From: Eledone cirrhosa
Lineage: Eukaryota
NCBI GenBank assembly: GCA_964016885.1
Contig: OZ024756.1
Location: forward strand, 19,220,001 to 19,284,000
Direction: 5' to 3'
Length of the DNA: 64,000 nt
Shown here: positions 1 to 64,000 of the stretch, in pieces
Layout of the letters: each line of letters begins with the position of its first letter
Numbering within the stretch: position 1 is the first letter of the stretch
Notes under the pieces: generated by a model
What the model was told of the DNA's origin: nothing
The model's input: only the letters and a program-made list of their open reading frames with translations
The model's database searches: none
Made by a program: the position numbers and the translations under genes

Positions 1-895
1 GATGTTATTGTACATATGACACCACCTACATGGTACACATTACTATCAGAAACTCCTGTCTCACCTCCACCAGATGTTATTGTACATATGACACCACCTA
101 CATGGTACACATTACTATCAGAAACTCCTGTCTCACCTCCACCAGATGTTATTGTACATATGACACCACCTCCATGGTACACATTACTGTCAAACTCCTG
201 TCTCACCTCCACCACATGTTATTGTACATATGACACCACCTACATGGTACACATTACTGTCAGAAACTCCTGTCTCACCTCCACCACATGTTATTGTACA
301 TATGACACCACCTACATGGTACACATTACTGTCAGAAACTCCTGTTTCACCTCCACCACATCTTATTGTACACATGACACCACCTCCATGGTACACAGTA
401 TCAGAAACTCCTATCTCACCTCCACCACATGTTATTGTGCATATGGCACCACCTACATGGTACACATTACTATTGGAAACTCCTGTCTCACCTCCACCAC
501 ATCTTATTGTACATATGGCACCACCTATATGGTACACATTACTATCAGAAACTGCTATCTCACCTCCTCCACCACATGTTACTGTGCTTATGGACCACCT
601 ACATGGTACACATTACTGTTAGAAACTCCTGTCTCACCTCCACCACATGTTATTGTACATATGGCACCACCTACATGGTACACATTACTGTTAGAAACTC
701 CTGTCTCACCTCCACCACATGTTATTGTATATATGGCACCACCTATATGGTACACATTACTATCAGAAACTCCTGTCTCACCTCCTCCACACATGTTACT
801 GTGCTTATGGCACTGCCTATATGGTACACATTACTGTCAGAAACTCCTGTCTCACCTCCACATATGTTATTGTACATATGGCACCACCTATATGC
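1..895. repeat. 72-bp minisatellite, ~12 copies, open at window start
   Basis: Unit gatgttattgtacatatgacaccacctacatggtacacattactatcagaaactcctgtctcacctccacca recurs at 1, 73, 145 and onward. It explains the 24-aa periodic ORFs. Confidence 0.95.
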
Positions 896-1015
896 TAATT
901 TGCAGTTGACCATTGTTGTTTAGATATCAAAGAGGGAGGCATAGCAATTTTTGAGATGTTAAGTTTAGGCATGGTGTGTAAAAGGTTGGGAATCACTGAT
1001 ATAAGGTATATTTAA

Positions 1016-1233
1016 CCCCTTCATGTTCAAACTGGCCAAAACCGGCCAGAATTCTCTACCTCTTTCTGTTGAAACTAGCTGTAACTGGTCACTCAAACTG
1101 ATGTTAAGGTATTGTTCTCAAAATAAATACTTTCAAAATCTCATAGATTCGATATTATGTGAGATAATTATGTGAGGTAAATCCTTTACAATGAAAATAC
1201 AATAGTACATATAGAGATGTGAATGCTAAAGGG
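1016..1233 (+). mobile_element. piggyBac-type MITE (TTAA-flanked)
   Basis: TTAA|cccct...gaatgctaaaggg|TTAA; internal sequence shared with copies at 3891, 16237, 21623 and 39637. Confidence 0.8.
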
Positions 1234-1449
1234 TTAAGGGAGATATCAAATAGGTAGCTTGATGTTTATGTCTATATATGGTATGGACCTGTAACTCCTG
1301 ACGGAGTTGAAGGGGCACCCTATTGAAATAGTGTTTCTTAGGGCATTTTAAACCTGGCAGAGCCCATCTTTTCTCCAGGCACGAGTACAGCAGATTTCTT
1401 CCAGGGAAAGATAGAAAGTGAGAGAAAGAGATTTAGAGGAAGAATCGTT

Positions 1450-1600
1450 CCCAGTATTAGACTGGTACTTTTTTATTTTTTATCGACCTCAAATGGATGA
1501 AAAGCAAAGTTGACCTTGGTGAGATTTGAAGTCAGAGAGCCAGAACAAATACAGCAAAGCATTCTATCCGACATTCTAACGACTGCCAATTTGCCGCTGT
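1450..1600 (-). mobile_element. tRNA-derived SINE (Meta-domain-like family), decayed
   Basis: actggtact...ttttatcgac...ggatgaaa(g)gcaaagttgacct...gatttgaa, the same as the many copies elsewhere in the window. Confidence 0.75.
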
Positions 1601-1629
1601 CTATATATGGTATATAAAAAAATGTGAAA

Positions 1630-1835
1630 GTCTGTCCGAAGCCCAGAGACTCATCAGGTCGGTGCTTATCTCAGTTTCAAGCAACTGAGAGTATAAGACA
1701 CCCTCACTGGACAGGATGCCAGTCGGTAGCAAGGTTAGCCTCTCCTGCCCAAGCTACTACTGGCATTCATTTTCAGCTGAGTGTTTCTGGAGCAACGTGA
1801 AAGGCAGATATAAGAGACATTTGATGTAGTGTGCC
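1630..1835 (-). mobile_element. V-domain-like SINE
   Basis: Minus strand reads ctggcatcctgtccag...atactctcagttgc...gaaactgagataagcaccgacctgatgag; related copy at ~17215-17480 (+). Confidence 0.55.
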
Positions 1836-2659
1836 AGAGAGAAGATTGTAATGGTATGAACCTGTAACATGTATGGATAATGATTGGTGGGTGAATAAGT
1901 GCTGAGAAATGCCAGTGGAAGGAAGCTGCTGTGGAGGGAGACCAAGGAAAGAAGATGCAGTAGTTGTAGGCTGAAGAAGACTTGGACTGAAGTGATGAAA
2001 ACGATTCACAGGATGCTGAACTTCACATTGAAAATAATAAAAGAAAGTGGAAAATGAGTTCTCCCTAACTGTGTTAGGGAGAACTCATTGAAACCATGCA
2101 AGCATGGATAAATAGTTAGAAAATTGATGATGATAATGATGAGTGTGTGTGTATGTGTGTATGTGTGTGTGCCTGTGTACTTGTGTAAACCAGTCTGTCA
2201 AGTTGTATCTCATTATATAAAAGAAGGGAACTTAGCTGTTCAATAAATAGATATTGATAATATAAGTGCCACACTGAAATAGGTGCAGTAAGTAGCAAGC
2301 TTGATATGATTGATTAAAAAAACCCTTGAATGGTGGTCCCTAACCATGGCTACAATCCAATTACTGAAATTTTTAAAAGTGTCAAATAGTGTGTGCAATT
2401 AGTGTGTGTGTGTGTGTGTTTGTATATAGATATATGTGTATATATATATATATATATATGTGTGTATATATCTGTGTATGTATGCATGTGTGTGTATATA
2501 TATATATAATTCAAGTGAGGAAAGTTGGTTGGTCAAATAAATCCACCAACTTTAGTCATAAACAGATGTAAAGCACTCTACAACTTGTGTTCCTTAAAGT
2601 ATTATCAATAAAGTGTTAATCGGAGAGTCAGTATTAAACTGTCTCTCTTCTTTATAACA

Positions 2660-2756
<97 letters not shown>

Positions 2757-2757
<1 letters not shown>

Positions 2758-3013
2758 AATATATAATCCTTATCGATCCCTCTTCGGATTTTAGTCATCA
2801 TATTTATTGTAACACAGAGGGTGTGGTAAGATACCAGCTGGACCATAACGCACCAGAGTACTCAATACTTAGGGTAGTAGAGTGGGTGATAGGAAAAGGT
2901 ATGACCCCGACGGCAGAGCTCAAGCCGTTTCGACGGGTATTTCAGAACATTTCATCCTGAAATAGCCGTCGAAACGGCTTGAGCTCTGCCGTCGGGGTCA
3001 TACCTTTTCCTAT
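2757..3013. mobile_element. Small fold-back element with 3' half of a hammerhead ribozyme (family A, copy 1)
   Basis: Lies between (GT)n and (TA)n. Near-perfect palindrome 2889-3013; each arm reads GAAA-cggc-loop-gccg-TC-ggggtc (stem III plus GUC site). Homologues at 12440 and 47170. Confidence 0.7.
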
Positions 3014-3171
3014 ATATATATATATATATAGATATATGAGGTTATAGTGTAATAGTTCACTATTTTCATTGGTAAGATGAGTTAAGCTCAATGCACATTT
3101 TTACCCTTTGTTCTTCAGTTATAGTAGCAGAGCGCGCGCCTGCATGTGTGTCTATATATATAGATATTTAG

Positions 3172-3430
3172 TGAAGGTGCGTGTCTGAATGGTTAGAGAC
3201 TTGGATTCACAATCATGAGGTTGTGATTTTGATTCCTAGGCGGGGCAATGCATTATGCCCTTGAGCAAGACATTTTATTTCACGTTGCTCCTTCTGCCTG
3301 GAATTGCGACCGACAGATAGTATTAGCAATTGGAAAGACCAATGGAAACATTGTTTCCTCGGTCCAATTTGACGACCTCCACCCCACTTGTTAAGGAAAT
3401 GAGGTCAGGAATCTTGTTGATCAACTGTCA
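3172..3430 (+). mobile_element. tRNA-derived CORE-like SINE
   Basis: A/B-box-like head followed by ccttgagcaagaca..ttatttcacgttgctcc; homologous to 25000-25220 and 43455-43695. Confidence 0.75.
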
Positions 3431-3890
3431 ATATATGTGTGTGTGTATGTGTGTGTTTTTAACAGTTACATCATGTAAAAGTCATGTAGCTATTTAAAAC
3501 ACAGATACATACACTATTATGTACACTTGTGCTTTGTTTTCTGATTGTATTACACACATATCTACTGTAGTGTGTCCCTGTTCTACTACATATATATACA
3601 CAGTGGAATATTGTTAGCAATCAGGTGATAGATGTACTAATGCAAATATTTACATAACTAGTAACTAACGTTAAACCATACAACAGAGTAGAGATAAACT
3701 ATCTCTAAGTTATCAGTAATCCTGATCTGTGACACAGCTTTGATACCTGGTTGACTCATTTTCATTTCACAGTTCTACCTGCGATTCCTGATAAACAGAG
3801 GTGTAACTAAGGTATGTCAAGCAAGCACGGCATATGTCATGAGCACCACTTGAAGGGAGCACCACCTGAACTAAGAACACTTTCTAATAA

Positions 3891-4276
3891 CCCTTTAGCA
3901 TTTACTTTACTCTATTGTATTTTCATGGTAAAAGTTTTAGCTCACATAATGTCGAATCTATGAGATTTTGATATTTATTTTGAGGCAGTGGGTTGGCAGC
4001 GTTCGACAACATGCTTAGCAGCATAGAGTTACGTCCCTTTACGATCTGATTTCAAATCCCGGCGAAGTTAACTTTGCCTTTCATCCTTACGGAGTCGATA
4101 AAATAAAGTGCCAGTAATGCACTGAAATAATTACTGGCCTTGTGCCTAAAGTAGAAACAATTATTTATTTTGAGAACAATACCTTAACATCAGAATGACT
4201 GCCCAGTTATGGTCAGTTTGAACAGAAAGAGTCGAGAGAATTCTGGCGGGATACAGCTGGTTTAAATGCTAAACAG
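3891..4276 (-). mobile_element. piggyBac-type MITE interrupted by a SINE
   Basis: ccctttagcattta...taaatgctaaa termini. SINE at 3985-4161 is flanked by the 13-bp TSD tatttattttgag (3972-3984 and 4162-4174). Confidence 0.8.
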
Positions 4277-4909
4277 AGAAATCTTCTTTAAATGTTGAAA
4301 AAAAAAAGAAACTTCTTCAGATGTATGCTGTATTTGAATATCATGGATGAGAAAAAGCACTATGCAATTGGTATTTTGGTATTTTTGAATTGATTTTATG
4401 GTTATCTGATAGATGGGTGTCAGATGTTTGGGCAGGGGCACAGTTTCACTGCTTTCCATAGCTGCTATTTTCCCTAGTTACACCTCTGCAGATAGATCAG
4501 CTCACACCAAGCTAACTTTTTCACAAAACATTTATGAATCATCAAAACTTAACAGAATATCTTTTATTCCATTAAAGTATGCAGCAGTGATGTAAACTGT
4601 GTGTTAAATAAAGTAAGCACTTAACATTTTATCAAAATCCAGTCCACAATAAATCTCACTTTTGTTATTCATTTTTAAGCACAAGCCAGTGAGAAAGCCT
4701 CTACATGGTTGCTCACCCTGCTAGAAATAGCAGACAAATCTCCTTCAAATCACACTCCTGCTGTATTAGAAAAGGAAAGATAGACAGGAATATATGATAG
4801 TAATAATGGTAATATTCTAAGTACAAAACTCATTACAAATTAGCCATGGAAACACTCTAAATACATCCAACATTCATAGTAGTCTCTCAGAGAGGAAAAC
4901 AATGCCATG

Positions 4910-5150
4910 TTTGTAGGGGTTGGTAAAATATAGGACCGGTCTAGGGTGATGTATTGGCAGAATTATAGTGTAGGGGTTGATAAAATATACGACCTGTCTA
5001 GGGCAGTGGATTGGTAGAATTATAGAACAGGGGTTGATAAAATATAGGACCAGTCTGGGGCAGTGGATTGGCAGAATTATAGTGTAAGGGCTGGTAAAAT
5101 ATAGGACCAGTATATGGTGGTGGATTGACAGATTTGTTATAGTGTTGGAT
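4910..5150. repeat. Degenerate ~58-bp tandem repeat, ~4 copies
   Basis: Recurring gtaggggttggtaaaatataggaccggtctagggcagtggattggcagaattatagt. Confidence 0.75.
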
Positions 5151-5494
5151 ACAAAAAGACAGGGATGGTGGGTACAATAAAATCAAATAAAAAAAAAATA
5201 AAATTAACAATTACAATAATAAAAATTCCCCAATAGGGGGGAGAACCACCCAGGAGTGACTCAGGTATCCCATTAATCCTGAACCACCTGACACTTCAAG
5301 GATACCCCTCTCATCCTCAAATCAACCAGCCTACAAGCGCATGCTCAGAGTAGGCCCAATAACAATAACAATAATAACCTGTCAGCCAGATAAAACAGTA
5401 TCCAGAAGAAAGCTGTTTAAAACTCATCAATAAAATCATTCTTCTTCAAAATGATCTATTGATCTGACATAGTCTGCCATTACTGCAACAGGCG

Positions 5495-7103
5495 CTGTTT
5501 TACTGTACTGGTTGGCAATGTCCCAAGGCCATTCATATCTACCACTACCACACTGTGCTGGATGGCTATGACCCAAGGCCAGTCAAATCTACCACTACCA
5601 CATTGTACTGGAAGGCTATGACCCAAGGCCAGTCAAATCTACCATTCCACACTCTATTGGATGGTTATGACCCAAGGCCATTCAAATCTACCACTACCAC
5701 ACTGTGCTGGATGGCTATGACCCAAGGCCAGTCAAATCTACCATTCCACACTATTGGATGGTTATGACCCAAGACCAGTCAAATCTACCATTCCACACTC
5801 TATTGGATGGCTATGACCCAAGGCCAGTCAAATCTACCACTACCACACTGTGCTGGATGGCTATTACCCAAGGCCAGTAAAATCTACCATTCCACACTCT
5901 ATTGGATGGCTATGACCCAAGACTAGTCAAATCTACCATTCCACACTCTATTGGATGGTTATGACCCAAGGCCAGTCAAATCTACCATTCCACACTCTAT
6001 TGGATGGCTATGACCCAAGACCAGTCAAATCTACCATTCCACACTCTATTGGATGGTTATGACCCAAGACCAGTCAAATCTACCATTCCACACTCTATTG
6101 GATGGCTATGACCCAAGACCGGTCAAATCTACCACTACCACACTCTACTGGATGGCTATGACCCAAGGTCGTTCAAATCTACCACTACCACACTGTACTG
6201 GATGGCTATGACCCAAGGTCGTTCAAATCTACCACTACCACACTGTACTGGATGGCTATGACCCAAGACCAGTCAAATCTACCATTCCACACTCTATTGG
6301 ATGGCTATGACCCAAGACTAGTCAAATCTACCATTCCACACTCTATTGGATGGTTATGACCCAAGGCCAGTCAAATCTACCATTCCACACTCTATTGGAT
6401 GGCTATGACCCAAGACCAGTCAAATCTACCATTCCACACTCTATTGGATGGTTATGACCCAAGACCAGTCAAATCTACCATTCCACACTCTATTGGATGG
6501 CTATGACCCAAGACCGGTCAAATCTACCACTACCACACTCTACTGTATGGCTATGACCCAAGGTCGTTCAAATCTACCACTACCACACTGTACTGGATGG
6601 CTATGACCCAAGGTCGTTCAAATCTACCACTACTACACTGTACTGGATGGCTATGACCCAAAGCCAAACAAATCTACCACTACCACACTGTACTGGATGG
6701 CTATGACCCAAGGTCGTTCAAACCTACCACTACCACACTGTACTGGATGGCAATGACCCAAGACCAGTCAAATCTACCACTACCACATTGTACTGGATGG
6801 CTATGACCCAAGGTCGTTCAAATCTACCACTACCACACTGTACTGGATGGCTATGACCCAAGGCTGTTCAAATCTACCATTCCACACTCTACTGGATGGC
6901 AATGACCCAAGACCAGTCAAATCTACCACTACCACACTGTACTGGATGGCTATGACCCAAGGCTGTTCAAATCTCCCACTCCACACTGAATCACACCACT
7001 CTACACTGTACTGGATATCTATGACCCAAGGCCAAACAAATCTACCACTACTACACTGTACTGGATGGCTATGACCCAAGGCCATTCAAAACTACCATTC
7101 CAC
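5495..7103. repeat. 49/50-bp minisatellite, ~32 copies
   Basis: Unit ggatggctatgacccaagaccagtcaaatctacca(ct/tt)ccacactctatt and variants. Confidence 0.95.
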
Positions 7104-8154
7104 CCATACATTTTCTTTTTATTTTCTGTTACCATCAACATCTACCTTGAGTCTATCTTCCAAACTCCACATACAAATCAAGTGGAGCAAGGTGTACCAG
7201 GTCAGTTTCACATAAGGTAGAGAAAATTTAGAATGTCAGCATGGAAAAGTAGACAGAAAGAAAAAAAATTATGATGATCATTATTATTTATTACAATCTA
7301 ACTAGACTATAAAAAAAAAAAGGATTTGTGTCAAAGGACATCCAGCCCCCCCCCCCCCCCCCCCCCCAACTGCCTCGAGACAACTCCTATCCAACCCATG
7401 CTACCATGGGAAAATGGAGAGAAAAAAAATGATGATTAAAAGGGTTGCTGCCAGGAGGGACAGCCAGCTTCCACCACCACAAAAGAAAAAAAAAACCTAC
7501 CTCAAAAAACCCTTTTCAACCCATACCACCATGGAAAAGTGGACAGAAAAATCCTGATTAAAAGGGCTGCTGTTAGGAAGGACATCCAGTAAAAATATAA
7601 CATTACCTTGAGAAAACCCTAAAAAAAAAAACACTGCCTCAAAAAACCCTATACCTGCATGGAAAAGTGGACAGAAAGAAAAAATATATAATGATCATCA
7701 TTATTATTTATTATTTATCACAATCTAACTAGACTATAAAAAAAAATAGCAATTTATATTTCCTTTGATAACCCAAGGTAAATTTTTGCTGGCAATGGAG
7801 TATATTTGATTTTATACTCCAGCAAACTTACTGTATTGATTTTATTGATCACAGATAGATGAAAGGTAAAGAGAACTCCACCAGAATTTGAACTCAAACT
7901 GTTCATAAAAAAAAAACTATAAATATGATAAATAAAAATAGAATCTAGTAGTCCATAGTTTCTGACACCTCGTCACTTTATACTTTATGGTGAAAATATC
8001 CTTCATCAAAGAGTAGAGTCTGTTGTCACAGCAGCGTGATATCATTTTCCTAATGTCATTTGAATGTTTGAATGTGTATGTAATAGATGAAACATAGTAA
8101 GTCAACATTATCCTCCATGTTCACACACACAGGTGGTGAAATTTGAATCCAGAA

Positions 8155-8885
8155 ACAAAAGTGGTCGTGTAGGTGTCATGACAAAAAGCACCTGGCCCAC
8201 ACTGTAAAGTGGTTGTGTAGGTGTCATGACAAAAAGCACCCAGCACACACTGTAAAGTGGTCGTGTAGGTGCCATGACAAAAAGCACCCAGCACACACTG
8301 TAAAGTGGTCGTGTAAGTGTCATGACAAAAAGCACCCAGCACACACTGTAAAGTGGTTGTGTAGGTGCCATGACAAAAAGCACCCAGCACACACTGAAAA
8401 GTGGTTGTGTAAGTGTCATGACAAAAAGCACCCAGCACACACTGTAAAGTGGTTGTGTAGGTGTCACGACAAAAAGCACCTGGCCCACACTGTAAAGTGG
8501 CCGTGTAGGTGTCATGACAAAAAGCACCCAGCCCACACTGTAAAGTGGTCGTGTAGGTGTCATGACAAAAAGCACCCAGCACACACTGTAAAGTGGTCGT
8601 GTAGGTGTCATGGCAAAAAGTACCCAGCACACACTGAAAAGTGGTTGTGTAAGTGTCATGACAAAAAGCACCTGGCCCACACTGTAAAGTGGTTGTGTAG
8701 GTGTCACAACAAAAAGCACCTGGCCCACACTGTAAAGTGGTCGTGTAGGTGTCATGACAAAAAGCACCCAGCACACACTGTAAAGTGGTTGTATAGGAGT
8801 CATGGCAAAAAGCACCCAGCCCACACTGTAAAGTAGTCATGTAGGTGTCACAGCAAAAAATCACCCAGCACACACTGTAAATGTG
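8155..8885 (+). repeat. 48-bp SINE-derived minisatellite, ~15 copies
   Basis: Unit gtggtcgtgtaggtgtcatgacaaaaagcacccagcacacactgtaaa; runs directly into the SINE 3' part. Confidence 0.95.
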
Positions 8886-9045
8886 GTTGGCGTCAGGAAG
8901 GGCATCCAGCTGTAGAAATCTAGTTAGAAACAGTTCTGTATTAGCAGGATACGGTCATCCGACCCAACCTGCCTCAAAATGGAACAACCAGTCTAATCCC
9001 TGCTAGCATGGAAGGTGGGCGTTAAACAGTGACGATGATGATGAT
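8886..9045 (+). mobile_element. SINE 3' part with RTE-type tail (GAT)n
   Basis: ggcgtcaggaagggcatccagctgtagaaa...tgctagcatggaaggtgggcgttaaac..gatgatgatg. Confidence 0.8.
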
Positions 9046-10029
9046 ACACTGCAGTACAACATTTTGTCCAACACTCTACCGAACAAAACAGCTAATCCAC
9101 TGATTTTGGACTGGACTAATATTTTATTTATCTATCGACCAAGTGTGAAACTTGAACCCAGAACACAAAAAGATGGAACACACAGACACTGCACAGCATT
9201 TTTTCCAATGCTCTACCAATTCAGCCAATCCACTGTTTCTGGACTGATCAGGTCAGGCTTTTGCCTGTCACTGGTACCATGTAACCCTGTACAACCTGCT
9301 TCATGGTCGAGTGGTCAGCAACTAAACTGACTCCTCCACCAGACTCTGGTCTGGTGAGAAGTGTAAGTAGAATCCCAGCAGCATCAAAAAAACAAGAGCT
9401 GTAAAAAGGGCAAATGAACTCCTCAGAGTCAACGGCCATCCACCCCAACTACAGGTTAAATAACCTCACCAAGCTGCAATTGGCCAAGCATGGTGAATAC
9501 AGCTACACTCCTGAAGACATGACCAAAACTAAACAGAAAGCAGTGGAGGAGGTCAACCAGGGAGGAGTTCCTCTAACAGGAGTAAGAAAGCCCTAAATCA
9601 GATCAGATTGGATTGGATTTTATTTTATTTATTGACAACTCTGAAAGGATGAAAGCCAAAGTTGATGTCACAATGAGACCAGGGAGAGGTTCCTCCAACC
9701 AGAGTGAGAATGTCCTAGATCGGATTGGATTGGATTGGATTTTAAGTATTTATTGACAATTCTGAAAGTATGAAAGCCAAAGCTGATGTCAGAGAGATTT
9801 TAAACTCAGAGCTACACCGGTGGTGTGGGGAAAGAGTGGTGTGGGGAAGAGTGGTGTAGGGAAAGAGCAGAGATTGGAGCAGGGGGGGGGGGCAGAGATT
9901 GGAGCAGGGGAGGTGCAGGGGTAAGAGTTAGCACAGATGAATACTGTAAATATTGTAAAACATTCCATCCTATACTTTCACTGCTTTGTGAAACAACTAA
10001 CAAATCACTGAAGAGACAGAGACTAACAG

Positions 10030-10410
10030 AGAAGAGACAAAGACAGACAGACCAAACATCACTGCCTTGTATGTGAAATTACTAACAGAATAAGTAGAGG
10101 CCAATGGCCGAAGCCGAGGCAGACCAAAAATCACTGCCTCATCATCATCATCACCGTTTCATATTCATTTTCCATGCTAGCATAGGTTTATGAAATTACT
10201 TACAGAAGAAACAGAGGCAAAAGATAGCGACAGACCAAACATCACTGCCTTGTATGTGAAATTATTAACAGAAGAAATAGAGACAGAAGACAGGGGCAGG
10301 CCAAACATCACTGCCTCGTATGTGAAATTATTAACAGAAGAAATAGAGACAGAAGACAGAGGCAGGCCAAACATCACTGCCTCGTATGTGAAATTACTTA
10401 CACAGAAGAA
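10030..10410. repeat. 66-bp tandem repeat, ~5 degenerate copies
   Basis: ccaaacatcactgcctcgtatgtgaaattattaacagaagaaatagagacagaagacaggggcagg at 10301 and 10367, with looser copies upstream. Confidence 0.85.
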
Positions 10411-11071
10411 ATTGAGGCAAGAGGCAGAAGCAGACACTCCACCCCCCAAATAAAGAAAGAAACAACACACAACCATTCTGCTTGAAATAATTACTTACAG
10501 AACAATACAAATTCAGAATAACACTATTCTTTGTTACCGTATTTGAATTTCACTGCTACTTTCAGTCTAGAGATTTAGTTCATTAAATCTTCTATACCAG
10601 CTTCTAAACAACTGCTCACTCGTTGCCCAAATAACTAGAAACTAGTACAAGCTTACAATAAAAGTCAGCTACTTTCGTAGATTTTTGCACAAAAATATCC
10701 AAGTTGAACTGATTTTCAATCAATCAGAAGATCAATACAACGACACAATTACAGCTGCAACAAAACCTAATAAGCACTCTAGCACTTACATACAAGTTGA
10801 AACTTGCATGCTTTTACGAGAAATTACTGCTTTCACAGAGAGACTGTGTGTGTGTGTTCAAGTATAACACTTTCTATCTATCTATCTATTAATATATACA
10901 CACACACATACATATATACACTATCATCATCATGTATATACTTGCTTATTTTATTTGTTTCAGTCAGTAGACAGCGACCATGCTGGAGCACTGCTTTGAG
11001 TCAAGCAATCAAATTGATTTTCAAGTCTTGTCAGACTCTTTCTGTCAAATTGCTGGGTTATAGGACAGACA

Positions 11072-11155
<84 letters not shown>

Positions 11156-11212
11156 TAAAAAAATAATGAATAAAACAATGAAACAGTTCCTTATATTAAA
11201 CAAAAAAAGTTC

Positions 11213-11360
11213 ATTATTTAACGATCGTTTCTAGGATATATATGTGTTAGAATTGGCATGCATATTCAACAGATCTATGTACAAAATTATACAAAATTAT
11301 ACAAACTATCAAAATTAAATATACATACCAACACATATATATGCCGTCTTCAGAAATAAT
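11213..11360 (-). ncRNA. Type I hammerhead ribozyme, mirror copy
   Basis: Reverse-complement arm of the palindrome carries the same motif. Confidence 0.75.
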
Positions 11361-11364
11361 CTGA

Positions 11365-11510
11365 ATTATTTCTGAAGACGGCATATATGTGTTGGTATGT
11401 ATATTTAATTTTGATAGTTTGTATAATTTTGTATAATTTTGTACATAGATCTGTTGAATATGCATGCCAATTCTAACACATATATATCCTAGAAACGATC
11501 GTTAAATAAT
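11365..11510 (+). ncRNA. Type I hammerhead ribozyme with long stem II
   Basis: Stem I attattt, CTGAAGA (11372-11378), long imperfect stem II (atatatgtgtt...aacacatatat), GAAA (11492-11495), palindromic cgatcg, TT, aaataat. Confidence 0.8.
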
Positions 11511-11734
11511 GAACTTTTTTTGTTTAATATAAGGAACTGTTTCATTGTTTTATTCATTATTTTTTTAATATTTTATCTTGACTCTGTATTCCGTTTATCT
11601 TTCACCGAAAGTGATTTTTCATTGCATCTCTTCTTTCCATGATATCCGGATTACATTGAGTTCTTCATACGGATTTGACACTACCGTAAACTCTTGGTAG
11701 ATTTATCTACATATATATATATATATACAGTAAC

Positions 11735-12090
11735 CATGCTTTGTTGGATGTGCTATGTAACTGTGAGAGAAAGAAGGCAGAGCTTGGATAAACTGGGTCT
11801 AAGAGAAATCCGAAATGGTGTGCAAGAGAAAAGACTGTGTTCGTATGGACATGTGATGCACATGGATGATGATCGATGGGTGAAGAAGTGCCAGGAAATA
11901 CCAGTGGAAGCAAGCCGCAGTAGAGGTAAACTAAGAAAGACTTGGGCAGAGATAGCGAGATCTGACCTCAAATTGTTGAGACTCACAGAAGAGATGGCAA
12001 AGGAACACAACACGTGGAGATATGCTGTGTTAAAAAGGACCTGTCCAACCCATGCAACTGTGGAAAAATGGACATAAAAACGATGATGGT
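11735..12090 (+). mobile_element. RTE-clade LINE 3' fragment
   Basis: Translates as ..MLCWMC..VQEKRLCSYGHVMHMDD..RGKLRKTWAEIARSDL.., the RTE ORF C-terminus, followed by a gatgatg tail. Confidence 0.85.
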
Positions 12091-12284
12091 GACACATAAC
12101 AGGCTTCTGTAGTTTCTGTTTACCAAATTCTGTTCGCAAGGAATTGGTCAGACCAAAGCTGAAGTAGAAGATACTTGTCCATGTTGCTGCATAATGAGAC
12201 AGAACCGACGACCAACAGGTTGCAAAGCAAACTTCTCAAAGCACTCATATATATATATAGGTATATATATATATATATATATAT

Positions 12285-12412
12285 ACAAGTCCCTGGTTCA
12301 ATCGGCGGTAACCACAGTAAGGTACTCAATATATTAGTAGAGTGTATACAACAAAATTTAATATAGAAATGGCTTCTACAAGACTAGAACTGTTTCATTT
12401 GAAGGAAATCAT
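12285..12412 (-). mobile_element. Truncated hammerhead element (family B)
   Basis: Minus strand: atga-tttccttcaaat-GAAA-cag..tg-TA-gaagcc, then ctctac..tattgagtacc..gtggttacc. (TA)n on both sides; homologous to 56365-56530. Confidence 0.7.
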
Positions 12413-12439
12413 ATATTTATATATATATATATATATAGA

Positions 12440-12640
12440 TAACAATGGAAGTGTGGTAAGGAACCAGGTGGACCATAACGCACCAGAGTACTCAATACTA
12501 TGGGTAGTAGAGTGGGTAATAGGATAATAGGAAAAGAGTCAGGACCCCGACGGCTGAGCTCTGGCCGTTTCGACAGCTAGTTCTGAACTAGCTGTCAAAA
12601 CGGCCGGAGCTCAACTCAGCTGTCTAGTCTCAACTCTTTA
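12440..12640. mobile_element. Fold-back element family A, copy 2
   Basis: Homologous to 2820-2930; inverted about gacagctagttc-t-gaactagctgtc (centre 12584). Confidence 0.7.
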
Positions 12641-12650
12641 TATAACATAT

Positions 12651-12838
12651 ATCATCATCATCATCATTTTACGTCCGCTTTTCCCTGCTTGCAAGGGTGG
12701 GACGGGTCTTATTCAGCACAGCATCTCTCCACTCGTCACGGTCCTTCGTCATCTCCACCGTGAGCTTCAATGATCTGAGGTCTGTTCTCACCACCACCGC
12801 CCATGTTTTTCGTGTTCTACCTCTACCACGTCTTCCTT
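12651..12838 (-). mobile_element. RTE LINE 3' end
   Basis: Minus strand reads ..RRGRGRTRKTWAVVVRTDLRSLKLTVEMTKDRDEWRDAVLNKTRP.. followed by a (GAT)n tail. Confidence 0.85.
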
Positions 12839-13461
12839 CAGAATATAGTGGTAATAAGTTGGTAGAATACCCAAGGTATAGAGCAACTCAAGTCCATAGG
12901 GCAAGTTTTAATATAATTATTAAAGCCAGTTACTCCAACGGAGCCATACCAGAAATGTTTGTTTAGTTGTTTTGGAGGACCAACTTTTTCAAACAGCTAT
13001 TTCCAGTTCCTTTCCACTGGCACAGGTTGAGAAAGTTGGTCCTCCAGGCCAACAAAACGTACATTCCTGGTATGGCTCCGTTGTAGTAACAAGCCTTAAT
13101 ATTTATGTAATTGTGATTGGTATTAGGAAGGGCATCCAGCTGCAAATACCCCGGCCAAATTTACAGTCACATCAGAGCATGGTATGGTATGGCATGGCCA
13201 ATCCTGGCCAGACTTCTCTCTCACAAGGACAACCCATCTGACCCATGCGAGCCAGGAAAATGGACATTAAACAATGATGATATCTATATTCGCCGGGGCT
13301 ACGAAGAAAGATTAGGTAAATTTTGTCTATTCTTCACACTTATAATTTTAAGTGTGTGTGTGTATGTGTGAGTGTGTGTACAGCTATATACACACACACA
13401 CACATATATATGTGTGTATAGCTTGCAAGCAGTGAAAAGCGGACGAAAAATGATGATGATG

Positions 13462-13501
<40 letters not shown>

Positions 13502-13629
13502 TTCTTATCACATTCTTTTGTAGCAGCATTAAAGTGGAAAGAATAGCAAAGAAATGGAAAAAAAAGTAGAAAAAGATTGAACACTGAAAACATGCTGATA
13601 CCTGTATAAGTAACTCTTTATCTTGAAAG

Positions 13630-14180
13630 TTATTTAGCTGACGAGTACAGTATTGTATACCTGATATCTATATATGTGTGACGAAAGAAAGGAAAGTTGG
13701 ACAGACAGACAGACAGACAGACAGACACACTTTCTACTTTGATGAAAGTTATTTAGCTGGCAAGTACAGTATTGTATACCTGACATCCATATATGTGATG
13801 GAAGAAAGGAAAGTTGAACAGACATACACACACACACAGACCCCCCCCCCCACACACACACACACACACACCACTCTACCTTGAAAGTTATTTGCCTGAC
13901 AAGTATTGTATACCTGACATCCATACATGTGAGGAAAGGAAAGGAAAGGAAAGGAAACTCACTCACTCACTCACGATGAAAGTATTCTCTACCTAACATC
14001 CATACATGTGATGAAAGAAAGGACAGTTGAACACACACACACACACAGATATAGACACACAGACAGACAGACACACACAGATATAGACACACAGACACAG
14101 ACACACGCACACACTACTTTGATGAAAGTTATCTACCTAACATCTATAGATATGATGAAGGAAAGGAAAGTTGAACAGAG
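13630..14180. repeat. Degenerate repeat blocks interleaved with AC/AGAC microsatellites
   Basis: gatgaaagttattt..tacctgacatccata..gaaaggaaagttgaaca recurs ~5 times. Confidence 0.7.
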
Positions 14181-14559
14181 ACAGACACACACACACGACA
14201 CACATACACACACATACACACACGACACACACGACATACACACACGCACGACATACACGACATTCACACAGACACGACATTCATACACACACACACGTCA
14301 TACATACACACACACACACACACACACACACTTGTATTGTAATATCAAGACAGAGTTAAAGAGAGAGAGGGATGTACACAGATACAGACACACTATGCAG
14401 TAATACAGAAGACCGGACCTCCCATATGCAGAAACTGAAGCATACAGCTAATATGCACCACCTTCCCTCCCATTACTCCTCCCTCGCTGTAATCATCCCA
14501 TCTCTATATCTACCTCCCCAATTCCCCATGCATCTTCCCCACCCCAGTCCCCAATCCAC

Positions 14560-15712
14560 ACCACAGAGTGGTCATCCTGGAGCCACGACAAAAAGTGCCC
14601 AGTCCACCCTGTAAAGTGGTCATGTAGGTGTCACAACAAAAAGCACCCAATCCACCCTGTAAAGTGGTCATGTAGGTGTCACGACAAAAAGCACCCAATC
14701 CACCCTGTAAAGTGGTCATGTAGGACTTACGATAAAAAGCACCCAGTCCACACTGTAAAGTGGTCATGTATGTGTCACGACAAAAAGCACCCAATCCACC
14801 CTGTAAAGTGGTCATGTAGGTGTCACGACAAAAAGCACCCAATCCACCCTGTAAAGTGGTCATGTAGGTGTCACGACAAAAAGCACCCAATCCACCCTGT
14901 AAAGTGGTCATGTAGGACTTATGATAAAAAGCACCCAGTCCACACTGTAAAGTGGTCATGTAGGTGTCACGACAAAAAGCACCCAATCCACCCTGTAAAG
15001 TGGTCATGTAGGTGTCACGACAAAAAGCACCCAATCCACCCTGTAAAGTGGTCATGTAGGACATACGATAAAAAGCACCCAGTCCACACTGTAAAGTGGT
15101 CATGTAGGTGTCACGACAAAAAGCACCCAATCCACCCTGTAAAGTGGTCATGTAGGTGTCACGACAAAAAGCACCCAATCCACCCTGTAAAGTGGTCATG
15201 TAGGTGTCACGACAAAAAGCACCCAATCCACCCTGTAAAGTGGTCATGTAGGTGTCACGACAAAAAGCACCCAATCGACCCTGTAAAGTGGTCATGTATG
15301 TGTCACGACAAAAAGCACCCAATCCACCCTGTAAAGTGGTCATGTAGGACTTATGATAAAAAGCACCCAGTCCACACTGTAAAGTGGTCATGTAGGTGTC
15401 ACGACAAAAAGCACCCAATCCACCCTGTAAAGTGGTCATGTAGGTGTCACGACAAAAAGCACCCAATCCACCCTGTAAAGTGGTCATGTATGTGTCACGA
15501 CAAAAAGCACCCAATCCACCCTGTAAAGTGGTCATGTAGGACTTACGATAAAAAGCACCTAGTCTACACTGTAAAGCGGTTATGTAGGTGTCATGACAAA
15601 AAGCATCTAGTACACACTGTAAAGCGGGTATGTAGCTGTCACAATCTTATCGACCTTGTAAAGTGGTTATGTAGGTGTCACATCAAAAAACACCCAGTAC
15701 ACACTGTAAATG
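14560..15712 (+). repeat. 48-bp SINE-derived minisatellite, ~24 copies
   Basis: Unit gtggtcatgtaggtgtcacgacaaaaagcacccaatccaccctgtaaa; followed by the SINE 3' part at 15713-15865. Confidence 0.95.
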
Positions 15713-16236
15713 TGGTTTGTGTTAGGAATGGTATCCAACTGCAGAAACCAAGCCCAAATCAGTTCTATGTGAGCAAAACAGTTCTCTGACCTGGCTGTCT
15801 CACAATGGAACAACTCATCTAACCCATGCTAGCATGGAAAATAGACCTTACATGATGATGATATATATAATTAGAAAGAATTACTATCCATTACATAGGA
15901 ACAACCGATCAATCATTACATCAATACATATACATAAGAACCAAAATAGTTAAGGGGCTATGATAGTTCAGATTTCTTCAGTTCAAATCCACAGGGGGTG
16001 TGTGTATTTTGTTTTTTTAACGGGGAGGAGAGGTTGTTGATTCTTAAATCGTATCCTACTCCTAGATGTGAACAGAACTAAAATAAAGATAGAAAATTTA
16101 ATTGTACATGCCTCAGTTCAGCTGTCAGGAATAGATCCCATTTGTATATCATCTGGGAATATCTATTATGTAATAATTAACACTTAAATGTTTTGAAATA
16201 GTAAGCAACAAGTTCTGAACGAGTTTACTGTATTAA

Positions 16237-16533
16237 CCCTTTAGCATTTAAACCAGCTGTATATGGCCAGAATTCTCTCACCTCTTTCTGGTCAAACTGG
16301 CAACTCATAGTGATGTTAAGGTATTGTTCTCAAAATAAATAATTGTTTCTACTTTAGGCACAAGGCCAGCAATTACCCAGTGTATTACTGGTACTTTATT
16401 TTATCGACCCTGTAAGGATGAAAGGCAAAGTATCAAAATCTCAGATTCAATACTATGTGCAATAAATATGTGAGGTAAAGCCTTTACCATGAAAATATAA
16501 TAGTAAATATAGATTAATATAAATGCTAAAGGG
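16237..16533 (+). mobile_element. piggyBac-type MITE with internal SINE 3' fragment
   Basis: TTAA|ccctttagcattta...taaatgctaaaggg|TTAA, perfect 14-bp TIRs; SINE fragment at ~16341-16430. Confidence 0.88.
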
Positions 16534-16904
16534 TTAAGCATCAATTCCCCTGTGCCAACTGACTTCTCAATGGAAAACTTAAACCAGAAAATTCATTTGG
16601 CTATTAGTTTACTAATGAAATTTATCTTGGACAGCCATCAATACTATCATCAATGTTTACATTCATTACACAATTTAATAATATGAACTTCCTCAACATC
16701 TGCTCATCCTCAACTGTTTTATCAGCTCTGGATCTATCTCTTCAACTCTATCAAACTGCTCCACTTCACGTTATTCTACAAATATTTATGATCTGGCCAA
16801 TGACATTTCAGACTCAGATGTCAGACTTGGATGAAAGTCTGCTGTAATAATTAAATTCTCTCTACAAAGAAAATTACATTATATTAGTTAAAATCAGCCA
16901 CAAC

Positions 16905-18480
16905 ATCTGTATATGTCTGTTTGGGACCAGAAAGTATCAGCCATTACTTCTTTATATGTCTGTTTGGGTCCAGAAAGTACCAGCCATTACTTCTGTATAT
17001 GTCTGTTTGGGTTCAGAAAGTATCAGCCATTACTTCTGTATGTGCCTGTTTGGGACCAGAAAGTATCAGCCATTACTTCTGTATATGTCTGTTTGAAATC
17101 AGAAAGTTAGTATCAGCCATTACTTCTGTATATGTTTGTTTGGGACCAGAAAGTTGGTATAACCATAACATCTATTTGGGACCAGAAAGTTAATATCAGC
17201 ATTAACATCTGTATGTGGAGGTGCTTGACCTAGTAGTAAGTGTGTTGGACTTATGATGATAATATTGTAAGTTTGATTCCTGGGCTGGGTTGTGTGTTGT
17301 GTTCTTGTGCAAAACACTTTATTTCACATTGCTCCATTACACTCAGCTAATAAGTAATACCAGCAATAGCTGAGGGTGTCCTGTCCAGGAGGAGTCATGT
17401 ACTCTCAGTCACTTAACGCCACAAAAACCCGATGAGCTTAACACCACCAGCCTGATGAGCCTCTAAGCTCAAGATAAATTTTAGATAACTTCTATATATG
17501 TCTGTTATACATCAGAAAGTTAGTATCAGCCTTTCATAACTTCTCTATATGTCTGTTTGGGACCAGAAAGTTAGTATAACCATAACTTCTCTATATGTAT
17601 ATTTTGGACCAGAAAGTTAGTATAACCATAATTTCTCTATATGTCTGTTTGGGACCAGAAAGTTAGTATAACCATAACTTCTCTATATGTTTGTTTGGGA
17701 CCAGAAAGTTAGTATAACCATAACTTCTCTATATGTCTGTTTGGGACCAGAAAGTTAGTATAACCATAATTTCTCTATATGTCTGTTTGGGACCAGAAAG
17801 TTAGTATAACCATAACTTCTCTATATGTCTGTTTGGGACCAGAAAGTTAGTATAACCATAATTTCTCTATATGTCTGTTTGGGACCAGAAAGTTAGTATA
17901 ACCATAACTTCTCTATATGTCTGTTTGTGACCAGAAAGTTAGTATAACCATAACTTCTCTATATATCTGTTTGGGACCAGAAAGTTAGTATAACCATAAC
18001 TTCTCTATATGTCTGTTTGGGACCAGAAAGTTAGTATAACCATAACTTCTCTATATATCTGTTTGGGACCAGAAAGTTAGTATAACCATAACTTCTCTAT
18101 ATGTCTGTTTGGGACCAGAAAGTTAGTATAACCATAACTTCTCTATATATCTGTTTGGGACCAGTAAGTTAGTATAACCATAACTTCTCTATATGTCTGT
18201 TTGGGACCAGTAAGTTAGTATAACCATAACTTCTCTATATGTCTGTTTGGGACCAGAAAGTTAGTATAACCATAACTTCTCTATATGTCTGTTTTGGACC
18301 AGAAAGTTAGTATAACCATAACTTCTCTATATGTCTGTTTGGGACCAGAAAGTTAGTATAACCATAACTTCTCTATATGTCTGTTTGGGACCAGAAAGTT
18401 AGTATAACCATAACTTCTCTATATGTCTGTTTGGGACCAGAAAGTTAGTATAACCATAATTTCTCTATATGTATATTTTG
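16905..18480. repeat. 43/46-bp minisatellite split by a SINE
   Basis: Unit gggaccagaaagttagtataaccataacttctctatatgtctgttt (46 bp, 17485-18480); 43-bp variant at 16905-17212; SINE at 17215-17480. Confidence 0.92.
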
Positions 18481-20079
18481 GATTAATATAATAACTTATG
18501 TGTGTGTCTGTTATGGATCAGAAAGTTAGGTAGTGAGTTAAGTAATATACTTAATATAAACTATAAGTCTTAAGTTAATGATTGACAGAAATACATGAGA
18601 ACAGAGACACCTCCCCACTCCACCAAAGGAAGGCTACACCACCAGCTGGATTTTGGAGGTCTTTAGTGAAGTCTATTCTATTGCAAGCATTTAACCCTTT
18701 CATGACCACATTTCTAATGAAATACACTATTTTAATTAATTAATTAATTAATTAATTAATTAAGAATTTTGAGGGATTTACTAAAACATTAATTATTTCA
18801 GATAGTAACTTAATGTAAGGTTCTTATACAAAATTATGTTGGAAGATTTTAATTTAAATTGGAAACCTTTTAAAATAGGTGGTTTTATTTCATAGAACCA
18901 GAGCCGGTTGTGGTTGAGTTGTTAACTAATGGATTAATCTAGGTCCTTTGTCTTCTTCTTCCACATTTAGAGGCCCTGCAAAAGGTCATGGTCATTGTTC
19001 TTTCTCCTGTGACTAACACATAGTGTAGGCAATAAGAAAATGAGGAATGGGGTACACTCAATAGTTTTGAGAACAGACAGAGCATAGCTGACAAATTTAA
19101 GTTTCTAACATGGTTGGCCCTGTTTTTGGCAGCTAAACTTTAACCCCCACTTCCACCCTCTCCTTTAATGCTCAAACACTATTGTCCTTTATCTCTATTC
19201 TATAAATACTTCTTCCATGGTTGATATCCTGCCAAATTTTTCTCTTTATTTGTTTCTCCTCTTCAGCTTGCTAATCAAGTCACTCGTCTTTCTACTAATT
19301 CTCATCCTTTCACTGTGTTTATTGTCCTCTCTTCTGAGAAGACTATGCAAATCTAGAAGTTTCTTTCCTCAAACCTCTGTCTTCTTTCCCTGGTGGCTAT
19401 AATCTTAAATCTTTTAAATCTGTTGCTGATCATTTTCTGATTTCAAGGGCAACAATATGTTTCATTAGATTTTACATTATTTTTTTAACTACCAACAACT
19501 GGATTGCTGGTTACCTGTAGCTTTGTTAGAATTTCTAATAATAATAATGATGATTACTGTAGTCACAAAGCCAGCAATTACGGGGGAGGGGGGGGGGGGG
19601 TGATTAAATCGACCCTGTGTATTACAGGTATTATATTTTATTGACCCCATAATAATAATAATAATAAAGAAAGCATTAATATTATTATTATCATTATTAT
19701 ATCTACTTTAGGTCCAAGGCCACCAATTTAAAGGGGAGGCAAAAGTCAATTAAATCGACCCCAGTACATTACTGGTGCTTTATTTATCAGTGTCTGACAC
19801 TCTACCGAGTCTACCAAATCCAAATGTTTGGGACAAGAATTTACTGTGACAAAAGTACCACAGAAGATCTATTCTAGAATGAAGAAACATGATTGATGAG
19901 TGAAGATTTCAAAGGTTTGTTTCTATGGTCTGATTTGATGAATTCCACCCCACTCGGTAAGCGCATGAAGTCTAGGATCTTGTCGATTGATTTGATCAAT
20001 AACTTTATAAGGTCACCCATTCATTTTCTAACTGTTAAAAGGATGACTTTATAGGACCTTGAGAACAACTTTAGTCCTT

Positions 20080-20640
20080 TATAGCAACGGAGGTGGGTGC
20101 TCAGAAAGTACAATAACTAGGGTAAGAACGGGATGGAAGAAGTTTAGGGAACTACTACCACTGCTAGCTGCAAAAGGCTTCTCCCTCAGAATGAAAGGCA
20201 GACTGTATGATGCGTGTATCCGAACAGCGATGTTGCATGGTAGTGAGACCTGGGCGCTGAAGGTGGAACACTTACGTAGATTAGAGAGAAACGAAGCCTG
20301 CATGCTCCGATGGATGTGTAACAGTAATATACGTGAACGACAAAGCATAAAGGAATTGAGAGAGAGACTGAGCATAAGAGGAATCAAATGCTGCGTGCAG
20401 GAGAGGCGGTTACGCTGGTATGGACATGTGATGCGTATGAAGGATGACAGCTGCATAAAAAGGTGCAGAGCACTAGAAGTTGATGGAAACCGCGGAGTGG
20501 GGAGACCCAAGATGACTTGGGATGAGGTGATAAAAGCCGACCTTACCCAACTACACCTCTCAAAGTCAATGACACACGACCGTGACTTCTGGCGTCACGC
20601 AGTAATACAGGGTACCCGACCTCCCATGGGTACATGCTGA
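20080..20640 (+). mobile_element. RTE-clade LINE ORF C-terminal fragment, open frame
   Basis: GWKKFRELLPLL..LYDACIRTAMLHGSETW..LERNEACMLRWMC..RRLRWYGHVMR..GRPKMTWDEVIKADL. Confidence 0.92.
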
Positions 20641-20669
20641 AGCATATAAACAATATGCCCCCCCCCCCC

Positions 20670-20938
20670 CCCACCGCAAGGTGGTCGTGGAGGTGCCACG
20701 GCAAAAAAGCACCCAGCCCACACTGTAAAGTGGACGTGTAGGCGCCACGAAAAAGCACCCAGCACTCACTGTAAATGAGGTTGGTGTTAGGAAGGGCATC
20801 CAGCTGTAGAAATCAAGCCAGATCAGTTCCTGTATGAGCAAGGCATGGTCAGCCGACCAGACACTGCCCACAACAGGACAACCCGTCTAACCCATGCTAG
20901 CGTGGAAGAACGGACGTAAAACGGTGATGATGATGATT
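20670..20938 (+). mobile_element. SINE 3' part with ~2 copies of the 48-bp unit and RTE-type tail
   Basis: aaaaagcacccagcccacactgtaaagtgg twice, then gttaggaagggcatccagctgtagaaa...(GAT)n. Confidence 0.8.
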
Positions 20939-20944
20939 ACAGCT

Positions 20945-21330
20945 GTAGGAAGCCTTCCAAAACTGAAACATAAGTGTGTCTAGGAACCCTTCCAAAACTA
21001 AAACATAAGTGTGTCTAGGAACCCTTCCAAAACTAAAACATAAGCGTGTCTAGGAACCCTTCCAAAACTGAAACATAAGTGTGACTAGGAACCCTTCCAA
21101 AACTGAAACATAAGTGTGACTAGGAACCCTTCCAAAACTGAAACGTGTGTGACTAGGAACCCTTCCAAAACTAAAACATAAGTGTGTCTAGGAACCCTTC
21201 CAAAACTAAAACATAAGTGTAACAAGGAACCCTTCCAAAACTGAAACATTAGTGTGACTAGGAACCCTTCCAAAACTAAAACATTAGTGTGACTAGGAAC
21301 CCTTCCAAAACTAAAACATAAGTGTGACAT
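20945..21330. repeat. 35-bp minisatellite, ~11 copies
   Basis: Unit taggaacccttccaaaact(g/a)aaacataagtgtg(t/a)c. Confidence 0.95.
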
Positions 21331-21622
21331 AGCAACATAGCGCTTGGTCTATCTAGGAAGAGAGATCTTGATCATTTCCTTGGAAGTTTTTGTCCTCAAG
21401 ATTCTTCAAATATATCATGTATTATTCAATTTCTAATTGTTTACAGATTGGCAGAAAAAAGTAACTGAAGTGACCCCAGAATCAGAACTTCTACCCCACT
21501 CAGTAAGCGAATGAGGTCTGAGAACTTGTTGGTCTTAATGCTGACATAAATCTCACAGACAAAGGAATTTAGTTGAATGCAGACATGAAGAATATTTAAC
21601 TATTTTTCTGGCTCTAACTTAA

Positions 21623-21876
21623 CCCTTTAACATTCACATTACTCTATATTTACTATTGTATTTTCACACAAAAGGCTTTATCTCACATAATATTGAATCT
21701 ATGAGATTTTTATGGTACTGTACTGGGTAATTGCTGGCTTTGTGCCAAAAGTAGAAACAATTATTTATTTTGAAAACAATACTTTAACATCAGTATGAGT
21801 AGTAAGTTACAGCCAATTTGAACAGAAAGGGGTGAGAGAATTCTGGCCGGATACAGTGGGTTTAAATACTAAAGGG
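21623..21876 (-). mobile_element. piggyBac-type MITE
   Basis: TTAA|ccctttaacattca...taaatactaaaggg|TTAT; reverse orientation relative to the 16237 copy. Confidence 0.8.
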
Positions 21877-22139
21877 TTATAGCTAGGATGTATGTTTGTA
21901 TTGTTTTTTTCTATAATTCATGAGAGAATTAGATTTTCTTAGCTAGACATCATTCAGTAATATCAATTGTATCATTAATGATTATTTGTAAAGGTTAATG
22001 CTCTAAAGAAAGGACAGACATTTACCATCTTAGGTTTCTGCATTTTTAACTTAAAACTGGTTTGTTACTTTATTGAACTCTCATTTAATGTCATTCAGTA
22101 TTGGGGCAGAATAGAATGGCTGAAATGAAATAAATACAT

Positions 22140-22772
22140 AATTGTTTCTACTTTTGGCACAAGGTCAGCAATTATCCAGTGCATTACTGGTACTTTATTT
22201 TATCGACCCCGTAAGGATGAAAGGCAAAGTCAACCTCGGCGGGATTTGAACTCAGATCGTAAAGGGACGTAACTATGCTGGAAAGCATGGCGTCCGACCC
22301 TCTACCGATACTGCCAATCCACCACATAATAATAATGATTTCTGATTTAGGCACAGAGCCAAAACTTTTGGGGCAAGGTGAAGTCAAATCAACCCCAGTG
22401 CATTACTGGTGCGTTATTTTATCGACCCTGTAAGGATGAAAGGTAAAGTTAACCTCAGCGGGATGTGAACTCGGGCAGTAAAGGGCCGGAACTCTAGACT
22501 GCAATGCATGGCATCCAACCCTCTAGCAATACTACCAATCCATTGCCCTTATAATAATGGTTTCTTATATAGGCACAAGGCCAGCAATTGTTTTTTGGGG
22601 GGGAGGGGATCGATTAAATCAACCCCAGTGCATGACTGGTACTTTATTTTATCGACCCTGTAAGGATGAAAGGCAAAGTTAACCTCGGCGGGATTTGAAC
22701 TCAGAACGTAAAGAGCCGTAACTATACGCCGGGAAGTATGTTGTTCGAAGCTCTACTGATTCTCTCAATCCG
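22140..22772 (-). mobile_element. Three tandem Meta-domain-like tRNA SINEs
   Basis: Repeated ggtactttattttatcgaccc..aaggatgaaaggcaaagt(t/c)aacctcggcgggatttgaactc (B-box on minus), separated by (AAT)n. Confidence 0.85.
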
Positions 22773-22994
22773 AAAAATAATATTGGGTTAATAGACATTT
22801 AACAGTGGTGAAGATGATATATATATGCAGAGAGAGAGGGGGGAGAGGGGAGAGAGAGAGGGAGAGGGGGAGAGAGAGGGGGAGAGATGGGGGAGAGGGG
22901 GGAGGTAGAGAGGGGGGCACTCTGGAGCTTCTGGAATTCTCACACCCTTATCCAGCCCTCGCAATTTGAATTTATCCCTAACTCCAGCTGCTGT

Positions 22995-23868
22995 GATCAA
23001 CTTATTGAGTTTCTTGAAGTCATCATCCAGATCACTGATGGCGGCTCATGTTGTTTACATTGACTTTACTAAAGTTTTTAATTCTGTGCCACACAAAACT
23101 CTCTGCAATGGGTAAGATGATCTTTTTAACTGGTTGGAGTCTTTCATTCTCAGTCAAAAAGAGGTAGTCACGGTTCTAGGACGGCATTCTTCACCCTATG
23201 CGATGTCATCTGGTGTACCGCAAGGATCTGTTCTTGGTCCCCATTTGTTTATTGCATATATTAATGACATAGATGCCAACTTAAAGAATGCCACAGTACT
23301 GAAATATGTAGATGACATCAAGCTGTACCTTGAGATAAAAAGGACAGATCCTGAACACTATAGATCCTTCCTGCAATCAGGCCTGAACACAATGCAGCAA
23401 TGGATCGCAGACTGGCAACTCAAGTTGGCTGTGGACAAGTGTACCACCATGCATTTTGGGAGGAAAAACCCAACGTCCACATACTCCCTCCACAACACTA
23501 ATATCAAGTAGTCTTCTTGTGAACGTGACCAGCGATTTGCATTGGACAAAGCACATCTTTAAAATTGACAAGAAGGCTGAGAGTGTCTTGGCGTCAGCAA
23601 GACCTTTGTCAGCCACTCTCCAGCCATCTATTTAAAGCTGTATATAGCTATGGTGTGGTCACACTAAGAATTTGCATTATTAGTCTGGAACCCCGATCTT
23701 ACTCAGAACATTGACCTCCTGGAAAATATTCAGAGACGTGCAACCAAATGAATACCCTCCATCAAGCATCTACTATACTTCTTCCATGGGCATGGATACA
23801 ATGAAGCTCCAACATCTGGCAACTGACTTGGTAAACACCCACAAAATTATTAACCATCTTGCCAACAC
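22995..23868 (+). pseudogene. Decayed CR1/L2-group LINE reverse transcriptase fragment
   Basis: SGVPQGSVLGPHLFIAYINDID..KYVDDIKLY..WQLKLAVDKCTTMHFG; stops and frameshifts downstream (LENIQRRAT). Confidence 0.9.
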
Positions 23869-23919
23869 TGTTCTCAAAATAAATATCAAAATCTCATAGA
23901 TTCGATATTATGTGAAATA

Positions 23920-24105
23920 ATAATTGTTTCTACTTTTGGCACAAGGCCAGCAATTACCCAGTGCATTACTGGTACTTTATTTTATCGACCCCCGTAAGGA
24001 TGAAAGGCAAAGTTAACCTCGGCGGCATTTGAACTCAGAATGGCAAGGGCCGTAACTATGCGTCAAAGCATGTCGTCTGATCCTCTACCGATACTGCCAA
24101 TCCAC
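23920..24105 (-). mobile_element. Meta-domain-like SINE
   Basis: Same consensus as the 22140 copies. Confidence 0.85.
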
Positions 24106-24999
24106 ATATGTGTATATGCTTCATCATCATTTAACGTCTATTTTCCATGCTAGCATGGGTTAGACAAGTTATCCCGTTGTGAGACAAGTCAGATCAGATC
24201 AGATGACCCTGTCATGCTCATACAGAACTCTTTCTGGCTTGGATTCTACGGTTGGATGCCCTTCCACCAACCACAATTATAGCATGGAATGGATGCTTTT
24301 TATTGAGGACTCTGCTCCACGACCCTCTCAGGAATAAGTCAGCGAAGAAGAAGACTAACAAGGCATTGGTTAACCTAAGTCTATGTAAAAGACACTTGCC
24401 AAAACTTCATAACCACACGGACATTACTGAGATGAGAAAATTAGAAGAGAATCTGTTGAGGAATAGATGAAACTGATTCAGCAGAAATTGGAGGAATGAA
24501 GGAGAAAATTAGAAAAGAATAATAGAGAAGATTCTGACTAATAAAAATTGAACTCGATGCCAGAAATAGAATTTCAGATATAAATACAACTATCTATTAA
24601 TATAATTTTCAGTGTTTCTTCAAGTGTCTGTCTCCTTTGGAATACCAGAGTTATTCTCACTGAATTAAATAATGTACTGATTTATATATGTATGTATATA
24701 CATATAAATATATAAATATGCACATATATAAATATATACATAAATATACATATATATAAATATATACATAAATATATATATATAAACACACGCATATATA
24801 TATAAACACACACATATATATATATAAACACACACATATATATATATAAACACACACACACACACATATATATATATAAACATACGCACATATATATATA
24901 TATAAACATACACACACACACATATATATATATAAAATTACACTTGCTCATATATACATACATATATACATCATATATACATCATATATACATACATAC

Positions 25000-25220
25000 G
25001 TGAAGTCGTGTGGCTGAGTGGTTAGAGAATTGGATTCGCAATCGTAAGGTTGTGAGTTCGATTCCTGGACCAGGCGATGCGTTATGTCCTTGAGCAAGAC
25101 ACTTTATTTCACGTTGCTCCTTCTACCTGGAGTTGCGACCGATGGATAGTATTAGCAATTGGAAAGGCCAACGGAAACATTGTTCCCTCGGTCCGATTTG
25201 AAGAAAGTCGATCGTTCCTA
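25000..25220 (+). mobile_element. tRNA-derived CORE-like SINE
   Basis: tggctgagtggttag (A box), gagttcgattcc (B box), ccttgagcaagacactttatttcacgttgctcc. Confidence 0.85.
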
Positions 25221-25435
25221 TATATACATACATACACATACATACATATATATATATACATACATACATACATACATATACATACACATACATACATATA
25301 TATATATATACATACATACATACATACATACATACACATACACATATACATACATACACATACATATTTATACATACAGATATATACATACATACATATA
25401 CATACATACATATACATATTTATACATACATATAC

Positions 25436-25482
<47 letters not shown>

Positions 25483-25483
25483 C

Positions 25484-25528
<45 letters not shown>

Positions 25529-25554
25529 CATATATATACATACATATATATATC

Positions 25555-25589
<35 letters not shown>

Positions 25590-25595
25590 TATATC

Positions 25596-25630
<35 letters not shown>

Positions 25631-25821
25631 TATAAACATATACACTTATAACTATATACACACACACAATGGCTGGCCTTATAAAATCAAGATTTAGAAA
25701 CAACTGGCCATCTTCCTTTTGGCTGCGCAGACTTTGAAAAAAAAAACACACACATTTTATCCACAGACAGAGCAGAGTAGAGAACTATTGGACACAGGGT
25801 ACATATTCCCACATCAAACAT

Positions 25822-28800
25822 TATATTGGTACAATACAGACCTAGTATGGTACTATATAACTATATTGGTACAACACAGACCTAGTGTCATACTATATAA
25901 CTATATTGGTACAACACAGACCTAATGTCGTACTATATAACTATATTGGTACAACACAGACCTAATGTCGTACTATATAACTATATTGGTACAACACAGA
26001 CCTAGTGTCGTACTATATAACTATATTGGTACAACACAGACCTAATGTCGTACTATATAACTATATTGGTACAACACAGACCTAGTGTCGTACTATATAA
26101 CTATATTGGTACAACACAGACCTAGTATGGTACTATATAACTATATTGGTACAACACAGACCTAGTATGGTACTATATAACTATATTGGTACAACACAGA
26201 CCTAGTGTCGTACTATATAACTATATTGGTACGACACAGACCTAATGTCGTACTATATAACTATATTGGTACAACACAGACCTAATGTCGTACTATATAA
26301 CTATATTGGTACAACACAGACCTAGTATGGTACTATATAACTATATTGGTACAACACAGACCTAGTGTACTATATAACTATATTGGTACAACACAGACCT
26401 AGTATGGTACTATATAACTATATTGGTACAACACAGACCTAGTATGGTACTATATAACTATATTGGTACAACACAGACCTAGTATGGTACTATATAACTA
26501 TATTGGTACAAGACAGACCTAATGTCGTACTATATAACTATATTGGTACAACACAGACCTAGTGTCGTACTATATAACTATATTGGTACAACACAGACCT
26601 AGTGTCGTACTATATAACTATATTGGTACAACACAGACCTAGTGTCGTACTATATAACTATATTGGTACAACACAGACCCAGTGTCATACTATATAACTA
26701 TATTGGTACAACACAGACCTAGTATGGTACTATATAACTATATTGGTACAACACAGACCTAGTGTCGTACTATATAACTATATTGGTACAACACAGACCT
26801 AGTATGGTACTATATAACTATATTGGTACAACACAGACCTAGTGTCGTTCTATATAACTATATTGGTACAACACAGACCTAATGTCGTACTATATAACTA
26901 TATTGGTACAACACAGACCTAATGTCGTACTATATAACTATATTGGTACAACACAGACCTAGTGTACTATATAACTATATTGGTACAACACAGACCTAGT
27001 GTCGTACTATATAACTATATTGGTACAACACAGACCTAATGTCGTACTATATAACTATATTGGTACAACACAGACCTAATATCGTACTATATAACTATAT
27101 TGGTACAACACAGACCTAATGTCATACTATATAACTATATTGGTACAACACAGACCTAGTGTCATACTATATAACTATATTGGTACAACACAGACCTAGT
27201 GTCGTACTATATAACTATATTGGTACAACACAGACCTAGTGTCGTACTATATAACTATATTGGTACAACACAGACCTAATGTCGTACTATATAACTATAT
27301 TGGTACAACACAGACCTAATGTCGTACTATATAACTATATTGGTACAACACAGACCTAGTGTCATACTATATAACTATATTGGTACAACACAGACCTAGT
27401 GTCTTACTATATAACTATATTGGTACAACACAGACCTAGTATGGTACTATATAACTATATTGGTACAACACAGACCTAGTGTCGTTCTATATAACTATAT
27501 TGGTACAACACAGACCTAGTGTCATACTATATAACTATATTGGTACAACACAGACCTAGTGTCGTTCTATATAACTATATTGGTACAACACAGACCTAGT
27601 GTCGTACTATATAACTATATTGGTACAACACAGACCTAGTATGGTACTATATAACTATATTGGTACAACACAGACCTAGTGTACTATATAACTATATTGG
27701 TACAACACAGACCTAATGTCGTACTATATAACTATATTGGTACAACACAGACCTAGTGTCGTACTATATAACTATATTGGTACAACACAGACCTCGTGTC
27801 GTACTATATAACTTTATTGGTACAACACAGACCTAGTGTCATACTATATAACTATATTGGTACAACACAGACCTAGTATGGTACTATATAACTATATTGG
27901 TACAACACAGACCTAGTGTCGTACTATATAACTATATTGGTACAACACAGACCTAGTATGGTACTATATAACTATATTGGTACAACACAGACCTAGTGTC
28001 GTACTATATAACTATATTGGTACAACACAGACCTAATGTCGTACTATATAACTATATTGGTACAACACAGACCTAATGTCGTACTATATAACTATATTGG
28101 TACAACACAGACCTAGTGTACTATATAACTATATTGGTACAACACAGACCTAATGTCGTACTATATAACTATATTGGTACAACACAGACCTAATGTCATA
28201 CTATATAACTATATTGGTACAACACAGACCTAGTGTACTATATAACTATATTGGTACAACACAGACCTAGTGTCATACTATATAACTATATTGGTACAAC
28301 ACAGACCTAGTGTCGTACTATATAACTATATTGGTACAACACAGACCTAGTGTCGTACTATATAACTATATTGGTACAACACAGACCTAATGTCGTACTA
28401 TATAACTATATTGGTACAACACAGTCCTAGTGTCGTACTATATAACTATATTGGTACAACACAGACCTAATGTCGTACTATATAACTATATTGGTACAAC
28501 ACAGACCTAGTGTCGTACTATATAACTATATTGGTACAACACAGACCTAATGTCGTACTATATAACTATATTGGTACAACACAGACCTAGTGTCGTACTA
28601 TATAACTATATTGGTGCAACACAGACCTAGTGTCGTACTATATAACTATATTGGTACAACACAGACCTAGTGTCATACTATATAACTATATTGGTACAAC
28701 ACAGACCTAGTGTCGTACTATATAACTATATTGGTACAACACAGACCTAATGTCGTACTATATAACTATATTGGTACAACACAGACCTAATATCGTACTA

Positions 28801-31800
28801 TATAACTATATTGGTACAACACAGACCTAATGTCGTACTATATAACTATATTGGTACAACACAGACCTAGTGTCATACTATATAACTATATTGGTACAAC
28901 ATAGACCTAATGTCGTACTATATAACTATATTGGTACAACACAGACCTAGTGTCATACTATATAACTATATTGGTACAACACAGACCTAGTGTCGTTCTA
29001 TATAACTATATTGGTACAACACAGACCTAATGTCGTACTATATAACTATATTGGTACAAAACAGACCTAATGTCGTACTATATAACTATATTGGTACAAC
29101 ACAGACCTAGTGTCGTTCTATATAACTATATTGGTACAACATAGACCTAATGTCGTACTATATAACTATATTGGTACAACACAGACCTAGTGTCGTACTA
29201 TATAACTATATTGGTACAACACAGACCTAGTGTCTTACTATATAACTATATTGGTACAACACAGACCTAGTATGGTACTATATAACTATATTGGTACAAC
29301 ACAGACCTAGTGTCGTTCTATATAACTATATTGGTACAACACAGACCTAATGTCGTACTATATAACTATATTGGTACAACACAGACCTAATGTCGTACTA
29401 TATAACTATATTGGTACAACACAGACCTAGTGTCGTTCTATATAACTATATTGGTACAACACAGACCTAGTGTACTATATAACTATATTGGTACAACACA
29501 GACCTAATGTCGTACTATATAACTATATTGGTACAACACAGACCTAGTGTCGTTCTATATAACTATATTGGTACAACACAGACCTAATGTCGTACTATAT
29601 AACTATATTGGTACAACACAGACCTAGTGTCGTACTATATAACTATATTGGTACAACACAGATCTAATGTCGTACTATATAACTATATTGGTACAACACA
29701 GACCTAATGTCGTACTATATAACTATATTGGTACAACACAGACCTAGTGTCATACTATATAACTATATTGGTACAACACAGACCTAGTGTCGTACTATAT
29801 AACTATATTGGTACAACACAGACCTAGTGTCATACTATATAACTATATTGGTACAACACAGACCTAGTATGGTACTATATAACTATATTGGTACAACACA
29901 GACCTAGTGTCGTACTATATAACTATATTGGTACAACACAGACCTAGTATGGTACTATATAACTATATTGGTACAACACAGACCTAGTGTCGTACTATAT
30001 AACTATATTGGTACAACACAGACCTAATGTCGTACTATATAACTATATTGGTACAACACAGACCTAATGTCGTACTATATAACTATATTGGTACAACACA
30101 GACCTAGTGTACTATATAACTATATTGGTACAACACAGACCTAATGTCGTACTATATAACTATATTGGTACAACACAGACCTAATGTCATACTATATAAC
30201 TATATTGGTACAACACAGACCTAGTGTACTATATAACTATATTGGTACAACACAGACCTAGTGTCATACTATATAACTATATTGGTACAACACAGACCTA
30301 GTGTCGTACTATATAACTATATTGGTACAACACAGACCTAGTGTCGTACTATATAACTATATTGGTACAACACAGACCTAATGTCGTACTATATAACTAT
30401 ATTGGTACAACACAGACCTAGTGTCGTACTATATAACTATATTGGTACAACACAGACCTAATGTCGTACTATATAACTATATTGGTACAACACAGACCTA
30501 GTGTCGTACTATATAACTATATTGGTACAACACAGACCTAATGTCGTACTATATAACTATATTGGTACAACACAGACCTAATGTCGTACTATATAACTAT
30601 ATTGGTAGAACACAGACCTAGTGTCGTACTATATAACTATATTGGTAGAACACAGACCTAGTGTCGTACTATATAACTATATTGGTACAACACAGACCTA
30701 GTGTCATACTATATAACTATATTGGTACAACACAGACCTAGTGTCGTACTATATAACTATATTGGTACAACACAGACCTAGTGTCGTACTATATAACTAT
30801 ATTGGTACAAGACAGACCTAGTGTCATACTATATAACTATATTGGTACAACACAGACCTAGTGTCGTACTATATAACTATATTGGTACAACACAGACCTA
30901 ATGTCGTACTATATAACTATATTGGTACAACACAGACCTAATGTCGTACTATATAACTATATTGGTACAACACAGACCTAATGTCGTACTATATAACTAT
31001 ATTGGTACAACACAGACCTAATGTCGTACTATATAACTATATTGGTACAAGACAGACCTAGTGTCATACTATATAACTATATTGGTACAACACAGACCTA
31101 GTGTCGTACTATATAACTATATTGGTACAACACAGACCTAGTGTCATACTATATAACTATATTGGTACAACACAGAACAAGTGTCGTTCTATATAACTAT
31201 ATTGGTACAACACAGACCTAATGTCGTACTATATAACTATATTGGTACAAAACAGACCTAATGTCGTACTATATAACTATATTGGTACAACACAGACCTA
31301 GTGTCGTTCTATATAACTATATTGGTACAACACAGACCTAGTGTACTATATAACTATATTGGTACAACACAGACCTAATGTCGTACTATATAACTATATT
31401 GGTACAACACAGACCTAGTGTCGTTCTATATAACTATATTGGTACAACACAGACCTAATGTCGTACTATATAACTATATTGGTACAACACAGACCTAGTG
31501 TCGTTCTATATAACTATATTGGTACAACACAGACCTAATGTCGTACTATATAACTATATTGGTACAACACAGACCTAGTGTCGTACGATATAACTATATT
31601 GGTACAACACAGACCTAATGTCGTACTATATAACTATATTGGTACAACACAGACCTAATGTCGTACTATATAACTATATTGGTACAACACAGACCTAATG
31701 TCGTACTATATAACTATATTGGTACAACACAGACCTAATCTCGTACTATATAACTATATTGGTACAACACAGACCTAATGTCGTACTATATAACTATATT

Positions 31801-34640
31801 GGTACAACACAGACCTAGTGTCGTACTATATAACTATATTGGTACAACACAGACCTAATGTCGTACTATATAACTATATTGGTACAACACAGACCTAGTG
31901 TCGTACTATATAACTATATTGGTACAACACAGACCTAGTATGGTAATATATAACTATATTGGTACAACACAGACCTAGTGTACTATATAACTATATTGGT
32001 ACAACACAGACCTAATGTCGTACTATATAACTATATTGGTACAACACAGACCTAATGTCGTACTATATAACTATATTGGTACAACACAGACCTAGTGTCG
32101 TACTATATAACTATATTGGTACAACACAGACCTAGTGTCGTACTATATAACTATATTGGTACAACACAGACCTAGTGTCGTACTATATAACTATATTGGT
32201 ACAACACAGACCTAATCTTCTATATAACTATATTGGTACAACACAGACCTAGTGTCATACTATATAACTATATTGGTACAACACAGACCTAGTGTCGTAC
32301 TATATAACTATATTGGTACAACACAGACCTAATGTCGTACTATATAACTATATTGGTACAACAGAGACCTAATGTCGTACTATATAACTATATTGGTACA
32401 ACAAAGACCTAGTGTCGTACTATATAACTATATTGGTACAACACAGACCTAGTGTCGTACTATATAACTATATTGGTAGAACACAGACCTAGTGTCATAC
32501 TATATAACGATATCGGTAGAAAACATCAAACCTACTAGTGTAATATATAACTATATTGGTACAACACAGACCTAATGTCGTACTATATAACTATATTGGT
32601 ACAACACAGACCTAGTGTCGTACTATATAACTATATTGGTACAACACAGACCTAGTGTCATACTATATAACTATATTGGTAGAACACAGACCTAGTGTCA
32701 TACTATATAACGATATCGGTAGAAAACATCAAACCTACTAGTGTAATATATAACTATATTGGTACAACAAAGACCTAGTGTCGTACTATATAACTATATT
32801 GGTACAACACAGACCTAGTGTCGTACTATATAACTATATTGGTAGAACACAGACCTAGTGTCATACTATATAACGATATCGGTAGAAAACATCAAACCTA
32901 CTAGTGTAATATATAACTATATTGGTACAACACAGACCTAATGTCGTACTATATAACTATATTGGTACAACACAGACCTAGTGTCGTACTATATAACTAT
33001 ATTGGTACAACACAGACCTAGTGTCATACTATATAACTATATTGGTAGAACACAGACCTAGTGTCATACTATATAACGATATCGGTAGAAAACATCAAAC
33101 CTACTAGTGTAATATATAACTATATTGGTACAACACAGACCTAGTGTCATACTATATAACTATATTGGTAGAACACAGACCTAGTGTCATACTATATAAC
33201 GATATCGGTAGAAAACATCAAACCTACTAGTGTACTATATAACTATATTGGTACAAGACAGACCTAGTGTCGTACTATATAACTATATTGGTACAACACA
33301 GACCTAATGTCGTACTATATAACTATATTGGTACAACACAGACCTAGTGTCATACTATATAACTATATTGGTACAACACAGACCTAGTGTCTTACTATAT
33401 AACTATATTGGTACAACACAGACCTAGTGTCATACTATATAACTATATCGGTAGAAAACATCAAACCTACTAGTGTACTATATAACTATATTGGTACAAG
33501 ACAGACCTAGTGTCGTACTATATAACTATATTGGTACAACACAGACCTAGTGTACTATATAACTATATTGGTACAACACAGACCTAGTGTCGTACTATAT
33601 AACTATATTGGTACAACACAGACCTAGTATGGTACTATATAACTATATTGGTACAACACAGACCTAGTGTACTATATAACTATATTGGTACAACACAGAC
33701 CTAGTATGGTACTATATAACTATATTGGTACAACACAGACCTAGTGTCTTACTATATAACTATATTGGTACAACACAGACCTAGTGTCATACTATATAAC
33801 TATATCGGTAGAAAACATCAAACCTACTAGTGTACTATATAACTATATTGGTACAAGACAGACCTAGTGTCGTACTATATAACTATATTGGTACAACACA
33901 GACCTAGTGTACTATATAACTATATTGGTACAACACAGACCTAGTGTCGTACTATATAACTATATTGGTACAACACAGACGAGGTTAACTTTGCCTTTCA
34001 TCCTTACGAGGTCGATAAAATAAAGTACCAGTAATGCTCTGGGTAATTGCTGGCCTTGTGCCAAACGTAGAAACAATATAACTATATTGGTACAACACAG
34101 ACCTAGTGTACTATATAACTATATTGGTACAACACAGACCTAGTATGGTACTATATAACTATATTGGTACAACACAGACCTAGTGTACTATATAACTATA
34201 TTGGTACAACACAGACCTAGTATGGTACTATATAACTATATTGGTACAACACATCAAACCTAGTATGGTACTATATAACTATATTGGTACAACACAGCCC
34301 TAATGTTCTATATAACTATATTGGTACAACACAGACCTAGTATGGTACTATATAACTATATTGGTACAACACATCAAACCTAGTATGGTACTATATAACT
34401 ATATTAGTACAACACATCAAACCTAGTATGGTACTATATAACTATATTGGTACAATACATCAAACCTAGTATGGTACTATATAACTATATTGGTACATCA
34501 CATCAAACCTAGTGAGGTACTATATAACTATATTGGTACAATACATCAAACCTAGTATGGTACTATATAACAAAATTGGTACAACACATCAAACCTAGTG
34601 AGGTACTATATAACTATATTGGTACATCACATCTAACCTA
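25822..34640. repeat. 40-bp satellite, ~8.8 kb, about 220 copies
   Basis: Unit ctatattggtacaacacagacctagtgtcgtactatataa with recurrent variants; SINE fragment inserted at ~33979-34077. Confidence 0.98.
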
Positions 34641-34789
34641 GTATGGTATAAATACATCTAACCTAGTATGGTATAAATACATCTAACCTAATGTGGGACA
34701 ATGGCATGGTTATAAAACTATATTAGTACAACACAAGTCTTACCTAGTGTGTAGTTCTAGAAAACTGTATTGGTACACAGACACACACA

Positions 34790-35010
34790 TCAAACCTAGT
34801 ATGGTATAAGTACACCAAACCTAGTATGGTATAAGTACACCAAACCTAGTATGGTATAAGTACACCAAACCTAGTATGGTATAAGTACACCAAACCTAGT
34901 ATGGTATAAGTACATCAAACCTAGTATGGTATAAGTACACCAAACCCAGTATGCTATAAGTACATCTAACCCAGTATGGTATAAGTACATCTAACCTAAT
35001 ATGGTATAAG
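34790..35010. repeat. 25-bp minisatellite related to the 40-bp unit
   Basis: Unit aaacctagtatggtataagtacacc. Confidence 0.9.
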
Positions 35011-35011
35011 T

Positions 35012-35520
35012 ACACAAAGCCCCTTGATAACCCACATATCATAACTAGAGACAAAAGGGGAACACAAAGCCCCTTGATGACCCACATATCATAACTAGAG
35101 ACAAAAGGGGAACACAAAACCCCTTGATAACCCACATATAACTAGAGACAAAAGGGGGACACAAAGCCCCTTGATAACCCACATATAACTAGAGACAAAA
35201 GGGGAACACAAAGCCCCTTGATAGACCACATATAACTAGAGACAAAAGGGGGACACAAAGCCCCTTGATAGACCATATATCATAACTAGAGACAAAAGGG
35301 GGACACAAAGCCCCTTGATAACCCACATATAACTAGAGACAAAAGGGGGACACAAAGCCCCTTGATAACCCACATATAACTAGAGACAAAAGGGGGACAC
35401 AAAGCCCCTTGATAACCCACATATCATAACTAGAGACAAAAGGGAGACACAAAGCCCCTTGATAACCCACATATCATAACTAGAGACAAAACGGGGACAC
35501 AAAGCCCCTTGATAGACCAC
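35012..35520. repeat. 47-50-bp minisatellite, ~10 copies
   Basis: Unit acacaaagccccttgataacccacatat(cat)aactagagacaaaaggggg. Confidence 0.92.
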
Positions 35521-36777
35521 ACGAAAGATCAATAGAGCAGTGAAAAACCTCACAGGAATCTATTGCAAATACATACTAATCTATAACATAGTAAGAGCGT
35601 TGTCTCTCTGTCCGTCCATCCGTCTGTCTGTCTGTCCATCTGTCCGTCCGTCTGTCCGTGTTCACTTTATAGAAAGGGGGAGCGCCAAGCGCGAGATCTG
35701 AACATAGAGAGAAAAGGCAATGCCGTGTGTTTTCGAAGCAACAGAAAGAGGTAGATAGGACAGAAAGTTATGACGCTGCCCTCATCTCTATAGAGGGGAG
35801 CACCAAGTGAGAGATATGTAGTATATAGACTGGGAGAGAAAAAGGAGGAGTATAAATAGTATTTATAGTTTATAGCTGATGTCTCCTCTCTCAGGTAACT
35901 TAGTGTATAGTGATTAGATGTGACATTATTGTGTGACAGCAAATGGTAAGGTATTATATAGGTGGTTATCAGAGACACTAGAAGAGAGGGAGAAGTAGAG
36001 GGGAAGATGGGAAGTGGAGAGTGAGAGAGAGAGATGGAGAGTAGAGCAGAGACTGAGAGACGGGAGGGGGTGGAAAGAGAGAGAGGCAGGAGTGGAATAG
36101 AGACAGAGACGGGTGGAAAGAGAAAGAAACAGGAGTGGAATAGAGACAGAGAGGGGGGTGGAAAGAGGAAGGGAGAGAGAGAAAGAGGGGAGACAAAGAG
36201 ATGGAGAGGGAAGGGAGACAAAGAGATGGAGAGGGAGGGAGATGGAGAGGGAGGGAGACAGAGATGAAGAGTGGGCGAGATCGAGACAAAGAGATGGAGA
36301 GGAAGAGATAGGGAGGAAGGAAGAAAAGGAGTGAGAGAGAGAAAGAGAGAGGGAAAAAGGGAAAAAGAGAGGGGAAAAAGAGAAAGTGATAGGAGAAAAG
36401 GGTATAAAACTAACAGAAAAACAACAACAGCACCAAAAACCTATAAAACCCCATATATTAACACCAACAGTAAGTAGTATTAATGAAAATTAACTATTTG
36501 TTCAATTTCTACAATTGTAGTTATGGCTACTGTAACAATTGATATAATAAATATTGGTAGCTATGTTTTTACTTGCATTGTGGCTACAATTCCACATGTT
36601 GTTGTTGTTGTTGTGGTGGTGGTGGTGGTGGTGGTGGTAGTAGCTGCTGATGACATTTCAACAGTTAATCTTAATGTTGTTGTTGTGGAGACATTTTGCT
36701 TGAGTGAGAGATAACCTTTGTCTTGGTACTTGTGATTCTGATGGAAAGAGTTTCTGTTTTAGATCCCTTTAAGCATA

Positions 36778-38036
<1,259 letters not shown>

Positions 38037-38189
38037 TCATCATCATCATCATCATCATTTAACGTCCATCTTCCATGCTAGCATGGGTTAGATGTATATA
38101 CATACATGTATTTATACATGCATACATACATACATACATACATACATACATACATACGCACATACATGTATTTATACATGCATACATAC

Positions 38190-38800
38190 ATGGTAGCTGC
38201 CAACTCGTTTTCGAGTACGGCCACTACTTTATATCCATGTAGGAGAACCCCTACCAATGCGCTGAACGAGTGTGACTTTTTAGTCCAGCCAGCGACTTGA
38301 AAACTCTGGTACAAACACTACACTTGTGACAATTATTGACACAGTGCTGGGCCCATGGTACCATGTGACGACAAGTGCAGAGAGATCTCCAGATATAAAG
38401 CAATGCCTGTGCTGGAAGCTTTTATAGTGAGCAAAGGCACTGCACAAAGCCAGTCCCACTCTCTTAACCAAGATGATATTTACCAAAAAGAAGAACAATT
38501 CAACATCATTGGATACCATCAGGGTTGCAGGTGTTATATCAGAGTTTTCCTTCTCCTAGAATTCTGCCTTGACAAAGGCTAAGGGGTCATCTCTCCCGGT
38601 GATTTTGGATGGCTATTGACTCTTAAGAGCCCCTTTGCCCTTTGACAGGTTTTGTTTTTAGTCCTGCAGGATGTCCAAAGCCACCCCCCTCACCAAGAAA
38701 CCTTGGTGGGGTTGCCAGTTTAGTCGCCAACGACCCGACCATGAGACAGGTTGTACTGGGATACATGTTACCAATAGCACCAACTGGTGACCTGACACAA
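38190..38800 (-). mobile_element. Internally deleted (bipartite) RTE-type element, copy 1
   Basis: Minus strand: 5'UTR-like part, then C-terminal C2H2 finger CSVCTRVFKSLAGLKSHTRSAH followed by a stop, and an (ATGT)n tail. Confidence 0.7.
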
Positions 38801-38889
38801 ACATACATACATACATACATACATACATACATACATACACACATACATGGTGGCTGCCAACATACATACATACATACATACATACATAC

Positions 38890-39460
38890 ATGGTGGCTGC
38901 CAACTCGTTTTCGAGTACGGCCACTACTTTATATCCATTTAGGAGAACCCCTACCGATGCGCTGAACAAGTGTGACTTTTTAGTCCAGCCAGCGACTTGA
39001 AAACTCTGGTACAAACACTACACTTGTGAAAATTATTGACACATAGTGCTGGGCCCATGGTACCATGTGACGACAAGTGCAGAGAGATCTCCAGATATAA
39101 AGCAATGCCTGTGCCGTGAAGCTTTTATAGTGAGCAAAGGCACTGCACAAAGCCAGTCCCACTCTCTTAACCAAGATGATATTTACCAAAAAGAAGAACA
39201 AGTCAACATCATTGGATACCATCAGGGTTGCAGGTGTTATATCAGAGTTTATCTTCTCCTAGAATTCTGCCTTGACAAAGGCTAAGGGGTCATCTCTCCC
39301 AGTGATTTTGGATGGCCATTGACTCTTAAGAGCTCCTTTGCCAGGTTTTGTTTTTAGTCCTGCAGGATGTCCAAAGTCACCCTCCTCACCAAGAAACCTT
39401 GGTGGGGTTGCCAGTTTAGTCGCCAACAACCCGACCATGAGACAGGTTGTACTGGGACAC
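38890..39460 (-). mobile_element. Internally deleted RTE-type element, copy 2
   Basis: Close direct repeat of 38190-38760, separated by (TACA)n. Confidence 0.75.
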
Positions 39461-39636
39461 ACATCACACACACACACACACACACACAATAGTTAGTGGA
39501 CAGAAGATATGCTATAGCAGTAGTTGAGATAGTTAATCTAAGGTTAAATCTTCATGTTAAACAACAAGACAAATGGGACAGCTGATTTACATGAAACCGT
39601 GTGGACAAGGAAGATGTGAATAGTAGTCATGTTTTA

Positions 39637-39843
39637 CCCTTTACCATTTAAACCAGCCATATCTAGCCAGAATTCTCTCACTCTTTCTGTTCACACCGGC
39701 TGTAACCAGCCACTTATACCGACGTTGGGGTAGTGTTCTCAAAATAAATAATAACAAAATCTCATAGATTCAATATTATGTGAGCTGAAGACTTTACCAC
39801 AAAAATACAATAGTATATAGAGAGTAATGTAAATGGTAAAGGG
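39637..39843 (+). mobile_element. piggyBac-type MITE
   Basis: TTTA|ccctttaccattta...taaatggtaaaggg|TTAA, perfect 14-bp TIRs. Confidence 0.85.
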
Positions 39844-40110
39844 TTAAGCTGTTGCCGTTTAGAGCCAAGCAGAAGAGTAACTAGGGCATGGCACCCATGG
39901 CATGTGGCATGGGCACCACCTGAAGGGAGCACAACTAGGAGCACGTTCTATTAAAGTCAAATAAGCCTCTCCTTCAGATGTATGATCGGTCTCTGATCAT
40001 CATGGGTGAGAACACTATGGTGGCTGGATCATTAAACCATTTATATAAATTATTAGACCCACAGTGCTGGGGCAGGTGTTGTGAAGTGGGAGCTGTTGCT
40101 TTGTCATACC

Positions 40111-40418
40111 AGCAGGGTTGGAATTAGATACTAGGGGACCCAGGGCACTTCAAGCTTGGAGGGAGCCCCTTCATACACAAAAAATTAGAATACACAGCAA
40201 GCCTCCTCCACCCACCCAAACTTAGCTTGGCGCAAGTAATTGGAACTGAAAAGTTATAAATAGAGGGATTAAATTCAAATATTCTAACCATCTTAAAACT
40301 AAAAAGCCCAGCTGAGGGCACAAATAAATTGCTATGGCCGTTGCTGGTAGGGCTGCACCACAGCAGGGGGCCCCACATAGCAATTGCCCCTTTTCCCCAC
40401 TATTAAATCCGGCCCTGC
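40111..40418. mobile_element. Possible non-autonomous DNA transposon
   Basis: Imperfect TIRs gcagggttggaatta / taaatccggccctgc. Confidence 0.45.
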
Positions 40419-40429
40419 ATACCAGTGTG

Positions 40430-41105
40430 CTTTTTGTCATGTTACCAACATGACCACTTTACGAGGTGGACTGGGCAATTTTGATCATGTTACCATCACC
40501 ACTTTACAGGGTGGACTGAGCAATTTTTGTCATATTACCATCACAACCACTTTACAGGGTGGACTGGGCAATTTTTGTCATGTTACTATCACAACCACTT
40601 TACAGGGCGGACTGAGCAATTTTTGTCATGTTACCAACATGACCACTTTACAGGGTGGACTGGGCAATTTTTATCATGTTACCATCACAACCACTTTACA
40701 GGGTGGACTGAGCAATTTTTGTCATGTTACCATCACAACCACTTTACAGGGTGGACTGGGCAATTTTGATCATGTTACCATCACAACCACTTTACAGGGT
40801 GGACTGGGCAATTTTGATCATGTTACCATCACAACCACTTTACAGGGTCGACTGAGCAATTTTTGTCATGTTACTATCACAACCACTTTACAGGGTGGAC
40901 TGAGCAATTTTTGTCATGTTACCATCACAACCACTTTACAGGGCGGACTGAGCAATTTTTGTCATGTTACCAACATGACCACTTTACAGGGTGGACTGGG
41001 CAATTTTTATCATGTTACCATCACAACCACTTTACAGGGTGGACTGGACAATTTTTGTCATGTTACCATCACAACCACTTTACAGGGTGGACTGGGTGCT
41101 TTTTG
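40430..41105 (-). repeat. 48-bp SINE-derived minisatellite, ~14 copies, reverse orientation
   Basis: Unit accactttacagggtggactgggcaatttttgtcatgttaccatcaca is a reverse-complement relative of the 8155 and 14560 units. Confidence 0.9.
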
Positions 41106-41379
41106 CTTTTAATTGTGTCAATAAAATACAAGTGTATGTATATATATATAAATATATATATAATGTGTATGCGTATGTATGTCTATATAAACATAATATA
41201 TATGTGTGTATGATATACATATAAACGTGTGTGTGTGTATATATATTCATACAGACAATATATATGTGTATGTACATACAGGCATATAATATATGTGTGT
41301 ATGCATATGGACATATATATGTGTGTATGCATACAGACATATATATGTGTGTATGCATACAGACATATATATGTGTACG

Positions 41380-41418
<39 letters not shown>

Positions 41419-41546
41419 ATGTATGTATATACTTATAAACATAGTATATATATATATATATATATGTGTGTGTATCTGTATACTTATAACCATATAATAT
41501 ATATATACATGTGTCTATATTCATACAGACATAAAATATATGCGCA

Positions 41547-41878
41547 TCATCATCATTTTACATCCGCTTTTCCCTGCTTGCAAGGGTGGGACGGGAACTG
41601 ATTCTGGCTTGATTTCTACAGCTGGATGCCCTTCCTAACACCAACCTCATTTACAGTGAGTGCTGGGTGCTTTTTTGCCGTGGCACCCCACGACCACTTT
41701 GCAGTGGAATGATAGGGACCCCAGTCCATATCATCTCATTTCTACAGCTGAGTAAACTGGAGCAATGTGAAATAAAGTGTCTTGCTCAAGGAAACAACAC
41801 ATCACCCGGTCTGAGAATTGAACTCACAACCTTTCGATTGCAAGGCCAATGCTCTAACCACTAAACCATGTGCCTACA
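41547..41878 (-). mobile_element. Full-length tRNA-CORE-like SINE with RTE-derived tail
   Basis: tRNA-like head (gagttcaattctc on minus), cttgagcaagacactttatttcac core, one 48-bp-unit homologue, and a tail nearly identical to the RTE end at 12655-12707. Confidence 0.85.
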
Positions 41879-42128
41879 CACACACACACACAAATAAATA
41901 AATATTCAGCGAGAATCGCATTTCGGCGGGGAGGAAAAGCGAAGCGAAACGCAAAAATCAGAAATGATGCTGACAAAGTGCTCAATAGTTAAAAACCAGA
42001 GCTAAACAATGTGTTAAGAAGCCATACAAAACTGAAAAGGTGGTCAAGAAGGCATTAACCACCCAAGCCAAAAACCAAATCAAGCTAAACAGGTCAAAAC
42101 AAAATAAATGATAAAAAATAAATGATAA

Positions 42129-42168
<40 letters not shown>

Positions 42169-42689
42169 TATGTGATTCAGTGAATATCTGGTGGTGGTAC
42201 CAATATGAGCACTTGATGCACAACTAGAGTGCATCATCATCATCATCATCATCGTTTAACGTCCATGTTCCACGCTTGCATGGGTTTGGACGGGAGTTTT
42301 CCCACTTGAGGCAAGAGTGGTTGTCATTGCTCGCATAGGACTGTCTGGCGGGTTTTCTACAGCTGGACGCCCTTCCTAACACCAACCACATTTACAGTGT
42401 GGGGCTGGGAGGTTTTTACCGTGTTGCCTACACAGCCACATTACAGCGTGGACTGTGTGTTTTTTTGTCGTGACACCTACACGATCTCATCTGTTTCGGC
42501 CTGGATGTTGTGGCACCAACTAAGAAAAACAATGAAGTTTCATTGACATGTATTTAGGTTTTTATTCTGTACCAACCTGTTACATGTGTTTTACAGAGGA
42601 TTGGTTGAGGGTCACCTATAAAAGTTATGGACCCAACTCTAGTATTGATCTGCTCCACAGACGGGTAATTCAACAAAAGATATATATAT

Positions 42690-42900
42690 AGAAATGAGAT
42701 GATAGGGACTGGTGTCCCTATCATTCCACTGTAAAGTGGTCGTGGGGGTGCCACGGCAAAAAAGCACCCAGCACTCACTGTAAATGAGGTTGGTGTCAGG
42801 AAGGGCATCCAGCTGTAGAAATCAAGCCAGAATCAGTTCCCGTCCCACCCTTGCAAGCAGGGAAAAGCGGACGTAAAATGAAATGATGATGAATGATGAT
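42690..42900 (+). mobile_element. 5'-truncated copy of the same SINE
   Basis: Near-identical inverted match to 41547-41745. Confidence 0.85.
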
Positions 42901-42938
42901 AGAAGCATATTACCTGATAGACATATATATATGTGTGT

Positions 42939-42975
<37 letters not shown>

Positions 42976-43020
42976 GTAAGAATATTTTCGAAACAGCGAG
43001 TTGGTTTGAAATTATTAGAA

Positions 43021-43212
43021 ATGTAAGCTATCGCCGTATTTTGACTAAAGAAATTAAAGAAATTATTTAGCCTGATAGTGGGGTCAAGAACCCTCGGAGA
43101 AATGGAAAACAATGAGTATTGACGTCAATACTCATCTTTTTCCATTTCTCCGGGGGTTCTTGACCCCACTATCAGGCTAAATAATTTCTTTAGTCAAAAT
43201 ACGGCGATAGCT

Positions 43213-43217
<5 letters not shown>
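43021..43217. repeat. ~197-bp palindrome between (TA)n tracts
   Basis: atgtaagctatcgccg...gagtatt-gacgtc-aatactc...cggcgatagcttacat; centre 43121-43126, no spacer. Confidence 0.9.
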
Positions 43218-43265
<48 letters not shown>

Positions 43266-43303
43266 GTATTATAGATGTGTGTGTATATTGAAGCAATGTG
43301 CAC

Positions 43304-43343
<40 letters not shown>

Positions 43344-43454
43344 GCAATGTGTGTGCCAGCCAACAGCAACTTCTTTTTCCGTCTTTTAAAGATCTTCACC
43401 TTATTTTATAGCATCTATGTGCTTGAGCATACTTGATATATATATATATATATT

Positions 43455-43695
43455 GTGAAGGCGCATGGCTTAGTGGTTAAAGCATTGGGCTTGCAATCGA
43501 AAGGTTGTGAGTTCAATTCTCGGACCGGGTGATGTGTTGTTTCCTTGAGCAAGACACTTTATTTCAGCTGTAGAAATGAGTACCGGCCTGCCCGCCCAGC
43601 CAGTGGGATGGCGTTATCTTATGGCTAAAACAGCACGACGTGCTGTGACCAGCAGCGCCAATTGGCGCCCGACAGACTGGTCGATCAAGGTGATA
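43455..43695 (+). mobile_element. tRNA-derived SINE in a (TA)n tract
   Basis: tggcttagtggttaaagc (A box), gagttcaattctc (B box), ccttgagcaagacactttatttca. Confidence 0.85.
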
Positions 43696-45533
43696 TATAT
43701 ATATTGAGGAAAATTACCTCCACAGAAGTGATAGATATAAAGGTGTGTGGCCATGTGTGCACATGTGTGCGCATGTGTCTGTGTGTGGCCAGGTGTGAGC
43801 ATGTGTGGGTATGTTTGTGTGTGTGTGTATTGAGATAAGTTACCTCCATGGATCTGATGCTGAACTATCACTTCAAGTCCTGAGTTCACACCTGTCACAG
43901 GTGATTTTGTTGAGTCTCTGAGAAAGATATACCATATATGCACATGAATATAAGCCAATCCAAATATAATCCAACCGCTACTATTTCATACCTGAGAAAT
44001 GAGCAAAAATCTAACCCTTATTTACATAGAATTTGAAGTTGGTGAAAACCATGAAAATACTGACACTAAATAAAAGCCAACCCTCCTCTCTACCATGGAT
44101 TTTTTTGGTCACATATTCCTCGGCTTATATTTGAGTATATACAGTAATAATATAGGCCTTAGTTTACCAACATGAAAAGTAGGAGTAGTTCATTTTATGG
44201 AATAGGAGACAAATGTTTTAGGGCCATTTTCCCTGCTAAAACAAGGGTTTACCTAGCAAAACTCCATGGCAGACTTCATACTCATTGTGGTGCCCCTTTT
44301 AAGGCAATGTTTTACAGCTGGTTACCCTTTCCTGGTGCCAACACTTTTAGTCACCTCTTATTTTACACAGGAATGAAGGGCATCCATCCATAGAAAACTT
44401 GCCAAACAGGCCAGGAGGACTCTTAAGCTGTGTCAAAGATATGACAACCTCCCTAGTACTGATGTCACGATAAAGTGCACTCAGTAGAGTGCAGGAATCT
44501 ATGTAAATGAGATGTAGGACCCCAGCCTATCTGAGAGGTCAGTAGAGTATGGGAACATTTGTGAGATGCGAGTCCCCTGCTCATTTGGCAGTAGAGTGAA
44601 GGAACATATGTAAGTGTAATGTGCGGCCCCAGCCCATCTGTGAGATCAATAGTGTGTGAGAATGTATGTGAGATGTGGGGCCCCAGCCGATCTGAGGGGT
44701 CAATAAGTGAGATGTGGGGCCCCAGCTCATCTGTAAGGTCAGCAGCTCCACTTAACCATTGACTTGGTCTGTGACAACCCATCCAACCCTTGCAGGGAAG
44801 ATGGACATTAAATGATGATGATGATGATTCTAAACTAGATAAACACAGAAGCTTATCTTACTGAATGTGACCCCTAATAGTGTAACATCCTTGCACAATT
44901 TATTAAGGACTCACTAGCTTCACAAGCCCTTCTTTTATGTGTATATTTTTATCTGTTAATGTGTATGTATATGTTTTATATATATATGTGTGTATGAGTA
45001 TGTTTTTATCTTAATATGTGTATGCATATATTGGTTTTTTGTGCGTGTGCGTGTATGCTTTTATGTGTGAATATGTGCATGTTTATGTAAGTGAATATGT
45101 GTATGAGTATGTTTTCGAGTGCATGTATATGTTTGTGTGTGTGTATATATATATATTTTTATGTGCGTATATGTGTATGTATATGTATGTTTTTATGCAT
45201 GAATATGTTTTATATCAGCAAATAATACCGTTGTTATTTGTTAAAAGATTTCCCTAACAAATTAGCTGGCATTAAGCTCTATAAAGTTATAATACACATA
45301 TGACTAACACAGCCTAATCTTAGCTAAATTAGAAATATTTTGGTGGAGCTGTGTAAATATAATTTCCTCAATCATCACTACTAGCTCTGTGATTTATCTA
45401 TCTATATCTGTCTGCCTGTTTATTTGTTTATCTATATATCTATCTTTATATATACATCTCGGAAGTTGTTTTTCGCTAATTCCAAAGCCGAAATACGATT
45501 CTCGCTAATTTATATTTGTATATATATATATAT

Positions 45534-45577
<44 letters not shown>

Positions 45578-45974
45578 AGCAGGGAAAAGTGGACGTAAAA
45601 TGATGATGATGAACTGATGATGATATATATATATGTTTATCAATCTATCTACCTATATTATCTACCTATTTCACCTTTTAATTCTTTTAATCAGGATTAA
45701 GTAATCGGTGGGTCTTAGTTATTATGTTATGATTCACTAAGTCTGGAAAGATTTCATCACATTCTCATATATATATATATATTTCAGCCCTTAGGCAGTT
45801 GACATTGTAATACTTGACTCATATAACCTAACGAAGAGAGAGAGAGCATGAGAGAGAGAAAGAGAGGAAGGAGTATAACACCTATTTTTACAACTGAGTA
45901 GTCAGTGTAAAGACTAGACTCCAGCAATACAGGCAGACATGAATTTACAGAATTATCAAACCCATGTTAACAGA

Positions 45975-46103
<129 letters not shown>

Positions 46104-46464
46104 GAAAATGGCAAATTATTAAATTTAAAAGAAAGAAATATCAAATTTATAGTTTGATTTAGGGTTTTTTTTTAATGACATTTTAATAACTGAATTTTGT
46201 GAGGTCCCCTAACCAACTTGAGTGTTTAAGTAGTCGCCTGCAAGTAATTTATATAACGGGGTCGTACCGTGATCAAATCAAACGAAGAATTAACAGTATG
46301 TCAAAAACATGGTAAATAATTGTTTCTACATTTGGCACAAGGCCAGCAATTTGAAGGAAAGGGGATAGTCGACTAAATCGACCCCAGTGCGTGCGTTTCT
46401 GGTACTTTATTTTATCGACCCCGTAAGGATGAAAGGCAAAGCTAACCTTGGCGGTGCCGTATCG

Positions 46465-46682
46465 TATATACTCGTGTATAAGACGCATTTGTCGTATACA
46501 GGAAAATATACGTACGACGTGAAAAAAAAAAAAAAAAAAACCAGCATGCGACTTATCTACCTACTGGGCTACAAAACCCACAATTCAAAATTATATATGA
46601 TACGTCGCAAATGATGTATGTATGTATGAATGAATGAATAAAAATGGGGGGGGGGGGGCGACTTATACACAAGTATACAAGG
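46465..46682. mobile_element. Tc1/mariner-pogo type MITE
   Basis: Imperfect TIRs cgtatatactcgtgtataagacgc / gcgacttatacacaagtataca. Confidence 0.6.
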
Positions 46683-46974
46683 AATGTGCCATATTTGGAT
46701 AAATAAAACGCAAAAGCAGAATCTAAACTGAAGACAGAATTCGAGTCACTTCAGCTGTCCTTAGACCAAAAAGACAGCTGTTCCACCCAACTAGAATTAT
46801 TTGGTATTCTTTGAGTGTGAGTGTGTGTAGACATAGTATTGTTAATTCTTTGAAATGTCAATCGGTACACGCATACACATACATAACAAAAACATTCACC
46901 ATTCATAAACAATAAACCAGCTTATCCTGAACACGAGTGTTTGTGTGTGTGTGTGTGTATATATATGTACATAT

Positions 46975-47153
46975 AGGTAAAATTCCGTTATAACAAATAC
47001 CATTATATCAAATTTTTCAGTATAACGAATTTTTTTTTCAATCCCTTGCTACACGCTCGATGTGTTTCGGTCGATCTCGTTATAAAGAATTTTTCGTTAC
47101 AACGAATTTTTTTCATACCCCGTGAACTTTTCGTTGTAACGGAGTTTCACTGT
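46975..47153. mobile_element. Tigger-like MITE remnant
   Basis: aattccgttataac ... cgttgtaacggagtttcactg termini with internal gttataac repeats. Confidence 0.55.
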
Positions 47154-47169
47154 TTATATATATCAGGAT

Positions 47170-47312
47170 TTTACCACTTTTTAACTAGAAACACCATTAT
47201 TCAGCGGAGTACTCGATATTTGGGATAATAGAGTGACTATATGAAAGAGAGTCGGGGCCCGACAGCTGAGCTCTTGCCGTTTCGACAACTAATTCCAGAC
47301 TGATGATAAAAC
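47170..47312 (-). mobile_element. Family A element, copy 3
   Basis: Minus strand gtc-GAAA-cggc-aagagctca-gctg-TC-gggcccc; (TA)n flanks. Confidence 0.6.
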
Positions 47313-47329
47313 TATATATATATATATAT

Positions 47330-47443
47330 ATAAAATATTAAAAAAATAATGAATAAAACAATGAAACAGTTCCTTATATTAAACAAAAAAAGTTCATTAT
47401 TTAACGATCGTTTCTGGGATATATATGTGTTAGAATTGGCATG
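47330..47443 (-). mobile_element. Partial copy of the 11147 element
   Basis: Nearly identical to 11147-11260; same left end at (TA)n and (TA)n on the right. Confidence 0.85.
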
Positions 47444-48448
47444 TATATATATATATATATATATCAGTGCAGGACTTGCCTATAAGCTATAGCTTAGAGT
47501 GGGCTACACACCCTCAGGGTCCTTATTTTTTAAGATCTATTTATATTTTATCATTAGTTTTTATTCTTTAACGTTAAATCATCAAAATATATTTTTTATA
47601 CACACACAGATATAATATATGTATATATATAATTTATTTTTTATCATTTAACATTAATATAAAAAGTGTATAATTATTTTAAAAATATTTACCCTTCTCT
47701 GAAGGGCCTCAGCAGGTGAAAGCCTGCTTATATATATATATACACACACATACATACATAATACACACACACAATGATTATCATCGTTTTTCCATTGTGG
47801 CATAGGTTGGACAGAATGTTTTGAGGCAGTGTTTTACAGCCGGATACCCTTCACAACATCAACCCCTTTTTGTCGCCTCTTACGACGAAGTACCTATTCT
47901 AAAAACCGATATATATATATATATATATATAATGTGTGTGTGTGTGTGTGTGTGTGGTGGGGAGTGCTTCGCTTTAGGTATATAAAATGGCTGACAAAAT
48001 TAAACAATGGAATATGCACGTTTATTACAGCCTGCAAGCAATCTGTGATGAAGGAGCAGATCCGTATCGAAATACATTCACAAATAAATCATTCAAAAAG
48101 AGAAAAAAAATTTAATCACAAATAAATTCTTCAATTTACCAATAAAAAAATATTTTCAAAAGACGAAGATTTATAACGAAAAAACGGGTACCTTCCATTT
48201 TACTGTCTACATTTGGTATACTCAAAACAAAACATGTATGTATAGAGAGATAGATATATACATACATATATGTGTGTGTGTAACACGAGTAAATAAATAT
48301 ATATATGTGTGTGTGTGAACTATATATATATGTGTGTGAACTATATATATATATGTGTGAACTATATGTATATATATATATGTGTGTGTGTGTGTGAACT
48401 ATATGTATATATATATATATATGTGTGTGTGTATGTGTGAACTATATG

Positions 48449-48479
<31 letters not shown>

Positions 48480-48527
48480 ATGTGTGAACTATATATATGT
48501 GTGTATATATATATATATATGTGTGTG

Positions 48528-48576
<49 letters not shown>

Positions 48577-48839
48577 CATACACATATATATCTGTGTATG
48601 AATGTATGTATATGGTTCATCCGTCATTTAAGCACCTGACATCTGAGCAAGGCCAACTTTCGGCACGGAATCGAAACGATAACCTCAAAAATAGACAATC
48701 TGACAATTTTACATGTGAACTAGAGTCCCGTGTCTATAAATATCACAACCACATATGGGAAGGAAGTAGGTTTCGTTGTATCGATGTCTGTATGTGATGG
48801 TGTGTATATGGTAGTGTGAATGTTATTGGCTGTGTGTAA

Positions 48840-48886
<47 letters not shown>

Positions 48887-49147
48887 AGAAATACGAAATA
48901 GTCAATAGCTGCAGCTAATATTGAATAAATAGGAAACTCCATGAGTGTATGATTGCCTTAACTTGGTCTCTATCAAACATCTTAACAACTGCATTATTAC
49001 TATCATCATATGACTCAAGTCGTCATATATACATACATACATACATACATACATACATACATACAGACAGACATTATAAGCTCTGTAACCTACACTGAGC
49101 ACTCTTTTTTCCTGGACCTTTCCGACGGATTTACTTCATTTACACAC

Positions 49148-49211
<64 letters not shown>

Positions 49212-49311
49212 ATATATATATGTGTGTGTGTGTAAATGTGTAAATAAACAATATGTTGATTTAAAACTTCACTGCTCACAAGTGTTTTTTAAGCTTCATA
49301 TCATGTCTCCC

Positions 49312-49379
49312 TATTTTATCTGATGAGAACGCAGATATCATCCCATGATATTTGTTTTTGAAATGCGCATAATAAAATA
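49312..49379 (+). ncRNA. Type I hammerhead ribozyme
   Basis: tattttat, CTGATGA, gaacgcagatatca-tccca-tgatatttgttttt, GAAA, tgcgca, TA, ataaaata: 8-bp stem I, 14-position stem II (one mismatch, several G-U), palindromic stem III. Confidence 0.88.
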
Positions 49380-49541
49380 CTTAGAACTCTTTTAACCATC
49401 TTTTGATCTTATATTATATATATATAAACAAGTGCATAGATGCAAAATTATATCTCCGGTTGCGGTTGATGGCTGAGAGAAAAGAGTACTCAATACCGAA
49501 GTAGAGTTTAAATATTCATTTTATTAAGGCTAAATAGTGAG

Positions 49542-49591
49542 TCTTGTTACTCTGGAGTTTCGCCTGTTTATCACGGGGTCATCAGACAAGA
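49542..49591 (-). ncRNA. Type I hammerhead ribozyme
   Basis: Minus strand: tcttgt, CTGATGA, ccccgtgataaacaggc (imperfect stem II), GAAA, ctc-ca-gag, TA, acaaga. Enclosed by inverted repeat 49533-49561/49590-49618. Confidence 0.8.
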
Positions 49592-49631
49592 AACTCCAGA
49601 GTAACAAGACTCACTATTCATAAAATGATGA

Positions 49632-49669
<38 letters not shown>

Positions 49670-49907
49670 GATAACAATTATAAACTATCCGGGGAGCTAG
49701 GAAGATTAAAGGATTAAGGGGTACATAAACAATAATAATAAATTAACGGATTATATGTATATTCATCAATGACAACTGTAAAGAAGGGAAAAGTGTATAT
49801 ATATGTGTGTGTGTATAGTAAATATGTCTATACTCTACAAATGTATTGAGTACCTTTTTTAACTGTGGTTACCCCACACACACATACGACATAACTCGGG
49901 AATCTAC

Positions 49908-49950
<43 letters not shown>

Positions 49951-49996
49951 TAAAAACAACAGAAGGTCGGTATTATATATATATATATATATATAT

Positions 49997-50177
49997 AATT
50001 GTTTCTAGTTTTTGGCACAAGGCCAGCAATTACCCAGTGTATTACTGGTACTTTATTTTATCGACCCCGTAAGGATGAAAGGCAAAGTTAACCTCGGCGG
50101 GATTTGAACTCAGAATGGCAAGAGCCGTAACTCTATGCGTCAAAGCATGGCGTCCGACCCTCTACCGATACTGCCAA
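49997..50177 (-). mobile_element. Meta-domain-like SINE in (TA)n
   Basis: Consensus match to the 22140 and 23920 copies. Confidence 0.85.
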
Positions 50178-50403
50178 TATATATATATAATACATTCAAG
50201 GTATATTCATTGAACGCTGTTCCTTATAAATGTGTATCCTGCATAGATTACATATATTTATAATTAAAGAAATAGGGGCAGGTAGGCAAGCAGGTGTGTA
50301 AATCAAGGTGGGGGAGCAAGTGTGAATAGCACTCCGTTTGTGAGATGGATGGCGTTAAAAAACGTGAGACAAGAAACATTGTTGCTTGACAGCAAGGATG
50401 GTG

Positions 50404-50453
<50 letters not shown>

Positions 50454-50538
50454 ACACATATATACGTTGTATACATATATATATATGTACACACATGTAC
50501 GTTGTATACATATATATATGTACACACATGTACGTTGT

Positions 50539-50576
<38 letters not shown>

Positions 50577-51117
50577 CCACATATACTTGTTCTATACATA
50601 TATATATATATTGACACACACACAAATATACTTTCACTTTCAAAACAGTGGTACATTAGAAAATAAAGCCCGCTTTTCATTAATGACAGCAGTAAAGAAA
50701 TATAGTAAAAGGCAAAACTGTATGTGTGTTTATATCTATGTAAATATATATATCTATATCTGTGTGTATATATACATATATATATATGTATGTATGTATG
50801 TGTGTGTATGTGTATACAAATATATATGTGTGTGTGTGCGTGCGCGCATGTGTTTATATCTATGTACGTATATATATATATATATATATATCTGTATATG
50901 TATAACACACTTATAAAACACATATATATATGTGTGTGTGTGTGTCTATGTATGTATGAATATATTTATATTAAAAGCCTTACGAACACATTCAGTCTCC
51001 CGAGTAGGAATTTCCTTCCGTAGTGAATATGTTGTGAGGACGTTTCCAGCAATACACCGATCATCTTCTTATTAAAACTATTGATTTCCTTAGATTCTAT
51101 ATAACAGCTCCCCAACC

Positions 51118-51149
<32 letters not shown>

Positions 51150-51387
51150 ATATTAAATAAATGGAAACTATATTTATAAAACCATATTTATTCTATTAAT
51201 ATATTTCAAGGGTACCAAAAACTTTGGTACGCTTTCATCAGATAAAATACAAAGTGTTTTATAAATTTTATCAGTTGAATTAATAAAACACTCTTTGTAT
51301 AAAATTTATCAGTTGAATTTTGTATATATGTATATATATATGAATTTTGTATATATGTATGAATTTTGTATACATATGAATTTTGTA

Positions 51388-51425
<38 letters not shown>

Positions 51426-52374
51426 GGTATTTGTATGTAGGTAGGTAGGTATGTGTATGTATGTATAATATATTTATATATATATGTGTGTGTGTGTGTA
51501 TGTATAATACAATATATATATATATAGTGTCCCCCAAAAATGTATACATACTTCCACGGCATTCTAATCAAAGTGTATATACATTTTGGGAGAGACACCC
51601 TGTGTGTGTGTGTGTGTGTTTATGTATAATACAATGTGTGTGTGTGTATTATATGAGGGAGCAACACATACCGTTGCTACACAACCTTACATCAACAGGC
51701 AATACAATCATATATATATTTGACAGTGATGTATATATATATATATTTATATATACATATATACACATCACTAAGTCAAATTACACTGACAGCTACATGC
51801 CGACATAAATCAGCTATATATATTTTTCACCATATTAACCCTTCACTACCAATATACGTTGATTTTTCCATCAGTCTCATATCTTTCTCTGTCTACCACT
51901 AAACAGTACTTACAAAAGATATCAATTAAAAATTCAGTTAGTATTCTTAGTATTCAATAAAAACAAGAGTGATATAGACATACATTATACATATCTGAGT
52001 GTGTGTGTGTTTATATATATATAGAGAGAGAGATAGATAGATATAGATATATATACACGCACACATATATATATATATATAGATAGATAGATAGATATAT
52101 ATATATACACACACACATATATACATATATATATATATATGTGTGTATACATATATATAGAGAGAGAGACACACATGAAGAGATAGATATAGGTGTATAT
52201 AGATATATATATATCTATATACACACACATAGAGAGAGAGATATAGATGTATGTAGATATATACATACATACATACATACATACATACATACATACATAC
52301 ATACATACATACATAGAGATAGATATAGCTGTATATATATATATACACTTATATGTGTACATACATAGAGAGAT

Positions 52375-52424
<50 letters not shown>

Positions 52425-53005
52425 TTATATGTGTACATACATAGAGAGATGGATATATATATATATACATACATACATTACGCATGTATACTTACGCCGA
52501 CAAAGATATTCGGTTTGACCAATCTTTCGGTCAGTGGTGTACAGTGTCTATTAACTCCACACAAGTACATTGTGCCAGGCAACAACTTAAAGAGATTTAC
52601 GTAAAATCAGCAACATTATGTAGATGTGCCTTCCAACTGCATTTTAAGGTAGCAGTTCCTGCAAATAGAGGAGTTGTAGTGATGCATGCATCGAGGGATG
52701 CTTGGGTGAACGCCACGGTGCGAGAACGAGAGGAGGGGTGATGGCGATAGCGAGAGTGTGTGTTGTGTGTGTGATAGTGAGGGGGGGATAGAGAGAGGTA
52801 GAGTGATAGCGAGAGGGGGTAGAGAGAGATGGGGTGAGATATAGAGAGGAAGGAGAGAAGGTAGCGAGAGATAGGGAGTGGAGGCTGAGAGAGATAGAGA
52901 GAGGATGTGGAAGAGAAAGGAGAGGAGGTTGGGAGAGATGGGGAGAGGAGACGGAGAGATAGGAAAAGGAAGAAGAGGAAGCAGCGGAAGAGAGTGATAG
53001 ACTGA

Positions 53006-53037
<32 letters not shown>

Positions 53038-53421
53038 GAGAGAGAGAGAGGGGGGGTAAAGAGTGATAGGAAGAGAGAGACTAGAGAGATGGAGAGAGGA
53101 GATAACGAAAGATAGGGAGAGGAGGTAGAGAGAGATCGATAAAGAGAGAGCTATAGGGGAAAAAAGAGAAGAGGGTAGTGTGAGAGAGGGAACAGTGAGT
53201 AGGTGAGATCGATGGTGGTTGTGGTGGTTGTGGTAGTAGTGATTATGGTGGTGGCGGTTGTTGTGGTGGTTGTGATGGTTGTAGTGGTAGTGGTGATGGT
53301 GGTAGTGGTAGTGATGGTGGTAGTGATTAGTAATGGTTGTGGTGGTAGTGGAGGTAGTGATGGTGGTGGTGGTGGTGATTGTTGACTAACGGCAGTCAAC
53401 AACCGTACAACAGAGCCAAAC

Positions 53422-53621
53422 NNNNNNNNNNNNNNNNNNNNNNNNNNNNNNNNNNNNNNNNNNNNNNNNNNNNNNNNNNNNNNNNNNNNNNNNNNNNNNN
53501 NNNNNNNNNNNNNNNNNNNNNNNNNNNNNNNNNNNNNNNNNNNNNNNNNNNNNNNNNNNNNNNNNNNNNNNNNNNNNNNNNNNNNNNNNNNNNNNNNNNN
53601 NNNNNNNNNNNNNNNNNNNNN
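53422..53621. other. Assembly gap (200 N)
   Basis: Run of N. Confidence 1.
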
Positions 53622-53624
<3 letters not shown>

Positions 53625-53654
<30 letters not shown>

Positions 53655-53880
53655 CATACATACATACGTACGTACGTACATATATACATACATACATACA
53701 TACATACATACATACATACATACATACATACATACATACGTACGTACGTACATACATACATACGTACATACATACATACATACATACATACATACATACA
53801 TACATACGTACGTACGTACATACATACATACATACATACATACATACATACGTACGTACATACATACATACGTACGTACA

Positions 53881-53914
<34 letters not shown>

Positions 53915-54112
53915 CATACGTACGTACGTATGTACATACATACGTACGTACATACATACATACATACGTACATATATACATACATACATACGTACATACA
54001 TACATACATACATACGTACATACATACATACATACATACATACATACATACGTACATACATACATACATACATACATACATACATACGTACATACATACA
54101 TATACACACACA
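53625..54112. repeat. (TACA)n microsatellite with TACG variants
   Basis: Direct reading. Confidence 0.95.
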
Positions 54113-54319
54113 CTAGAAGCGAGTGATATGGTGCTTCCTACCCCGGTAGAAAAGGAGAGAGAGAGAGACGGTGGGAGAGAGTGATAGTGGGAGAGAGAGA
54201 GGAACGGTGGGAGAGAGAGAAAGAGAGTTGGTAAGAGGAGGGATAGTGGGAGAGAGAGAAATGGTAGGAGAGAGAGAGAGAGACATTAAGAGAGAGATGA
54301 TGGGGGAGAGACAATATGA

Positions 54320-54685
54320 GGGAGAGACGCTGAAAGAGTGAGACGGTGTGAGGGAGAGTCAGTGTGAGGGAGAGACGCTGAGAGAGAGATGGTGGGAGAG
54401 AGGTGTGAGGGAGAGACGCTGAGAGAGAGATGGTGGGAGAGAGACGCTGAGAGAGATGGTGGGAGAGAGACGGTGTGAGGGAGAGATGGTGTGAGGGAGA
54501 GACGCTGAGAGAGATGGTGGGAGAGAGACGCTGAGAGAGATGGTGGGAGAGAGACGGTGTGAGGGAGAGATGGTGTGAGGGAGAGACGCTGAGAGAGATG
54601 GTGGGAGAGAGACGCTGAGAGAGATGGTGGGAGAGAGACGGTGTGAGGGAGAGATGGTGTGAGGGAGAGACGCTGAGAGAGAGAA
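54320..54685. repeat. GA-rich minisatellite with ~72-bp higher-order period
   Basis: gagagacgctgagagagatggtgggagagagacggtgtgagg blocks. Confidence 0.85.
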
Positions 54686-54825
54686 GGGGAGATGGTAAGA
54701 TGTTAACCAAGATATTCATCCATTCAAAGAAAAAATTCAATGCGAACCTAAAACCACCAATCAATCAATTTCTAAAAACGCAATTAACTCTCTCTCTCTC
54801 TCTCTCCTACCATCACTCACACACA

Positions 54826-54867
<42 letters not shown>

Positions 54868-55086
54868 ATCTCTCTCACATATACACACTCCCTCACACAT
54901 AGACTCTCTCTCCCGTTCTCTCATACATACACTGTCTCTGTATTATGAGTGAGTGAGTGAAAGATTTTGTAAAGGTTTACAAAAGCGTCATGGTTTTCTA
55001 TCAACAGCTGATTTGGGAAACATCCGGCAAATTTAGTTGTACATACATTACGTTTCACTTATTCATTTCTATTATAATTCTTACGT

Positions 55087-55555
55087 GGTTAGCTTTGCCT
55101 TTCATCCTTACGGGGTCGATAAAATAAAGTACCAGTAATGTACTGGGGCTCGATTTAATCGACTTTCCCCTACCCTTTAAATTGCTGGCCTTTCTACTAT
55201 AATTCTAGGTTAGCTTTGCCTTTCATCCTTACGGGGTCGTTGAAATACAGTACCAGTAATGTACTGGGGTCGATTTAATCGACTTTCCCCTACCTTTTAA
55301 ATTGCTGGCCTTTCTACTATAATTCTAGGTTAGCTTTGCCTTTCATCCTTACGGGGTCGTTGAAATACAGTACCAGTAATGTACTGGGTCGATTTAATCG
55401 ACTTTCCCCTACCCTTTAAATTGCTGGCCTTTCTACTATAATTCTAGGTTAGCTTTGCCTTTCATCCTTACGGGGTCGGTGAAATACAGTACCAGTAATG
55501 CACTGGGGTCGATTTAACCAACTTTCCTCTTTCCTTTAAATTGCTGACCTTTCTA
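55087..55555 (+). repeat. Four tandem 121-bp copies of a SINE 3' segment
   Basis: ggttagctttgcctttcatccttacggggtcg... at 55087, 55208, ~55328 and ~55447. Confidence 0.9.
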
Positions 55556-56375
55556 TTATAATTTTTATTAATACTATTATATTAAAGGTGGAAAACTGGG
55601 AGAGGGCACTTGCCCTGGTGGTCAGGGTCACTGTGGCCTTTTAATGGGCTTTCTCCACAAATGTCCTTCGGAAGTCTCCCCCCCTATTGGGGAATTTTTC
55701 ATTGTTATTTTTATTACATCCTCTGTTTTTTTTACACGCAGAAATGTCCATTTGTACCGTCCTGTGTTGACCTGTACTGTCCTTAATGTCTTCTTTATGT
55801 AAACCCTTGTGGTTAATAAAGAAAGCATTAATACTATTATATATTATTATTATTTGTAATACACTGGGTAATTGCTGGCCTTGTGCCAAAAGTAGAAACA
55901 ATTATTATTATTTATTGGATTTTAGTGTAAACCCCCACTGTCCCTGTATTTTTGTATTGTCCCCTATATGTGGGCCCTAGTGGCCAATAAAGAAATCATT
56001 ATTCTTATTATTATTATCTTTCCGTTCAAATCCTGCCGAGGTTAACTTTGCCTTTCATCCTTACAAGGTCGATAAAATAAAGTACCAGTAATGCACTGGG
56101 ATAATTTCTGGCCTTGTGCCAAAAGTAGAAACAATTATTATCTTTCCATGGTCTTCCTCTAAGACGGTAAACATGGGCAGAGGTGGTGAAAGCTGAACTC
56201 AGATCACTAAAGTTCACAGAAGAGATGACAAAGGACTGCGACAAATGGAGAGATGATTGGCTGAAGCAGATCCGTTTACAAGCAGGGAAAAGTGGACTAT
56301 GATGATGATAATTGCAAGCGCTATGTTCTAAACCACTAAGCTGTACGCCTTCAAACTATATATAAATATAGAAAT

Positions 56376-56434
56376 GGCTTCTACAGAAGTAGAACCTAGA
56401 ACTGTTTCATTCAAAAGAAATCATCAGGAAAGCC
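56376..56434 (-). ncRNA. Type I hammerhead ribozyme (family B)
   Basis: Minus strand: ggctttc, CTGATGA, tttc-tttt-gaat, GAAA, cag..ctg, TA, gaagcc (stem I has one bulge, stem II one mismatch). An inverted, internally deleted copy follows on + (tttcctgataa..tgtagaagcc). Confidence 0.72.
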
Positions 56435-56559
56435 CTTTCCTGATAATGTAGAAGCCCTTTGTATATTAAATCTTCATTGTTCTCATTCTACTTATGTATT
56501 GAGTACTTTTTTTGCTGTGGTAACCCCCAATTCTATTTGGAGGTAGGTAGGCGTAAAAG

Positions 56560-56852
56560 CCAAACTCGCTAACTTCAATTCGGTTTTCGTGCCAACCCTT
56601 CCCTATGGCCATGAATCTTGGGTAACGACCAAAAGAATACAAGCGGCTGAAATGGGATTCCTCTGAAGGGACTTCGGAGTAACGTTACTCAATAAAGTGC
56701 GTACCTCAGAGATCAGAGAATCAATCAAGGTAAAGCCACTACTTCTCCTAATTGAGAGATCACAGCTCCGATACTATGGACATGTGGTTAAAATGTCTCA
56801 GGGGAGGATTGCTGGACAGATTTTAGAGGTAAAGCCAGCCAGCAAGAGACCC
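56560..56852 (+). mobile_element. Decayed RTE LINE fragment
   Basis: ..PTLPYGHESW..RIQAAEMGFL*..SEIRESIKVKPLLLLIERSQLRYYGHVVKM.. Confidence 0.8.
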
Positions 56853-56853
56853 A

Positions 56854-57205
56854 ATCCCCACAGATGACAATATACCTTCCAAGGAAATAGAGAAAATCTC
56901 CAAATATAAAGATCTAGAGATAGAAATAACTCGAATGTGGAAAATGAAAACAGAAACAATACCTATAATAATAGGTGCTCTAGGAATGATTAAAAAAAAA
57001 CACAAAAACAAATACATAGCCAAACCCCCAGGACTTGCAAATATTTACAGCATACAAAAGATAGCACTACTAGGTACTGCACACATGTTACAAAAAGTAC
57101 TATCAATACAATAGAAACAACATCAGTAAAAACTACAAAGCACATACCCAAGGTGTACAGAGCTGCGCTCGGTAAAGCAGTTATGATACACAATAAAATA
57201 ATAAT
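56854..57205 (+). mobile_element. R4/Dong-like (RLE) non-LTR retrotransposon 3' fragment
   Basis: IPTDDNIPSKEIEKISKYKDLEIEITRMWKMKTETIPIIIGALGMIKK...QKIALLGTAHMLQKVLSIQ*, typical of restriction-like endonuclease C-termini; TAA-rich tail. Confidence 0.8.
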
Positions 57206-57219
57206 GAAAATGGTAATAA

Positions 57220-57980
57220 TAATTGTTTCTACTTTAGGCAAAAGGCCAGCAATTACTTACCCCAGTGTATTACTGGTGCTTTATTTTATTGACCCCGTAA
57301 GGATGAAAGGTAAAGTTAACCTCAGCAGGAAATAGTAATAATTGTTTCTACTTAAGGCACAAGGCCAGCAATTACCCAGTGTATTACTGGTACTTTATTT
57401 TATTGACCCCGTAAGGATGAAAGGCAAAGTCAACCTCGGCGGGATTTGAACTCAGATCGTAAAGGGACGTAACTATGCTGCAAAGCATGGCGTCCAACCC
57501 TCTACCGATACTGCCAATCCAAACAATAATTGTTTCTACTTTTGGCACAAGGCCAGCAATTACCCAGTGCATTACTGGTACATTATTTTATCCCCCCCCC
57601 CCCCGTAAGGATGAATGGCAAAGTTAACATCGGTGGGATTTGAACTGAGAACGTAAAGGGCCATAACACTATGCTGCAAATCATGGCGTCTGAAGCTCTA
57701 CCGATACTGCCATCCACCGCCATAATGATAATAATTGTTTATACTTTTGGCACAAGGCCAGCAATTACCCAGTACATTACTGGTACTTTATTTTATCGAC
57801 CCCGTAAGGATGAAAGGCAAAGTTAACCTCGCGTAATAATAACAATAATAATTGTTTCTACTTTTGGCACAAGGCCAGCAATAACCTAGTGTATTACTGG
57901 TACTTTATTTTATCGACCCCCCCCCTCCCCGTAAGGATGAATGGTAAAGTTAACCTCGGTGGGATTTGAACTCAGAATAA
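57220..57980 (-). mobile_element. Cluster of ~5 Meta-domain-like SINE copies and fragments
   Basis: Repeated aattgtttctac..ggcacaaggccagcaattacccag..ggtactttattttat..aaggatgaaaggcaaag. Confidence 0.85.
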
Positions 57981-58210
57981 TAATATAGTTATGTTTCATT
58001 AGCACCAAAATAAAACTACATGAAACTAATTAACTCTTGAAAGTCATCTTTTTTTCTTTTTTTGTTTTGCTTTTTTTTACTAACGTCTGTTCCTTTGTTG
58101 CTGCTCTTTTATTTTGTTTTTAGTTTGTTCGTTTTTTATCAATAATAGCCAGAAAGTCTATTATTGATGAAACAAAACAACAACAACAGTAAAGGAAGAC
58201 CAAGGAAGAC

Positions 58211-61200
58211 CTGGATGGAAGTGGTCAGAGTTGACCTCCTGGATGGAAGTGGTGAGAGCTGACCTCCTGGATGGAAGCGGTGAAAGTTGACCTCCTGGAT
58301 GGAAGTGGTCAGAGCTGACCTCCTGGATGGAAGTAGTGAGAGATGACCTTCTGGATGGAAGTGGTGATGGTTGATCTCCTGGATGGAAGTGGTGAGAGCT
58401 GACCTCCTGGATGGAAGTGGTGAGAGGTGACCTCCTGGATGGAAGTAGTCAGAGTTGACCTCCTGGATGGAAGTGGTGAGAGCTGACCTGGATGGAAGCG
58501 GTGAGAGCTGACCTCCTGGATGGAAGTGGTGAGAGCTGACCTCCTGGATGGAAGCGGTGAAAGTTGACCTCCTGGATGGAAGTGGTGATGGTTGATCTCC
58601 TGGATGGAAGTGGTGAGAGCTGACCTCCTGGATGGAAGTGGTGAGAGCTGACCTCCTGGATGGAAGTGGTCAGAGTTGACCTCCTGGATGGAAGTGGTGA
58701 GAGCTGACCTCCTGGATGGAAGTGGTCAGAGTTGACCTCCTGGATGGAAGTGGTGAGAGCTGACCTGGATGGAAGTGGTGATGGTTGATCTCCTGGCTGG
58801 AAGTGGTGAGAGCTGACCTCCTGGATGGAAGTGGTGAGAGCTGACCTGGATGGAAGCGGTGAGAGCTGACCTCCTGGATGGAAGTGGTGAGAGGTGACCT
58901 CCTGGATGGAAGTAGTCAGAGTTGACCTCCTGGATGGAAGTGGTGAGAGCTGACCTGGATGGAAGCGGTGAGAGCTGACCTCCTGGATGGAAGTGGTGAG
59001 AGCTGACCTTCTGGATGGAAGTGGTCAGAGTTGACCTCCTGGATGGAAGTGGTGAGAGCTGACCTCCTGGATGGAAGTGGTGAGAGCTGACCTCCTGGAT
59101 GGAAGTGGTGAGAGATGACCTCCTGGATGGAAGTGGTCAGAGTTGACCTCCTGGATGGAAGTGGTGAGAGCTGACCTCCTGGATGGAAGTGGTGAGAGAT
59201 GACCTCCTGGATGGAAGTGGTGAGAGATGACCTCCTGGATGGAAGTGGTGAGAGGTGACCTCCTGGATGGAAGTGGTGAGAGCTGATCTCCTGGATGGAA
59301 GTGGTGAGAGATGACCTCCTGGATAGAAGTGGTGAGAGCTGACCTCCTGGATGGAAGTGGTGAGAGATGACCTCCTGGATGGAAGTAGTGAGAGATGACC
59401 TCCTGGATAGAAGTGGTGAGAGCTGACCTCCTGGATGGAAGTGGTGAGAGATGACCTCCTGGATGGAAGTAGTGAGAGATGACCTCCTGGATGGAAGTGG
59501 TGAGAGTTGACCTCCTGGATTGAAGTGGTGAGAGCTGACCTCCTGGATGGAAGTGGTGAGAGCTGATCTCCTGGATGGAAGTGGTGAGAGCTGATCTCCT
59601 GGATGGAAGTGGTGAGAGTCGATCTCCTGGATGGAAGTGGTGATGGTTGATCTCCTGGATGGAAGTGGTGAGAGTTGACCTCCTGGATGGAAGTGGTGAG
59701 AGCTGATCTCCTGGATGGAAGTGGTGAGAGCTGATCTCCTGGATGGAAGTGGTGAGAGTCGATCTCCTGGATGGAAGTGGTGATGGTTGATCTCCTGGAT
59801 GGAAGTGGTGAGAGATGACCTCCTGGATGGAAGCGGTGAGAGCTGATCTCCTGGATGGAAGTGGTGAGAGATGACCTCCTGGATGGAAGTGGTGAGAGAT
59901 GACCTCCTGGATGGAAGTGGTGAGAGATGACCTCCTGGATGGAAGCGGTGAGAGATGACCTCCTGGATGGAAGCGGTGAGAGATGACCTCCTGGATGGAA
60001 GTGGTGAGAGATAACCTCCTGGATGGAAGCGGTGAGAGATGACCTCCTGGATGGAAGTGATGAGAGATGACCTCCTGGATGGAAGTGGTGAGAGATGACC
60101 TCCTGGATGGAAGCGGTGAGAGCTGATCTCCTGGATGGAAGTGGTGAGAGATGACCTCCTGGATGGAAGTGGTGAGAGATGACCTCCTGGATGGAAGTGG
60201 TGAGAGATGACCTCCTGGATGGAAGTGGTGAGAGATAACCTCCTGGATGGAAGCGGTGAGAGATGACCTCCTGGATGGAAGCGGTGAGAGATGATCTCCT
60301 GGATGGAAGTGGTGAGAGATAACCTCCTGGATGGAAGCGGTGAGAGATGACCTCCTGGATGGAAGCGGTGAGAGATGATCTCCTGGATGGAAGTGGTGAG
60401 AGATGACCTCCTGGATGGAAGTGGTGAGAGATGACCTCCTGGATGGAAGTGGTGAGAGATGACCTCCTGGATGGAAGCGGTGAGAGATGACCTCCTGGAT
60501 GGAAGTGGTGAGAGATAACCTCCTGGATGGAAGCGGTGAGAGCTGATCTCCTGGATGGAAGTGGTGAGAGATGACCTCCTGGATGGAAGTGGTGAGAGAT
60601 GACCTCCTGGATGGAAGTGGTGAGAGATGACCTCCTGGATGGAAGCGGTGAGAGATGACCTCCTGGATGGAAGTGGTGAGAGATAACCTCCTGGATGGAA
60701 GCGGTGAGAGATGACCTCCTGGATGGAAGCGGTGAGAGATGATCTCCTGGATGGAAGTGGTGAGAGATGACCTCCTGGATGGAAGTGGTGAGAGATAACC
60801 TCCTGGATGGAAGCGGTGAGAGATGACCTCCTGGATGGAAGTGATGAGAGATGACCTCCTGGATGGAAGTGGTGAGAGATGACCTCCTGGATGGAAGTGG
60901 TGAGAGATGACCTCCTGGATGGAAGCGGTGAGAGATGACCTCCTGGATGGAAGTGGTGAGAGATGACCTCCTGGATGGAAGTGATGAGAGATGACCTCCT
61001 GGATGGAAGTGGTGAGAGATGACCTCCTGGATGGAAGTGGTGAGAGCTGATCTCCTGGATGGAAGTGGTGAGAGATGACCTCCTGGATGGAAGTGGTGAG
61101 AGATGACCTCCTGGATGGAAGCGGTGAGAGATGACCTCCTGGATGGAAGCGGTGAGAGCTGATCTCCTGGATGGAAGTGGTGAGAGATGACCTCCTGGAT

Positions 61201-62588
61201 GGAAGTGGTGAGAGATGACCTCCTGGATGGAAGCGGTGAGAGATGACCTCCTGGATGGAAGCGGTGAGAGCTGATCTCCTGGATGGAAGTGATGAGAGAT
61301 GACCTCCTGGATGGAAGTGGTGAGAGATGACCTCCTGGATGGAAGTGATGAGAGATGACCTCCTGGATGGAAGTGGTGAGAGATGACCTCCTGGATGGAA
61401 GCGGTGAGAGCTGATCTCCTGGATGGAAGTGATGAGAGATGACCTCCTGGATCGAAGTGGTGAGAGATGACCTCCTGGATGGAAGTGGTGAGAGATGACC
61501 TCCTGGATGGAAGCGGTGAGAGCTGATCTCCTGGATCGAAGTGGTGAGAGATGACCTCCTGGATGGAAGTGGTGAGAGATGACCTCCTGGATGGAAGTGG
61601 TGAGAGATGACCTCCTGGATGGAAGTGGTGAGAGATGACCTCCTGGATGGAAGTGGTGAGAGATGACCTCCTGGATGGAAGTGGTGAGAGATGACCTCCT
61701 GGATGGAAGTGGTGAGAGATGACCTCCTGGATGGAAGTGATGAGAGATGACCTCCTGGATGGAAGTGGTGAGAGATGACCTCCTGGATGGAAGCAGTGAG
61801 AGCTGATCTCCTGGATGGAAGTGGTGAGAGATGACCTCCTGGATGGAAGTGGTGAGAGATGACCTCCTGGATGGAAGTGGTGAGAGATAACCTCCTGGAT
61901 GGAAGTGGTGAGAGATGACCTCCTGGATGGAAGTGGTGAGAGATGACCTCCTGGATGGAAGTGGTGAGAGATGACCTCCTGGATGGAAGTGGTGAGAGAT
62001 GACCTCCTGGATGGAAGTGATGAGAGATGACCTCCTGGATGGAAGTGGTGAGAGATGACCTCCTGGATGGAAGCAGTGAGAGCTGATCTCCTGGATGGAA
62101 GTGGTGAGAGATGACCTCCTGGATGGAAGTGGTGAGAGATGACCTCCTGGATGGAAGCGGTGAGAGATGACCTCCTGGATGGAAGTGGTGAGAGATGACC
62201 TCCTGGATGGAAGTGGTGAGAGATGACCTCCTGGATGGAAGCGGTGAGAGATGACCTCCTGGATGGAAGTGGTGAGAGATGACCTCCTGGATGGAAGTGG
62301 TGAAAGTTGACCTCCTGGATGGAAGCGGTGAGAGCCGACCTCCTGGATTGAAGTGGTGAGAGATGACCTCCTGGATGGAAGTGGTCAGAGCTGATCTCCT
62401 GGATGGAAGTGGTGAGAGATGACCTCCTGGATTGAAGTGGTGAGAGATGACCTCCTGGATGGAAGCGGTGAGAGATGACCTCCTGGATGGAAGTGGTGAG
62501 AGCTGACCTCCTGGATGGAAGTGGTGAGAGTTTACTTCCTGAATTGAAGTGGTGAGAGATGACCTCCTGGATGGATATGGTGAGAGAC
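58211..62588 (+). repeat. 28-bp satellite, ~4.4 kb, about 155 copies, derived from an RTE ORF
   Basis: Unit ggatggaagtggtgagagatgacctcct; preceded by ggaagaccaaggaagacc (GRPRKT). Confidence 0.97.
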
Positions 62589-62594
62589 TAGAAG

Positions 62595-63130
62595 ATAATT
62601 GTTTCTACAAGGCCAGCAATTTGAAGGGGCGAGGAAAGTCGATTAAAACGACCCAAGTGTATTACTGGTACTTTATTTTATCATCCCCGTAAGGATGAAA
62701 GGCAAAGTTAACCTCAGCGAGATTTGAACTCAGATCATAAAGGCCCATAACTCTATGCTGCAACGCATTGGTGTTAGACGCTCAACCAATACTTGTTTCT
62801 ACTTTAGGCACAAGGCCAGCAATTACCCAGTGCATTACTGGTACTTTATTTTTTCGACCCCCGTAAGGATGAAAGGCAAAGTCAACCTCGGCGGGATTTG
62901 AACTCAGATCGTAAAGGGACGTAACTATGCTGGAAAGCATGGCGTCCGACCCTCTACCGATACTGCCAATCCACCGCCCTGAGTTCAGATCCCGCCAAGG
63001 TTAGCTTAGCCTTTCATCCTTACGGGGTCGATAAAATTAACCACCAGTAATGCGCTGGAGTGGATTTAATCAATTTTCCCCTCCCACAAAATTGCTCAAC
63101 CAAGACGCTCAACCAATACTGCCAATCCAA
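62595..63130. mobile_element. Meta-domain-like SINE cluster (two on minus, one inverted on plus)
   Basis: Consensus matches; orientation switch near 62980. Confidence 0.8.
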
Positions 63131-63493
63131 AGATAATGATTAAGAGAATGCCCAGTCCACCAGCAGAAACATTTCAGCCAGCAACCACTGACCATTGACC
63201 TAAACAAATGATAACAACCTCAATTCTGGATTTATTGATATTTATATATAACAGAATATATAGATTTTTCGTTTCTGAATTTGTTTAGCAAGATTCTTTA
63301 TCTGAAATCGTGTGTTGAAACTGATATTGTTATACTTTGGGAGGGTCATGTTGCCAATAAGAAACACACGCACCAGTTGCTTTCACTTCAATTTATTATA
63401 TATTTATAAATTTATAAATTTACAAATCTACAAATTTATAAATTTCTGGTTGGTTGGTTGGTTGGTTCCACAACCAGATAGTTGTTTATATAT

Positions 63494-63538
63494 AGTCATA
63501 GTCCTTTCGTCACACACTCTGTGACCTCTTCAGTGACT
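63494..63538 (-). ncRNA. Minimal type I hammerhead ribozyme, mirror copy
   Basis: Reverse complement of 63814-63858. Confidence 0.7.
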
Positions 63539-63813
63539 GGGGATTCCTTTCTTTGTTTCTGTGCCTTTCCTTTCTTCTGTCCTACGCCATTTTGTTTCTG
63601 TGTGTGTGTTGTGTGCTCAGTTTGCGCATGCGCCACATCCGGGTGTCTGTGTGTGTTTGTGTTCATTTATCTATTTGTTTATTTATTTATTTACATGTTG
63701 TTGTAAATAAAGGATGTGGCGCATGCGCAAACTGAGCACACAACACACACACAGAAACAAAATGGCGTAGGACAGAAGAAATGAAAGGCACAGAAACAAA
63801 GAAAGGAATCCCC

Positions 63814-63858
63814 AGTCACTGAAGAGGTCACAGAGTGTGTGACGAAAGGACTATGACT
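63814..63858 (+). ncRNA. Minimal type I hammerhead ribozyme
   Basis: agtca, CTGAAGA, g-gtcac-agagtgt-gtgac, GAAA, ggac, TA, tgact (one unpaired G at the base of stem II; very short stem III). Confidence 0.7.
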
Positions 63859-64000
63859 ATATATAAACAACTATCTGGTTGTGGAACCAACCAACCAACC
63901 AGAAATTTATAAATTTGTAGATTTGTAAATTTATAAATTTATAAATATATAATAAATTGAAGTGAAAGCAACTGGTGCGTGTGTTTCTTATTGGCAACAT

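Follow-up and report, generated by a model that had tools for sequence, protein, structure and literature searches.

In the 64,000-nt stretch of Eledone cirrhosa DNA analysed here (assembly GCA_964016885.1, contig OZ024756.1, positions 19,220,001 to 19,284,000; hereafter the window), the segment at 49312-49379 of the plus strand is, judged by its sequence, a type I hammerhead motif in an end of the Penelope-like element (PLE) type, and site-specific self-cleavage is predicted for it. The segment probably represents a hammerhead from the 3' pseudo-LTR end of a PLE family that inserts into (TA)n, and the locus would be a single, 5'-truncated and mutated copy devoid of an ORF, probably inert. Counted for this reading were the intact core and helices, the complete lack of matches in 300 shuffled sequences, the sharp edges of the repeat that carries the motif, and its (TA)n flanks.

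The motif is built of helix I, CTGATGA, a 33-nt helix II hairpin, GAAA, TGCGCA, TA and the second strand of helix I, and the type I core CUGANGA / GAAA / UH is present in this order. Its parts are the following.

49312-49319, plus strand: 5' strand of helix I, TATTTTAT, pairing with ATAAAATA at 49372-49379 (8 of 8 pairs Watson-Crick)
49320-49326, plus strand: catalytic core C3-A9, CTGATGA, with N7 at 49324
49327-49359, plus strand: helix II, 14 pairs in 15 positions, loop CCC
49360-49363, plus strand: core G12-A13-A14-A15.1, GAAA
49363-49370, plus strand: 8-nt palindrome ATGCGCAT, from A15.1 to U16.1 (49370), with TGCGCA inside it at 49364-49369; helix III between two copies
49371, plus strand: A17, within an AUA triplet; cleavage is predicted 3' of this position
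49372-49379, plus strand: 3' strand of helix I, ATAAAATA, 8/8 Watson-Crick with TATTTTAT
49380-49384, plus strand: possible distal helix I strand, which in family-majority copies would pair with 49301-49305, with a 6-nt bulge in between, and is broken at two of five positions in the window copy (pairing judged by eye, weak)

The first-pass annotation had described all core nucleotides as present, a perfect 8-bp stem I, a long stem II and a cut after the UA at 49370-49371, and all of this agrees with the register given above. Its stem III, TGCGCA, is indeed self-complementary, but the palindrome is longer than proposed, comprising 8 nt. The designation “textbook” could not be maintained. Helix II has G·U at 10.1-11.1 and a C·U mismatch at pair 4, three of its 14 pairs are G·U, and its loop in the window copy measures 3 nt. 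Rfam gave no hammerhead match at 49312-49379, either at the gathering score or at E<=10, and at E<=10 it matched just the neighbouring hammerhead on the minus strand (21.3 bits, compared to the gathering score of 48.5). Using G10.1-C11.1, a 4-bp helix II, a 6-bp helix I with contact between loops 1 and 2, and the Rfam gathering score as the yardstick of canonical type I, assignment of the motif to this class was rejected because of the G·U pair in place of G10.1-C11.1, the 15-position helix II and the missing Rfam match.

A descriptor composed of the core, helix I >=4, helix II >=4 and a helix III that is either short or palindromic matched the window only once, at 49312-49379, compared to 0 matches in 300 block-wise dinucleotide shuffles. 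The folding energy of the motif by itself does not reach significance (z -1.47, with equally good folds in 13 of 200 shuffles). This modest z value and the lack of an Rfam match speak in favour of a chance match in AT-rich low-complexity DNA, an explanation rendered extremely improbable by the empty shuffles, by the structure-respecting variants of a multi-copy family presented below, and by a relative at 51249-51189 which is built to the same plan but with its own helix II sequence. A relaxed descriptor disclosed five hammerheads in the window, in addition to this relative.

51189-51249, minus strand: decayed relative with the same 15-nt helix I plus core and a 12-position helix II of different sequence

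The relative has A-U at 10.1-11.1, a pyrimidine mismatch at pair 4 and a non-palindromic helix III, with the register of helix II set by eye and by folds. At 51189-51335 (minus strand) it is accompanied by an upstream duplication and an inverted piece.

In the folding model, helix III has a pair probability of 0.00 in the monomer and 0.88-1.00 between two strands, and is thus predicted to exist in the dimer only. The 68-nt monomer folds with helix I at 0.48-0.72 and helix II at 0.63-1.00, while helix I drops to 0.04 in a context of 271 nt. The self-duplex of ATGCGCAT amounts to -10.5 kcal/mol, and the two-strand minimum-energy fold is a domain-swapped double hammerhead. In the two-strand ensemble both helices I form between strands at 0.45-0.68 and A17 is unpaired at 0.99, with pairs 1-3 of helix II at only about 0.2. 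The energy gain of dimerisation (-10.9 kcal/mol) was equalled by 23 of 200 shuffles, and a modelled head-to-tail tandem of the 176-nt copy gave 0.03-0.26 for helix I and 0.84-0.97 for helix III. The model is consistent with a need for the dimer and points to a weak ribozyme; in the former respect it agrees with the initial proposal of a PLE-type hammerhead that needs a partner. This is not a surprise, since a palindromic helix III and cleavage as a dimer are already described traits of metazoan PLE hammerheads (PMC4209133, PMC6765202). No tandem or other same-strand partner was found near the motif within the window, and the copy is most likely an inert fossil. A heterodimer with the neighbouring hammerhead was considered and rejected because the neighbour lies on the opposite strand and has a different helix III.

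Minimal type I hammerheads of metazoan PLEs are reportedly treated by Lunse et al. 2016, named alongside Cervera and de la Pena 2014. The motif shares with those described in the latter work (PMC4209133) the type I topology, the intact core, a palindromic helix III that implies dimer cleavage, a long helix II, dispersal as single copies in large families, and AU-rich flanks; its 15.2-16.2 region is palindromic, as specified there. It differs from them in the absence of a nucleotide between 9 and 10.1, in G·U or A-U instead of G10.1-C11.1, in the size of helix II (15 positions, compared to 7-8 bp reported in Schistosoma) and of helix I (8 bp, compared to 4-5 reported for PLE hammerheads), and in the 8-nt palindrome. 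Among the conserved traits of PLE hammerheads, PMC4209133 names G10.1-C11.1 and an additional base following A9, traits that some published PLE hammerheads lack as well (table in PMC8557442).

To assess the abundance of the sequence, records from 4 of 12 related sequencing runs were aligned to 49235-49625 at 80% likeness. By depth, two separate repeats are seen in this interval, at about 49251-49426 and about 49464-49592, the first of which includes the motif.

49251-49426, plus strand: copy of a high-copy dispersed repeat defined by depth edges and loose ends, putatively the 5'-truncated 3' end of a PLE (part of the pseudo-LTR)
49409-49426, plus strand: TA-rich tract, according to loose ends the usual 3' end of copies; some copies extend into a bulged tail hairpin, which the window copy lacks

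Depth is close to zero (0-24) at 49235-49248, high from 49249-49262 and near background past 49430, and within the repeat it is greater toward the 3' end. In run X1, contig depth summed over the repeat is 157,000-1,826,000, compared to 24 immediately upstream, a measure that does not equal copy number; in run X10, about 1,100 reads cross the motif. Of all X10 reads aligned to 49235-49625, 95% continue into unlike sequence. Loose ends accumulate before 49251 (433 X10 reads and 33 X1 contigs), where homology of the repeat to the window ends. Records leaving the window exactly at this position share in part an upstream consensus (agreement 0.55-0.65), and the window copy therefore looks 5'-truncated. 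Behind 49426, loose ends consist mostly of (TA)n (87 X1 contigs, 395 X10 reads). The family comprises at least hundreds of copies; with uniform RAD coverage and a genome of 2-5 Gb the estimate would be roughly 1,200-3,000, which is only an order of magnitude. Organism A has the family in abundance, organism C contains it, and organism B nearly lacks it. The segment had initially been described as unique, and the depth over the motif contradicts this. Framing of the locus as a textbook, unique and stand-alone ribozyme was consequently abandoned: it is a diverged copy of an abundant repeat, with a non-canonical helix II base and neither a tandem partner nor an ORF.

Variation in the family respects the ribozyme structure. 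The counts refer to 40 listed out of 143 variant rows, which reflect related subfamilies and not independent events. Eleven of the 40 fall in 49312-49379, distributed as one at N7, six in helix II, three in loop II and one in helix III, while helix I and the invariant core bases have none among the rows listed. The only core variant among them is T>C at N7 (197/1096 X10 reads). All six listed helix II variants retain pairing through a swap between Watson-Crick and G·U (about 0.016 if 50:50). One of these positions, 49327, is A in 677/1088 X10 reads (62%), giving these reads A-U where the window copy has G·U at 10.1-11.1. An insertion of 3 nt in loop II is present in 534/935 X10 reads. The helix III variant (49365 G>T), which breaks the palindrome, was seen in X10 only, in what is apparently one RAD pile. 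Along 49327-49350, five of the six common helix II variants are A/G opposite U; they could be a footprint of A-to-I editing on element RNA or the result of selection for pairing, the two being indistinguishable here.

The window copy itself appears somewhat decayed, because it has lost majority bases that could extend helix I (by eye, weak). The family majority differs from it at 49381 (A in 2372/2589 X10 reads, 92%) and 49383 (G in 2508/2592, 97%), and more than 100 X1 contigs depart from it at these single positions. The same comparison is relevant for the idea of a host-domesticated, locus-specific ribozyme which cleaves a host transcript. In its favour, the window copy retains an intact core, an intact helix I and the full palindrome, and its helix II differences from the common variants keep pairing; nevertheless, the locus is one among very many copies, has lost the family letters at 49381/49383, is situated among microsatellites and decayed elements, and has a helix III that is absent in the monomer with no same-strand partner nearby, all of which makes domestication very improbable.

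No PLE ORF could be linked to the copy, which counts against the reading as a PLE end; Pfam gave no match in 6 frames tested around 46977-51187 and 63482-63732. Across 10 frames of the window, the single Pfam match was a fragment of RVT_1 at 23116-23508, far from the motif. Exact-pattern scans for an ORF-bearing parent gave 0 matches in each of the metagenome contigs, viral contigs and prokaryote genomes. The repeat family was not found reported in the literature and supplements searched, Repbase, Dfam and subscription papers, which may contain it, being outside this search; one match to sequence terms in the supplement searches is a chance one, in a coding region.

The very high abundance and the lack of a link to any ORF would also fit a short non-autonomous PLE derivative, i.e. 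a mini-element resembling a retrozyme, which would have a fixed unit of its own and be mobilised in trans, perhaps via circular RNA produced by dimeric self-cleavage, of which the locus would be a dispersed partial monomer. Retrozymes of animals have been characterised as non-autonomous derivatives of PLEs (bioRxiv 10.64898/2026.07.22.740005), and the family resembles animal non-LTR retrozymes (PMC7229834 and the same preprint) in being non-coding, AT-rich, high-copy and type I, with a weak helix III. In addition, reads that leave the window exactly at 49251 with a partly shared upstream consensus indicate a unit longer than the window copy. We nevertheless consider this explanation unlikely. 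Instead of the head-to-tail repeats of 170-400 nt known for non-LTR retrozymes, the window copy is single and not in tandem, no same-strand end-to-start joint was present among the 15 of 88 joints listed, and the consensus of upstream loose ends is unlike the 3' end. Helix sizes are also non-canonical, with 15 positions in helix II, while retrozyme hammerheads in PMC7229834 are mostly canonical in this respect.

The second repeat detected by depth lies within a further element end of the PLE type.

49449-49618, minus strand: second, convergent element end belonging to another family, with a hammerhead at 49591-49542 (A17 at 49548), an inverted repeat and a tail hairpin at 49506-49486

The first-pass annotation had mentioned an unrelated hammerhead about 160 bp away on the other strand. 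The distance (162 nt), the strand and the difference in sequence are correct, but the neighbour is not unrelated in kind: it is a different family with the same PLE-type element end. A perfect 29-bp inverted repeat (49533-49561/49590-49618) represents the duplicated 3' half of its hammerhead, and the resulting hairpin of -56 kcal/mol would, according to the model, sequester its ribozyme. Helix III of the neighbour is ACTC..GAGT, as in published Hydra hammerheads (PMC8557442). The tail hairpin is located 41 nt after its cut site, and copies end either at 49512, without the tail, or at 49464, with the tail. This second family is abundant in organism B.

Two classes of 3' end, with or without a tail, occur in both families, with thin support in the 49251-49426 family. 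Some records of the latter continue behind 49422-49424 into a hairpin of the form CTC-stem-loop-stem-T(A/T)-GAG, 51 nt past the cut site. They include 1191 X10 reads, apparently one RAD pile derived from a copy with the broken palindrome, and four X6 contigs; the extension could instead be the tail of a neighbouring element. In the window, hairpins of the form CTC-stem-loop-stem-TT-GAG with changing stems are found at 49506-49486 (minus), 49833-49853 (plus), 42001 (minus), 12512 (minus) and 2882 (minus), and looser matches at 12322-12340 (minus) and 56488-56506 (plus). The hairpin descriptor, which was composed after seeing these sequences, gave five matches in the window compared to a shuffle mean of 0.085. 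Several of the window hairpins sit downstream of hammerhead halves.

Inspection by eye of six new Hydra consensus ends (File S7 of PMC8557442) revealed two that match the hairpin, one that matches partly, one without a match and two that end earlier. An equivalent hairpin follows the cut after 44 nt in Hydra-2_Amil and after 39 nt in Hydra-2_Ajap, in both behind a TA-rich tract. The partial match is 48 nt past the cut in Hydra-1_Crog, Hydra-1_Amil has none, and the ends of Hydra-1_Obim and Hydra-1_Ajap reach no further than the TA tract. A bulged hairpin at element ends is a candidate for a signal of reverse transcription start or for a tail signal. No description of it was found in the literature searched, from which Repbase and subscription papers were outside. 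As a tentative and on balance doubtful extension, the tail hairpin might be conserved in structure, with changing stems, across TA-targeting PLEs of coral, sea cucumber, copepod and this genome, and the reverse transcriptase (RT) might bind and start there internally, which would explain the optional tail. The same tentative proposal would make the family a PLE-derived element of very high abundance, apparently absent from catalogues, whose hammerhead belongs to an atypical subtype with an 8-nt palindrome and a helix II of 15 positions that A-U or G·U closes.

Hydra PLEs are known to target (TA)n, and Hydra-1_Obim comes from Octopus bimaculoides (Craig et al. 2021, PMC8557442). According to this source, the family shares with the Hydra clade targeting of (TA)n, a hammerhead about 40-50 nt ahead of a TA-rich 3' end, the bulged hairpin beyond the TA tract in the proportion of consensus ends given above, and the base of helix II, where non-G-C pairs are common in the Hydra table. 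In contrast, its helix III is AT..AT, where 26/26 rows of the table have AC..GT (File S2; this is our reading of the table, which does not state the feature as defining), and its helix II is much longer than the 3-7 bp of Hydra. Six motifs of 10-14 nt taken from this region had 0 matches in the PMC8557442 supplement. Membership in the Hydra clade was not assigned, because helix III differs from all 26 table rows and there is no ORF in which to look for the protein features of the clade (RWK, DKT and CxCX5C, with CCHH absent).

The family is also comparable with the Poseidon element PAc of Anolis (Frangieh et al. 2024, PMC11167929), in which some copies likewise have an optional 3' tail, targets are AT-rich, and the hammerhead is upstream of a 3' stem-loop. 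There, the optional tail is tied to two internal start sites of reverse transcription, and the hammerhead, which depended on the element protein, was not required for insertion in vitro. PAc differs in clade and sequence. Inverted 5'-truncated pieces, like the optional tail a trait of PLEs, are seen as inverted repeats at the neighbour and at 63533/63819.

On the basis of these comparisons, the following course of events can be proposed. Drawing on the PLE literature, the source element would be transcribed as a tandem or partial-tandem RNA, in which two hammerheads would pair via ATGCGCAT and swap helix I strands. The resulting double hammerhead, computed as a fold, is predicted to cut 3' of A17; cleavage may be slow and assisted by the element protein, by analogy with the anole PLE. 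An RT/GIY-YIG protein would then nick AT-rich DNA and begin reverse transcription internally, at either of two positions on the RNA that lie about 50 and about 90 nt beyond the ribozyme; the resulting copies would finish at the TA tract or bear the extra tail. Both kinds of end are present in reads, while their link to start sites and the second distance follow the analogy with PMC11167929. Incomplete reverse transcription would leave short 3' pieces such as 49251-49426.

The locus by itself matters little, as each animal genome is known to carry thousands of hammerheads in PLE ends. It is one mutated copy of a common scattered repeat, most likely a remnant PLE end, a setting already known for hammerheads, and is ordinary in kind. 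In the Octopus vulgaris genome, PLEs make up 6.83% and belong to 190 families (PMC13282606 supplement). The family nevertheless lends itself to testing what PLE hammerheads do, a question raised by the protein requirement of the anole hammerhead and by its dispensability for insertion in vitro, and the strong 8-nt palindrome of the family suits a clean dimer assay. It can equally serve for the RNA feature that sets the internal start of reverse transcription, with the shared tail hairpin as a concrete candidate. The hairpin is the lead most worth following, and the only one not found in print.

Other repeats were noticed in the window. Two identical type I hammerheads in inverted orientation, with cores at 63533 (minus) and 63819 (plus), are both located in a long inverted duplication at 63360-64000, centred near 63676, which looks like a young inverted PLE-type insertion. 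More hammerheads or hammerhead 3' halves, with long helix III hairpins, are found at 56427-56378 (minus), 12322-12700 and 2858-3050, beside tail hairpins and inverted repeats. LINE-like protein remnants are located at 20047-20637, 23116-23508 and 56833-57111, all on the plus strand; the first and the last have what we take to be an RTE-like and an R4-like look, respectively. A tRNA-like match at 43466-43523 (plus, 29.8 bits) is probably the head of a SINE. A recurrent SINE-like repeat, in places forming short tandems, is found at 22176-22725, 50005-50180, 55087-55563 and 57217-57770. In its microsatellites and SINEs the window seems to resemble octopus DNA. Long minisatellites extend over 25822-34631 (220 units of 40 nt) and 58210-62587 (157 units of 28 nt).
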